Below are positions 1 through 64,000 of a stretch of DNA of 64,000 nucleotides, one piece after another (within the stretch, counting starts at the first letter, position 1; each line of letters opens with the position of its first letter). This stretch comes from Macrostomum lignano (taxonomy: Eukaryota): positions 37,451-101,450 of the forward strand of contig NIVC01003368.1 in NCBI GenBank assembly GCA_002269645.1. The letters are read 5' to 3'. The translations under genes and the position numbers were made by a program. Below the pieces are notes generated by a model. It saw only the letters and a program-made list of their open reading frames with translations. It ran no database searches and was not told where the DNA came from.

Positions 1-459
1 AATCTGCCAGTTTTAATGAGAAATAATGAGCAACGGGGGTTAGTGTCCAGGTTACTGTTAGATTGACTATTGGTAAACCTCACAGGGAACAAATAGGCAA
101 CAGAATTAAGACACAAGATTACACAAGTCCATGAACAGTAAACAGCTATTCCTACGGTTAAGGTGATTTTCTCAAGGTAACGTACAAATGTGCCTTTATC
201 TGCTAGCGAGTCATTAAAGATCTTCCCTGGTGTAAAAGTATAGTAATTAATCGAAACAAGTAATATTTCTCATTTTAAACTTGAACACAATTGAGTCTAC
301 TGCACCATCCGCCGCTGCCTCAACTCAGAACATCTGTTTAAACCTGACGTACATTTCACAGCTGTTGGCTCCCTGCTGTTTGACTGTCGATCCTCCAAGA
401 CTGCGCTGAGTCTTGCAGCAGATGCTAGTCATAATAAAGTACAAATTTATGGCTGTTAT

Positions 460-1330
460 TACATCGCTTGAAGGTCACGACCCCAGATCAAGGCATCGAT
501 TCAAGGTCATAACCCCAGATCAAGGCATCATTTCAAGGTCACAACCCCAGATCAAGGCATCATTTCAAGGTCACAACCCCAGATCAAGACATCATTTCAA
601 GGTCACAACCTTAGATCAAGGCATCATTTGAAGGTCACAACCCCAGATCAAGGCATCATTTCAAGGTCACAACCCCAGATCAAGGCATCATTTTAAGGTC
701 ACAACCCCAGATCAAGACATCATTTCAAGGTCACAACCTTAGATCGAGGCATCATTTGAAGGTCACAACCCCAGATCAAGGCATCATTTCAAGGTCACAA
801 CCCCAGATCAAGGCATCATTTCAAGGTCACAACCTTAGATCAAGGCATCATTTGAAGGTCACAACCCCAGATCAAGGCATCATTTCAAGGTCACAACCCC
901 AGATCAAGGCATCATTTCAAGGTCACGACCCCAGATCAAGTCATCATTTCATGGTCACAACCCCAGATCAAGGCATCATTTCATGGTCACAACCCCAGAT
1001 CAAGGCATCATTTCATGGTCACAACCCCAGATCAAGGCATCATTTCAAGGTCACGACCCCAGATCAAGTCATCATTTCATGGTCACAACCCCAGATCAAG
1101 GCATCATTTCAAGGTCACAACCCCAGATCAAGGCATCATTTCAAGGTCACAACCCAAGATCAAGGCATCATTTCAAGGTCACGACCCCAGATCAAGGCAT
1201 CATTTCAAGGTCACGACCCCAGATCAAGGCATCATTTCAAGGTCACGACCCCAGATCAAGGCATCATTTCAAGGTCACGACCCCAGATCAAGGCATCATT
1301 TCAAGGTCACGACCCAAGATCAAGGGATCA
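460..1330. repeat. 32-bp minisatellite (AGGTCACAACCCCAGATCAAGGCATCATTTCA)n, ~27 copies
   Basis: Direct reading of the tandem unit. It explains ORFs 413-631, 756-1412, 983-1336 and 1015-1377. It lies just downstream of the TRAM1 stop. Confidence 0.97.
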
Positions 1331-1496
1331 TGGTAAGACCACGCCACGGAATGGCTCTGATGAAAGTTCTCAGATGAAAGAATATTGGGTATTACTAAGA
1401 TCTCGACCCTAGAGGATGGTACATCATCAAGGCCAGCACACCATTACCAAAACAGTTTGTATCGACCTGAACTCAAAGGAATAAAAAAAATGGATC

Positions 1497-4400
1497 TCAA
1501 ATCTTACGCTTATTATCTTGTCCAATAGATCTAATTAGACATCGTTCATGACTGACCACCTGTTGAACGTCGGTGTGCGTTTCTAAGAACTGGCGAGCCT
1601 TCCTAACGTGAAACGTAATAAAATTCCACATTAGGTAGCCTTGCAGTAAACACACCACAGCCAAACAATTCAGCCTGAAAATTAGAAAAAAAGTAAATGT
1701 TGGATCTGGGACGTTAAGTGGCACTGCGACCTCGAGGGCATTCTAGAATCTACTGCCTTCCAACCTCCACTCTCATAAAACCAGGGATCTGCGACCCCGA
1801 GGCGTATCTGAGGCGTACCAGAGTCGCTCTTTATGAATTAGAATCACAACTCCATTTAGTCTACTTAAGTTAGTAGAAAGTTATGCGCAAACAAAATGAC
1901 TCTTCAGCGATTTTTGTCACGACAACATTTTCAACGCGTCACATACTACTCACCGAATAAACTTAGTATTGAAATTGCCCTCTCGAATAGAAATCCGATC
2001 GCGAGAGTTCTTCTCCAGACCCAGAGCAAACGTGAGGCCGGCCAGCGCTACGGAGAACAGGCGGACAGCTACAAATACCAGATCCCATAGGGCGAAGCCA
2101 TACCAAGCTGCTGAACGCCTGCCAGCTAAGCGCAGTAATCTTGAACAATGAAATATGATTTCAGCTAGATAGTGCAGCACTAGCAGCACTACTGCGATGC
2201 GATTCAGGTTTAACAGGTAGGCTCCGGCAATGCATAACAGATTTATGGCGTAGCGCTGGCCGCGCTCGGGCATTTCAGATGGGCTGACGCGCTGAGGATT
2301 AAGTTGAGGTGGTTGAGTCATTTGGATTGGTTTCGAAGTTTGATATGGTAGATTACAGTCTAAGCTGGTGGATTACAGCCTAGGGTGGTGGATTACTGCT
2401 TAAGCTGGATTTACAGCCTGAGTTGGTGGATTTACAGTCTGAGGCGGTGGATTTACAGCCTGAGGTGGTGGATTTACAGCATGAGGTGATGGATTTACAG
2501 CCTGAGGTGGTGGATTTACAGCCTGAGGTGGTGGATTTACAGCCTGAGGTGGTGGATTTACAGCCTGAGTTGGTGGATTTACAGCCTGAGTTGGTGGATT
2601 TACAGCCTGAGCTGGTGGATTTACAGCCTGAGCTGAGGTGGTGAAGATAAGAGCCCGATTACTATTGCTTGGTTCCAAAGGACCCGAAGGCCGAAGTTTG
2701 CCCAGCCTAAGTGATAAATGAACAAAACAAAAAGCCCAAACAAAACCAGTAAATTTGATTGACTCACTTGAAAGTAGAGCTCGGGAAAGCAGTGCAACCA
2801 GTAGCAGATCTGGCAGATAAAATAGAACTTGAACCAGAATGACAGATACAGATGAGGATAGCCGGTCCACAGAGTCGAGATAGAGGCTAACAGGCGCTCC
2901 TTATAGACAATATTAGCGCCCCACAGGAAGCTGATCAGATAGAATAGAAGTAGCTGGCTTATTTCACTAATTTTACCATACTGAGACTTAGAAAAATGCA
3001 AACGCTTGTAGAGTCGGTCGATAATATATTCTTGAACTACAGCATGAATTACAATAGCAATGAGGGTGTAGAATAGACAGGTTAGTAGATCCCGATAGCC
3101 AGCCGTGTAGAGAGTGCCAACGCGATTGACAGTGTCTTGCATAGACGCCTGGTTGCCTAGTCACAAAAGTAAGTATTAAATATTAGAATAATTAGATCTA
3201 TGGATTTATTTGAAAAGAACAAGATTAAGTGTCAAAGAATAACAATAAAGATAAGGCGACTTACTTCTAATAGTCACATTATGCTGTAGCATAGTAAATA
3301 GCTTTGAAACTGGAGCAGTGACCTGAAATAACAAAATTATTTAAAGGCAAAATTTATAAGCTATAAACAAGAAATGCATTATATTATATACAAATACAGA
3401 AGGCTCAGTCCAGTGGTCTAGCATAGCACTTTGATGTGCCAGCAGCCTGGAATCTTAGCTTACAAAAAGGCTTATGCAATTAATGGTCTTGAGGCCAACT
3501 ATAAATATAGTTAGGGCTGCTGACACTGGGATACTTTGGACAGAGGGATACTCAGACACTGGGATACTTCGGACAGAGGGATACTCAGACACTGAGATAC
3601 TTCGGACAGAGGGATACTCAGACACTGAGATACTTCAGACAGAGGGATACTCAGACACATAAGCTCATGTGAGTATGCCCATGCTATGACTATATATAGT
3701 CTATATAACAACTATATAATCACTTACTTTTTCCTAACCCAGACAATCTGTCTAATCTTGCATTTTGTTATTAGGTGTTCTGCCTCTTTATCCAATTCTC
3801 TATTAGATGTCCTATCCTCTATGCCAATATACCCTATTAGCTATTAGAATTCCCCATCAGTGTGCCTCATTTCCTAGGCAACTTTGATTTATTATATAGC
3901 AATTCTTTCATTTTTTTGGACTGAATTTAAAGTATAGACAATGTCTTGCCACTTGGACACTTACACTGCTAGAGGTACCTCTGAAGCATACTCCTTATAG
4001 TAACAAATTGAATAATTTTTCCCAATTCCAAGAAATTCTCAAGTCCCCTAAATCAAATTTACTGACAGTCATGAGATTTATCTCCCTATCCCAAACCATA
4101 GTCCAGATTATGCTAGGTGCATGCCTCAACAAAAATTGAATAATTAAAATGCATGCCAAAAAAATTGAATGCATGCCCATTCTTAAAACTACTCTGGTTT
4201 TGCAACAATAAATGACTTTTTTATGTTATGACAATAAATAACTTCTTTTAAATTGCATAATGAACCCTTTTTGGCAAGTAATTTGGTTGATTTGTATGCT
4301 TTTTTGGCATTACAATTTATACTAAAAAATTGATATGTGCAATGATTTGTTTCACTATTTTGTTACATGCTAAAAAACTAGAAACCTTGAAATGTATGCT

Positions 4401-5332
4401 TAAAAATGAACTTTTTTTATCTTTGTCCTATTTTACAATAACTCTTCTACATGATTTTATAGAATGCACGCCATATGAGCATGTATATTATTTTCTTAGA
4501 AGCGATGAACACCAACTATGCACATTTACTTTTGGCATGCAAGGCCAATGTAGGCCCAAATTTTTGGGTATATACTATATGATCCAGAGTGTGGATCCCA
4601 AAAAGAATAGAATTTGTAGAATTTTTAGAATTGTAGAATCAGTAGAATTTCCCAAAAATAACCTCCCATCTACAGCTATAGTTTGGAAAGTGATTATATA
4701 TATATATATGCTAGGATTTTAGATTTCCTATCATATAATAAAGGTACTTGCTATTTTCTAGCATATATATCAGTATATATCCTAATCCTAGCATACAAGA
4801 TACAGTGGAAAATTTTGGTCTTAGATCTATGGCACACTTGCATACATGTTAGGCCTACCTAGGATCAAATAAAATGACTTTATATAAACAATGAGCACTA
4901 TATTATATACATGCAATAGGCCAATACTAGGCCCTATCAATATGGATTCATGGAACAAGGAATAATAACAAAACAATTTTAAACTTTGTGCCCTAGGGCC
5001 TAATAAAACTTTTTTTTAAATTTTTAGCAAATAAAAGTAGGGCCTATTTAAAACACTTTCTAGAAATTTTTTGTCCCAGCATAGGGCCTACAAATTTATA
5101 TGTTCATGTAATTTTCCCCTGATTAAAGCAAAATGTTTTAAAAGTGAAAAGAAAACTATTATAAAACAAAATATTAGGAACAAAACGAGGAATATACCTG
5201 GAACATCAATCCAATGACAATCACCATTGCAATAAAGCTGACTATGTCACCATGATTTGCAATGATATAATCATGAGAAAAGTAGGATGTATTTTTATAT
5301 TTCTTCTTTGTACCTTTAGTGTATGACATCAT
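1497..5332 (-). CDS. TRAM1: Translocating chain-associated membrane protein (TRAM1/TRAM-LAG1-CLN8 family), 5 exons, 365 aa
   Basis: Exons (minus): 5332-5198 (MMSYTK..FSHDYIIANHGDIVSFIAMVIVIGLMFQ), 3322-3265 (VTAPVSKLFTMLQHNVT), 3156-2768 (..IHAVVQEYIIDRL..YWLHCFPELYFQ), 2291-1954 (IAGAYLLNL..VLHYLAE..GNFN), 1674-1497. All introns are GT-AG with compatible phases; total 1098 nt. Motifs match TRAM1 (SHEF..NHADIV, YWLHAFPELYFQ). Confidence 0.93.
2352..2640. repeat. 21-bp minisatellite (GTGGATTTACAGCCTGAGGTG)n in TRAM1 intron 3
   Basis: Visible tandem unit; source of the VDLQPEV/AVNPP ORFs. Confidence 0.95.
3515..3657. repeat. 33-bp minisatellite, ~4 copies, in TRAM1 intron 1
   Basis: Unit GACACTG(G/A)GATACTTCGGACAGAGGGATACTCA repeated. 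Confidence 0.9.
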
Positions 5333-5869
5333 GTTACGATTAACCACTTATTGGATACTCGTAACAGCACTAGTTCTGAATGTCGGATATTTATGTACTA
5401 ATGTCAACAAAACAAAACTTCCTGTTGTACTGCGAAGAGTCATGTCTGGCGATATCTGAGAAGCTAGCTCGTGATCGTCGCGAAAATCCCAGATTGAATT
5501 GTACACAAATCTATAACAAAGGTGAATTTAAAGTAGTTACAGAAGTCTAGCAAAGTTAAGCTGAAAAGCAATTTTAGCTTAGAATTAAAAAAACCACCCT
5601 TAATATCTTGAAATTTTCATCATGACTTAATTATTGTAGGGATGCGATAATAAGTGATGAACAAATTTGACGGAAATCGATAGAGAAATGCGCGCTCAAG
5701 TTATAAATAAAACTTGTCAATACGAATATAAAAAAGAACAGACTCGTTGGAGATCTTGAAAAGCAAACTTTACTTTGGAAAGACATAAAATATTCAAGAG
5801 CAAAACTATCTGCATATATATCTGCGGTGAACATGCAGTTCCGTATTTTTCCTTACTTTTTCTGACTTC

Positions 5870-6045
5870 TGTTTAATTGGTCAGATTAGGTGCAGTTTAA
5901 GTGAAATTTAATATTAAATCCAATATAATAAAAATGATTTGCCTTTTTCGCTAGTTTTCTCGATTAGAGGAAAAAAGCTCAACCGATTTTCATGAGACTT
6001 GCACTGTTCATCAGAAATTTTTTCGTGACGGTAAATCTAGTAAGC
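5870..6045 (-). mobile_element. Fragment of DINE-1/Helentron-like non-autonomous repeat (same family as 45485-45870)
   Basis: The reverse complement GTCACGAAAAAATTTCTGATGAACAGTGCAAGTCTCATGAAAATCGGTTGAGC aligns with 45733-45790. Boundaries are approximate. Confidence 0.6.
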
Positions 6046-6743
6046 TTACGTGTAGTCTAGTAATATAATCTAGTTAGCTAGTAATCAATAATATAGTAAG
6101 CTAGTCTGTTAATCGATCATCTAGATCCACGTAAGAGAAAGCAGAATGCAGCTGGGTGACTTGAAAAATACAGAAACTAAAACAGGATAGGATATAGCGA
6201 GTTACCCGCCTCACCTGCTTCTTTAGTGCTTTGCAAGCATATATTTTGGAATGAGGCGGGCATTCCTTTCAGCTATTCTTGAATATGGTGACTCGGTAAC
6301 TCGGCAGAATAGGTAGCATAGAAGCGGCAAAGCTAGGCGAGGCAAAGCAAGACTAAAGGTATAAGCATGAATAACAATTAAAAGGTATAAGGTATTAATA
6401 TATGATATCCCTAGAAGACATTGACGACGTTATGATTCTTGACAGATCTTATCTATCTTCTTGGGTTGCTGCGCAAGTTTAGCAAGAACGTTCAAGATCT
6501 TCGCTATGATAATACTTAGGTAAACTTACCAAAACTGGGCGACTTATTGCTGCATCGCACAAGATCTTAACTTTATATCTTTTTATAGCTTCCAATCGCA
6601 TATTTTGATGGGTTTCGACCTTTCGGCCCCCTTGCGGGGAAGCCTTCGGGCCTCAGGTCTCAGAAATAAATCAATTAGAGTCCTGGCCCCCCACTCCTGT
6701 CAGATGGTCAGCCCCATGGTAGCTTGATCGTGTGGCGAGCAGT

Positions 6744-7260
6744 CTAGCTAAGAGAGGGACAGCGAGAGACAAGCAGGGAGAATTTTGAAGGTAGAATATA
6801 GTTAATCCGCACATTAGCTAACTCGCTGCCACAAGCCAGTGCGTCCTGGCTCACCACACCGGGACTCTCGAAATCGGGCTTCCGACTAGAAGGGGCTTTG
6901 CACTTACCGCCAACTAGTGTCTTTTTGCTGTCAATCTCGAAGTCATAGCCGATGATAAGGGACACTGCTGGGACTAGATCGCATTGGCCATGCAGGTACA
7001 GAGGGGACTTGTGCAGGGGATTCTTGCGGTGGCGAGTCTATGGGGTAGCTACATGTACTATTACATTGCTAAAAACGAAGAATTGTACTTTTGGCCTTCA
7101 ACGCGCCAACTAGCCTCTCATAGCGCTGATGATAGACTAACTCGAACTTCAGAGACCGCATGATTCATTACCCGAGCCGCTTGGCGATCCTAGAGTGCAC
7201 AAAGTACATCTCTGGCGCCGATTCTGCACTATTCGCAATTTTGCTCACTGATTTGATAGA
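6744..7260 (-). pseudogene. Possible decayed retropepsin (LTR-retrotransposon protease) remnant
   Basis: Broken frames give ..MYFVHSRIAKRLG and ..LVPAVSLIIGYDF, resembling the flanks of the retroviral protease D(S/T)GA and (I/L)LGxDF motifs. The catalytic motif itself is not intact. It adjoins the LTR-like segment. Confidence 0.3.
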
Positions 7261-7370
7261 TTGATCGACTGAGAACTGCCTTGCCATTGGTCCACTGTGA
7301 CCGGCGCCTACTAGCTTAGCAACTCATCTGAGCCATCGGCGAACAAAGAAATAAAACCGATGAAAATAAC

Positions 7371-8273
7371 TGTCAGATTTAACCTTCTCCTCAGATCACT
7401 TCACACTTCAGATTAAATTGGAGTTTTAGACTACTAGCAGTATTATTGAATGACTTCTGCCTCAGCAACAGCACTACTGAACAAAAAGAGCAAAAGTGTG
7501 CGCCTAATCCAGCTACTGAAACAGGGGACAGATAAGGAATCACCCAATCAAGCAAGTCTATAGGCAGCCTCTCACCCAACCAATCAGAAACCCAACAGCC
7601 GGAGACCAGGTAATCCACAGTGACCGAATCGGCTAAGTGCTTCGCAGCTGTAGACCCGGGATGGTGCTGATGTCACGGTCTTCGCAGATAGCTAGCAGGT
7701 GATGCTCGTAACTTTGATGTTCGCTGCTGATGACCGGAGGGACTCGTCCTTGATAATGATGGGGGAGGTCGCAATCCGGGGATCAAGAAACGACGGTCGC
7801 GCTCCGGGATGTCTCAATCTAGGCTAAGGTCCCAGCAGGAGTAGTTGGCCCGAGCGGGCCAAAAACACCGGTTTAAATAGCCGCCAACTGGACCGCAGTT
7901 TGTTATAATGGAACACGTCGATTCTGATTGGCTGAGCCGATTTGTTAAAATGAGCGTCGAATTTTCTGATTGGCTAAGCTGGTTGCTACCCAGAATCATG
8001 TGACCGGGAGATCCTATCAGTTCCCTCGGGGTCGTAAAAAGATGACAGGTGCGGCCATAAATCAATCAAAATCGCAACGAAATGATTTATTATTATCATG
8101 ATTTGTTAAAATGAGCGTCGAATTTTCTGATTGGCTAAGCTGGTTGCTACCCAGAATCATGTGACCGGGAGATCCTATCAGTTCCCTCGGGGTCGTAAAA
8201 AGATGACAGGTGCGGCCATAAATCAATCAAAATCGCAACAAAATGATTTATGACTTTTCGCGTAGGATTGACA
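7371..8273 (-). mobile_element. LTR-like segment (TGTCA...TGACA) with internal 161-bp tandem duplication
   Basis: Terminal 5-bp inverted repeats; TATTTAAA at ~7873-7880 and three CCAAT-type motifs (CTGATTGGCT at ~7924, 7967, 8127); 7940-8100 duplicated at 8101-8250. No PBS or TSD found. Confidence 0.5.
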
Positions 8274-8985
8274 GAAATTAATGAAAAATATACATTAGAA
8301 AGCTCTTATTAAATAGAAAGTGAAGATAATGAAGAGAAACCACTAATCGCTAATCCCAAGGTACTTTTAGGGGTAAAACGCATAGCTGTCAAAGCTGTCA
8401 CACGCTTGAGTGAACACGAACAATAGGCTCTGACCTCATAAATCTTGATGGCCTGTCAAAATGATGAGAAAAAAGCTACCGCCCGCATCCTCTCAGACCA
8501 TCTGGCGCCCGCCTCAACACTGAGTGAGGCGCAGGTGGCTGTCAGACCAGCTTCGAAAGCGATGATTTATGACCCAAAAAGCTGCGCCTATGTTATGACT
8601 AAATATGACCAAACATTATATCTAGTATAGATTCTATGACAATTCGCAGAAAAAGGATAAAAATGCCCATTGCCCACTGTTAGTAGGCTAGTAAGTTTAG
8701 AGCCCATGTGCTAGCTTGGGATTTGAAAAAAAGTGCGTCCTCATCAATTTTATTGAATTTATTGTCCCATTTTGCCATAAAAAAATAATAAAACTAGAAA
8801 CACTTGGGTCAAATGAATGACAAAACAAATGTAGCCTATACCTTCTTAAAAGATCCTGCAAGAACCGAGCAGATTGAGAAGATCTCTGCTAAGAATGGCG
8901 CAGAGACAAGATCTGCTAAGTTTGAGAAACAGAATGTCCTCTAGGGATGTAATAGCTAGAAGCCTGAAATCAGACTACAGCAGCC

Positions 8986-9314
8986 GGTGACCGGACATTT
9001 CGTCAACCGGCATTTCGTCAACCAGACATTATGGCAACTCAGCAAATTGTAGCTGATTATTATAGCTGCACCAGCAGCCAGAGAATGTGAGAAGTAGTAA
9101 TGCGATGTCAAAATTTGTTTAACACTTCTTGGAAGTTAATTTTCGTACAAACGTTCGGTCCTCAATGGTGTCGCAATACTTGTACCATGGGACCTGAATA
9201 CCATGCACATGATTTCAATATTTTCTATTATAAAACTTAAAACTTTAACTTTAATATGTCTGGTTGACAAAATACCAGATGACAAAATGCCGGTTGACGA
9301 AATGTCCTGGAACC
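8986..9314. mobile_element. MITE with GG...CC termini, subterminal repeats and 8-bp TSD CAGCAGCC
   Basis: Left GGTGACCGGACATTTCGTCAACCGGCATTT vs right (rc) GGTTCCAGGACATTTCGTCAACCGGCATTT; TSD at 8978-8985 and 9315-9322. Confidence 0.88.
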
Positions 9315-9527
9315 CAGCAGCCACTATTCATTCTGGATTTAGGACGATTTAGGCGAGGCAACCCGCACGAAAGAACCGCAAAAAGACTCAATAACTAAAC
9401 CTCCTCGAAACGCTCTAACTCGGTCAGCAAACGCGGAGCTACGTGTGGATGTAAGAATACATGTAGGTGATCGAAGTTGGCTTGGACGCATTTTGAAATT
9501 TACGGAGTTCAGGTGGCCGTGATCGTC

Positions 9528-9560
9528 GTGAGTCCGACGCTCTAACCACTAGGCTACAAC
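9528..9560 (-). mobile_element. tRNA-derived SINE head fragment
   Basis: rc GTAGCCTAGTGGTTAGAGCGTCGGACTCAC contains an A-box and a tRNA-like D arm; no B-box follows. Confidence 0.45.
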
Positions 9561-11659
9561 CCTTACCCTAGCCTAGGCTATAACCTTTGAAATACTATAA
9601 GTAACACATTAAGATACAGACGAAATCAAAAGTACATCCTGCTTCTTGCTATTACAATGTCTGAATGGATTGATTGTTTGTTGAAGCCAGGCAATGCAGT
9701 GAGCGAAGAGAATAATACACTACCGCGGAAATTGGAATTCGATAGAGGTAAACCTAATTTCTCTTGCTCAAGTGCTGTGCGGACTGTGGAATCGTAGAAA
9801 ATAGATGATAGCTTAATTAAAGTCTCAGATGCAATTCGATCTCCCCCTGACCTACCCGAAGAAATTGACAGATTTAATAGATTTTGTATATAGAATCTCA
9901 TCTCTTCTACAAGTACATGTATAGGCAGTCGAGTTCCAGGTGCCAGAATCTTCACTAACATGCAGGTAATTCCTGGGCGCTAATCAGCTATTAACTTTTA
10001 GAATTTCCGAATAGGAATGTACGTACGGCACTACTACGAGTAATGCGTCTTTTAATTCTTGTCGAATGTGAACTTATTCATTAAAACCAGCGTGTAAATC
10101 TGGTATATACACACGCAGTATATAATTATGCTTGTGTGTGTAAGCTAAAGCAATACGCATTTGAGAAGTGCACTTGTTGAGTTGGCAGGGGAAATGAATG
10201 CCAGACGTGGGAATAAAATCATTCTAAGAACAATCAACTCCAGACCGGAGGGAGCCGCTGTTTGCGCGAGCCTGCATTTCTGTGCCAATGGCAAGATGAA
10301 GCATTGAATTATTAATTGAGAGGCAATGGCCAAGTCTTCAGTATAGGGCCAGCAGACTGAAAATTTTCCACTTTCTGTATTATTCCTGCCCCTCGTTGTT
10401 GCTTGTTTCTATTTTGGTTTCTTACTACCAGCTTTTTGCACTGCATGCGCCAAATTAGCATAAAATTTTTGCATCTAGAATTGCAATTAGTTTATAGAAA
10501 GCTGGAGAAAAAAACAGTTTCTAATCATTAAGTCTCTTATTTTATATTCCAGCTATGTGATTTACTAGTGTAGTATATATGATTATTATGATTATGATTA
10601 CGTTATTATTATTAGCTATGTGCCATTTTCTCCATATTACTGATTCAAATTACTGATTACCGACGTCCTATTATAATGGCCGGCTTTTAATTAGCTATAG
10701 CTAGATTTTTAATAGTGAGAAACCAAATCACAAAAGTATCAGCTATCGGTTTAAAAAACTTTACATGAAATATTGTAGCTACAGTACATCGCATGTCTAC
10801 CATGTCAGATAAATTAATTACCATCAAGGAACAAGGAAAATTTTACGACGCAAAACTTCTTTTTTGAACGTCGCCTTACTGGAAGTCTAAAAAAACTGCA
10901 AACCAACGCAGTAAATCCATCTACTGTAACTAGATGTAACGGTAAATTTTCTTTTCCAAGAAAGACTAGCGTGAAAAATGTACATGTACATGTTCGTTTG
11001 GAAGGAGAGTTATAACTGCTAATAACTATACATTGGTTCCTACTACCAACGCAGCATTCTTCTACTTAATGTGCCCATCGAAGTAGGTGTACGTGCAGAC
11101 TCCAGCTGAAATATAAATTTATTTAGATAAACATTTGATTTCTAAACTACTGCAAAATTATCTCAAGTTGACGTATTATGAATCGAAATTTACTGGCGTA
11201 CATTGTTTTAGGAAGAAACTATATTTTGTTATTATATGCACTTTTGTGATGTAATAAGTAATATATAAGTAATATAATAACAATGCAAGTTACACAGAAA
11301 AAGAAAGAAGGTCATTGCTCCTTAATAAATTATAATAAAATTATCGACAGTTAAATAACAGTTTTGAATATATTGTCTACATATCGAAAATAATATCTGA
11401 AAAATATATAATTTCTGAAAAAAATTTGTACGTACGTACACGAACCTCTGCAGTTCTACCAAAGCCATGTCATGTCAATGGAAGTCGGATTGTTTTACAC
11501 TGCGTTAGGCTGATCCAATCCGTCACCTTTAAATTAAAGGTACATGTAGTACGAGCTGTAATATAACTTGACTATAAATTTGTGTAGGAAATATTTACGT
11601 TCTGATTAAAATAAGAATAGCATAAAGCGTAATCTTTTATAGTCTTGTACATGTATATT

Positions 11660-12672
11660 CAGTGGCGTAGCCAGGGTGGGGGGCCGGCCCCCCCCCCCCC
11701 CCAATCTTCTGGGGGGGGGTGGGGTTGGGCGCGGCGGGTACCAAAAAACCATGAGGCAATTGAGTGCCTGCGGCGCTAAAATGAGTGCCTGTGGAGCCAA
11801 AATGAGTGCCTGCGGCGCTAAAATGAGTGCCTCCGGCGCCAAAATGAGTGCCTCCGGCGCCAAAATGAGTGCCTGCGGCGTCAAAATGAGTGCCTGCGGC
11901 GTCAAAATGAGTGCCTCCGGCGCCAAAATGAGTGCCTGCGGCGCTAAAATGAGTGCCTGCGGCGCTAAACTGAGTGCCTGCGGCGCCAAAAAGAGTGCCT
12001 CCGGCGCCAAAATGAGTGCCTCCGGCGCCAAAATGAGTGCCTGCGGCGTCAAAATGAGTGCCTGCGGCGCTAAAATGAGTGCCTGTGGAGCCAAAATGAG
12101 TGCCTGCGGCGCTAAAATGAGTGCCTGCGGCGCTAAAATGAGTGCCTGCGGCGCTAAAATGAGTGCCTGCGGCGCCAAAAAGAGTGCCTCCGGCGCCAAA
12201 ATGAGTGCCTCCGGCGCCAAAATGAGTGCCTGCGGCGTCAAAATGAGTGCCTGCGGCGTCAAAATGAGTGCCTGCGGCGCCAAAATGAGTGCCTGCGGCG
12301 CCAAAATGAGTGCCTGCGGCGCCAAAATGAGTGCCTGCGGCGCCAAAATGAGTGCCTGCGGCGCCAAAATGAGTGCCTGCGGCGCCAAAATGAGTGCCTG
12401 CGGCGCCAAAATGAGTGCCTGCGGCGCCAAAATGAGTGCCTGCGGCGCCAAAAAGAGTGCCTGCGGCGCCAAAACGAGTGCCTGCGGCGCCAAAATGAGT
12501 GCCTGCGGCGCCAAAATGAGTGCCTGCGGCGCCAAAATGAGTGCCTGCGGCGCCAAAAAGAGTGCCTGCGGCGCCAAAACGAGTGCCTGCGGCGCCAAAA
12601 TTGGCAATGATAAAAGGCATGGCCAGCCAAGCCAACCCCCCCCCCCAATTGAAATTCCTGCCTACGCCACTG
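11660..12672. mobile_element. hAT-type MITE filled with 21-bp minisatellite (GAGTGCCTGCGGCGCCAAAAT)n, perfect 8-bp TSD TGTATATT
   Basis: TIR CAGTGGCGTAG(C/G)CAGG at both ends; TSD at 11652-11659 and 12673-12680; ~40 internal units. It sits ~20 bp downstream of the DEG/ENaC stop. Confidence 0.93.
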
Positions 12673-12693
12673 TGTATATTTCGTGTCACTTTA

Positions 12694-15600
12694 TCAGTAG
12701 GTGAAAATGGACGTCAAAGTGGCACTATGAGGCCGTGCAGCATCAAGGGTTTCTGTACGCGTCCCAAAACTTCTTTCCGCAACGATTTCCTTCTTCTCGG
12801 CTGCAGGTCGAACCTGAATCACGGAGCCTGACTGTCCTCGATCGCTAGCTGTTGCCAGGGAGGAGGCCTTCTGACTGACTGTGTCACGGTCAGCTGCATC
12901 GACTTTGCGCTTTGAAACAACAAGGAATACCATTGAGCCGAGCAGCTCAATAACCTCCATGACAGTGAGGACCGATGCTCCCATCCATAGACCTGAAAAA
13001 ATTACAAAAACTGGAGCTTAAATCGTGCGTCAGCTTTTGCTACAGAAGTTCAGATTGGTAAACGATCAACCCTGTCGAGATTTTACGGCTACATATGTTT
13101 TGCTTGCGGAAAATTTTCTACCATGTGTATCTTCTACCAGCTAGCTACAAAAGCGATGGCAGCAGGACCGATTTCATGAGCAACTGGTAACTTAGCAGTT
13201 TCGAGCTAGCAACAGAGGTCCCTGTGACTGTTTTGCTGCTGCTAAAAGGTGGCTACAACGAGCTGGCCCAAACGGGGTCTATCTTACTAAAATCGCTCTA
13301 TTTATAGATAAAGATATTTAAGAGAAATGTGCCTTGTCGCAACAAATGCACATTTAGTGGATCCCTGTGGTGTAGAGTCTCAGAGACCCAAAGGAACCTT
13401 ACCGAGCGTCCCGCCTCCTTCCGACAGGAAGCTCTCTGTGGGATATTGCCAGTCCTCTTCAAACACGACCATGGTTGACGAGGCAAAGAAGACGCTCAAC
13501 TGTACAACATGCTTCTCGGGGCTAATTCCGGGCAGAAGGGAGCCGGTACTCGTGTTCAACAGCGCCGGCAGGTACGACGGCTTGGCTGAAGTTGCCTGCC
13601 ATCGACTTGCTAGAAGGCGTTCGATATCTCTCGACCAAGTAGAGCCAGTAGGTAGCAGACCTAGCGAAGCGTGAGTCACGATGCTGTCCTCCCGGCAGGC
13701 CTTCTGACAGCTGTTGACGTGCTCGCCGTACACGCTTAGATCTTCGTAGCTTCGCAGGATGGCATTCTGACAGTTGCGATGGATAAAAACTTCGCTCAGA
13801 TTGCCGATGGTGATATTGTTGGAGCTTCCGGTGCGGTTCCAGTCCAGCCGCATGCAGCGCGGAGCGGACATCAGGTTCGGCGGCACTGGCAGCAGGTCGG
13901 AGACGCAGCCGCAGAGCTTGTAGACGCTCTGACTTAACGACATGTCGACGCAGTTCACGATATCAAAGTCGAACTCGGTCGGGGAGGCGATTTGATTAAC
14001 GACCTATCGGGTTGGTTGTGCGAGATAGGTATAAGTAGCTTGTGCCTGCTTAAGACATGGGGATCGGTTTCAGGTTGAATTTTGATATAAAGCCAGTACA
14101 ACCGCAGTATTAAGAAGTCTATTCAGAAGTGATATTATACCAGATGTCTCATATAATATTTTGGCCCCAAATACTTCGTAATACTCGTACTCCTGACCTA
14201 CACTTAATGTAACTGTGCATCCAAGCCTTTTTCAAAAAAGCAGAACTGAGCGTCCAAAAAATGGCACATGAGCGTCCTTTCAAAGATGGTCTTTGAGGTA
14301 GGCCAAGTCTTATTTAAAGACGGCTCATTTATTTCCAGTACCCTCGTAAAAACGGAATTAGAAGTCGAAGCAATTATGAGAAGCCATCAGCCTGCGCTGC
14401 ATAAACAATCAGTTAGGCTTTGGTGCCTGCCTGCCTGAGGGTTTTTTGGTCTAAAAAAGCTTTGTAAACGTGAGCAGCAGGTAAACGAGGCTGTAGGAAG
14501 GAGAAGGCAGCGTGCACTGTTTGGAGTCGTTGGCAACAATCGATCTGCTCAGTAAAATGAAAGCTGGTTACTTTACACACTATAGGGAAGAATACATCTC
14601 CAGTTAGTTCGTATTAGTTGCTTATGTAGCAATGTTAAATGAAATGGCTGCAGCCAAAACAGGCGCCAATATGTGGTGCCTTGGTGGGCGCACCTACTTG
14701 TCTCTTGGTGAGTGCCCCTGTCTCTTGGTGAGTGCCCCTGTCTCTTGGTGGGCGCCCCTGTTTCTTGATAGGCACCCCCTGTCTTTTGGTAGGCACCCTT
14801 GTCTCTTGGTGGGCGCCCCTGTCTCTTCGTAGGCACCCCTCCCTGTATGTTGGAGGGCGCCCCTGACTCTTGTTGGGCGCCCCTGTCTTTTGGTAGGCAC
14901 CCCTGTCTTTTGGTAGGCACCCCTGTCTTTTGGTAGGCACCCCTGTCTTTTGGTAGGCACCCCTGTATTTTGGTAGGCACCCCTGTCTTTTGGTAGGCAC
15001 CCCTGTCTTTTGGTAGGCACCCCTGTCTCTTGTCGGGCGCCCCCTGTCTCTTGGTGGGCGCATAAACCCGAAATATCACAACTCCAAAAGTGCTAACAAC
15101 ACCCAATGCTATTTTGGTTTCCGAAGTTATGGTATTTCCAGTTTGTAATAATTCGGTATTATGATGGGGAAGTGCTTTCTGAGTTGTGATAAAACGGCAT
15201 TATGCATCGCGTGTCTTAAAAAACGAAAAGAGAAGCTGAGGTCTTTAGCAGTGACTCTTGTTGGGATTTAAGATGGGATTTAAGATTACAGAATAAAAAT
15301 GCTGTAAAGAGTCAAGGCTAGCATTGCTCGCATTGAAAGAACATGTAACCTTGGGATCGAATCTTCATGCCACAGCAATATGTAAAACGTCTATACATGT
15401 ACCTTATTAAAAACATACCAGATGCCGATTGCTACACGGATCTTTTGGACTAGTCAGGCGGTTGGTACGCTGGAGCAGCAGCGATATATCCGTTCGAAAT
15501 CCAACTGCTGCAGCCACGGGAGCGGCACGGAAAAAGTTAATGAACTTGTCGTAGGCGCTGACTAGAATGACGTAACCGCGACTGTAACGCAGCGTCTGAG

Positions 15601-17449
15601 TTAGGTAAGCTTCCTGGCTGCCTTCATAGGCGAGTGTCATTGTCAGTCCGCTATCGTAGCCACCGTAAATCATTCGCGATGTCGGTTTGAATAAGTAGCA
15701 AAATCCATACCTAAAGAATCAGTGACAGTTTTTTGAAAATTTTCATTTATTAAAGATATATGGACATCAAGCTAACTTGAAATACGATGCTGAACTCAGG
15801 CGCGTTGCCACCGGGGGGACAGGGGGGACATGTCCCCCACCAGTAAAAGCTATGGGGGTATGTTAATGCTTTGTCCCCCCACCCCACCTTGTGACCCGTT
15901 GTGGTAATCAATAAGTTTTTTCCGGGCGCCAAAATGAGTACTTGCGGCGCTAAAAAGAGTGCCTGCGGTGCTAAAATGAGTGCATGCGGCGCTAAAATGA
16001 GTGCCTGCGGTGCTAAAATGAGTGCATGCGGCGCTAAAATGAGTGCATGCGGCGCTAAAATGAGTGCCTGCGGCGCTAAAAAGAGTGCCTGTGGTGCTAA
16101 AATGAGTGCCTATAGTTCTAAAAAGAGTGCCTGCGGCGCTAAAATGAGTGCATGCGGCGCTCAACTGAGTGCCTGTGGTGCTAAAATGAGTGCCTGCGAC
16201 CGCTAAAATGAGTGCCTGCGGCGCTAAAATGAGTGCCTGTGGTGCTAAAATGAGTGCCTGTGGTGCTAAAATAAGTGCCTATAGTTCTAAAAAGAGTGCC
16301 TGCGGCGCTAAAATGAGTGCATGCGGCGCTAAAATGAGTGCCTGTGGCACTAAAATGAGTGCATGCGGCGCTCAACTGAGTGCCTGTGGTGCTAAAATGA
16401 GTGCCTGTGGCGCTAAAAAGAGTCCATGCGGCGCTAAAATGAGTGCCTGCGGCGCTAAAAAGAGTGCATGCGGCGCTAAAATGAGTGCCTGCGGCGCTAA
16501 AAAGAGTGCATGCGGCGCTAAAATGAGTGCCTGCGGCGCTAAAAAGAGTGCATGCGGCGCTAAAATGAGTGCCTGCGGCGCTAAAATGAGTACCTGTGGC
16601 GCTAAAATGAGCGCTGACAACACCAATTCTCAAAATAATGGACATGTAGGAATTTAGTCATGTACATGTACATGTTGAATTCTTGGCATTGCCCCCCCCC
16701 CCACCACCATAAAATCCATGGCGGCGCCCCTGGCTGAACTGCTTCGACTTTGACACAAACAGCAGCTCAAAATCTTAAAAGCAGCTACCGACGTCGATGA
16801 CAGATATGTACTTTTAAGTGTACTTCGACGTTCAGCCGACGTCGGACTGCATTAGTGTTAAACAATGTACAGGCTAAAAATCAACGTACCTATCAGACAG
16901 GATTTTGGTAAAGTTAACCGCGCTGCAGTTACCGTGATTGAAGCTGCACGAAAGCAGAAATGACTCCAATGGTGCTGTGACATTGTCCAGCTCGGGCAGC
17001 TTGCCTTCTGCGTAAGTGTCTAACAGCATCTTGTCCACATCTGCCTCGCGTTCCGCCTCTTGGCCTGGTGCATAAAACACGGCAGAATCGTTAAATAGTC
17101 GATCGTGCAGTTTCCGAACAATTTCCGCAGCACCCGACTGTGACAGGAGGTAGTCGGACCAGTAATGTGTGGGGCACAGCACCACCTTGGGATAGGGCAT
17201 CGGCTGCAGGCGGTGATGCGTCAGAACGCGCTTGTCGTAGGCAAAAAACTGCGAAGCCAACAGGTAGATGTGGAATCCGAGACCAGCCAGGGCGCCTAAA
17301 AGGCAAAACAGCCACAAAAAGGAAGCAGCAGAGCTTCCACTACCGCTAGGCTGCAGCAGCTTCTTATAGCCGTGTCCGCTGGTGTTGGCAGCGAACTCCG
17401 CTGCTCGCAGTCGAACTTTTGCAGTCTTAGAGACCGTCCCACTAGCCAT
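12694..17449 (-). CDS. DEG/ENaC (amiloride-sensitive) cation channel, FaNaC-like TM2, 4 exons, 583 aa
   Basis: Exons: 17449-16890 (MASG..FAANTSGHG HG motif, TM1, YPKVVLC), 15710-15419 (YGFCYLF..GYDSGLTMTL), 14003-13403 (Cys-rich thumb ..EEDWQYPTESFLSEGGGTL), 12992-12694 (GLWMGASVLTVMEVIEL, GAS filter). All introns GT-AG; total 1752 nt in frame. Confidence 0.92.
14690..15060. repeat. 20-bp minisatellite (GCACCCCTGTCTTTTGGTAG)n in DEG/ENaC intron 2
   Basis: Visible tandem unit; related array at 53865-54140. Confidence 0.9.
15797..16732. mobile_element. hAT-type MITE with the same 21-bp internal minisatellite, perfect 8-bp TSD GCTGAACT, in DEG/ENaC intron 1
   Basis: Left CAGGCGCGTTGCCA, right (rc) CAGGGGCGCCGCCA; TSD at 15789-15796 and 16733-16740. 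Confidence 0.92.
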
Positions 17450-19469
17450 TTTTATATTGCGAGGAAGCAAATAATTGCCTTGTACTGTATCTATTCTCGA
17501 CAATCTGACTTGTCTCGTTTTTACGGTAAATTACCAGAGCGATTGCATTGATTCTTTATTGACTGACATATTCAAGTTCTTAGTCTGTTAAAAGGATTTG
17601 AGACAAAGGAAGGAGGCAAAGTATTTGCCTATCCCGCAAGAGAGAAATATAGAGAGGGAATGAGGCTGAGAGTTGGCTAGCCGATGATGTGACTGGTTGA
17701 GAAGCTGTGAGGGAGAAAAAATACGTAGCCCCTTATGCCCTTGTCGAGCCAGTTGGAACCAATCTGGACCTGCTTGCTTCAGCTCAGATCCCGCTTCCGA
17801 TAGGCTCTCCAAACACTCTCGACAGAAAAAACTACCAGCCACAGTAGCTCCCAACTATTGAATTAGTCACCATGGCCACAGTTGTAAACAATGGGAATTA
17901 TTACTATAGTACTCTGAAAAATTGGGGCTTTCGTAGATCCAATGCATTTTTCCTCAGCCACTCACACTCCTCTGTAACAGCTAATCACAATAAGAGTGCA
18001 ATCAAAGTTGTACTTATTGTAATTATATACGTTTCCGAGTGTATTTAATCTGTGCCCTATAACCTTCTAGTTTTAATCTAAATAAGGTTAACACGTGTGT
18101 ATGCTAGATGTCGCTATGGATTGGCAACATCCAATGAGAATTATCAACTGGTATTTTAACATCTAAATATATTATCAATGCTTTTGTTCTAGGTCCTGCT
18201 TTCAGCTCAAACTCGTTTGAAGTTCTTCTTTCGAGTGCTACCTTGCCACAGTTTATACAGTTGCTAGTACGAGTAGTTGTACCAATAGACAAAAAACAAA
18301 TACTTGTAACTGCTGCAAAAAGAGACATTTTTTCTTACAAAAATTTAAGCTTTCTAGCAAAATTTATGAAGTCTTTTGTTATGTATATTATGTTACAGGA
18401 ATATTAATAAATCAAAAAAGCAACTGCAGTCTGTTCTCTTCTGTCCTTACCAAACAGATTCAGTGGATAATCTTTGTGAGTTGAAGCGATTAGACAAAAT
18501 AGTAAAACAATCAATCAAAATAAAACACAGGCAAAGCGGCATGGCATGTCTTTACAGTAAATCAATGTGGATGGATTGTGTAAACCGATCACGACAGGTA
18601 CTGCCCTCATTTGGTGTATAAATAATGCTATAAATATGACGGAACAATGGACAGAACAGGGCTTGAACTATTTTTATTTATATTCTGCTTTTTAAAGCTT
18701 TAACTTGAAAAATCAAAAGTAGAAAAATTTTAGAATTCATAACAACACCGATTTATAGGCGAGCGGTATAGCTAGCCGAAACTGAACTCAGCTGCGGCGA
18801 TGCAGTGAGAAAAATCAAAGAACACCCAGCTATTAAGCAATTAAAGCACATAGGGTATGTAAGTGTGAAAGTGACAAAATCATACAAATACTGAGCGACA
18901 TAAAGGTGGCTATACTGTAGTCTTTTATTAAACTGTTGCAGACCCACTGCAACACTGATTGATATTTAGAAAAAATAATTCAACAAGCAGTCAATGAAAA
19001 TGCAATGGATTTTTATTAACTGAAATTTACAAACTTCTATTTGAAGACATTAAATTCGCATCGAAATGCGCGGGATTTTTGAAACTTAGCCCTAATAAAA
19101 TTTGTTAATTTCTTGCCGCATTAAAATCGATAAAAATTGACCAATAAAAATCTATTTTACAAATTCACAAGCAAAGTTAGGCTTTCAAATGAATTTTTGA
19201 ATGAATGAAAGTTAGGCCTCCTAAAATTTTTCTAGAACGAGATTTTCGATCCTTCTAGTTGTGGAGTCCTTGGTAAAATTGTCGAGATTGAAATGGTACA
19301 GTTAGTCAATGATGTCGATGCTCGGCTTTTGCCTTTTGGGTGCGCAGCGTCTCTCCATTGACTGGCTTCTAATAATTCACTCCTTTATTTTATCTACACG
19401 CATTGTGTACAATTTTAATGCATATAAACACAAAAACGCTAAGGATACTACTTACAGTGGAATCCACTA

Positions 19470-20974
19470 CTACTGCTGTCGATAATTAGTCACAGCATTG
19501 CCAGCACGATCGACAGCGCCCAGCATCAACTTGGCAGCTTCATCGTTGGCAATATCCGGCGCTGACGCAATGACCCAGCTGTCAGCCGAGACCAAACTGC
19601 GACAGATTGGGCAGGTGGCATCTGACTGGCGACCGGCGATTGGCAGGTTGCCAATTGTCTCGCGTCTAGGCGGGCCAACGTCAATCCAGTGCTGGATGCA
19701 GCTTTGACAATAGGCGTGAGCGCACTGCAGAAGCACGTCAGCCTGCCTGTCCATGCAAATGCAGCACTCTTCAATGTCTGCGGCTGGAGAAATGCAACGA
19801 TATTGATAGCCAGACAGAATTAGAAAGTTCTCCAACTTGCACTTGTCATGACGACACATCAAATTGGAATTTTGGCATGATGACTTTGGACCCCGGACGC
19901 CAAATTGGCACCCGGTTGTTTCCGAGCAGGAGGAAACTTAAATGAATTTCTACTATATTTTTGTTTATACATGTCCTCCACAACAAACAAATAAATGTGT
20001 TTAACGCCTCGCTTTAGCATTAGGTAATTTCACTTTCTACACTGTAAAATAACGAAGAAAGCAATCATGTGTCACAACTCCCAGCAGCTTTTTGACTCTA
20101 TGAAACGGCCAGACGCGATCCCCACAGTAATTTTAGAACTCGTCCGCCAAATTAGTCCAAGGCCGGACATGCAATGAGGACCAACCTCCTAGGTCATGGG
20201 TTGGCAAACTAGAAGAGACGAGAGGAGAGGAGAGAGGAAGAGCGCTGAGAAGAGATAAAAAGTATAAAAATTGAGCGGGCCAAATTGTTATTGTGAAGTT
20301 TCAAAGGATCCGAGGGCAGGATAAAGAGGCTAAGCAACCCCTGTCCGAGACGCAGTTCCTCACTTGCTGTGATTATGTGCTGTCTGCTGCCTTGATTTGC
20401 AGGAGAGGCAAAACCCAAAAGCAACCCTTGCGAATTATGAACTTATTAACTTTCCGACATGAGTCGCGAAAGGCGGAATTAAAATTTCCATCTCACCTTT
20501 AGCACTTGGTTTCAAAGCTGCGGCGTCAGCAGAAGCAGCAGCAGAAGAAGCAGCAGACTCAATGGCATCATCTGGTAACAGTCCAAGCACAACAGATGCA
20601 GTAAACTGGGATTCAGACTCAGGGCCAGTCCTGACGCCTGCACAGGCTGCACTGCCGCCAACAACAGATAACTGACTTAACGATCGCAGGTCTTTACGAA
20701 GCGACATCAGTTGACGAAGGCTCAGTAGCCTCATCGACAAGGTTCGACCAGTAGATGCTTCAACTTTTCGACACTCAATCCGGACGAGCGCCTTCCACAG
20801 CAGACTCAGATGATGTGGCGGCATCTGCTGGACAGTGAATTTTAACCGAGTTGGTTGCGATGCCAATTCGCGCTCACAGAGATTATTCAACTGAGCTACC
20901 TGAGCAGCCAGGCGTTCCTGTGTCAGACTGCCCATCTCAAATAGTGTGTTGAATTCATTTTGCAGTCGATGCAT
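19470..20974 (-). CDS. RNF141: RING finger protein 141 (C3HC4), 5'-incomplete
   Basis: Exon ~20975-20497 (GSLT..QVAQLN..LLWKALVRIEC.KV..RLLSLRQ) and exon 19783-19470 (EECCICMDRQADVLLQCAHAYCQSCI..CPICR..DSWVIASAP), joined by a phase-1 GT-AG intron. The N-terminal MG exon of typical RNF141 was not located. Confidence 0.88.
20195..20343. mobile_element. Charlie/hAT-like MITE with AG-rich core (RNF141 intron)
   Basis: CATGGGTTGGCAAACT...TAAGCAACCCCTG; body aligns with 53073-53269; TSD degenerate. Fragments at ~2670-2710 and ~22660. Confidence 0.75.
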
Positions 20975-22739
20975 ACTTTTACAAAAAAACTTGCTTTAAG
21001 CAGCAGTTGCTGGTGCAAGAATGAAATAGAACAGAAAAGGTGTTTGTAATGAATCAAAAGCAAAAGGTACTTCACACTTCAACATATTGGCTTTTTGCTA
21101 AAATTAAAAAAAAAGTTTTGTATGTTAAGTCAATAATTAAAAGATAATTATATTTTACTTTTTATTTAAAATATGTTCTATTTTATGTTTAAGCATCCAA
21201 CTAGGCACTTAAATAAATCTATTATATTCTTTTACTTTAAAAATTATTTTTTTTTATTTCTATTTTTTATTTATTTATTAGCTTTAGCTAATAAATTTAG
21301 AATTTAGCTTTTTAAGAGAAGAGTTTAAAAGTAGATTTCATAGAATTGTATATTTAAAGGGCTAGACAAAAATGCATATTCTAATATTATAAGTGAAAGT
21401 TATTCACTATAATTGCTTAATAAAGGTACTATTATTGCTTTTAAGGTCTTTCTAAGAAAGCAAACAAAATGTACACTTAAATTTTAATAGCTATTGTTGA
21501 ATATTTATATCTAGATTAAGCTATGCAAAAGGTGTAAGACCAAGATGGCCACACACCAAGATGGCCACAGCTGGGATGGGGGTCACGGAAAATGACAACT
21601 AGTTTTCTATTGGATATCTTTGGGTGGAGAGATGTGGGGTTGCAATGGGGGGGTTTAGAAAGGCAGTCAAAATTTTATTAGTATATTGCAGGGTTAGAGA
21701 CAAAATGGTTACAAGTCTTAATTTCCTACTTATAGTAGGCCCCTAAGAGTTGTAAACATATTTAGTATTAAACAAATCTCTTCTTCATATAAAATCAAGT
21801 GTGGCTTTTTCAGTGTCTTGTATTGGTCGAGACTAATTTACTTGTTTAAAGGGATAAAAACTGGGTAAATTTCATGCCCTGTTAAAAATTCAGCTGTTTC
21901 ATTCACTGACAGCAGTCTAAGCACTTGATACAAAATGGCAGGCGCATATCCATGTGTGGTCTGTCTGCAGCCAGTTTGCAATGGACAAAAACAAGAAATC
22001 AAACTGAAATGTGCTAATTTTAACAGTCCCAGACTTCTATTGTTCCTACAAAATTTTAAACAGCGGGGCAGGACCTCCTGCAAAGCAGACCCATAGAATT
22101 TTTGAACATAATGGAAAGTGTACGTAAATAAGCAAAAAGCGGTATCTAACAGGGCAACACAAGCAAACTTTCAATATGCTAATCGGGAGGGGATTAAGCA
22201 ATCACAGGCTGACTACCATTCTGCCACTCAGCGAGGGTCGAATGGGAGACTAACTCCTAATAAATAAACTTTCTTAGACCTATCTATAATGGCATGAGTG
22301 CTAGCTAGAAAGGTGCTAACCAGAAGTGACACTGCCATCAAATTGCCAACAATTTCTATCTTGGGAGCTAAGGGTACAAGCTGGAGCAAGATGGCACCGT
22401 TGCTATCCACACCCTAAAGATCAATGTAGATGTAAGAATAAAGAATGTACAGTGGCCAGTGGGCAGTAAGGGTTTCCACATTGCTTGTACTCCCTTCCTC
22501 ATGAGCCTTATTCCTTTCTTCTTTCTTTGCCCCTGTCACTGCTTGGTTGTATAGGTGCTGTCAACCTCAATCGGGTATGTGGACATACAATAGTTCACAT
22601 TGTTCTCAACCCCATTCCACTACAGTTTTTATCTAATGTGACTAAGCCAGGTGCTTTTAGTGCAGGGTTTGGCAAACTTTTTACTTTGATTGAGAACCTA
22701 GCTCATGACTTCCCTTCTAGATCCACTTTGTTGGCCCCT

Positions 22740-23560
22740 AAGCGAAGCACACCACTGCCCATGTTCAACCCGCTGACAAAACAGCAGTCAATGCAATGGG
22801 GCCCCAAGGGACGTCATCCACACATGAAGGCAATGAAATCGGCATGGACACAGAACATCATGTGCACTGTGGTTCGATGCAGGAGGTGTGCTGCTTGTTG
22901 ACTATCTGCCGCAGGGTCAGATGATCAATGCCAACTACATCATGAACTAGCTTAATCTTCTGCGCACTGCCGTTCTGTCCAAGCATCGCATCATGCATCA
23001 GAGGCTTTTTATTCTCTGGGACAATGCGCATCTGCATGCTTCCGCTCGCACTTGTGCCAAGGTGGAAGAGCTTGGCTTCCGTCGGCTGAACCACCTGGCT
23101 TACAGTCCCGACCTTGCCATTGCTGATTTCCACCTGTTTGGTCTGATGAAGATGCCAATGCGTGGCAAGGTCTTCACGACTCGGCAGGAAGTCATCAATG
23201 CCACCAATGCATCATTGCAACAGTTCGATGCCAAGTTCTGGGAGATAGGCTTTGAAAAGCTGATCAAACGATACCGGAAGTGCATTGCCTTGGATAGAGA
23301 ATATGTGGAACGCGCAAGTCCCAAGCCGGTTGATTCCTCAGAAGAGAACAGCGAGAGTGAGAGCGATTGATGGTGCAGAAGCAATTGATTTTGCTCGAGA
23401 CACTGATGCTACAGTTGTTTGTTTTGTTTGTTTTGCTGATTCTGTAGTTGCTGTTCAGTTTGTTCAGTTAGAGGTTTATCCATAAAATAAAAAAATTAGG
23501 GATCCTAGTTTATTAATATCCCGTGGCAAACTCCGGAAACTTTTGCTAGTCACCTCTGCA
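22740..23560 (+). pseudogene. Decayed mariner (DD34D) transposase C-terminal half plus probable 3' TIR
   Basis: PLTKQQSMQW..IMCTV / WFDAGGVLLVDYLPQGQMINANY..*..ILWDNAHLH..HLAYSPDLAIADFHLF. There are exactly 34 residues between the last two Asp, a frameshift at ~22870, an in-frame TAG at 22948-22950, and a TIR-like AAACTTTTGCTAGTCACCTC at ~23537-23556. Confidence 0.9.
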
Positions 23561-24035
23561 TGAGGAGGATTTTTTCATCTTTTCATTTTCGTCGCTAGTT
23601 TGGTGAGAAATTGTAAATGCTAGTTGAGAAAATAAAACTCATTATGGCTCTAGCGCCCACTGTGGTTCATGGACATGCTTGAAATTTTAACACAACATTC
23701 ATCCTGGGCTAATGTTTCAATGAGTCAAATGTCACTCAGCTCCGATAAAAAGTGCCATGTTAGGAACACCAGTCTGGAAACTTTTGCAGCACCCTGAGTA
23801 CGAGCATAGGATAAAAGAAAGGCAAAGGAATAAAGGAGAAGAGAGTTGAGAGGAGAGATTAAATACGAGCGGAGAGAGAGGAGAAGGGAGATTAATGGAA
23901 AGGAGAAAGGAGGGAAGGGAGAAGAGAATGAAGAGGAAAAGGGAGATGAGAGGAAAGAGGTGAGGAGAGATGAGAGGATAGAGGTGAGGAGAGAAAAGAG
24001 GAGAGAGGTGAGGAGAGGATAGAAGAGAGGGCCCT

Positions 24036-24306
24036 ATTGCAGCGCATGGCTTAAGTACGCCAGACGCCTACACAACCTGCGCCACGCTGTGAAATGACTT
24101 ACCTGTGAAAGAAACCCTAAAGCAAAATTAACGCAGTTTTGGGTAAACGGCAGGAGTAACTATGACTGTCTTATCAAGCTTAAAAGCCTCGGCATCTAAT
24201 TAGTTCCGCGCCGCGCCGTACTAATCGCTGCGCACCGTATGCGCCGCGCCGCGCCGTATTAGATCCGCGCCGGACGCCGTCCGCCAAAATGCCCATGCGC
24301 TGCAAT
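24036..24306. mobile_element. Small inverted-repeat element (Harbinger/Tourist-like MITE) containing a 28S rRNA fragment
   Basis: Perfect 14-bp inverted repeat ATTGCAGCGCATGG (24036-24049 / 24293-24306); internal GCGCC repeats; no TSD found. Confidence 0.65.
24141..24204 (+). pseudogene. Degenerate 28S rRNA fragment (helix 69-71 region)
   Basis: GGGTAAACGGCAGGAGTAACTATGACTGTCTTA-[12 nt]-GCCTCGGCATCTAATTAGT versus the eukaryotic LSU consensus GGGTAAACGGCGGGAGTAACTATGACTCTCTTA-AGGTAGCCAAAT-GCCTCGTCATCTAATTAGT. Confidence 0.85.
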
Positions 24307-27300
24307 CAGGAGAGAGGGCAGAGATGAAAGAGAGAAAAGATAAGGGACGAGACGAGAGGGCAGAGACAAGAAAGAGAACAGATTAGAGACGAGAGTGCAG
24401 AGATGAGAGAAAAGATAAGAGACAAGAGGGCACTCCAATTTTTGCTTACTTTATCATAACTAATACCTTTACCCTCTACCTTTAACTTTTAACATATACA
24501 AACAACACCTCAGTTTTGGTATATTGAGATAGGTTTGAAACTATTATCCATGATACAAAAATCACATTTCTTGTGCTAGTAGTGCTACTAGCTTTAGTTG
24601 GTAGTAATACCTGCTATAAAGGGAAGTGTTTTTTGTTTTACTAAAATCTGTCTTTTCTAAGACTTGAAGCTAGGTCATACCCCACCCCAATCACAGCCAA
24701 TAGGAAATAAGGAAATATATAGACCTATTCCTATCCAAGCAGCCATTTAGAGCTGTGGCCATCTTAGTATGTGGCCATCTTGGTCATGCACTAGGCCTAT
24801 GCAAAATGCCCATTGAATGAAGCAAAAACTAAAAGCTGACAGAAATATGATATTTAATGTATAACAGTTATAAAAACAAGAATTCTTTCTTATTATATTA
24901 AAATAAAATATAATCTAAGACTAGACCTAAGACTAAGAGTTACACTTTTTCATTGTATTTAAATCTGTTAATTGATATAAAATTTTCCTTGTTTGGCAAA
25001 TTGTAAGATTTAAATTTGCAGTTATTTTATATAAAGACTACAAAATAAAAAGCAAAATTCCATCAGGAAAGTCAAATTTAGCCTGCTAAGTAAAGCAAGC
25101 GGCGAATAAATACAGTAATGTCAAGTGTGAAAGTGTCAATGTTTATTGTCAACAATATTTTTTTATCTATCTGCATCTTGATGAAATTTTTGACTTTCAC
25201 ATCTAATTTCAAATTGAGGGTAGGATTTTCAAAATTTGGACATTATATTGTGTAAAATCTAATATTCATTTAAGTTACAAAAACATAGTCATAACTTTAA
25301 TACTTCATAAGAAAGTGTACAGTACAGACTAAAACGCACAAATTACACAGAAACAGGTTTAACGTTAGAAAAAATCTTTTAGACTACTATGACAATGGTA
25401 AAATAACGTACTGTAGTATTAATGGAAGGAATACTTTTAATAAATATTGTTGTCTTGCTGTGTAGCTCGTACGTCTTACTGGCGTACTCGTATGCTCAAG
25501 CTTAAGGAAAAATTAACCAAGTGTTCTTATAAAATAACACAGTTAAAAGCCTAAGCATACAGAAAGTGACAGAATATAGTTTTATTTGTTAACCCTTTCA
25601 AAGCGTTCTAAATTTTTTAGAAGATGTCTTGTTGTAGAACTATTTAAAATTTTATAGCAGTAATATCAAGCATTAAATAATTTGTTTTTCTAGTTTTTTA
25701 GTGAGATCTTGCAGTTTTTCCGGGTTGACTTTACCTATATTGATCGCTGTAGCTCATGTCCGTTGACCGCGACTGAAAGGCAAGAATTACTTGGAAGTTC
25801 AACCTACAGACACTAGTACAAACTATGACATGTGAGACACAGCAATCCTCAGTCAGCATTTTTTGTATGTATTTTATGGCTCTAAGTCAATTAAATTAGG
25901 CATACACCATAACAACTGCTCTGCTGCTTAGGCCTAGTTCCTAGGCCTAAATCCTTGCCTAGGCTAGGTAGGCCTATTCTTTGCTTTGACTTCTAGCCAT
26001 CTTTGTTGCTAAACTTCGGCTTAAGCCTTAGTAGGAACTCAAGAGCTTACCATATAAGCTCTTTGCATTTAAAAATTAAACCATTCAATTATATCTTGGC
26101 TTTACCCTTTAGACTTTAGCTAGGCTACAGCTCTGAGCTACCTAGGCTAGGCTAGGCCTAGGCCTAAGGCCTACTCTAACCTAACTCTAACCACAAAATG
26201 TGCACATGCAGCACATGGCATTATTTATTGCTTATTGCAACATTAGTGCACATTAGGCCTATTGCTTTATTAAAAATCCAAGCAAGTAGGCCTAGGGCCT
26301 ACTAAAAAACTCAGGATAAAGAACTTGAACTTAGTTAGGCCTAGTAGGAATTTTTCAAGGCCTATCTGAAAGCATTCTCTAGGCTTAGTAAAAAGTGTAT
26401 ACTAGATAGCAACTAGGCCTAGATAGCAATTTTATGTGAATTTAACATTTAAAGTTTAGTAGGCCTACCTGTAAATAGGAAAGTAGGCCTATGAGTTAGG
26501 CCTAGGCCTAGGCCAAAATTAAATTTTGATTCAATTTGATTCAATTTAAATATTCCCTATTGGAATTTTTGTATAAACTGTGTGGACAATCACGAGGAAG
26601 CAACAGCCTTCAGCTTAAAAGTGCGCCAAGGCTACAAATTTAGCCTTAAAAGCGTGCCAAGCTGCCACGCTGCTCCACAATGACAATGTGAGCATGCATA
26701 AATATTTCCTTGTTGCATTGTACCATGCTGCACCACACTGTGTTGTGCCCACGCTATGCTAGGCCATTGCGCTGTGCCACATCCTGACCATAGCTGCACT
26801 GCGCCAACCTGAAACCTGAAATTTTTTAAAAATGTGCCTGGATGCATGTCTGGGAAAATGTCACTTTTTCTATTAGGGTAAATATCTAACAAAACTGATT
26901 CAAATGCCAAATGGTAAGTGTTAATAATACTAAAGTACTACTAGGCCTAGGCCTAAATACAAATATATTAGTGAATATTCATAATATCCATTTTGTAAAC
27001 CTTGATTAAAAGGTCAGCATCTTTAGACCTTATTTCTTGTTCAATGAAATGTACTTAGATCAAATGCCAACCCCATCCTTACAATTTTGTAAGAATCAGG
27101 ATTCAGTACCCTTAAATATATGTTCTTTAAACCTAATTCTTAATGCTCTACTTCTAAAGCATTAATTCTAAGCACTAAGACTGCTTAATCACCTGCCTTT
27201 TCTCAAGATATGCCACATGTTGTCCTATTCTTAATTCCTTTCACTCATTTATAAGCCATAAGCCTACAACCCCTAATGCTCTTGATTCTTCAAACTCAAA

Positions 27301-30300
27301 TATCTTATTTTATTAATTATTGTACTTTAATCCCTCTGCTTTTCCGCTGTAAGCTCTCTTTCTTTACTTTTAAACTAGGTTGTCTGTCTTTATCTCTGAT
27401 GTGATAAGGCTTTTCTTTATCTATCTCTAATTAATCCCACTGCTGGTACTTGCTATGACAGAGGTTTTTTCCCTGTCTCTAATATCCTTTAGCTGCCACC
27501 AAGTTGTCCTAGCAGTTAATTCTCTTTCTTCTATCTGCTTCTTAGAACCAGATATCAACTTCTTTCTAGTACATTTCTAGGTGTCATTCTAATGTATTAT
27601 TCTGGTAGCATCTAATGTATAGCCTGAGCAGTCTAGTACTAGTCCATGAGTTAGTCCAATTGGCATTACTGAGATTAGAGGGTCACGATGCAACTCTGAT
27701 ATATCTCTGCAAATTATTCCCCAACTTCTTCTCTTAGCAAATTTCTTAGAACTGTTTCTCAGCTTTGCAAATGAATAAGTTGCTTCTAACTTCAAAGTCT
27801 CTAAGGATTTATAGATTGAACTGCTATTAACTTTGCTTGCAATGAGTGCTCATAGACACATAGACAGTTGAGTTTATTTGGCTGAAAAATTGCTCTTATA
27901 TATACCCAAAAATTTCCCAATACAAATATAACAAAGAATATTTCCCCATAATATTTTGTGCATTAAAACAAATGATTTACCATATTATAACAAATATTTG
28001 GTACATTCAAACAAACTTAAATTTAGCATCTCACATAGATTTAATTTTAAAGAAAGGTACAATATTATTCAAGCATTGATTAGAAAGGTAAGATATTTGA
28101 GTAGCACTATTATACTTATTACCTTATTCACTCAGGGAGCTTATAGTTGAAACTGCCCTAATATAGCTCTATAGAATAAATAATGCAAGAGGTTCTTTTA
28201 AAAGTATAGCTATAAATGGAAAGGTGTTTGTATAATGGCTCTGAGTTAATTTTGCTTGAGGCTGGGACAATATTTTATATATAGAGTTGAGACTGTTTCT
28301 TGCCCCTTGCCGATGTAAAAAAGGGGTTTACGCATAGTTAGGCCCTAGCAATGGCAAGGGTTTACATTGGCATGTTTTTTCAGCCTTTGATACTAGGCAT
28401 GCAAGTTACTATGTGGGTGAGGTTAGTTTGCCTAGGCCTGATTATATTAAATCATTAAAGCAAGTTGGAGGGAGGTCTAAGCTATAGTCTTAGTTGCACA
28501 TTTTTCTTTTGTTGGCCACACGTCTACCCTTCTGGTTGCCATGCTACATGGGATTGGTTGCCAGAATTTGGTGCTTAGATACACATTGCACTTGTTAACC
28601 TTTGGTCTGGATGTCTTTGGTCTGGCAGCTACCTTGCTCCCTTTGCTGACTCATTATTGTCTGAAATAGGATTGGGACTTTTCTTTTACTTAGTTTTGTG
28701 CTTTGATTAATTAACTCTGTTGTTTTTCCCCAGCCCTTCTATTGATGCCTTGGCCTCTTTTCTTCCCTGCATTCTCTTACTCAAGTGTTTTGCATCTAGA
28801 ATTCTTTTTAGACTTAAATGGTTATTTTTTGCACTTGATGAACTTTTGAACTTAGCTTTTTCTCACCAAATTTATCTCTTCATGTTGCCAAATTCTGATC
28901 CCTATATCCTTAGAAAACAACTACCTCTAGGCCTAATTAGGGATTGATTAGTTGTAATTTTTTGTCTGTGATTGGAACTAGACTATGCATAAAACTATGT
29001 GTAACCATGAATTTTTTATAACAACATTTTAATTTAAACACAGAACTTTTAGTATTAATATTACCAAGTCTATTAATTTTTTTTTATTTTGAGCTTTGTT
29101 TTTTCATGTTTATTGTTTGACCATATTTGATTACATGGCTTTGTTATATCTGCACTGATTTGTTGCAATTTTGGTTTGATTTGGTTGTGCTATGACTTAA
29201 AATAAGGTTTAATTCACAAAATTCACAAATTGTGATTGGCAAAAGACAGCATAATTTTTTTCTTTGTGATCACAGTTTTTGTGATTGTGACCATGATCCT
29301 ATATAGTAGGCCATGATGCTTTAACTAAGGCAACAATGTGTATTATTTAATTTGAGAGTCTTTATTGGCCTATATTTATATATTCTATCTTAGAATCAAT
29401 TAAATCAAGTTGGTTCAAACTATTATAGGCCTAATATAACAGATTTTTTCTAGTCACAGTAATTACTTAGGGCTAGTCCTAAAAAATAAAATGAAATACG
29501 AGTACATAGAATAAAAAAAGTCAATTAATATTCTATTACCATTCTTTAATCCAATTATCTTTGAAGCAAAATAGTCTATGATTAAAAAAACTAGTCTATA
29601 GATAAAATGTCCATGGCCAAAATTAAAGACTCCAAAAAAGATTTTTAAGTTTTTTGTATTTGTTCTATTCCATTTGATAAATCTAATTTGCCTAAATAAA
29701 AATACAAGACACCAACTTTTTTTTAAGTTAGTCAAACAAAAGTGAGAAGTTGAAAATTGTTTATATTTGAATTTTTTACATTTTTAAAGAACTTTGCCTA
29801 TTTGACACTATGATCATTTTTGCCAAAAAATTTGTTTATTACTAAAAATTAGTTTTAGTTTTTTTATCCCTGGCAATATCTAGTAATAAAAAATAAAAAT
29901 AAAAAATTCACACCTGACTTTGCAGATTTTGCCAATGAAAATTATTTTATACCTAGGGTAAATAGCAAAGACTTTTTTTTACCCTAGTCATGTCTATTTT
30001 GGAAAATGTTGGCAACAAACCAATACTTTACTTTGTAAGATAAGTTGCAAAAATATATTATATTTTAAAAAAAAAGTGAAGTAAATTTTACAATTTGTAT
30101 AATTTTAAAGGTTGCAAAAATGTATGCTTTAACCTATATCAATTTTACCTTAATTTTCTATTGTATTTTATTTAATTCCAAAGTTGTAATAACAAAGGTT
30201 ATTACAAAGTAGATATATAAAATAATTGACTATTTCTTTATTCTTATGTAGGTAATTTTTGCAGTAATATTTTTTAGAATTAAATATTTGTATATTAGTA

Positions 30301-30639
30301 TTTGACCATTTTTAGTATATTGATGTTAGTATTCCAATGCAAGGAATGCTAGAATAAAATTTTAAGCCCTCTAAGCCCTAAGTCTAACAATAGTTTAAGG
30401 ATTTTTAAGCTCTATTATATATATTATACAAGCTGTTGAAACCCGCGGATTTTGAACCCGGGGAATTTCAATCCCTGGAACTATTTTTGCATGTACTCGT
30501 ATTCTAAAATCTGAGGTCAAACTCAAACAAAAGCTTGTTAATAGTTAGGTTAGAATTAAACATAAAATAGAGTACATTCGTAAAAAATTAGGATTTAAGG
30601 CAAACATTTATATTGTTGGCTGGGGTGCTCCAAACAGGC

Positions 30640-32130
30640 AAACTCTGGCCTCTGCCTCTCCTTATATCCCTTGGATCCTTAGAAACTTTGACCTTCTCTT
30701 CTGTTTCCTCTCCTCTCTCTCGTCTCTGTCTCTTCTCTCTCTCTCCTCTATCCCCTATTCTCTCGTCTATTCTCTCTCCCTTCTATTCTTTTATCCCTCC
30801 TCTCCTCCCTCCTCTCTACTCTCTCCTCTCTCTCCTCTCATCTCTTCTCTTCTTTCCTCTCTCCTCTCTCCTCTCTTCTATCGTCTCTTCCCTCACCTCT
30901 CTTCTCTCTCGTCTTTGCTCTCTTATCTATCTCTTCTTTCTCTTCTTTTATCTTTTCTCTCTTCTCTTTTCTCATTCTTTCTGCATGTTCTCTCCTCTCT
31001 CCCTCTCTCTCTCCTCTCTCTCCCTCTCTCTCCTCTCTCTCCCTCTCTCTCTCCTCTCTCTCCCTCTCTCTCTCCTCTTATCTCTCTGCTCTCTCCTGTC
31101 CCATATCTCTTTCTCCTCTAATCTCTCCCCTGTTTCATCTCCTCTCTCGTCCTTTCTCCTCTTTCCCCTGTCCTCTCGTTTCTCTCCCCTCCCCTCCTCT
31201 CTCCTCACTCACTTCTCTCTCCCTTTGTCTTACCTCTCATCTCTTATTTCTATCCTTTTTTCTCTCCACTCTCCCATCTCTCGTCTGTTCACTCTCGTCT
31301 CTGGTCTCTCATCTCCCCTCTCTCATCTGCCATCTTTACTCTCTTATACTCGTATGTTTTCTCACCTCTCTCATCTGTACTCTTCTCTTTCCCCTCTTTT
31401 GACTCCTCTCTTTCCTTTCTCCTTTTTCCCTTCTCTTCTATTCCCTCTTCTATTCTCTTCCTCTCTTGTCTTCTCTCTTTTCTCTTCGCTCTCCTCTCTC
31501 CTCTCATATATCGCGTTCACTCTCATCTTTGCTCTCCACCCCCTCTCTCTTCTCTCTCCACTCTTTACTCTCCACTCTCCTGTGTACTCTTCTCTTTCCC
31601 CTTTACTGAATCCTCTCTTCTTACTCCTCTTCTCTTCCCTCTTCTATACTCTTCTCTTGTCTCTTTGCACTCTGCTCTCTCTTCCTTCACCTCTCTATCT
31701 CTACTCTCTCGTCTCCACAATCTCATCTCTTTCCTCTCTCCTCTTCTTCCCTTTACTCTATCATCTCTCCTTTCTCCTCTCTTCTTTCTCAACTCTCTCT
31801 CTCATCTCTTATCTCCTCTCTTCTCACTCCTCTCTCCCTCTCTCTCCCCTCCTATCTCCTCTCTGTTCTCTATTCTCTATTCTCTTCTCACTCTTCTCTA
31901 CTCTCCTCTCTCATCGATCCTCTGTCTCATCTCTCCCCTCTTCTCTCTTCCTCTTCTCACCTCTACTCTTTCCTCTCCCTCCTGTCTCCCCTCCTCTCGC
32001 TTCCTCCTCCCATATTCTCTGCTCTCTCCTCGTCCTCACCCCACTCGTCTTTCCTGTTATCTTATATCTTTTCTCTTACCCCCTCTCGCCCTTCCTCTCT
32101 TTCCAATAGTCTATTCCTTTTCTTTTTCAC
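30640..32130. repeat. 1.5-kb pyrimidine (CT)-rich low-complexity tract
   Basis: Nearly G-free + strand; explains the S/L/P/F-rich 498-aa ORF and the E/R/G-rich antisense ORFs. Confidence 0.95.
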
Positions 32131-32849
32131 ACTCATCTGGCCCGCAGCCATGAGTTGGATTCTTTATCTGGCCTTTGAGTTAAAAATCTACCGATCCCTG
32201 CTTTGAAAGCCAGTTTGTGGGACGTAGTACTATCATGGTTATCATTTCTTATGCTTTAATCACGTCACCTTTCTGGCCAATTAGCAGCCCTGAGAGGAAT
32301 TTGTGTATCTCCAGCTCCACCACCACAGTTTGCACTCTGCAGCAGTCTAACAACCAAGGAAATGCGCATTTCTTAGGAGTCATTTAAATTTTAAAGTTAC
32401 TCTATGCGAAACTTAATGTTAAAAGCTTCATGGTGTAACTAATTTAGTAGGATTTCATTGTAATAAGTTATTCATTAATTTTTCGCTATTTTTACAAACC
32501 ATCCCGCATCGCCTTGATTTGCCTGTTTGCCATCCACTGTTAAACTGCTGCAGACTTGTCTATACAGAGGACAGTGGTTTGAATCTCTCGCTGAAACTGT
32601 CTCTCCTCTCCACGCCTCTCCACTCGCGGGGGTGCAGAGAAGGCTATTAAAAGTTATTCCAAAACAGTGTACGTTGCCATGTACATTCAGCCCTATCGCC
32701 TGACCCTTCGTCTGGGCTGGGGGAATGAGTGAGTGAGTGGCACAAACAACAGAAAAAGCAGACAAAATTCACATGCTTACAGTTTCCGTCCTGATTGAGA
32801 TACAGAGTTGAGACTTTACATGTAGGCAGAGAATGAGTCAATAAAGAAT

Positions 32850-33365
32850 TGTGTTAAGTTAGAAGTCAATCGCTTCACGTGGAGCAAACTTATGGCAGCC
32901 GAAAGTTAGTCATTTTAAAACCCATTTACACCCTTTGCCCAGATCGGGAAAGAGGCAGGCGGGCGGAGGTTGGGGTGGCTGTCTCGCTGAAAAAAACAGC
33001 CAAACTTTAAAAGTGCACAGCGCCGTTCAGGATTAACTTTGAGACTCGAAATTTTACACGATTGTGTCAAAATAGTTGAAAATTGATTGTGTCAAATTTG
33101 AAGAGGATCGGTAGAAGTGGAGCGGCGCTAAGGAGGCTTTAGTAAAAAAATCGCGCATTTTGAGCAGTTTTTTGCACTTTTAGGTAGGAAGACTCAAATT
33201 CAGGAAATTTAAAGGTAGCCTAAGACATTCTCCGTAGTGAGTTTAGGGTGGGTGTAAAATTTGGTGTCATTTGGTTGAGCGGTTTGGGAGTCCATAGCGA
33301 TCAAAATTGTCCACACACAGACAGACACACACACACACAGAGTTTTGATTTTTATATGTAGAGAT
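32850..33365 (+). mobile_element. DINE-1/Helentron-like non-autonomous element
   Basis: Typical architecture AAATTTGAAGAGGATCGG..AAATTTGGTGTCATTTGGTTGAGCGGTTT..CACACACAGACAGAC(AC)n..TTTTATATGTAGAGAT. The left boundary is approximate. Confidence 0.6.
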
Positions 33366-34930
33366 AAGTGGCTAAGGTAATACTAATAATAAGAATATAG
33401 TTCTAGTCATTCTTTTTGTATTCTTAATTCTTAACAAATATTATATTTGCCATAGAAAGTTTACACTTTTATAGTGACTATATTTTTTCTAAGCATATGT
33501 ATTTATTACTGTATTACTATTCAAAGCTCAAATAAAATTGTTGGTCTAGTTGCTTAATATAATCCTCTTTTAAAATATTAACAAATAGTTTTTATAGGCA
33601 AAATAAATGCAAAAACTAGACAAATATTATTAAAATAGCTTTATTCACCTAGTATTCTATATGACTATAGCCTTAAAATATGTGCTTTTTTCTTTTAGAA
33701 AAGTGTTAGATAGTATTTTTTTACTTTTCATTTATATATAACTAGCTAATTATACTGAGTTAAATATTTTAAAATTAAAATTATTGAAAATACCTTTAGA
33801 AAGTTAGTAAGTATTGCCATGTTTGAATAAATTCAAAGATATATCTAAAGTGATAGATTTAAAAAAATCAAGAAATGTACAATAGAACACTTTATATAAT
33901 AATAATATTTTTCTTTAAGAGGAGCAAAAGGCAGTTTTCCATCCTTATACTAGAGCAGTCCTTGGTTATGTATATCTAGTATATTTGTTCAATATATTAT
34001 GTTATTTCAAATATTTTTATAATTTATCTATTTCAATATGTATGATAAAATTCATTTGTGCCCTTATGATGAACACAAATTTTTAAGTGAGCTAACCTAT
34101 TTTTAGTATTGAGCATCGTCATAGTTACTCTGAAGGGCAAGTGAATTATGATATACTTGTATGTTTAAGTAAAATTTTTTAGTACTTTGATTGCAACTAA
34201 TAGAATTTCACATAAAGTGTAGAGTTTACTTATAATACCTAGTTATTTAACATTTTAAAGTAAGTGATGTCACTATCACTGGCTCAATAGTGGTATTGTG
34301 TTTTTTAGCATATTAGAGTTGCAGAAGTCTGCAGACTTCGTGTTTATAGATTATTCAAAGTTGATAATTAACAGAAGTATTAAAAATTCTAGAATCCCTA
34401 TAATGATTCTTGATACTTCCAGAAGATGTAAATGACAAAAATAGAAAGTTACATTTAATTATAATAGCACCCAGCTTGAAAAAAAAGCTTTTTAATTCTA
34501 AATTCAGGATGCCAACAATTAAAGTTGATGTGTGATGACAAATACTGACACAAAAAGCCCAATGCTTGTAATTATTGCTGCTAATGAGGCTTATAAATTG
34601 ATTAAAATATTTCCAGCTTAGCTGTGTACTAACCACAATCAACTCTGCTTAACTTGTAGTGCAGGCAGTGAATGTGCTAAATCATTTAACTATCTACCCA
34701 ATTAAGAGTATAAAAATCCTTGCAACTTCCTCTGACAATAAGTCAAAGTGGTAAATGATGCTAATATTTGTTGTATATTAAACTTTTGACCCTGAAAAGT
34801 TCTGTACTGTACTAAGTGTTTTAAATATATATTTGTACTTTTACTGACACTTTCAAAAGGAAGCAATATTTATTATAATTACTAGAGCAAAGTACTTCGT
34901 GTACTTTTAAAGAAAATTAGCCCAAATAAA

Positions 34931-35335
34931 ATGGCCGAGAGCGAGTCAATCACAGACGCTGGAGTTGACGATGATGAAGAGGACGCTGTCCCAGTTGGGG
35001 CCGCTCTGGGCAGGCGCGGACGCGGCGACCTGTTTAGCAAAGAGATCAAAATGATGCTGTATGGTTTTGGCGACGATGAGAATCCATATAAGGAGACCGT
35101 GTCTCTTCTGGAAGAGCTGGCGGTGTCCTATATTTGCTCGGTGTCCCGCAGAGCAGCTGAAGTTGGCAAGTCTGGCCGTATCGGCGTCGAAGATATTGAA
35201 TATGTTGTTCGCCGCGATCCAAAAAAGTACTCAAGAGTACGCGAACTGCTCACTATTAATGAGGTGTTGAAACGGGCCCGGAAGGCTTTTGATGATCCAG
35301 AATCAGCTGCTCAGGCTAACGAAACCAGCCAGTAG
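34931..35335 (+). CDS. TAF13: Transcription initiation factor TFIID subunit 13, intronless, 134 aa
   Basis: Acidic N-terminus followed by LFSKEIKMMLYGFGDDENPYKETVSLLEEL..VEDIEYVVRRDPKKYSRVRELL..LKRARKAFD, the TFIID-18kDa signature. Confidence 0.96.
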   Translation: MAESESITDAGVDDDEEDAVPVGAALGRRGRGDLFSKEIKMMLYGFGDDENPYKETVSLLEELAVSYICSVSRRAAEVGKSGRIGVEDIEYVVRRDPKKYSRVRELLTINEVLKRARKAFDDPESAAQANETSQ

Positions 35336-35349
35336 CTTTAATGTGCACT

Positions 35350-36110
35350 GTATGTGTGCCAGGCTGCTCAAGGCCATCCCCTATGTCAGAATACTCAAGG
35401 CCATCCCTAATGTCAGACTACTCAAGGCCATTATTAATGTCAGACTGCTCAATACCATTCTTAATGACGTTAGACTACCCAAAGCCATCCCCAATTTCAG
35501 ACTACTCAAAGCCATCCCCAATGTCAGACTACTCAAAGCCATCCCCAATTTCAGACTACTCAAAGCCATCCACAATGTCAGACTGCTCAAGGCCATCCCC
35601 AATTTCAGACTACTCAAAGCCATCCCCAATGTCAGACTGCTCAAGGCCATCCCCAATGTCAGACTGCTCCACCCCATCCCCAATGTCAGACTACTCAAAG
35701 CCATCCACAATGTCAGACTACTCAAAGCCATCCCCAATGTCAGACTACTCAAAGCCATCCCCAATTTCAGACTACTCAAAGCCATCCACAATGTCAGACT
35801 GCTCAAGGCCATCCCCAATTTCAGACTACTCAAAGCCATCCCCAATGTCAGACTGCTCAAGGCCATCCCCAATGTCAGACTGCTCCACCCCATCCCCAAT
35901 GTCAGACTACTCAAAGCCATCCACAATGTCAGACTACTCAAAGCCATCCCCAATGTCAGACTACTCAAAGCCCTCCCCAATGTCACACTATTCAAGGCCA
36001 TTCTTAATGTCAGACTGCTCAATACCATCCCCAATGTCAGACCACCCAAAGCCATCCCCAATGTCAGACTACTCAAAGCCATCCCCAATGTCAGACTACT
36101 CAAAGTTATA
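35350..36110. repeat. 27-bp minisatellite (AATGTCAGACTACTCAAAGCCATCCCC)n immediately 3' of TAF13
   Basis: ~28 copies; a variant unit recurs with a 216-bp period (35667, 35883). Confidence 0.97.
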
Positions 36111-37203
36111 CCAATAAAAGCACAAAAATTGCCCGCAGACGAATTAACCGCCGAGATTTGCCTGCAATTCTTTTTTTGCAGCGCATTTGGCCACAGCAGA
36201 TTTTGCCTGTATTGCTCTCCTGTAGTGCATTTGTGAGTGCAGGCAAATACAGGCATTTGCAATGCAGGCAAAATATGCAGCATGGGTAAATGCGCCTCAG
36301 GAAAAAAGCATTGCGGGCAAATTTTGGCGGGAAATTCCTCTGCGGACTATTCTTATGGACCCAAAAATGTCTGTCAAACACTCTTGGTTAATTATTGTTT
36401 GTACTATCTGTGCACATTTGTTGTATGGTTAAATTTATATCATTTAAATGATTGCTCGATGCTGTGTGTTGTAGCAATAACTCCATGTACAAAAACTTTA
36501 TTTACGTATTAATAAAGCCTATCGATACTTTATTTAATTTCATCAAAGTTGGTTCGTTTTTGTTTACTTTATGTGAGCCATTTTAATCAGGGACATAAAA
36601 AGAGACTTTAGGGACACTAAAAAATTCAATTTTGCACTACTAAAGACTACTGAGAGAAGTAGGCGAATAGAGACTCGAATCGTAAAATCTCTTGGATGGC
36701 CCGAAAAATGTCGCCATAAAAGAAACGTCTGTGCACACTGAGAGTTGGTGGGAGAGGATGGTGTGTGTGTGTCTATGGCTAACTTTGTAATTTTGTACAC
36801 ACATTTTTTGTCTCTCCTTACTACTTGTGAGTAGGCTGATAAGTATTTAGGTCAGTAAATTTTAGGTAAACAAGATTAGCTCTACAAAATCCCTAAAATC
36901 ACGAAAACTTATTGCACCACTATTTCTGTATTCCGTCAGTGGCAACCAACATCTGTCGCATTGGCTCATTTTTTGTGTTTAAACAACTACGATTAAGTTG
37001 ACTTTTATTACATTTAAATACGAAAGTTATATTCTAGAATTTTTTTCTTACAATCTTCGCAACCTGAGACTCGTCGCTAACTTCCAACTGCCCGCGGTTA
37101 AAACAACAACAACAATATTAACAAAGACAATTGACACAAATTTTGAAAACAATAAATCATTTTCTTTAATAAAAAACGAACGTTTTAACAAGCCGAAGCA
37201 GAA

Positions 37204-39267
37204 ATGTCTACTGAATCGCAAAAGCAGCAATCTGTTAGCCAGGGTAGAATCGATCAACTGCAGGGCACATTCGGCTTCATCAAATCCTATTCTCCAAGCG
37301 AGGGTAGACTATTTTTTCACTTCAAAGACTTGCCGCCTGAGCAGCCGCCTGACAGCTTGAAAATTGGCGACTCCGTTGAGTTTCGTATCCGGCGGGACCC
37401 CAGAGGGGGCAACAAGCGGGTTCAGGCGTACTGCGTCAGTAAGACTGGACAGAACACGGCCAACCAACAGCCAATACAGTCCCAGTCTAGTGTTAGTTCA
37501 ACAGTGCTAGAGGGCACAGTTGTATCGCCTTGTAAGCCGGGCGAACCCGGCAAAATAGCGCACGTGTTTAATGGCGAATATTTCTTTTTGCCCTACACTA
37601 AAGAGTCCGTTCGGAATGGCGAGTCACTCAATGCTGGCGAGTTGGTGTTCTTCCAGGTGAGAATGCGTTTGATGCAAGATTTAGGCTTCACTTGGCGTTA
37701 TCCATGAGTGTTATAGACGTTTTTGTTTAAGCTAGCCACCCCTAGATAAGGGCCACAGGCACCCCTAGATAAGAGTCACAACCAGCCATTCCTAGATAAG
37801 TCACAGCCAGCCACCCCTAGATAAGAGCCACAGTCAGCCCTAGATAAGAGTCACAGCCACCCGTAGATAAGAGTCACAGCCGCCCCTAGATAAGAGCCAC
37901 AGCCAGCCCTAGATAAGAGTCACAGCCACCCGTAGATAAGTCACAGCCAGCCACCCCTAGATAAGAGCCACAGCCACCCGTAGATAAGAGTCACAGCCAC
38001 CCGTAGATAAGAGTCACAGCCACCCCTAGATAAGATTCACAGCCGCCCCTAAAGAAAGTCACACCAAGCCAGACATGCATCCCTCCGCTCCTCAGGTGGC
38101 CTCTGGTCCAGGGGACCCGGACAGCCACGCCAGCGCCTCCTGGGCCGTGAACGTGCATCGTCCTGCAGCCAGCAGGTGCCGCGGTATTGTGAGCTCCTTA
38201 AAAGACAACTACGGTTTCATAGAACGCGAGGATCGAGTCCAGGACGTGCATTTCCATTTTTCTGGCTGTCCGGAAGGCCGTCAGCCCCCACTGGGCGCCC
38301 CAGTTGAGTTCAGTCTGCAGCTGAGTCGCAGCGGCAGGGAGACGGCTACGGATATTATGCTGCTACCAGCCGGTAGTGTCACCTTTGCCGATATTGACCA
38401 GCGAAGGCTTATTGGCACCCTGCTGCGGCTGCCGACACACCAGCGGAAGGAGCCGCTTACTGGACAGGTAAAAGTGCGCAGAGACCTGCAGTGCTAGCTA
38501 GAATCGCCCCTGATCACATTGAGAATCGCCCCTGATCACATTGAGAATCGCCCCTGATCACATTGAGAATCGCCCCTGATCACATTGAGAATCGCCCCTG
38601 ATCACATTGAGAATCGCCCCTGCTCACATTGAGAATCGCCCCCATCGACCAGGTGAGCTTCCAGTGCCCGGACACCGGCGCATTCGTCCAGCTGCCTTTC
38701 GGCTCGGCCGATCTGTCCAGCCGTTGCAGCCTTCGACCGGGCGACCGGGTCGCCTTCAACGCTGCCACGGATCGTCGAGATCGCCTGCGTCGGGCCACCG
38801 CCATCGAGCTCGACCCCGTCGAGACGTTCGGCCAAAGCTACGACTCGGCCGCCGGCGTCAACTCACCGCAGAGGGAGCCGCGTCGCCAAGGCGTCGTGCA
38901 CGTGTCTCCGTCGCCTAGCAACAAAGGCCTGCTGGTGTCCGACAGTCAGTCTTTTCAATTCGACGCCTACGAACTCGTTGGCGACGATCTGGTTGGCAAT
39001 GTTGGCGACCTGGTGCAGTTCTCGGTGTCCGACGGCGCCCCCGATGTGGCGGTCAGGCTGTGCCGACTCCCCGCCGAGGCTGCCGCCGCGTCCGCCGACC
39101 GGCTGACCCTCATGAGGCCCCAGCTGCTAACCGGCGTGCTGCACCAGGCCGACACCGAGCCCGGCATCATCATGTACAATTGCGCTGGCCGGGAGAAGCC
39201 CGTTTGCTGTCCGCTGACTCAGGTCTGTGTCTGTCTGTCTGTCCGTCTGTCTGTCTGTCTGACTACC

Positions 39268-39314
<47 letters not shown>

Positions 39315-39341
39315 GACTACCTCTGTCTGTCTGTCTGTCTA

Positions 39342-39407
<66 letters not shown>

Positions 39408-39419
39408 CGTTCTCCGTTC

Positions 39420-39487
<68 letters not shown>

Positions 39488-39506
39488 GCCTGTCTGTCTG
39501 ACTGCC

Positions 39507-39549
<43 letters not shown>

Positions 39550-39558
39550 GGATGTCTG

Positions 39559-39589
<31 letters not shown>

Positions 39590-39688
39590 ACTGCCCGTCT
39601 GTCTGTCTGTCTGTCTGTCTGTCTGACTGCCCGTCTGACTGCCCGTCTGACTGCCCGTCTGTCTGTCTGTCTGTCTGTCTAACTGCCC

Positions 39689-39728
<40 letters not shown>

Positions 39729-39779
39729 GGATGTCTGTTGTCTGTCTGTCTGTCTGTCAGTCTGTCTGTCTGACTGCCC

Positions 39780-39811
<32 letters not shown>

Positions 39812-39926
39812 GACTGCCCGTCTGACTGCCCGTCTGTCTGTCTGTCTGTCTGACTGCCCGTCTAACTGCCCGTCTGTCTGTCTGTCTGTCTGTCTGTCTA
39901 ACTGCCCGTCTATCTGTCTGACTGCC

Positions 39927-39971
<45 letters not shown>

Positions 39972-40482
39972 GACTGCCCGTCCCATCTCTCTATCTGTCT
40001 ATCTATCTACCCACCCCGCAAACCAATGACAGATCTCGGGCGGTGCCAGGAACGACCGGGTGCAGTTCCAGCTGCTGGAATTCCCGGTCACCGGCGCCAG
40101 TCTGGCCTGCAATGTCCGCCTGATCGACAAGGCAGCCGACCAAGTCCCTGCCGTGGCTTCAAACTCGCAGCAGCCGCAGCAGCAGCCGCAGGCTTCGAAG
40201 CCGGCATCAAAGTCAAACTTGTCTGGATCTTCAGCCACTCAGCAGCAGCCGACCCAGCCGCTGCCGCCGCAGCCGCGGCCCGACAGACTTCGGCACCGAT
40301 TGAAAACTCTGGTGGACGCCCAGGACGGGCCTCGCCTTGTGCTGATCAGGCAGCCTGCCCGGCCAGACGGCACAAAAGGATTCGTCAACCGGCCCCGGCG
40401 GCAGACGCCCTCTGGACTTCAAACCGACTGCAGCGCCGGTGCCGCCCTGACTGTTGAAACTGCCGCTCTGACTGTCCAGTGA
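37204..40482 (+). CDS. CSDE1: Cold shock domain-containing protein E1 (UNR), 4 exons, ~614 aa
   Basis: Exons 37204-37656 (GRIDQLQGTFGFIK..LFFHF), 38096-38467 (GIVSSLKDNYGFIER..VHFHFS), 38653-39222, 40033-40482 (SUZ-C-like RLKTLVDAQDGPRLVLIRQPARPDGTKGF). All introns are phase 0 GT-AG; total 1845 nt. The exon 3 acceptor could alternatively be 38664. Confidence 0.88.
37733..38052. repeat. ~23-bp minisatellite (CCCCTAGATAAGAGTCACAGCCA)n in CSDE1 intron 1
   Basis: Visible tandem unit with length variants. Confidence 0.93.
38500..38642. repeat. 22-bp minisatellite (GAGAATCGCCCCTGATCACATT)n in CSDE1 intron 2
   Basis: ~6.5 near-perfect copies ending ~10 nt before the acceptor. Confidence 0.95.
39223..40005. 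repeat. Interrupted (TCTG)n microsatellite forming CSDE1 intron 3
   Basis: Begins at the donor GT itself (CAG|GTCTGT). Confidence 0.97.
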
Positions 40483-40560
40483 AGCTTCGCATATATCTGG
40501 GTCGTCTCGATCTGGCTCCTGTGCGGCCCCTTGTTAAGTATTTTTCCTGGGTTGAGCTGT

Positions 40561-41152
40561 CAGTCACTCAGCAGCAGTGTGTGTGGTGTGTGGGGCTGCC
40601 TCTCCACTTCCCAGTCAGCAGCAGTGTGTGTGGTGTGTGGGGCTGCCTCTCCACTCCCCAGTCAGCAGCAGTGTGTGTGGTGTGTGGGGCTGCCTCTCCA
40701 CTCCCCAGTCAGCAGCAGTGTGTGTGGTGTGTGGGTCTGCCTCTCCACTCCCCAGTCAGCAGCAGTGTGTGTGGTGTGTGGGTCTGCCTCTCCACTCCCC
40801 AGTCAGCAGCAGTGTGTGTGGTGTGTGGGTCTGCCTCTCCACTCCACAGTCAGCAGCAGTGTGTGTGGTGTGTGGGGCTGCCTCTCCACTCCCCAGTCAG
40901 CAGCAGTGTGTGTGGTGTGTGGGGCTGCCTCTCCACTCCCCAGTCAGCAGCAGTGTGTGGTGTGTGGGGCTGCCTCTCCACTCCCCAGTCAGCAGCAGTG
41001 TGTGGTGTGTGGGGCTGCCTCTCCACTCCCCAGTCAGCAGCAGTGTGTGTGGTGTGTGGGGCTGCCTCTCCACTCCCCAGTCAGCAGCAGTGTGTGTGGT
41101 GTGTGGGGCTGCCTCTCCACTCCCCAGTCAGCAGCAGTGTGTGTGTGGTGTG
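40561..41152. repeat. 47-bp minisatellite 3' of the CSDE1 stop
   Basis: Unit CAGTCAGCAGCAGTGTGTGTGGTGTGTGGGGCTGCCTCTCCACTCCC, ~12 copies. Confidence 0.96.
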
Positions 41153-41662
41153 TCAGGTGTGGCCGCCACATGTCTAATAGCTGATTAAATATTTTGCCAC
41201 TAATTGTCAAAAACTTTAATTTAAATTGATTTGTAAAAGAAAAAGATTACCAAAAAGACAGCAGCTTGGTCCACCGGTGCTATTGTAATGAACTTGTATC
41301 AAACATAGAAGCACTGGTAGTGACTTTTAATTTCTTTAAAGCAGCGTGTTTCTAAAGGCATGTAATTCACTCAATCGAGACCTTTATTAACATAATTTTG
41401 TTAAAAGCCTTTCCTGCATTGAACAGTCATTTTTGTCGGCTTAAAACGCTAGGCTCAGACAATATACGCAACCACATGGAATTTTGTTTAATGCAATAAT
41501 TGTTCTTGTTTGATTAATTTATAATATTGTGTACAATCTGTGTACTGTACAGTTTATAAAAGCGCCTAATTTTTCATTAAAGTTGAAACAGCAACCCTAA
41601 TACCAAAATTCAATGTACGTATATTTAATATTTTATTTTAATGGATCACTCAATTTAATGTT

Positions 41663-42027
41663 TTTTTTTTATTAGAGGCAGGGGGGTTGTGTGCACCCTG
41701 GCGCACTTTAAGCGACATAGGCACACAACCGGCGAGAGGCATTGCTGCCCATTCCGCCGACTCCCCTGAGCAGGCATACAAGCGCGCGGATACGTACGCA
41801 GGCACACACTCACACAGGAGTGTACAGCGGCCCTAACTTTATATTATCGTTAGGCATGTACACTTCACTGCGCCTTGGGGGGTTGGCTCTCAAGGCCGTT
41901 AATTGCACGAGCAGAGCCAAGCCGAGATTCCAATTCAGCCCCAAATTAATGTGACTGCACTTGGAATCGAGCCTGGGTCGCTGGCACACCAGAGCAGCTG
42001 CGCTACCGCTGGGCTACGGCCCCCCTG
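41663..42027 (-). mobile_element. Full-length tRNA-derived SINE (~365 bp) with poly(A) tail and 11-bp TSD
   Basis: rc: A-box TAGCCCAGCGG, B-box GGCTCGATTCC, unique body, tail CTCTAATAAAAAAAA; TSD AATTTAATGTT at 41652-41662 and 42028-42038. Confidence 0.88.
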
Positions 42028-42279
42028 AATTTAATGTTAGAAAAGTTACTAGCAATCTAGTGCGGCCCCCCTTCGGGGCGCCCAATAAGAAAGGAGCAAA
42101 AATAGTTCATGGAAAACAATAACAAAACACATTTTCTTAAACACTAATTCCTTCTTCACATTTTAAAAATCACCCTATTCGTGTAAAATTGTCACGGACT
42201 AAGATGTTTGCAAAATTAAAAATCATTTTCTCTAAAATTAACAAACAGTCAACAAAATATCGTTTCCCTAAATAGAAAA

Positions 42280-42680
42280 TATTCCCAAGACAGCAAGCAA
42301 CCCCCTCCAAAAGTGAACAATCGCAGATAGCAAGCATCCTCTAATGCTCATAGCAAGAATCACCACAGATAGCAAGCATCTGCAGATTAGCAAGCACCCC
42401 CCAGATATTATAGAAGCATCCACCCAGATAGCAAGCATCCTGCAGATAGCAAGAATCCCTAAATAGCAAGCATCCTGCAGATAGCAAGAATCCCTAAATA
42501 GCAAGCATCCTGCAGATAGCAAGAATCCCTAAATAGCAAGCATCCTGCAGATAGCAAGAATCCCTGAATAGCAAGCATCCCTGGATAGAAAGAATCCCAT
42601 GCATGTAGCCAGTACCCCCTCTCCCAAATAGCAAGTATCCCCCCTCGAGAGCAAGCATCCACGAGACAGCAAGTAGCTAG
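42280..42680. repeat. Degenerate ~18-bp tandem repeat (AGATAGCAAGCATCCTGC-type)
   Basis: Recurrent ATAGCAAG(C/A)ATCC core. Confidence 0.8.
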
Positions 42681-42759
42681 TGCAAATGTTACTTCCGCTA
42701 ATGCAATAATCGCTTTCTCAGGTTGTGCAACAATCCACGTCTCAGCGAGCGCAATAATC

Positions 42760-45178
42760 TCTTTTTTAGACAGCGCAGTAATCAGCTTCTCAGCTAGTGC
42801 AATAATGCTTGGTTTATTAATAGCAATAATCCTTGATTAATCAAGTGCAATAATCCTTGGTTTATCAAGTGCAATAATCCTTGGTTTATCAAGTGCAGTA
42901 ATCTTTGGCTTATAAAGTGCAATAATCCTTGGTTTATCAAGTGCAATAATCCTTTGTTTATCAAGTGCAATAATCCTTGGTTTATCAAGTGCAATAATCC
43001 TTGGTTTATTAAGTGCAATAATCCTTGGTTTATTAAGTGCAATAATCCTTGGTTTATCTAGCGCAGTAATCCTTGGCTTATCAGGTGCAATAATCCTTGG
43101 TTTATCAAGTGCAATATTTGTTTATCAAGTGCAATAATCCTTGGTTTATCAAGTGAAATAATCCTTGGTTTATCAAGTGCAATAATCCTTGGCTTATCAA
43201 CTGCAATAATCCTTGGTTTATCAAGCGCAGTAATCTTTGGCCTATCAAGTGCAATAATCCTTGGTTTATCAAGTGCAGTAATCCTTGGCCTATCAAGTGC
43301 AATAATCCTTGGTTTATCAAGTGCAATAATCCTTGGTTTATCAAGTGTAATAATCCTTGGTTTATCAAGTGCAATAATCCTTGGCTTATCAACTGCAATA
43401 ATCCTTGGTTTATCAAGTGCAATAATCCTTGGTTTATCAAGCGCAGTAATCCTTGGCCTATCAAGTGCAATAATCCTTGGCTTATCAAGTGCAATAATCC
43501 TTGGTTTATCAAGTGCAATAATCCTTGGTTTATCAAGTGCAGTAATCCTTGGCCTATCAAGTGCAATAATCCTTGGTTTGCCAAGAGCAATAATCCTTAG
43601 TTTATCGAGTGCAGTAATCCTTAGTTTTCCAAGTGCAGTAATCCTTGGTTTATTAAGAGCAATAATCCTTGGCTTATCGAGTGCAGTAATCCTTGGTTTG
43701 CCAAGAGCAATAATCCTTGGTTTATCAAGTGCAATAATCCTTGGTTTATCAAGTGCAATAATCCTTGGTTTATCAAGTGCAATAATCCTTGGTTTATCAG
43801 ATGCAATAATCCTTGGCTTATCAACTGCAATAATCCTTGGTTTATCAAGTGCAATAATCCTTGGCTTATCAAGTGCAATAATCCTTGGTTTATCAAGTGC
43901 AATAATCCTTGGTTTATCAAGCGCAGTAATCTTTGGCCTATCAAGTGCAATAATCCTTTGTTTATCAAGTGCAATAATCCTTGGTTTATCAAGTGCAATA
44001 ATCTTTGGTTTATCAGATGCAATAATCCTTGGCTTATCAACTGCAATAATCATTGGTTTATCAAGTGCAATAATCCTTGGCTTATCAAGTGCAATAATCC
44101 TTGGTTTATCAAGTGCAATAATCCTTGGTTTATCAAGCGCAGTAATTTTTGGCCTATCAAGTGCAATAATCCTTGGTTTATCAAGTGCAGTAATCCTTGG
44201 CCTATCAAGTGCAATAATCCTTGGTTTATCAAGTGCAATAGTCTTTGGTTTATCGAGTGCAGTAATCCTTAGTTTTCCAAGTGCAGTAATCCTTGGTTTA
44301 TTAAGAGCAATAATCCTTGGTTTATCGAGTGGAGTAGTCCTTGGTTTATTAATATCAATAATCCTTGAATAATCCAGTGCATTAATCCTTGGCTTATCAA
44401 GTGCAACATTCTTTACTATCAAGTGCAATAATCCATGGCTTATCAAGTGCAATAATCCTTGGCTTATCAAGTGCAATAATCCTTGGTTTATCAAGTGCAA
44501 TAATCCTTTGTTTATCAAGTGCAATAATCCTTTGTTTATCAAGTGCAATAATCCTTTGTTTATCAAGTGCAATAATCCTTGGTTTATCAAGCGCAGTAAT
44601 CCTTGGCTTATCAAGTGCAATAATCCTTGGTTTATCAAGTGCAATAATCCTTGGTTTATCAAGCGCAGTAATCTTTGGCCTATCAAGTGCAATAATCCTT
44701 GGTTTATCAAGTGCTGTAATCCTTGGCCTATCAAGTGCAATATTCCTTGGTTTATCAAGTGCAATAGTCCTTGGTTTATCGAGTGCAGTAATCCTTGGTT
44801 TTCCAAGTGCAATAATCCTTGGCTTCTTGAGTGCAGTAATCCTTGGTTTGCCAAGAGCAATAGTCCTTGGTTTATCGAGTGCAGTAATCCTTGGTTTTCC
44901 AAGTGCAATAATCCTTGGTTTATTAATAGCAATAATCCTTGGCTTCTTGAGTGCAGTAATCCTTGGTTTGCCAAGAGCAATAGTCCTTGGTTTATCGAGT
45001 GCAGTAATCCTTGGTTTTCCAAGTGCAATAATCCTTGGCTTCCTGAGTGCAGTAATCCTTGGTTTGCCAAGAGCAATAGTCCTTGGTTTATCGAGTGCAG
45101 TAATCCTTGGTTTTCCAAGTGCAGTAATCCTTGGTTTATTAATAGCAATAATCCTTGGCTTATCGAGTGCAGTAATCT
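42760..45178. repeat. 2.4-kb 24-bp satellite (AGTGCAATAATCCTTGGTTTATCA)n, ~100 copies with higher-order blocks
   Basis: Visible unit; explains the 696-aa LHLINQGL/ALDKPRII ORF and overlapping ORFs. Confidence 0.98.
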
Positions 45179-45250
45179 AAGTGTTTTTATTTAGTCCTTT
45201 AATAAAACCTTTTAATAAAAAATTTTACACTACTACTTTTAAACTACTTA

Positions 45251-45305
45251 GATTCGAACCTAGGTCGCTGCATTAGCAGTCTGGTCTGTTCAGCTCTAGG
45301 CTAGC
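45251..45305 (-). mobile_element. tRNA-like SINE head fragment
   Basis: rc AGCTAGCCTAGAGCTG..GACCTAGGTTCGAATC: degenerate A-box and canonical B-box; no full cloverleaf. Confidence 0.5.
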
Positions 45306-45484
45306 TCTCATCGAAGTTATCAGTGATGTTGTACCACTTATATAATTCAACACTCACACCAAGTCAGGTAGAGTAAAAAGTCACACGAAGCAGTTATGAC
45401 ATAATCAATTTCTTAGGCAAGTCAGTACCAGTGTCTATGAAAGTTTACAATATGGTTACGTAATATAAATTCAGTACTGCGCTA

Positions 45485-45870
45485 TGCTTTCACACTCAAA
45501 GCTGTGACGCAATTCAATTGAGTGTCAAATTCAGCCAGTACACAGACGATAAATAAAGTGTATTGTGATGCAATCTATTTCAGAATCAGAATTCAACCAG
45601 TCAGTTTTTCTGCTAGCATTCTTACGATGCATTTCAAGTCGAAAGAGCTGCTTGACCTTTGCAAAAAAGCATGTTTTTCGAATATTTAATCCCTTTAGCA
45701 TCAAGCAATTTCTTAGCCACGATGCATGTACTGTCACGGGAAAATTTCTGATCGAACAGTGCAAGTTCGAAGAAAATCGGTTGAGCCGTTTTTGCTAAAA
45801 TCGATCACACACACACACATACACACACACACATACCGACAGACCATTTTTAGTATATTGGAAGAAGAAT
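45485..45870 (+). mobile_element. DINE-1/Helentron-like non-autonomous element
   Basis: ..CAAGTTCGAAGAAAATCGGTTGAGCCGTTTTT..(CA)n..ACAGACCATTTTTAGTATAT; a second copy fragment lies at 5870-6045 (-). Boundaries are approximate. Confidence 0.6.
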
Positions 45871-47267
45871 ACAGAAGACTTCTAAAGTTGATAGGTGAGG
45901 CCATAGACAGCACGCGAACATCTGAACTGAGAGAAAAACAAGCTTGAAGTCTGACAATGTAGAGATGACGCACTGCTTTCGAGTGCAGCAACGACCTAGG
46001 TGCGGAGTGAGCGGAGTACCGTTTTGCGTTCGGCAATGCCCCATTGCGTTGCCACACGCATTTATGGTAAAAACAAAATCAAAATCGTTTGACAATGCAA
46101 CAAGTCTGAGATGTGTTAACTCAAATTAACAGACTTTTTTCTACCCCAAATGCATTGATTTTGAAAGCAGCGCCAAAAATTCCGTTCGTGTCCCTAAACT
46201 ACTGCTACTACTACTACTACTTACTACTACTTCTACTAAACTTTGAATTTGCTAGCAACGAGTAGTCGGCTTATGAACCTAAGAATAAGGAGTGATACAT
46301 ATTAGGTCTATGTAATCTGTGGTCTCAGTTGAGTTTTTTTTGGTCAAAAAGTTCCGTGCTGTCTATGGCCCAACCTGTCTTGGTTTGAAATCTAATCTCT
46401 TAGATTGTCTGTTTTCTAACTTGGTATATCAAAAGCAATGCCTAATTAGTTTAACGTATTTTTACTTAATTCTTCAATGGTTTAGCTTCATTATTTGTCT
46501 ATGGCCAAAGTGTCAACTTGATGGCGTCCCGGGGCACACATTTGGCATTTTGAACATAGACGAAAACGAAAACTGCGTGCGTTAAAAAAATTAAAAGACT
46601 TTATTAACCCTGTAATTCAGTTACTAATTTGTTTAAAATGATCAATTATTATTAGTGTTCTATAACTACGTTATGTACTTTCGTTGGATAACAATTGTTT
46701 ATTCCAGGTTATTCAGTGTAAAATATTCATTTTTAACATGTCCTTGCTTTACATTGTTTGCTAATACAATTCTGTAACTTATTATTTTAGTACGGTACTG
46801 CAGGCTCATAAAAATGGTTCATTTAAATTTTATGATCATTATAATAAATCATATTGGTTTGCTGCGTAATCCAATTAATTTTGATTAGCCGCCCCATTGT
46901 GTCACATATATTTGCAATGGACATCTACATGCCTGTGCCTCAGTTTCACTTGCTAAAACAGTTGCTGCCTGTTAACTTGAAAAAATCGATATTGTGTAAA
47001 AGTGATTCATTTGGTTTATGTATGTTTCTGTCAAAATCAATTTAAAATTTAAAAAATTGGGCAACGTAACCATTTTTGTCGCACTACTCACTGCAAACTA
47101 CTAAAACTACTGCTGTCTTTCGACTAATAAAAAATTAAATTGACCAGCAGAATTTACTCACTTGTGGGCCGGCATTAACATATTTTAACTTCATTCTGAC
47201 TGTCAATCTTTATTATTCATACCTGTTGCGGGTTTTATTTTAGTTTATCTAAAAAAGTATAACCCCG

Positions 47268-47725
47268 GCAGTAGTTACCTACCCTCAGGCACTTCAGTTA
47301 GCAGCAGTTTCCCTACCCTCAGGCACTTCAGTTAGCAGCAGTTACCTACCCTCAGGCACTTCAGTTAGCAGCAGTTACCTACCCTCAGGCACTTCAGTTA
47401 GCAGCAGTTACCTACCCTCAGGCACTTCAGTTAGCAGCAGTTACCTACCCTCAGGCACTTCAGTTAGCGGCAGTTTCCCTACCCTCAGGCACTTCAGTTA
47501 GCGGCAGTTTCCCTACCCTCAGGCACTTCAGTTAGCAGCAGTTTACCTACCCTCAGGCACTTCAGTTAGGAGCAGTTACCCTACCCTCAGGCACTTCAGT
47601 TAGGAGCAGTTACCCTACCCTCAGGCACTTCAGTTAGCAGCAGTTACCTGCCCCCAGGCACTTCAGTTAGCAGCAGTTACCTGCCCCCAGGCACTTCAGT
47701 TAGCAGCAGTTACCTGCCCCCAGGC
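47268..47725. repeat. 33/34-bp minisatellite (TTACCTACCCTCAGGCACTTCAGTTAGCAGCAG)n upstream of the CCDC86 exon
   Basis: ~13-14 copies ending ~35 nt before the acceptor at 47759. Confidence 0.95.
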
Positions 47726-47759
47726 CCTTCAACCAGCACTGACATCTTGCGCATTGCAG

Positions 47760-48116
47760 TCGTCAGTTCAGCCAGCAGACGTCAGCGAGGAGGCGGCACC
47801 GTTGCGAGGCCGGCCGAAGTCCGGCAAAGTGTGGAAATCCGTTCGCACTGAACGCTCCTCCTCGGCCAGATGCGACAAAGTGTTTCACACCAGCTGGTCA
47901 AAGAAGATGCAGTTGAAGCTGTCCCAGCAGGCAGCCAAAGCGATGGAGGCTGAGCTGCGAGCCAAGCGCAAAGAGGAGGCTGACGAACGGCGATCGCGCT
48001 TAGCTGCCAAGCGCAAACGACGCGAAGAGAATGTTCGAAAAGCCGAGGTCACTTGCACTATTAAAAATCCGGCCAAGATTCGCAAGACTAGGAAGCGCTT
48101 GCTGAGAAAGGTGTGA
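47760..48116 (+). CDS. CCDC86: Coiled-coil domain-containing protein 86 (Cgr1 family), terminal exon
   Basis: [45 protein letters not shown] matches the Cgr1/CCDC86 motifs. There is no upstream in-frame ATG, so it likely begins at the acceptor TTGCAG|47760; the first exon was not located. Confidence 0.85.
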
Positions 48117-48139
48117 GATTGGCTTGGCTGACTTTGTTG

Positions 48140-48490
48140 TACAGACAGTGACAGACAGACAGAGACAGACAGACAATGACAGACAGACAATGACAGACAG
48201 ACAATGATAGACAGACAAAATGACAGACAGTCAATGACAGACAGACAAAATGACAGACAGACAATGACAGACAGACAAAATGACAGACAGACAATGACAG
48301 ACAGACAAAATGACAGACAGACAATGACAGACAGACAAAATGACAGACAGACAATGATAGACAGACAAAATGACAGACAGACAATGACAGACAGACAAAA
48401 TGACAGACAGACAGAGACAGACAGACAATGACAGACAGACAAAATGACAGACAGACAAAATGACAGACAGACAAAGACAGACAGACAATA
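48140..48490. repeat. (GACA)n-based compound repeat (GACAGACAGACAAAAT) 3' of CCDC86
   Basis: Direct reading. Confidence 0.95.
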
Positions 48491-48806
48491 AGAGGCAGAT
48501 ATGCGGTGTCAGACAGGTTAGTGGCAGACAAGTTTAAAAAGGATGCCGACTGAAATCTGGCATTTGCGCATTATTAGCCTCTGCCTTAGCATTGGCGTTA
48601 CTGGCGTCAAATAAATTGAGTCAGCTAAGCTATGATTCGCTTTAAAGCGCTTATGAGTTGGTAATTGGTCTCGCAGTATGAGCTAATGTTATTAAAAACT
48701 TTAGAAACTTTTTTGTATTAAATTTTTTTTATTTAGTAGATTCATATATATCCTTTGAAGTAAGTCTTAATAATGGCTGCAGCACAATAATAAGCGATAT
48801 ATACTA

Positions 48807-50477
48807 CTATTTTGATTCGTCGTTCCGTTTGTCGCCGCCATTTGGTTTCCATTTTTGCCGGCAGGTCACGTGACCTCCTACTACTCGAAGCCCGACTTCG
48901 GGATCTTGTCGACCTGCTAGTCGTTGATCTTCCAGTCCAGTGACTAAGCGGACTTCCTCGCCGTCCGCGCAGCGTTGCTGCTGTTGTCCTTGGCAGTGAA
49001 GTTGCAGGTATCGTTCGAATTTCTGCTCCACAGATAGGCCAGAATGGAACAAATCTCTGGACATCAGATCTGTCCTGGGTGGCAGCGTTTCGTTTAGTTC
49101 GTCTCGCTCTTTCTGCTTCTGGAAGATGCGCTCCCGTCTGATGCGGCATTGCCGCTGTTGCTGCTGCTGTTTTTGCTCGAGCTCGTGACGGGACCGAGCG
49201 CAAGCCAGGTAGCGGATGTGGCGCCGCTGCTCAGAGAGCGTCGGCTTAGATGACGTCGAATGTTTTGGCGAATGCTTCTCCTGGCTTTGCTGTTGAGTTT
49301 TTTCACGCGAGCGCCTTCTGTTGCCTAGGACTCGAACCTGAATGCCAAAAGAGGAACAAATAGCGAAAATTATTTTTAGGCAGAATGTCAATCAAGTGCA
49401 AATTACTCCTGTGAGTTGTGGCAGCTGGGGGAGGGCACACTGCCGACTAGCTCTCAGTAAACCGTGGTCAGGCTTTCCTGCGAAAGGTCATGGACCTTCC
49501 ACGATGATACCCTGCATCGTATGCAGCCGAATTACTTTTTTGAGGCTCCAGAACGGAAATTGGCTTGACTGACTTCAATTAACCTTGTCGTTTTGATTTG
49601 CAGCGGGCCCAGAGGCCCCAGACAGGCCCCTCTGTCTACTTTACTAAATAACCCCGGACCATTCTTCTCTTGCCAAAATGGTCGATTCAAGATTCAAGTC
49701 TGATTTTTCATTCTGTATCTTGGTAAAGAAATCTTTATCCATTCCAGTTTAAAGATACAATATACTCGTAAATTCATCAAACTGGTTCTTTAGAATTTTT
49801 TATCAGTGTCCTCTGTCAAAGCAATGACGGTAACCTTCAACATCCTTCGATGTCACTAATGTTGGCTTGACTTAAAATCGTACATGTTCCCATTCGTGTC
49901 CTACATAATTTATTATTTACCTATTTACACGTGCATTTCATTGTACTATTGTGACAAGAGCTCGAGGTTTTTTTCAACTTCTCATTTTAACAAGCAATTC
50001 TTAATTTCTGAGCTCTTTAGTGCTGTTATAGAGACGGGTTGGAGGATTTCTAGGCTCCGGATCACGTGATTAATGTGACCAGTTAACAGATATATGTGAT
50101 TAAAATGTGTAAATTAGATGTCTAAGCAAGGTAATATTGAGCAGAGCGCATTGCTAGTACAGAATTATTGTTAAAACTTAAATCCCCGTAAATTCATATA
50201 CATTTTTGTGGCTGAAATGTAAATGTGGGCAAACTTCGGCGAGCAACTTCCGTACTACCGCAGCAGCATAGCATGGTTATTGGTTGCTCACCTGACTCCT
50301 CCAGCTGCCTTTGCCACCAATTAGTAGCACAGTCTCCTGCTGCTCCTGCGGCTGACTCTCCTCCAACGACGAGCTGATTCTTTGAGAAGTGGCGCCCGGC
50401 CCATCCGCATTGCCATCCCGTATTGGCAGCTGGTATTGCTCGGGCATTGAGTGCGTTTTAGTGGCTGTGTTCGCCAT
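48807..50477 (-). CDS. Two-exon uncharacterised Q/R/S-rich protein, ~238 aa
   Basis: ATG at 50477 (agaATGg). Exon 50477-50292 ends CAG|GTGAGC; acceptor ATTCAG|49337; a phase-0 join gives a continuous ORF to the stop at 48807. Both exons are GC-richer than their flanks. No family recognised. Confidence 0.55.
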
Positions 50478-52714
50478 TCTCAAGGCGAATTGATGATGAA
50501 CTGATCCGTTCTCGTACACTTACACCCTGCTCAGCAAGTTTGAGTTTCTTACCAGTGCAAGCAACATTAGTGTAGTGCGGCTTTTATACACGTTTTCTGT
50601 CTGTTCGATTGAAAAAAAGCTATATACCGCCGCCATCTCTCGCATCATCTTGCATCGCAGCTTCTTTGCCAACTTTAATGGCGCTCCCGTGATGCATTAC
50701 TAACTGCACTTTATAGTCCGCGACACGCCTCATGGTTACATTCCCAGCCTCTTGAATGGCTGGGCTCTTAATCCCATTCCACTTTCTCTTTGTGCTACTC
50801 TTTTTATGTTCCCCCTTTTTCTCGCCATTTTTTACTTATGAATTTCTTTATGGCCTGGAGGTTTTTTTGCGAAGAGACAGGAAGTCATCCATTCCGTATT
50901 CCAGAAGCGCCCTCTACTCTTCTTTCTCATTTTTCTATACTATTTGTAACCAATTATATATAATCCCATGCTGGTTTTACTTCTGGTACGGTTAATCACG
51001 TCTGAAGAATTAGTTAGAATTTTGTAAAGTGTCTTTTAAAAAGTCATTTAGTTTTCTACTGAGGTTCCGACTGAAGACGCACCTACGCACAAGGTACCAT
51101 TCTTAGACAACTGATAACAAATTATTTTAACAGATCCAAACCGAATTTGCGAATTTGCGTTTTGTTCAGCTCTGAATAGGGTTTTACCATAGACCAAATC
51201 GATTGAAAAAAATCAGAGATAAAGACAACTTAAATGCATGGAATGTTGAAGAATTGTACAAGCGCTATCCATATGGTAAATCCTGCAGTAATTCTTTGAA
51301 AAGTGGACGTCTGTCTATTGGAAGAAGCTGAGCTGCAAAACCGATCATTTGTTTCATTGTTATTAGAGCAAAGCATAGTATCGCTTTTGGCGTTCTAAAA
51401 GAGATTGTGGCCAAGCAAAACTAGATAGACTCCATATCCTCTTCATACTAGCTCGGTTTCAGCACGAGCGATGTTAAAAAACATGGCATTAAGTACGCCC
51501 GTATAATCCATAGACTAAAAATGAAGAATAAAAGAGACACGCAGCCTGTCGGTACGAGACTAAATGGAAAGTAACCGATTTTTTTTCGAAATCTCTAATA
51601 ATTAAAGCATTAGCTATAGAATGAATGATCCGTTATTCTTTGCGTCGATCAGGATTTGACGGTCTTCTGTTGGAATCGGTGGAGCCATAATAGTTGTACA
51701 GTTTAAAGTTGAGGTGCAGCAGGTTGAAACAGAGAAATTTGTAAAACTAGCTGAGGGATCGTTCTCGTATTGATAAGGCACTGCGTCTCATTTAGATTCT
51801 CCATTTAAAGTCTATGGCTTTTCGGGGCATAGTCTATGGCATATAAGTAGTCTAATTGGATGTTGTCATACACTTTGGAATCTTTGTAAAATGACACCCT
51901 GAAGAGAACAAAAAAGTTAACGGCGAATAGGATTGATATCCCAGGGACTTCTGCGATATAAGTATACCATAGCTCGCACATCAGGGACGATGAGCCAGTA
52001 AGTGCCATAGAAAAAATGCGAGCGACAGGCCTGCGATAGGTGAGCAGAAGTCCCTGATAGGCACGACTTAAAATTCTTTTTTAAGTTCTAGTTTTACCGA
52101 AATAATGCTTCATACTTCATGTTAATTAAAAATTACGTGAAAAAAAACCAGAAACTTTTTGCATGCCATAACTAAAGGCTAAAAATAGAATCTGCAGCTT
52201 GATAAAGTCTGAATATAAATATTTATATTTCTCAAGGATTATAATAAAATCTGATTTCTTTATAAACACACAGGGATAGAAGCAATAGACATAAAGAATA
52301 TAGAGGCTTAACTTAAAAGAATATAAGTAATCATTGCAGAGCTCAGAAAATAAGTTTCTCAGAAAAAATAGGCTTTTTATGAAAACTCAAAACTTTTAAT
52401 TGAATTAATAAAACTTATGCAACCTTTTATAAATAGTTTCTCTCTTTCAGTATTTCGATATAGCAAGTAAGACTATTTTTAATTACGTAGAATTAGAGTC
52501 GCTGAGGCAGTCCGATAGAAATCTATACCTAAGTACTTAAAAGTAGCCGGAAAAGGCACAGTTTAAACATAAAAATAAGAAAAAATAATATATATATTTG
52601 TGTCTTAAAAAGTTTTTCTCCAAAAGAAAAATTTCGTCCCTTTCTTATCAGCTCTGTGTTTTCCAACGTTTCTCTTCAGCAGCCTAGCTTATTCCATTAA
52701 TCTGCATTGATATG

Positions 52715-55700
52715 TCAGTCTCCATTGTACACGATTTTCTCTTGATTGGCTTTGATTGCTTTAGCCTGCTGCTCTTCTAGTCGAATTCCGGCCGTGCAGA
52801 TGTAGAGTTCCAGCTCGTCCAGCTTCCCGTCCAGCACCATCAGATGCTGCTGTCCATCTGAGGTTTCTGCAGAGTTGGTTTATAATTTAGATGTAATTTA
52901 GATGTCTCACTTAAAATTGATAACAATATAGTTGAGATGGTCGAATGATCAAACCAATCCGGGAACTGCTGTCTGCCAGGTTCTGGCTTGCGTTCTGGGC
53001 GTATTTTGTGAGCCTTTAGGAAATTCCTGAGTTAATTCCTAGCTTGATTATTTCAATTTTGTTGCCTTAGAACAGGGGTCAGCAAACTCAAGAGTCAAAT
53101 AGAGAGTCTAACGCATTACTGCGGCTCAGAGGAGGGGAGAGAAGAGGAGAGACTGGAGAGAAGGGGGAAGAGAGAGATCTGAGAAGTGACACAAACATTG
53201 AACGGGCCGGATTGACTGTAAAGTTTCAAAGGACCCGAAGACCGGATAGAGAGGCTTTGCTGACCCAAGCCTTGGAAGAAAACTGTACGACATCATTGAC
53301 AATCAGTATCCATATGAAATCTGTTAAGATAAATAATCCCTACAATTAAGATCCCGGATCATGTACATGTAGAGGTGTTCGTTGTCAATTTACCTTGCAT
53401 ATAGTTGAACCTGGTATCGATGTGATGCAGCTTATTGGCGGCCTCCTTGCAGCCAAACAGCGATCTTATACAGGAAACCGCATAGTCCACGATCTCATAT
53501 TCGTTAGAGACGTTGGCCCAGTCGGCTTTGACAGCCGAGAAGCTCTCCAGGATGATGGTGAGGAAGAAGTTAATGAGGATGAAAGAGACGAACAACATGT
53601 AGAAGAAGAAGAATATCATGCCGAGGTTTCCACCGCCAACGATGAAGGTTGTGAAGTCGAATTTGTCTGCAAAATATTGTGGCGCATAATAAAGATGCCG
53701 GAAAATATAGTGTACCTACTATACGCATATACATGTAGAGGCCAACTGTTCGCTACTATAATATATATTAAACAATATACACATGCACATCTAGCATTTT
53801 TGTAGTGAATCTCCCATATGTGTCCTTCCACTGGTGCACATTGGCAGGAATGCTAATTCGAAGAGCCCCTGTCTCTCGGTGGGCGCCCTTCTTTTTTGGG
53901 CGCCCCTATCACTTGGTTAGCACCTCTTTCTCTCGGTGGGCGCCCCTTTCTCTTTGTGGGCACCCATGTCTCTTAGTAGGTGTCTCTGTCTCTCGGTGGG
54001 CGCCCCTGTCTCTTGTTGGGCGCCTCTGTCTTTTTGGGGCAACCGCTAACTCTTGGTAGGCACCCCTGTCTCTCGGTGGGCGCCCCTTCTCTTTGTGGGC
54101 ACCCATGTCTCTTGGTAGGTGTCCCTGTCTCTTAATGGGCAATAAATTCCATCAAAATGCAATCTCTCGATACAATAAAATTCGTACTGGTGGTAAATAT
54201 GCTTATAGTGCTTCTCTGTTTTCGCAATATGTTTGGCCTCGGTCAGTAAACACTAGACACTGATATATATATAAGAAATACCTATCATCCCTGACAATTC
54301 TTTTACTTAGATCTTAGGTTCCATTTAGGAGCTAGGAGCATTTCAATCAGTCCCGTGACGCATAAAACCTCATGTTTTTTATCGGTTGCCAATGCCCTAT
54401 ATGCGAGCTAGTTAAATCTCGTATTCTCGAACACATTTTCGGATTCGTCCTTTATAGTTCTTCCTTGATTTTCCTGCTGGGAGCATGCATGCCTTAAACG
54501 CATACCTGTTTGATATAAACAAGTTATAAAGCACCAACTCACTCAGAGTCATAACGCCCAACGTCTCCACAGTGGCAATCGGAGTCTTGAAGCTTTCCAC
54601 ATTGCAGAAGAACATTAAGTAACCCATCTGCACAAATGCAAAAAACATGATGCCAAACACGACGCCAAAGTGCAGCAGAGGCTTCACCGCCTTCTGCAGC
54701 ACGCAGCCCAGCATGCGCATCTTTCGGTTGAACGTTAACAAGCGGAGGAATCTAATCGTGAAGATGAACACGATCAGGCCCATGAACAGCTGGTTCATCT
54801 GGAAATCAGTTGAAAAAAAGACAAGGAAAGTAGCTTCAGTTTCATTTCTATTGCTGTGCTGTGATAGCGTCTCCAATGAAATTTGCTATCAAACGAAAGA
54901 TCACACTCACCTGCTGCCAAAGTATCAGCCACTGAAAGTTGACAAACTTATTCGGATACGTTCTGAGCAGGTACGAGACAGCCTTCTGGGCGACAATTCT
55001 CGTGGCAAACAGGCCGATTTCGGCGCAGCAGACAAGAAGCAAAACAAAATCCATGACGTTGAATGCGTCCTGTAAGTTTTTGTTGAAATAGAATTACAGA
55101 AACGCATGCAGAGGCGCTGAACATATACTGTAGGGAAGCAGAATGTTCTTACCTGAAAGTAGCTGCACTTTTTCTTATGCAACGCTCGGATTTCTTTCAC
55201 CAAGAAAACAACAATGAAGATTAGCGAGACAATGTCCAAGGCGAGGTACAGCATCCCGTTGGCGCCGACGTATCGATCCATTCGCAGCGTGAAAATCATC
55301 GGGTCGGGCAAGAATGAGCCACCGTTGTGGAACTCTAGCAGCAGCTCGCAGAATGTGAACAGATTGGTGTTTGGATTGTACAGAAGCATCTCAACGAATA
55401 CGCCCCTCGTGTAAACGTCTAGCCAACCTTCTTTGGCCAGTTTCGTTACTTTTGACCGAGCTTCGTAACGATTGCGGCCTAGCGAGGCTACATAGCCGCC
55501 GCCTGAGTAAGTTGCGATGGTGCCGCCAACCGGTGTGCCGTACATCTCCATAGCGTCGGTGTAGGTCCACTCGGGTTGGACTGGCGCTGGAATAGTACAG
55601 CTTGTATTCAGGTTTTTTTCGCTAAAAAACTACACCCAGTAGCATGTTAAAGTTTCCAACTCAAAATCAGTGGTTTACGCTCGTACTTTTCTCGGAGCTC

Positions 55701-58700
55701 AGCAGCCCAAGTGATGCGATTCACGCCACGCCCGCAGTTCTTGTCTCAACTGTGGGTAATCTACTTAGCAAACCTCTATTGCTCACGCTAGTGCGGAGAG
55801 AGTGGAGAGTTATGGCTAGAGCTGCATTGAAGCTGCCACTCTCAGTTGTCAGGCCTTATGAACTGGGTTCATAGAAACTTAACCATGTTGCTGAATGTAA
55901 CACTGTCACGGACTCGACTACAGCAACCTTCCGATTCTGATTGTTGTCGGTAACCTTTAGATTTACATGAAAGCTTCACCTGAACTGGCTCTATCTTTCG
56001 TCCAGACATTCACTTTAGAATCCATAATACTCTGAGAAGGTTTGGTATGTCTACTGTAAAAGTGTTGCGATTGAATGTGGAGAGAACTTTTGGGGCTACA
56101 TTGAGCTGGCTTTAATGATGTATCTACGATCTTTAAAACAGAATTATCATTATTGGCACAATAAAAATACCAATCTTCCTTAGGGTTAATGACCTATAAA
56201 ACTAATCACTGACAAACTACAGACAGTTGTCATTTGGCAAACTTACTGGTTGAATTTGCCAGCAGCCAGCCAGGTGCAAAGGACCTCTCATCGTCGCTCC
56301 ACATGCTGTACTCAGGGCGGCACTCGCTAATAATGTTGGCAAAGTACGAAGAAATTTTGCAGCTGTCAACAGCCTTCTTGATTCGCAGCTGTCTGAGTTG
56401 CGCCATCCGAACCAGCATGAGGTTCGGATCCGAGGTCCAGTTCAAGCCAATTTGATTGCAGAATTCCCCATTGTAGCAGGCAATCGGATAGGCAGTTGGG
56501 ATCACAGTGTTGTTTAGGTAGTCCCACAATGAGTCACGACGTATAGCTGAAGACATCGTTTTGGCCTGATGCGTCTCATTTTGAACGTAGATACCCTTGG
56601 TCAGCATGTTTTTCACATAATTGTTCTGCAGATACGATCGGTAATCCTGACTAGTGTAGGCAGCCATCATGAGTACTACGAGAAACAGAATGTAGAAAAC
56701 GATGTCCTTCAAGATGTCGTTCATGTTGTTCTCACGGATTCTGGATGGTGATGTTAAAATAGACTGTAGTAGAAACTGTACATTAGTTCAAAAATATTTG
56801 TGCAAACTTAAAAAGTTACAACGGTGAAATGGTGATAGAATTTCCTTACCGCTGCTCCCGCAACTCCCTCAGCACGTGCTCATCAGGCGGCGGAGGCGCC
56901 CGCTTCGACTTCAGGAACATCTCCCTCTTGCTGGGGTCGGTCAGGTCCTTGATGCTCAGCCGCTCGTGCACTGGCGGGAGGCCCGCAGCGACCATCTCCT
57001 TCGTCACCTCGTCCTCGTCCTCGTCGATCTTCTTCACCAGCAGAGCGTAGGCGGCGGCATCACCACGATCTTCACCGGCTGAATCAGCACGATCGACTGC
57101 AGCAAAGTGACAAGCATCGAGGCGAGCCACTCGGACGTCTTGGCCTCGCCGAGAACTCCGCCGAACTCCACCATCAGATAGGTGCACGCGGCCACGCTGA
57201 GAAACGACAGGATGTAGCCGATGATGTAGGACCACCAAGGCAGAGGCCACACGCGGCGCACGGCTGGGCGGATTCGAGCCAGGACTTTTGACTTGAGCGA
57301 CTTTCCGGCGGCTTCTTCGGTGGCGACAGACGGTTCGCCAATGGCATACTTTTCACCATCCCCAGCGCCGCTCTCTTCGTCAGGTGTGACCGGCCCGCGT
57401 GGCTTCACCTTTGAGGCCTTCTTCGGCTTGTTGCGTCTGTTTTTGAACAGCACAACAATGAGCACGTTAATCGGCAGGATGATCAGCGAGGACACAGTTG
57501 CCAGGTAGATGCTGTGAGCAGTGAGCTTTATCGGGCCGAACTCGATGAGTTGCGGACTCTCGACATGTTTTGACTGTCCGTAGAACATAAGGTTGACCAT
57601 CATGGTGCTCATGACCAACACCAAGCAGGCTGTGGCTCGCTGGACTCTCGTGAACTTGCTCCTGGGAGACCTGGTCACCACCGAGAGCCACAGGTGGCCG
57701 TCGTTGAGGTTCTTCTGCGCCTTGCTCCAGAAGACGACTTCAACTTCCTGACCTCCTCCATTCCGGACACGGGCAAAATCCTGTCCACCTGAAATTGGCA
57801 CACTGATGTTGCGTCTCTGCTCCAGTGCAATGTCTACTCAATAAAATGCTTAGCTTACCATTCCGTCATCCTCGTCAAATGCGAACCAACGATTGCAGAT
57901 AAAGAAGTACTTGTCTCCTGTCTGCAAATCTTCAACCAGCAATCGATTGAAGTACCACTTGGGATCTGAGCCGGCGTTGTCGTGCCAAATCCTGGCATGG
58001 GTGAGACGGCCGAGGTAGCTCGGAGTCGTCATGAAGAACGAGTCTACGCAGCCAGTTTGCAGAACGGGTCTCTTAGGATCAAGGACCGGCCGAGCCTCAC
58101 TCTCCGAGTCCTCGCCGATCAAAGAGAATGACACCTGGGCGGTCGTGCCGCGTGTCGTCTGGCGCCCGTCCAGAAAGTCAACTCATACCTGAGAATTTTA
58201 AACAATTATTGAATGTTTTAAAATTGCATAAGGTTTTGATAACTTCAAGCTTTCATAAGATCAGTCGGAGAGTCAAGCCTGTCCGTAAAGAAGAAGATAA
58301 TAATTACTTACCTGAATTCGTCTGCCGGATGATTGTCTGGCAACGGCGTGACGCCAACCTTCTTCATGTCGTCCTTGTCTTTTCTGCGAACCCAAACAAC
58401 AATGATTAGGTAGAAACAGACCAGTGCCAGGACCACGCTCAGTGCGATCGGGTTGCTGTCCAGCTTCAGCCAGCCCGAGTCGGAAGGATTAAACGCCAAC
58501 GGTGGCACGTAGAATGAAGACATAAACGAAGTCATGTGGCTGCTGAAGCATTGCGTTTCAGTTGGCGTACTGCACTGACCGACCTGAAAAAACATTTTCA
58601 ACACGTATTTATAATTTGAGGGGTTATTGAAGAACTAAACAAAGTTTATTCTGAAACGTTTTCATACATGAACGCCTATATTGCTAAACTGAGAAGAATT

Positions 58701-61700
58701 CGTGTCAAAATAATAACAGCCAGCCGTAAACGCTGTGCTCTTGAAGTCATGCTTAGGTACTGATACTCTGGTATCTTGGAATTTTCGCTGTTGCCACTGC
58801 TGCTGTCACCATCTATAGTTTTCACGGATGGCTTTCCGTCAACGTCCAGTTTAATTGCTCGAATGCCGAAGTGGACGGTTTTTTCGACCTCGCGGCTGTA
58901 ATTATAGTAAATAATATTCGCTTTGTATTGAAGTTATAATTATTAAAAGACATATAAGCATAAAAACACGTACGTATTGAGATCGTCCACTGAAAGGTAG
59001 CAAGTCCACAAGTCAGGCTGATATGAATTCGACTTCTCGCAATTGTCTGTTGAATCCAAGTCGCTGTTTGGACTGCACCAAGTCGAGTTGCACATACAAT
59101 TGGTCAGCTTATAGTCCGGTCCAGCTGGTACTGACGTCCCATTATAGTCAGTCAAGGGAGCAGAACCAACCCAATGTGCTGTTCCTACAGTTGCACGGCT
59201 CCTGTCTAAACTCGGAGCCCGAACTCGAGTCGGAGGCGTTAGAAGGTGCACTACACATAGTCGTTGCTGGCAGCGGCAGCTGGCACAGCCGGTCATAGGA
59301 GCTATCAGTAGGTGGCTCTCCCGCTTTAAAGTACACTAGGAAGCCGTAGTTCAATAGGTTCGTGGCCGTAGTTTCGTTGCGAGCGGTGGCGTCGGTCGAG
59401 TTCAGATATTGCTCAACTTTCACGAACAAGGCATTGCTGGTCTCCACTAGTACTTTCTGAGTTTGCAGAGTGACAGACTTGTCTGCTGTCTGTCCGTAAG
59501 TGCTGGGAAGTGTCTCATTGTCCGCCATTATGTTAGTGAGCCGCATTTCAATCCAAGAAGATGAACCGAGATCACTGATGTCATATTCCCCATTTGTAGA
59601 GGAGGACATGGTAATGGAGTAAGTGCTCGAGCTCATGTTTCCACCGCCTTTGGCCGATGCGAACAAGTTTGACTTGCTTTTGATGACCTGGAGATTTAAA
59701 AAGGCCTCGTGCAGTAGATGCCATGCTAAAATTACTTAAAGTAAGAAACGAAAGAGTCTTACTTTCGTCAGCGCTGACTGGGAGGGAACCGTTGTGTTAG
59801 GATTTCTCGGATCCGGTTCCACTAAGAGGCTGCTTCCGTAGCTATCTTTGAAATCGCCGAGCTTGAAGTTGTCACATCCTGTTGAACCGCTGGCCTTGAG
59901 TTTTGCTGGAAGTTTAAAAAAGTAATAACTATGGTCTGTGTAATAGTTAAAAAGAATTTAAGCATTAAAAGTAAACAATGAATAGTTTTTAGCGTACCAT
60001 TATTCAGTTTGCTTGGCTGCCGTTTCACGACCACAATGCTGATGTTGGGAGTTGAAATATGCGTCTCCCGTTCATCCGTGACCATTTTGTTAGCCAAAGA
60101 ATCGGCAGCGGTATGTAATTGCCTAGCTGCTTGTTTCCAAGTTTTAGTTTGTTTGACGACTTGTCTTGGTTTCCTGCTCCGTTTTGCTCTGCGTTGTTAA
60201 GTGACGAGGTAATACTTTCGGAGGATGCAACTAGCCGATTCACGCTAGCGAGAACTTCGTGGTATGACACGCCGCGCTGCTGCGAGATTTCAAGCAGATT
60301 TTTTGCCATATTTTTAGCCGTTTCAGCAACTACGTCAAGTGAATCCTCGTCAAGTTCGCCCTCAGTAATTGTGCTGAGCATTTTCGACTGGAATTCGAGG
60401 TCTCTCAGTCGATTGTCTGTCGTGGTGTTGCTATCAGAGGCGTTAACGCACTTTGATATCAGATTAACAACTTTGCGCTTGAATAGAATCATCTCTTGAA
60501 CCTGAGCAGGTGTATCCACTGTTACAGTGCTAAGGGAGTTAATGGCTGGGAACGCAGCCTTTCCCATTTCACGAGAGTTTCCTCCGTAAGCGGAGCCTTC
60601 AATTCTGTTGTAGATGTTTCCATTGCTGAGCTCGTCAATGCTCATTTGTCGCTCCTTGACTCGCAGCAAGGTGGAGATATTATAGAAAGATGAAGCCATC
60701 GCTGCGTCGAACACCTCAATGCAGATAGTAATCATGTAGTCACGCTTCTGAGCGCCGCTAGGTAGCATTGTAGCCTGGCTTAGTTTGCATTCATTGGCAC
60801 CTGACAAGATAGCGGTATTCAGTAAATAAGATGACGTATTGAGCTATTTACTAATAGCGAAAATGCACTGCTCACCTATTTCAATCGGAATGCAGTCATC
60901 CGGTCCGCTTGGGTTCTCCAGCTGGCTGTAACCAATGTTGTACTTTAGTGAGCCGTCGCTATCCGTGGCACCGTCGCACGTGAGCTGAAATCTCGTATTC
61001 AAAGCTTCGCCAACGGTAGGAAAGGCTCGAACAGAGAGCAAGCTTACGTCTGGAGCAGTGTTGATCATCAAGTACAGCAGTTTGAAGCCATAGTTAGTTG
61101 GCGATCCATCGCGGTAGGACTTCACCCTGAGTATGTAGATGCCGTTCGATGCGCGCGGCAGACAGCCGACTCCATCGATGGCAAGTCCCGGAGAGGAAAT
61201 TCCTAAAATATCAGAATATTTGTTTTAATCTGAGTAAACTATTTTAAGCTTTTTAAAGAAACTTTTCAACTTCTGTGGCAAACTTTACCTGTACTTGCAC
61301 AGTTTTGGCCATCTAAAATAAAATATAGAAAGCATATATTAATTTTTGTGCTCTTCCACGAAAATGCAATTGATTGATAGATAGCTATTTGATAAGTACT
61401 TTTATTATCCAATACAATAAAAGATGATTACCAATGATGCTCCAGTCCGGACCCATTTCATCCATGTCCAGCTGGGCCAGCACTGAACTCTGCGACAGAT
61501 CGTACGGACAAGATGTAACTGGATTTTTTAAATTAGAAATCTGCCAGCGATAATGAAATCTCACGCCCGGAATGTAATTGTCAATCGATGTTTGGAATTT
61601 TATCGGAATGTTTGGGTTGATGTTGATGGCTTCATCTTCGCAGGCTCTTCCGTTTATCTTCGGGTTCTTAATGACGCTCCTGTGGCAATTGCTGATGCAT

Positions 61701-64000
61701 CTAAAATTACAAAGGCACACCGGAGGATCAGACAATGTCATTGTTAATTAAGTAATACAAAAAGCAAGCTTACATGTCAGTTATAATTGGTGGCATTCCA
61801 AGAGTAAATGTAGCGACTACATGTGTGATCTGTGGTTCCAACAATGGATCGTTTTTATCCCGCACGACAACATAAATTCTGTGGCTTTGCTTCTCAAATG
61901 TTGTCAGAGTGTTCAAAATGAGACTGGAATCAGATCTTTTACCAGACATATAGTACAAGTAACGGTATACTTTTTTGTTTATGGCGTCATCTTTCCATTT
62001 TTTGAAACTCGGAATGTCATAAACATAATCCATTTTTCCTGCTCCACCCGAATAGTTCCAATCACCTTTAATTATGCGAGAAAGATGATGTCTAGTCTTC
62101 AGAGGATCCAATGAGAAACACGTTAGGTTATGTACCACGTCACCATTCATGTTTGTCTTGTTGCAGACATTCTTCGGCTGGTTTGCAAAACTGTACGAGG
62201 CGTCGGGACCGAAGATGAGTTCTCCCTCGCACTCGCGGTTGCAGTAGTATTCAAAGTCCCAGTCACTGAACTCTCCAGCCAAGGCGAACTTGTTCGGATT
62301 GACGCTGCAGCTCGCGTCGAACTCCACCTCGAAGCCGAACTTGCTCTGCGCAGGGCTGCTCAGCTTGTACCACCTCGAGAGCTCTTGGTCATACACTCTG
62401 TAGTTGAGACATGGTCGCAGAGGCGCTTTGTAGATGTACACATCAATTGAGTCGGTTGTGTTCAGGGCGGGCTCTTCGACCATCGTGGCCTGTACAGTGA
62501 TCCTGTACACTGTATCGATGTTCAATGCATAAGGAAACACAGTGAAAGTCTTGAGTTGGTTGTTCGATCCTTGGTACATCACTCCAGATATCATCGTATC
62601 GTCCAGAGAAACATAGTTTACGTGACTTGGGTAGTTCTGATGGAACTGCTTCAGCTGTGGTACGAAGTCCTGCCATGAATTGGTGCCGTTATTGTATCTC
62701 TCGATTTTCCACTTCACTTCGACACTGTTATTGTAGCAGTTAACACTGAGGTAGGGGTTAAAGACGAGCAGTTGTTCTCTTGAAAACCGCGGATCCGGCA
62801 TCGAGTACGAAAGATTGAGCTTCGGCTTTGAGCACGGCCCTTCGAAACTACCATGTAGAAGGAGGTCTCCTGCATGGAGTACTTGTTGTAGCCTTGCAAG
62901 CGAACAACCTTTTGGTCAAAATACGTAAAGTTCTTGATGAAAAGAACAACTGTAGACACAGGAGGACTCGCCAGCGACTCTTGGTAGAGCCTGTTGTACT
63001 CTTGCGAAAGTTGATTGTCCCAGTACATGCTGCCATATAGAGAGCTCACTGGAGACAGAGTTTGGCATGCGGTGGCACTGCCAAACATGTGAGCGCTCTG
63101 ATTGGCTACAACTTTGTCACCAAAGGCGCTAAAGTCCACAACAAAGCAAGCTTCTGCAGGAAGTGTTCCCAGATCGATGAAACTTCGTATGGCTGCATCA
63201 TCGATGCTGTGATTTCTGCTCCAATCTCGAGCTTATCCACTGGTCTGTAGACACTGATGTTTACTGAGGCGAAAGCAGTGCTGTACGCATGGGAAACATT
63301 GACTTTGATGATATAGCTTCCTTCTTTTGCATACTGATGGCTGACTGAGTTAGTGCTGGATTCAGTACTGATTCCGTCACCGAAGTCCCAGGAATACTTT
63401 AAACCTGGACCGCTACCGAACTGCATTGTTGCAGTGAAGGTCACAGGCCTGTTTCTCGGAAAATACCGTTGCGAAACCCACGCGGACATTCTGGGATCGG
63501 CAGCAACATCGGGGTGAGGCACAGCGGCCACTTTAGGTCCCACAATCAATGCAAAAATGGAGATGTTGTGTGTGATTTCCTGGAGTCCGATGGGTTTAGC
63601 GACTCTGACGGTGGCAGTAAAGTCTCCCGTCCAGCTGTATGTCTGAGGTGGAAACAGGTAACAGAAGATCAGACTGGGTTCGATGCTTGAGCAGGCAGTG
63701 TTTTGAGCTGATGTTCCCGTATTGCAAGTTGTTAGTCTAGTGGGTCCAGTCACACCGCTCGAATCGCCCTTGTCGATGGTCACATCACCCAGTACAGATT
63801 CGGCTGTGATGTGTAGTTTGTGCTAGCACACAGAATGAAGTTCGGATCCGTGATATTTGATGATCTCATGTCGATGAGTCCAAGTTTTAGAGCCGAGATC
63901 GCAAATCCGAACGGTACCAACAAAATTTCGACCGTTGTTCCTTCAAGTGTGATAGTCTCCGAGCTCACTTTTGTTGGTTACTCGGCGGTGACAGTGAAGT
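52715..64000 (-). CDS. Polycystin-1-like / REJ-family protein (PKD repeats, REJ, GAIN/GPS, TM1, PLAT, polycystin channel, C-terminal coil); 5' end outside the window; frameshifted as assembled
   Basis: Exons (minus): >64000-61774, 61700-61432, 61312-61289, 61202-60876, 60800-59998, 59905-59763, 59687-58974, 58895-58668, 58583-58312, 58188-57859, 57788-56850, 56740-56247, 55621-55153, 55069-54911, 54798-54543, 53666-53394, 52866-52715. Motifs: YSWDFGDG (PKD), GCYYFD..CFSSHMTSF (GPS), TG..GTTAQV..WHDNAGSDPKWYFNR..FICNRWF (PLAT), HLWLSV..FTRVQR, TYSGGGY, YTRGVFVE (channel). At least 10 frameshifts (see findings). Confidence 0.9.
53073..53269. mobile_element. Charlie/hAT-like MITE in the last polycystin intron
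   Basis: CAGGGGTCAGCAAACT...TTTGCTGACCC; TSD CCTTAGAA / CCTTGGAA (7/8); same family as 20195-20343. Confidence 0.85.
53865..54140. repeat. ~20-bp degenerate minisatellite related to 14690-15060
   Basis: GGGCGCCCCTGTCTCT(C/T)GGT units. Confidence 0.8.

Follow-up and report, generated by a model that had tools for sequence, protein, structure and literature searches.

Residual indels in consensus assemblies of PacBio and ONT reads have reportedly led to artificial frameshifts and false pseudogenes, as Watson and Warr are said to have described in Nat Biotechnol in 2019. Analyses of PacBio assemblies gave the same picture of consensus indels producing artificial frameshifts and false pseudogenes, and in the ILRA benchmark most indels survived a single round of Pilon (PMC10359078). 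A different route to apparent frameshifts, the merging of near-identical alleles in a consensus, was reported from the re-assembly of Trypanosoma brucei Lister 427 (PMC8445201). The locus studied here, a polycystin-1/REJ-like gene of Macrostomum lignano, resembled the PacBio and ONT cases in that single-base indels broke a conserved open reading frame, one direction of change dominated, one-pass Pilon correction was incomplete and the gene looked pseudogene-like or was split by predictors. It differed from them in that the errors were concentrated in a redundant contig tail and not spread assembly-wide, half of the placed sites lay outside homopolymers of at least three bases, and Mlig_3_7, the assembly concerned, has a clean duplicate on a separate contig. 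With the T. brucei case it shared the presence of several near-identical copies of the locus.

The window, the whole stretch of 64,000 nucleotides that was analyzed, forms the terminal 64 kb of contig NIVC01003368.1. A look-up of TAF13 placed window positions 24931–45335 at NIVC01003368.1:62381–82785, and window base 64000 is therefore the end of the contig (base 101,450). Mlig_3_7 was built by Canu 1.4 from PacBio CLR data, was polished by Pilon only (Illumina and RNA-seq reads), and has 180 Mb in duplicated blocks of at least 95% identity.

The receptor gene, of the PKD1L2/PKDREJ type, occupies positions 52715–64000 on the minus strand and is truncated at its 5' end by the end of the contig. 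It had been given a span of 55610–63985 in the first-pass annotation; we found that it runs further, to a stop codon (TGA) at 52717–52715. Exon ends were located by motif, and the window was aligned with the UniProt models P0279 and P0129. The 17 exons in the window are 64000–61774, 61700–61432, 61312–61289 (a 24-nt micro-exon), 61202–60876, 60800–59998, 59905–59763, 59687–58974, 58895–58668, 58583–58312, 58188–57859, 57788–56850, 56740–56247, 55586–55153, 55069–54911, 54798–54543, 53666–53394 and 52866–52715. All 16 junctions in the window are GT-AG, as had been claimed.

Pfam searches of the window exons identified PKD, PLAT, Polycystin_dom and PKD_channel, with the PKD repeat in exon 1 (PF00801, 7.8e-19). 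In P0279, Pfam matches were to REJ (PF02010, 1.6e-16), PLAT (PF01477, 1.3e-18), Polycystin_dom (2.1e-33) and PKD_channel (1.1e-26). A GPS-like motif, CFSSHMTSF (CFSSHM/TSF), was seen by eye, and the Pfam GPS model PF01825 did not match the M. lignano proteins despite this visible motif. The order of a PKD repeat, REJ, GPS-like motif, transmembrane segment, PLAT, multi-transmembrane block, polycystin domain and PKD2-like six-transmembrane channel region is that of PKD1L2, PKDREJ and the sea-urchin REJ receptors. The REJ domain, the PLAT domain after the first transmembrane segment past the GPS site, the C-terminal polycystin domain with its PKD2-like channel, and the PKD repeat place the protein in the polycystin-1/REJ (PKD1-like) family, within which it shows nothing out of the ordinary save that Pfam did not report the GPS.

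Breaks in the reading frame were traced by three-frame views, by mapped near-identical proteins and by the DNA of two other contigs, NIVC01004015.1 (labelled L004) and NIVC01003334.1 (L003). The first-pass annotation had claimed at least ten frameshifts, nine of them −1. The breaks are real in the window sequence, but their number is nine, and all are missing bases. At eight of the nine sites, the frame continues without interruption in three near-identical M. lignano UniProt models (P0010, P0129 and P0279), which probably derive from a separate assembly (ML2). The sites from 58149 to 63181 rest on these protein models, as the comparison with contig DNA reaches window position 58120.

All nine breaks were on the minus strand. 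The outermost, a shift from frame 2 to frame 1 with one base missing at about 63789, could be placed to a 40-nt interval (63783–63822) in which both frames are open; alignments of the paralogs P0130 and P0133 show no gap at this junction, and the near-identical comparators stop short of it. At 63181 (63178–63182) one base is missing from GTTTC, intact as GTTTTC, and P0279 reads MMQPYEVFIDLGTLPAE, in exact agreement with the repair of GTTT to GTTTT and the protein EVFIDLG proposed earlier. At 62839 (62836–62841), AAGGGCCG is short of one G or C, P0279 reading FYMVVSKGPCSKPKLNL with the protein SKGPCSKP. The break previously assigned to TAAAA at 60143 exists, but its true place is 31 nt downstream, at 60112 (60110–60114), where ATACC is intact as ATAACC; P0010, P0129 and P0279 read GNYITAADSLANKMV there, and the intact models run ...KLKLGNKQLGNYITAADSL... 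through the region. The event at 59156 (59156–59159) had been described as one base to be removed. It is instead a deficit of two bases, TCCC(TTG) for an intact TCCCCC(TTG), so that TCCCTTG becomes TCCCCCTTG and the protein WFCSPLTDYNG; the models read GWFCSPLTDYNG, and the protein blocks overlap by two bases. Since this event is −2 and not +1, every event is a loss of bases from the window.

Downstream of these, a base is indeed missing near the GPS motif, but at 58748 (58746–58750) and not at 58756; ATGAC is intact as ATGGAC just upstream of the motif, and the models read EYQYLSMDFKSTAFTAGCYYFD. Inside the PLAT domain, at 58149 (58147–58151), GCGGC stands for GCGGGC, and both models and paralogs read YELTFWTGARRHAGTTA, restoring ARRHAGTTA. 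At 57743 (57742–57743), TTGAA is intact as TTCGAA. The extra base is present in the DNA of both NIVC01004015.1, where the exon is uninterrupted, and NIVC01003334.1, and the restored protein is RKFEVVFWSK. The same two contigs supply the base missing at 57059 (57059–57060), where GATGCC is intact as GATCGCC (KIVVIAAAYALL); the break reported at 57058 is thus real, but the protein is VVIAAAYA and not the MAAAY obtained from ATGG. NIVC01003334.1 was therefore intact at both coding sites tested on DNA (57059 and 57742). The view that the breaks lie mostly in homopolymers holds only loosely: the true run is of at least three bases at four of the eight placed sites (4, 3–4, 5 and 3), and of one or two bases at the other four.

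The tenth claimed frameshift, an A7 run at 55615 to be extended to A8, was not one. This run (55619–55613) is the same in all three contigs and lies, together with the acceptor AG chosen earlier (55623–55622), in an intron; the acceptor used is the AG at 55588–55587 (region 55587–55623, minus strand), with the exon starting at 55586. P0129 and P0279 splice to this acceptor, reading ...LLANSTTPVQPEW..., and no repair is needed. With the nine sites filled, the 2,684-codon coding sequence contains no nonsense codon other than the in-frame TAA at 63980–63978, confirming the earlier observation. This TAA lies 21–23 nt from the contig end, at a place without a near-identical comparator, and the alignment of P0133 passes over it without a gap; it may be a substitution error or paired indels.

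The tail of the window was assembled more than once. Bases 5–15709 of NIVC01004015.1 matched window positions 42399–58120 at 99.77% identity, with 10 mismatches and 23 gap openings. This doubling is observed up to 58120 and probably continues from there to 64000, in which case the last ~21.6 kb of the window would be the first ~21.6 kb of NIVC01004015.1 (twice-assembled stretch, 42399–64000). NIVC01003334.1 ends in a further, third copy of part of the tail. A tandem array of 24-bp period and 99.5 copies (42796–45177) begins ~400 bp inside the start of the overlapping contig and probably caused the assembly to break here. The annotated product on NIVC01004015.1 is an uninterrupted protein of 3,494 residues with PKD, REJ, PLAT, Polycystin_dom and PKD_channel. 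Together with the three UniProt models, this annotated product contradicted the suggestion that the receptor is hidden from annotation.

The window lacked five bases that are present in both NIVC01004015.1 and NIVC01003334.1 (53356, 54083, 56845, 57059 and 57742). Two of the five are coding, and the remaining three are single bases in non-coding DNA at which the two contigs agree against the window. No base was missing relative to both contigs between 42399 and 53355; all lay in the final 10.6 kb of the contig. The error is therefore not confined to the receptor locus, as had been supposed, but extends over the last ~10.6 kb of the contig, where introns and flanking non-coding DNA are hit as well. 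The neighboring genes are intact, as the first-pass annotation stated: TAF13 (134 aa) and CSDE1 (614 aa) are annotated, and ASC/ENaC, TLC/TRAM and RING profiles are continuous across exons. Breaks occurred at 1.47 per kb of coding sequence between 57 and 64 kb, whereas ~7.6 kb of coding sequence used as a control contained none (Poisson P ~1.4e-5).

The other two contigs were not free of such errors. Within the first ~1 kb of NIVC01004015.1, all 11 indels were bases absent from that contig, and NIVC01003334.1 had a private +1 ~2 kb from its own end; each of the three contigs has private indels, several of them near its own end. The 15.7-kb DNA overlap contained 23 indels and only 10 substitutions. 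Similarly, across 2,186 residues aligned to the UniProt models there were eight indel events (nine bases, all missing in the window) compared to four or five amino-acid changes, and none of these changes fell in the ~1,500 residues (~4.5 kb) 3' of 60228, which hold six of the indels. Eight of the 10 substitutions were transitions, and nine were clustered at 53527–55149, where NIVC01003334.1 sides with NIVC01004015.1. Based on these substitutions and the residue differences from the UniProt models, the tail is partly another allele or copy and not simply the same molecule as NIVC01004015.1. Such an allele or copy could in principle carry real lesions.

Together, these data indicated that the frame breaks are an artefact and not biological. 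A lesion-free copy exists elsewhere, the indels are one-directional, non-coding DNA is hit too, the lesions track position on the contig, and private errors occur at other contig ends. We conclude that the breaks are very probably bases dropped from the long-read consensus and left uncorrected, in a contig tail of Mlig_3_7 that is redundant and of low quality. The earlier preference for unpolished long-read error over pseudogenization or recoding was thus supported. That the tail is instead a real, very recently pseudogenized allele or duplicate, perhaps located on DV1's extra large chromosome with selection relaxed by redundancy, and the deletions true mutations, is very improbable. The transition-biased substitutions at 53527–55149 and the four or five residues differing from the UniProt models do show that a distinct haplotype or copy contributes, DV1 has duplicated chromosomes as well as the 180 Mb of near-identical blocks, and the line is described as a hidden tetraploid (PMC5704211), all of which favors pseudogenization. 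However, the ratio of indels to substitutions (23 to 10 in the DNA, eight to four or five in 6.6 kb of coding sequence, and six to none in its 3' ~4.5 kb) is far from biological. In addition, every event is a deletion, non-coding DNA is affected at equal density, the lesions begin ~10.6 kb from the contig end, and the other two contigs have similar private indels. A decaying gene should have shown substitutions, nonsense codons and relaxed constraint alongside its indels, but nonsense substitutions were absent apart from the TAA near the contig end, and the window residues are the paralog-like ones where this could be checked (the window matched the paralog at two differences and was conservative at one; the UniProt allele matched it at none). 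Very improbable, too, is a faithfully assembled extra copy or allele, such as on the supernumerary large chromosome of DV1, decaying almost purely by small deletions while other copies stay intact.

Overlooked very short introns or alternative splice sites, to which we give hardly any credence, do explain one of the 10 claimed sites, 55615, where the acceptor at 55588/55587 joins the frames without repair. At eight other sites, however, near-identical proteins run residue by residue across the break, in blocks that overlap by 1–2 nt or lie 2 nt apart, and at 63789 the paralogs are ungapped, so that an intron would not fit. A further reading is that the genome truly lacks the bases and that transcriptional slippage, base-insertion editing or programmed ribosomal frameshifting mends the mRNA or protein. 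All that speaks for such recoding, which can be practically dismissed, is the bias toward one direction and a reading frame that is clean in other respects. Genomic copies with the bases are present on two other contigs and are also implied by the read-through gene models, making recoding unnecessary. Moreover, the same kind of base is missing from introns and intergenic DNA, one event is −2, and the nine sites have neither a common slippery or editing motif nor a long homopolymer (e.g., ATACC, ATGAC, TTGAA and GATGCC). With no shared motif and a genome not uniformly without the bases, recoding is effectively refuted.

The consensus errors are locally confined because the stretch is a redundant contig tail overlapping NIVC01004015.1. 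The DV1 line appears to have several near-identical copies of the region, with long minisatellites nearby, and because of these the assembler may have broken its graph and left overhanging tails. Such tails could have been assembled from very few corrected PacBio reads, even a single one, so that the dropped bases would arise in Canu's unpolished consensus. The single Pilon pass would then have left them in place, as the duplicate contig is cleaner and short reads would map better there. An effect of merged alleles, as in T. brucei, is suggested in NIVC01004015.1, in which five of the six bases dropped at window positions 51055–51906 sit exactly at positions of NIVC01003334.1 substitutions, as expected if the consensus was drawn from mixed reads. 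In contrast to the T. brucei case, the two remaining contigs do not differ from each other at the window's own missing bases, which makes low read depth at the contig end a likelier cause in the window than this effect of SNP sites.

The breaks hold no new biology; in practice they serve to illustrate the problem and to guide curation. Overlapping contig ends of Mlig_3_7 can drop ~1 base per kb (~1% in the first kb of one contig), and genes in them resemble fresh pseudogenes. Before pseudogenes, gene losses or recoding sites are counted in Canu and Pilon drafts, it should be asked whether they lie close to a contig end and are duplicated on another contig. Those working with M. lignano should take the 3,494-aa model of NIVC01004015.1, and not the window locus, as the functional copy of this PKD1L2/REJ-like receptor. 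The best named matches of the receptor are lophotrochozoan proteins, PKD1L2 and "polycystin family receptor for egg jelly", at 31–36% identity.

Three-frame views of the window revealed a large polycystin-1/REJ-like gene on the minus strand whose reading frame switched within exons, and Pfam analysis of the window's own exon translations identified PKD, PLAT, Polycystin_dom and PKD_channel domains. Within the window the gene comprised 17 exons, which began at the contig end and closed with a TGA stop at 52717-52715; it thus reached further 3' than the limit of 55610 given in the first-pass annotation. All 16 junctions were GT-AG, confirming the canonical splice sites described there, and the CDS obtained after filling nine sites was 2,684 codons long with a TAA at 63980, 21 nt inside the contig, as its sole internal stop, in agreement with the earlier reading that no further nonsense codon was present. 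Searches with the repaired C-terminal half identified an M. lignano protein that was 99% identical (P0010, UniProt A0A1I8G9Y8), one paralog at 58% identity and, at ~30-36%, PKD1L2/REJ-type proteins from other animals. An exhaustive representative search and cluster look-up identified the near-identical models P0129 (A0A1I8FY15, 1,997 aa) and P0279 (A0A1I8G5L0, 2,201 aa). When the repaired exon 1 was the query of a word-index protein search, the matches were bacterial PKD-repeat proteins only; the 99%-identical UniProt models, which share >200 residues with this query, were not among them. Matches to the C-terminal half in this index were all <2,000 aa; the index may be lossy or length-limited, and absence there is uninformative. 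The gene is a typical polycystin-1/REJ family receptor.

The three near-identical models were placed on the window by exact k-mer diagonals. Over each break the near-identical protein ran on residue by residue, with blocks that overlapped by 1-2 nt or stood only 2 nt apart, and at every comparator-covered site it was the window that was short of bases. On the minus strand, the window had GTTTC for GTTTTC at 63181, one G or C absent at 62839, ATACC for ATAACC at 60112, TCCC for TCCCCC at 59157, ATGAC for ATGGAC at 58748 and GCGGC for GCGGGC at 58149, and one base was absent at each of 57743 (57742 in the DNA comparison) and 57059. The event at 59156/59157, initially described as a +1, was thus a −2. 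For the minus-strand break at 63789 the comparators were paralogs only, P0130 (35% identity) and P0133 (25%); both were ungapped over the site, which is therefore a break inside continuous coding sequence. These nine breaks lie within exons, but the tenth site proposed, 55615, is intronic, since P0129 and P0279 read ...LLANSTTPVQPEW...; the A7 run at 55615 adjoins a candidate acceptor, and a second acceptor AG at 55588-55587, 35 nt downstream, joins the exons in frame. The description of the sites as mostly homopolymeric is a detail needing correction. Tiny introns were rejected as a cause at the nine sites and accepted for 55615, and a CpG-linked deletion pattern, hinted at by 57059 and 57743, failed at the remaining sites.

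The window represents bases 37,451-101,450 of NIVC01003368.1. BLAST placed window 24931-45335 at NIVC01003368.1:62381-82785, on a contig with a length of 101,450 bp, which makes window base 64000 the last base of the contig. Look-up of the neighboring Cgr1/CCDC86 product led to an overlapping contig, L004 (NIVC01004015.1), where the public annotation has, beside Cgr1, an intact 3,494-aa product with PKD, REJ, PLAT, Polycystin_dom, Ion_trans and PKD_channel domains; contrary to what had been proposed, the receptor is not hidden from annotation. Between window 42399-58120 and L004 bases 5-15,709, identity was 99.77% (10 mismatches and 23 gap openings in the alignment), and therefore the contig's last ~21.6 kb was assembled twice, being the first ~21.6 kb of L004. 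This DNA comparison extended to L004 base 15,709, and for window 58121-64000 the comparators were proteins. A third contig, L003 (NIVC01003334.1), matched window 47368-58105 with its end at 98.99% identity, and the single-exon TAF13 (window 34886-35332) was present on two GCA_002269645.1 contigs by exact protein look-up. The Cgr1/CCDC86 product was called on L004 and L003, and the look-up returned none for the window's contig; a lone A/T difference from L004, at window 47758, is 2 nt upstream of the annotated Cgr1/CCDC86 start.

Within this redundant contig overlap, all indels but one between the window and L004 were bases missing from either contig, and all errors in the window were deletions. 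The full list of differences showed that 11 of 11 indels in the first ~1 kb of L004 were bases absent from L004. Between window 53356 and 57742, five of the six indels were bases absent from the window (53356, 54083, 56845, 57059 and 57742), and L003 sided with L004 at all five. Three of these were non-coding and the other two were the frameshifts at 57059 and 57742, where L003 was intact and where the L004 exon spanning both had one uninterrupted frame, identical to P0129. No window-missing bases were listed against L004 in 42399-53355. Each contig had private indels, several near its own end, where the remaining contigs agreed. An exception was a cluster of six L004-missing bases at window 51055-51906 (L004 8648-9492), ~9 kb from the L004 start; five of the six coincided exactly with sites at which L003 differs from the window by a substitution, which suggests that a consensus from mixed reads drops a base at SNP positions. 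L003 itself had a private extra T at 18956-18957 (window-equivalent 56708) that broke the frame of its gene copy, ~2 kb before the L003 end, and a G->R change at 19557.

Errors followed the contig tail, a terminal stretch starting ~10.6 kb before window base 64000, irrespective of coding status. Coding sequence in the tail contained 1.47 breaks per kb, and the ~7.6 kb of coding sequence used as a control contained none (P ~1.4e-5). Neighboring genes were intact, as first described: TAF13 and CSDE1 (614 aa) are annotated, the ASC/ENaC profile coordinates ran on over four exon ORFs (1-177, 175-281, 296-439 and 439-455), and the TLC and RING domains were uninterrupted. The contrast behind the claim that errors were confined to this gene was real, but its boundary separates contig tail from interior, not gene from neighbors.

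Recent pseudogenization of the receptor gene, by which the breaks would be genuine mutations, is very unlikely, as over the 2,186 residues aligned with P0279 eight indel events in the window stood against just 4-5 amino-acid differences, and in the ~1,500 residues 3' of 60228 there were six indels and no amino-acid differences. The DNA overlap with L004 also had 23 indels versus 10 substitutions, whereas in real divergence substitutions are several-fold commoner than indels, and therefore the indels are not ordinary mutations. The substitutions (8 of 10 transitions, with 9 of 10 clustered at 53527-55149) look real, so the tail is in part another allele or copy. At the nine clustered substitutions, eight of them transitions, the window differed from both L004 and L003; one was a synonymous exon change, the rest were intronic and none occurred in the following 3 kb. 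This cluster looks like a haplotype or copy switch inside the contig tail. Pairwise alignment with the paralog P0130 showed that, at the residue differences, the window had the paralog's residue at two sites and a conservative change at a third, and the UniProt allele agreed with the paralog at none; the window's is not the deviant allele.

Recoding, by which mRNA or protein would be corrected at the sites, is unnecessary because genomic copies carry the bases and the same events also occur in introns. Unpolished long-read error, the preferred inference of the first-pass annotation, is supported by L004 and L003 carrying bases absent from the window in both coding and non-coding sequence. For long-read assembly, these "frameshifts" are a textbook artifact, in a somewhat instructive setting.

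According to its methods, Mlig_3_7, the M. lignano assembly with the NIVC accession series, was assembled from PacBio CLR reads with Canu 1.4 and polished with Pilon only, using Illumina reads aligned by Bowtie2 and RNA-seq reads aligned by STAR; the methods mention neither Quiver nor Arrow. Its authors reported duplicated non-repetitive blocks at at least 95% identity totaling 180 Mb, and extra large chromosomes in DV1, the line that was sequenced. M. lignano has been termed a hidden tetraploid (PMC5704211). Several near-identical copies of this region probably exist, in keeping with the duplicated chromosomes and hidden tetraploidy, and long minisatellites probably flank it; L004 begins ~400 bp ahead of a 2.4-kb array of 24-bp units. 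Because of such copies and repeats, the assembler probably broke the graph here, leaving overhanging tails backed by one or few corrected reads, in whose consensus dropped bases would persist. A single Pilon pass would probably leave them unmended because short reads would align better to the cleaner duplicate. In a benchmark, residual PacBio indels made false pseudogenes and one Pilon run could leave most of them (PMC10359078), and mixing of near-identical alleles produces apparent frameshifts (PMC8445201).

A 24-nt micro-exon at window 61312-61289 (minus strand; DGQNCAST), flanked by AG/GT, was skipped by all three UniProt models and kept in the paralog P0130 (DGVEYAST); public gene models probably miss it. 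P0010, P0129 and P0279 each skipped different conserved exon parts or were mis-spliced, e.g., ...FEVLLQPRINGRA... and ...TLKLLGCQADW... (versus window 62117-61701 and 59762-59280), a hint that the assembly behind these models contains local errors of its own, placed elsewhere. We take the A0A1I8... models to come from ML2, an independent M. lignano assembly; nothing decisive was found in the literature on production of the older ML2 assembly and these models, and exact look-ups of P0010 and P0129 for source-assembly genomic DNA found neither on record.

The window was packed with long minisatellite arrays, at 471-1331, 11761-12601, 15925-16611, 35360-36105, 39228-39976, 40568-41152, 42796-45177 and 47268-47731, with periods between 4 and 47 bp and as many as 99.5 copies. 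A 21-bp unit, that of 11761-12601, recurred at 15925-16611 and flanks or sits inside the ENaC-like gene, and the (TGTC)n array at 39228-39976 coincides with part of the CSDE1 gene, which extends over about 37.2-40.5 kb. An ORF at 22951-23367, considered as a mariner-like transposase, had no Pfam match. Window 30001-32000, with no TRF listing at score >= 600, had extreme strand asymmetry (GC skew -0.65 and AT skew -0.45 in a 2-kb bin), and all three of its plus-strand frames were open for at least 500 codons, with an S/L/P-rich, low-complexity translation.
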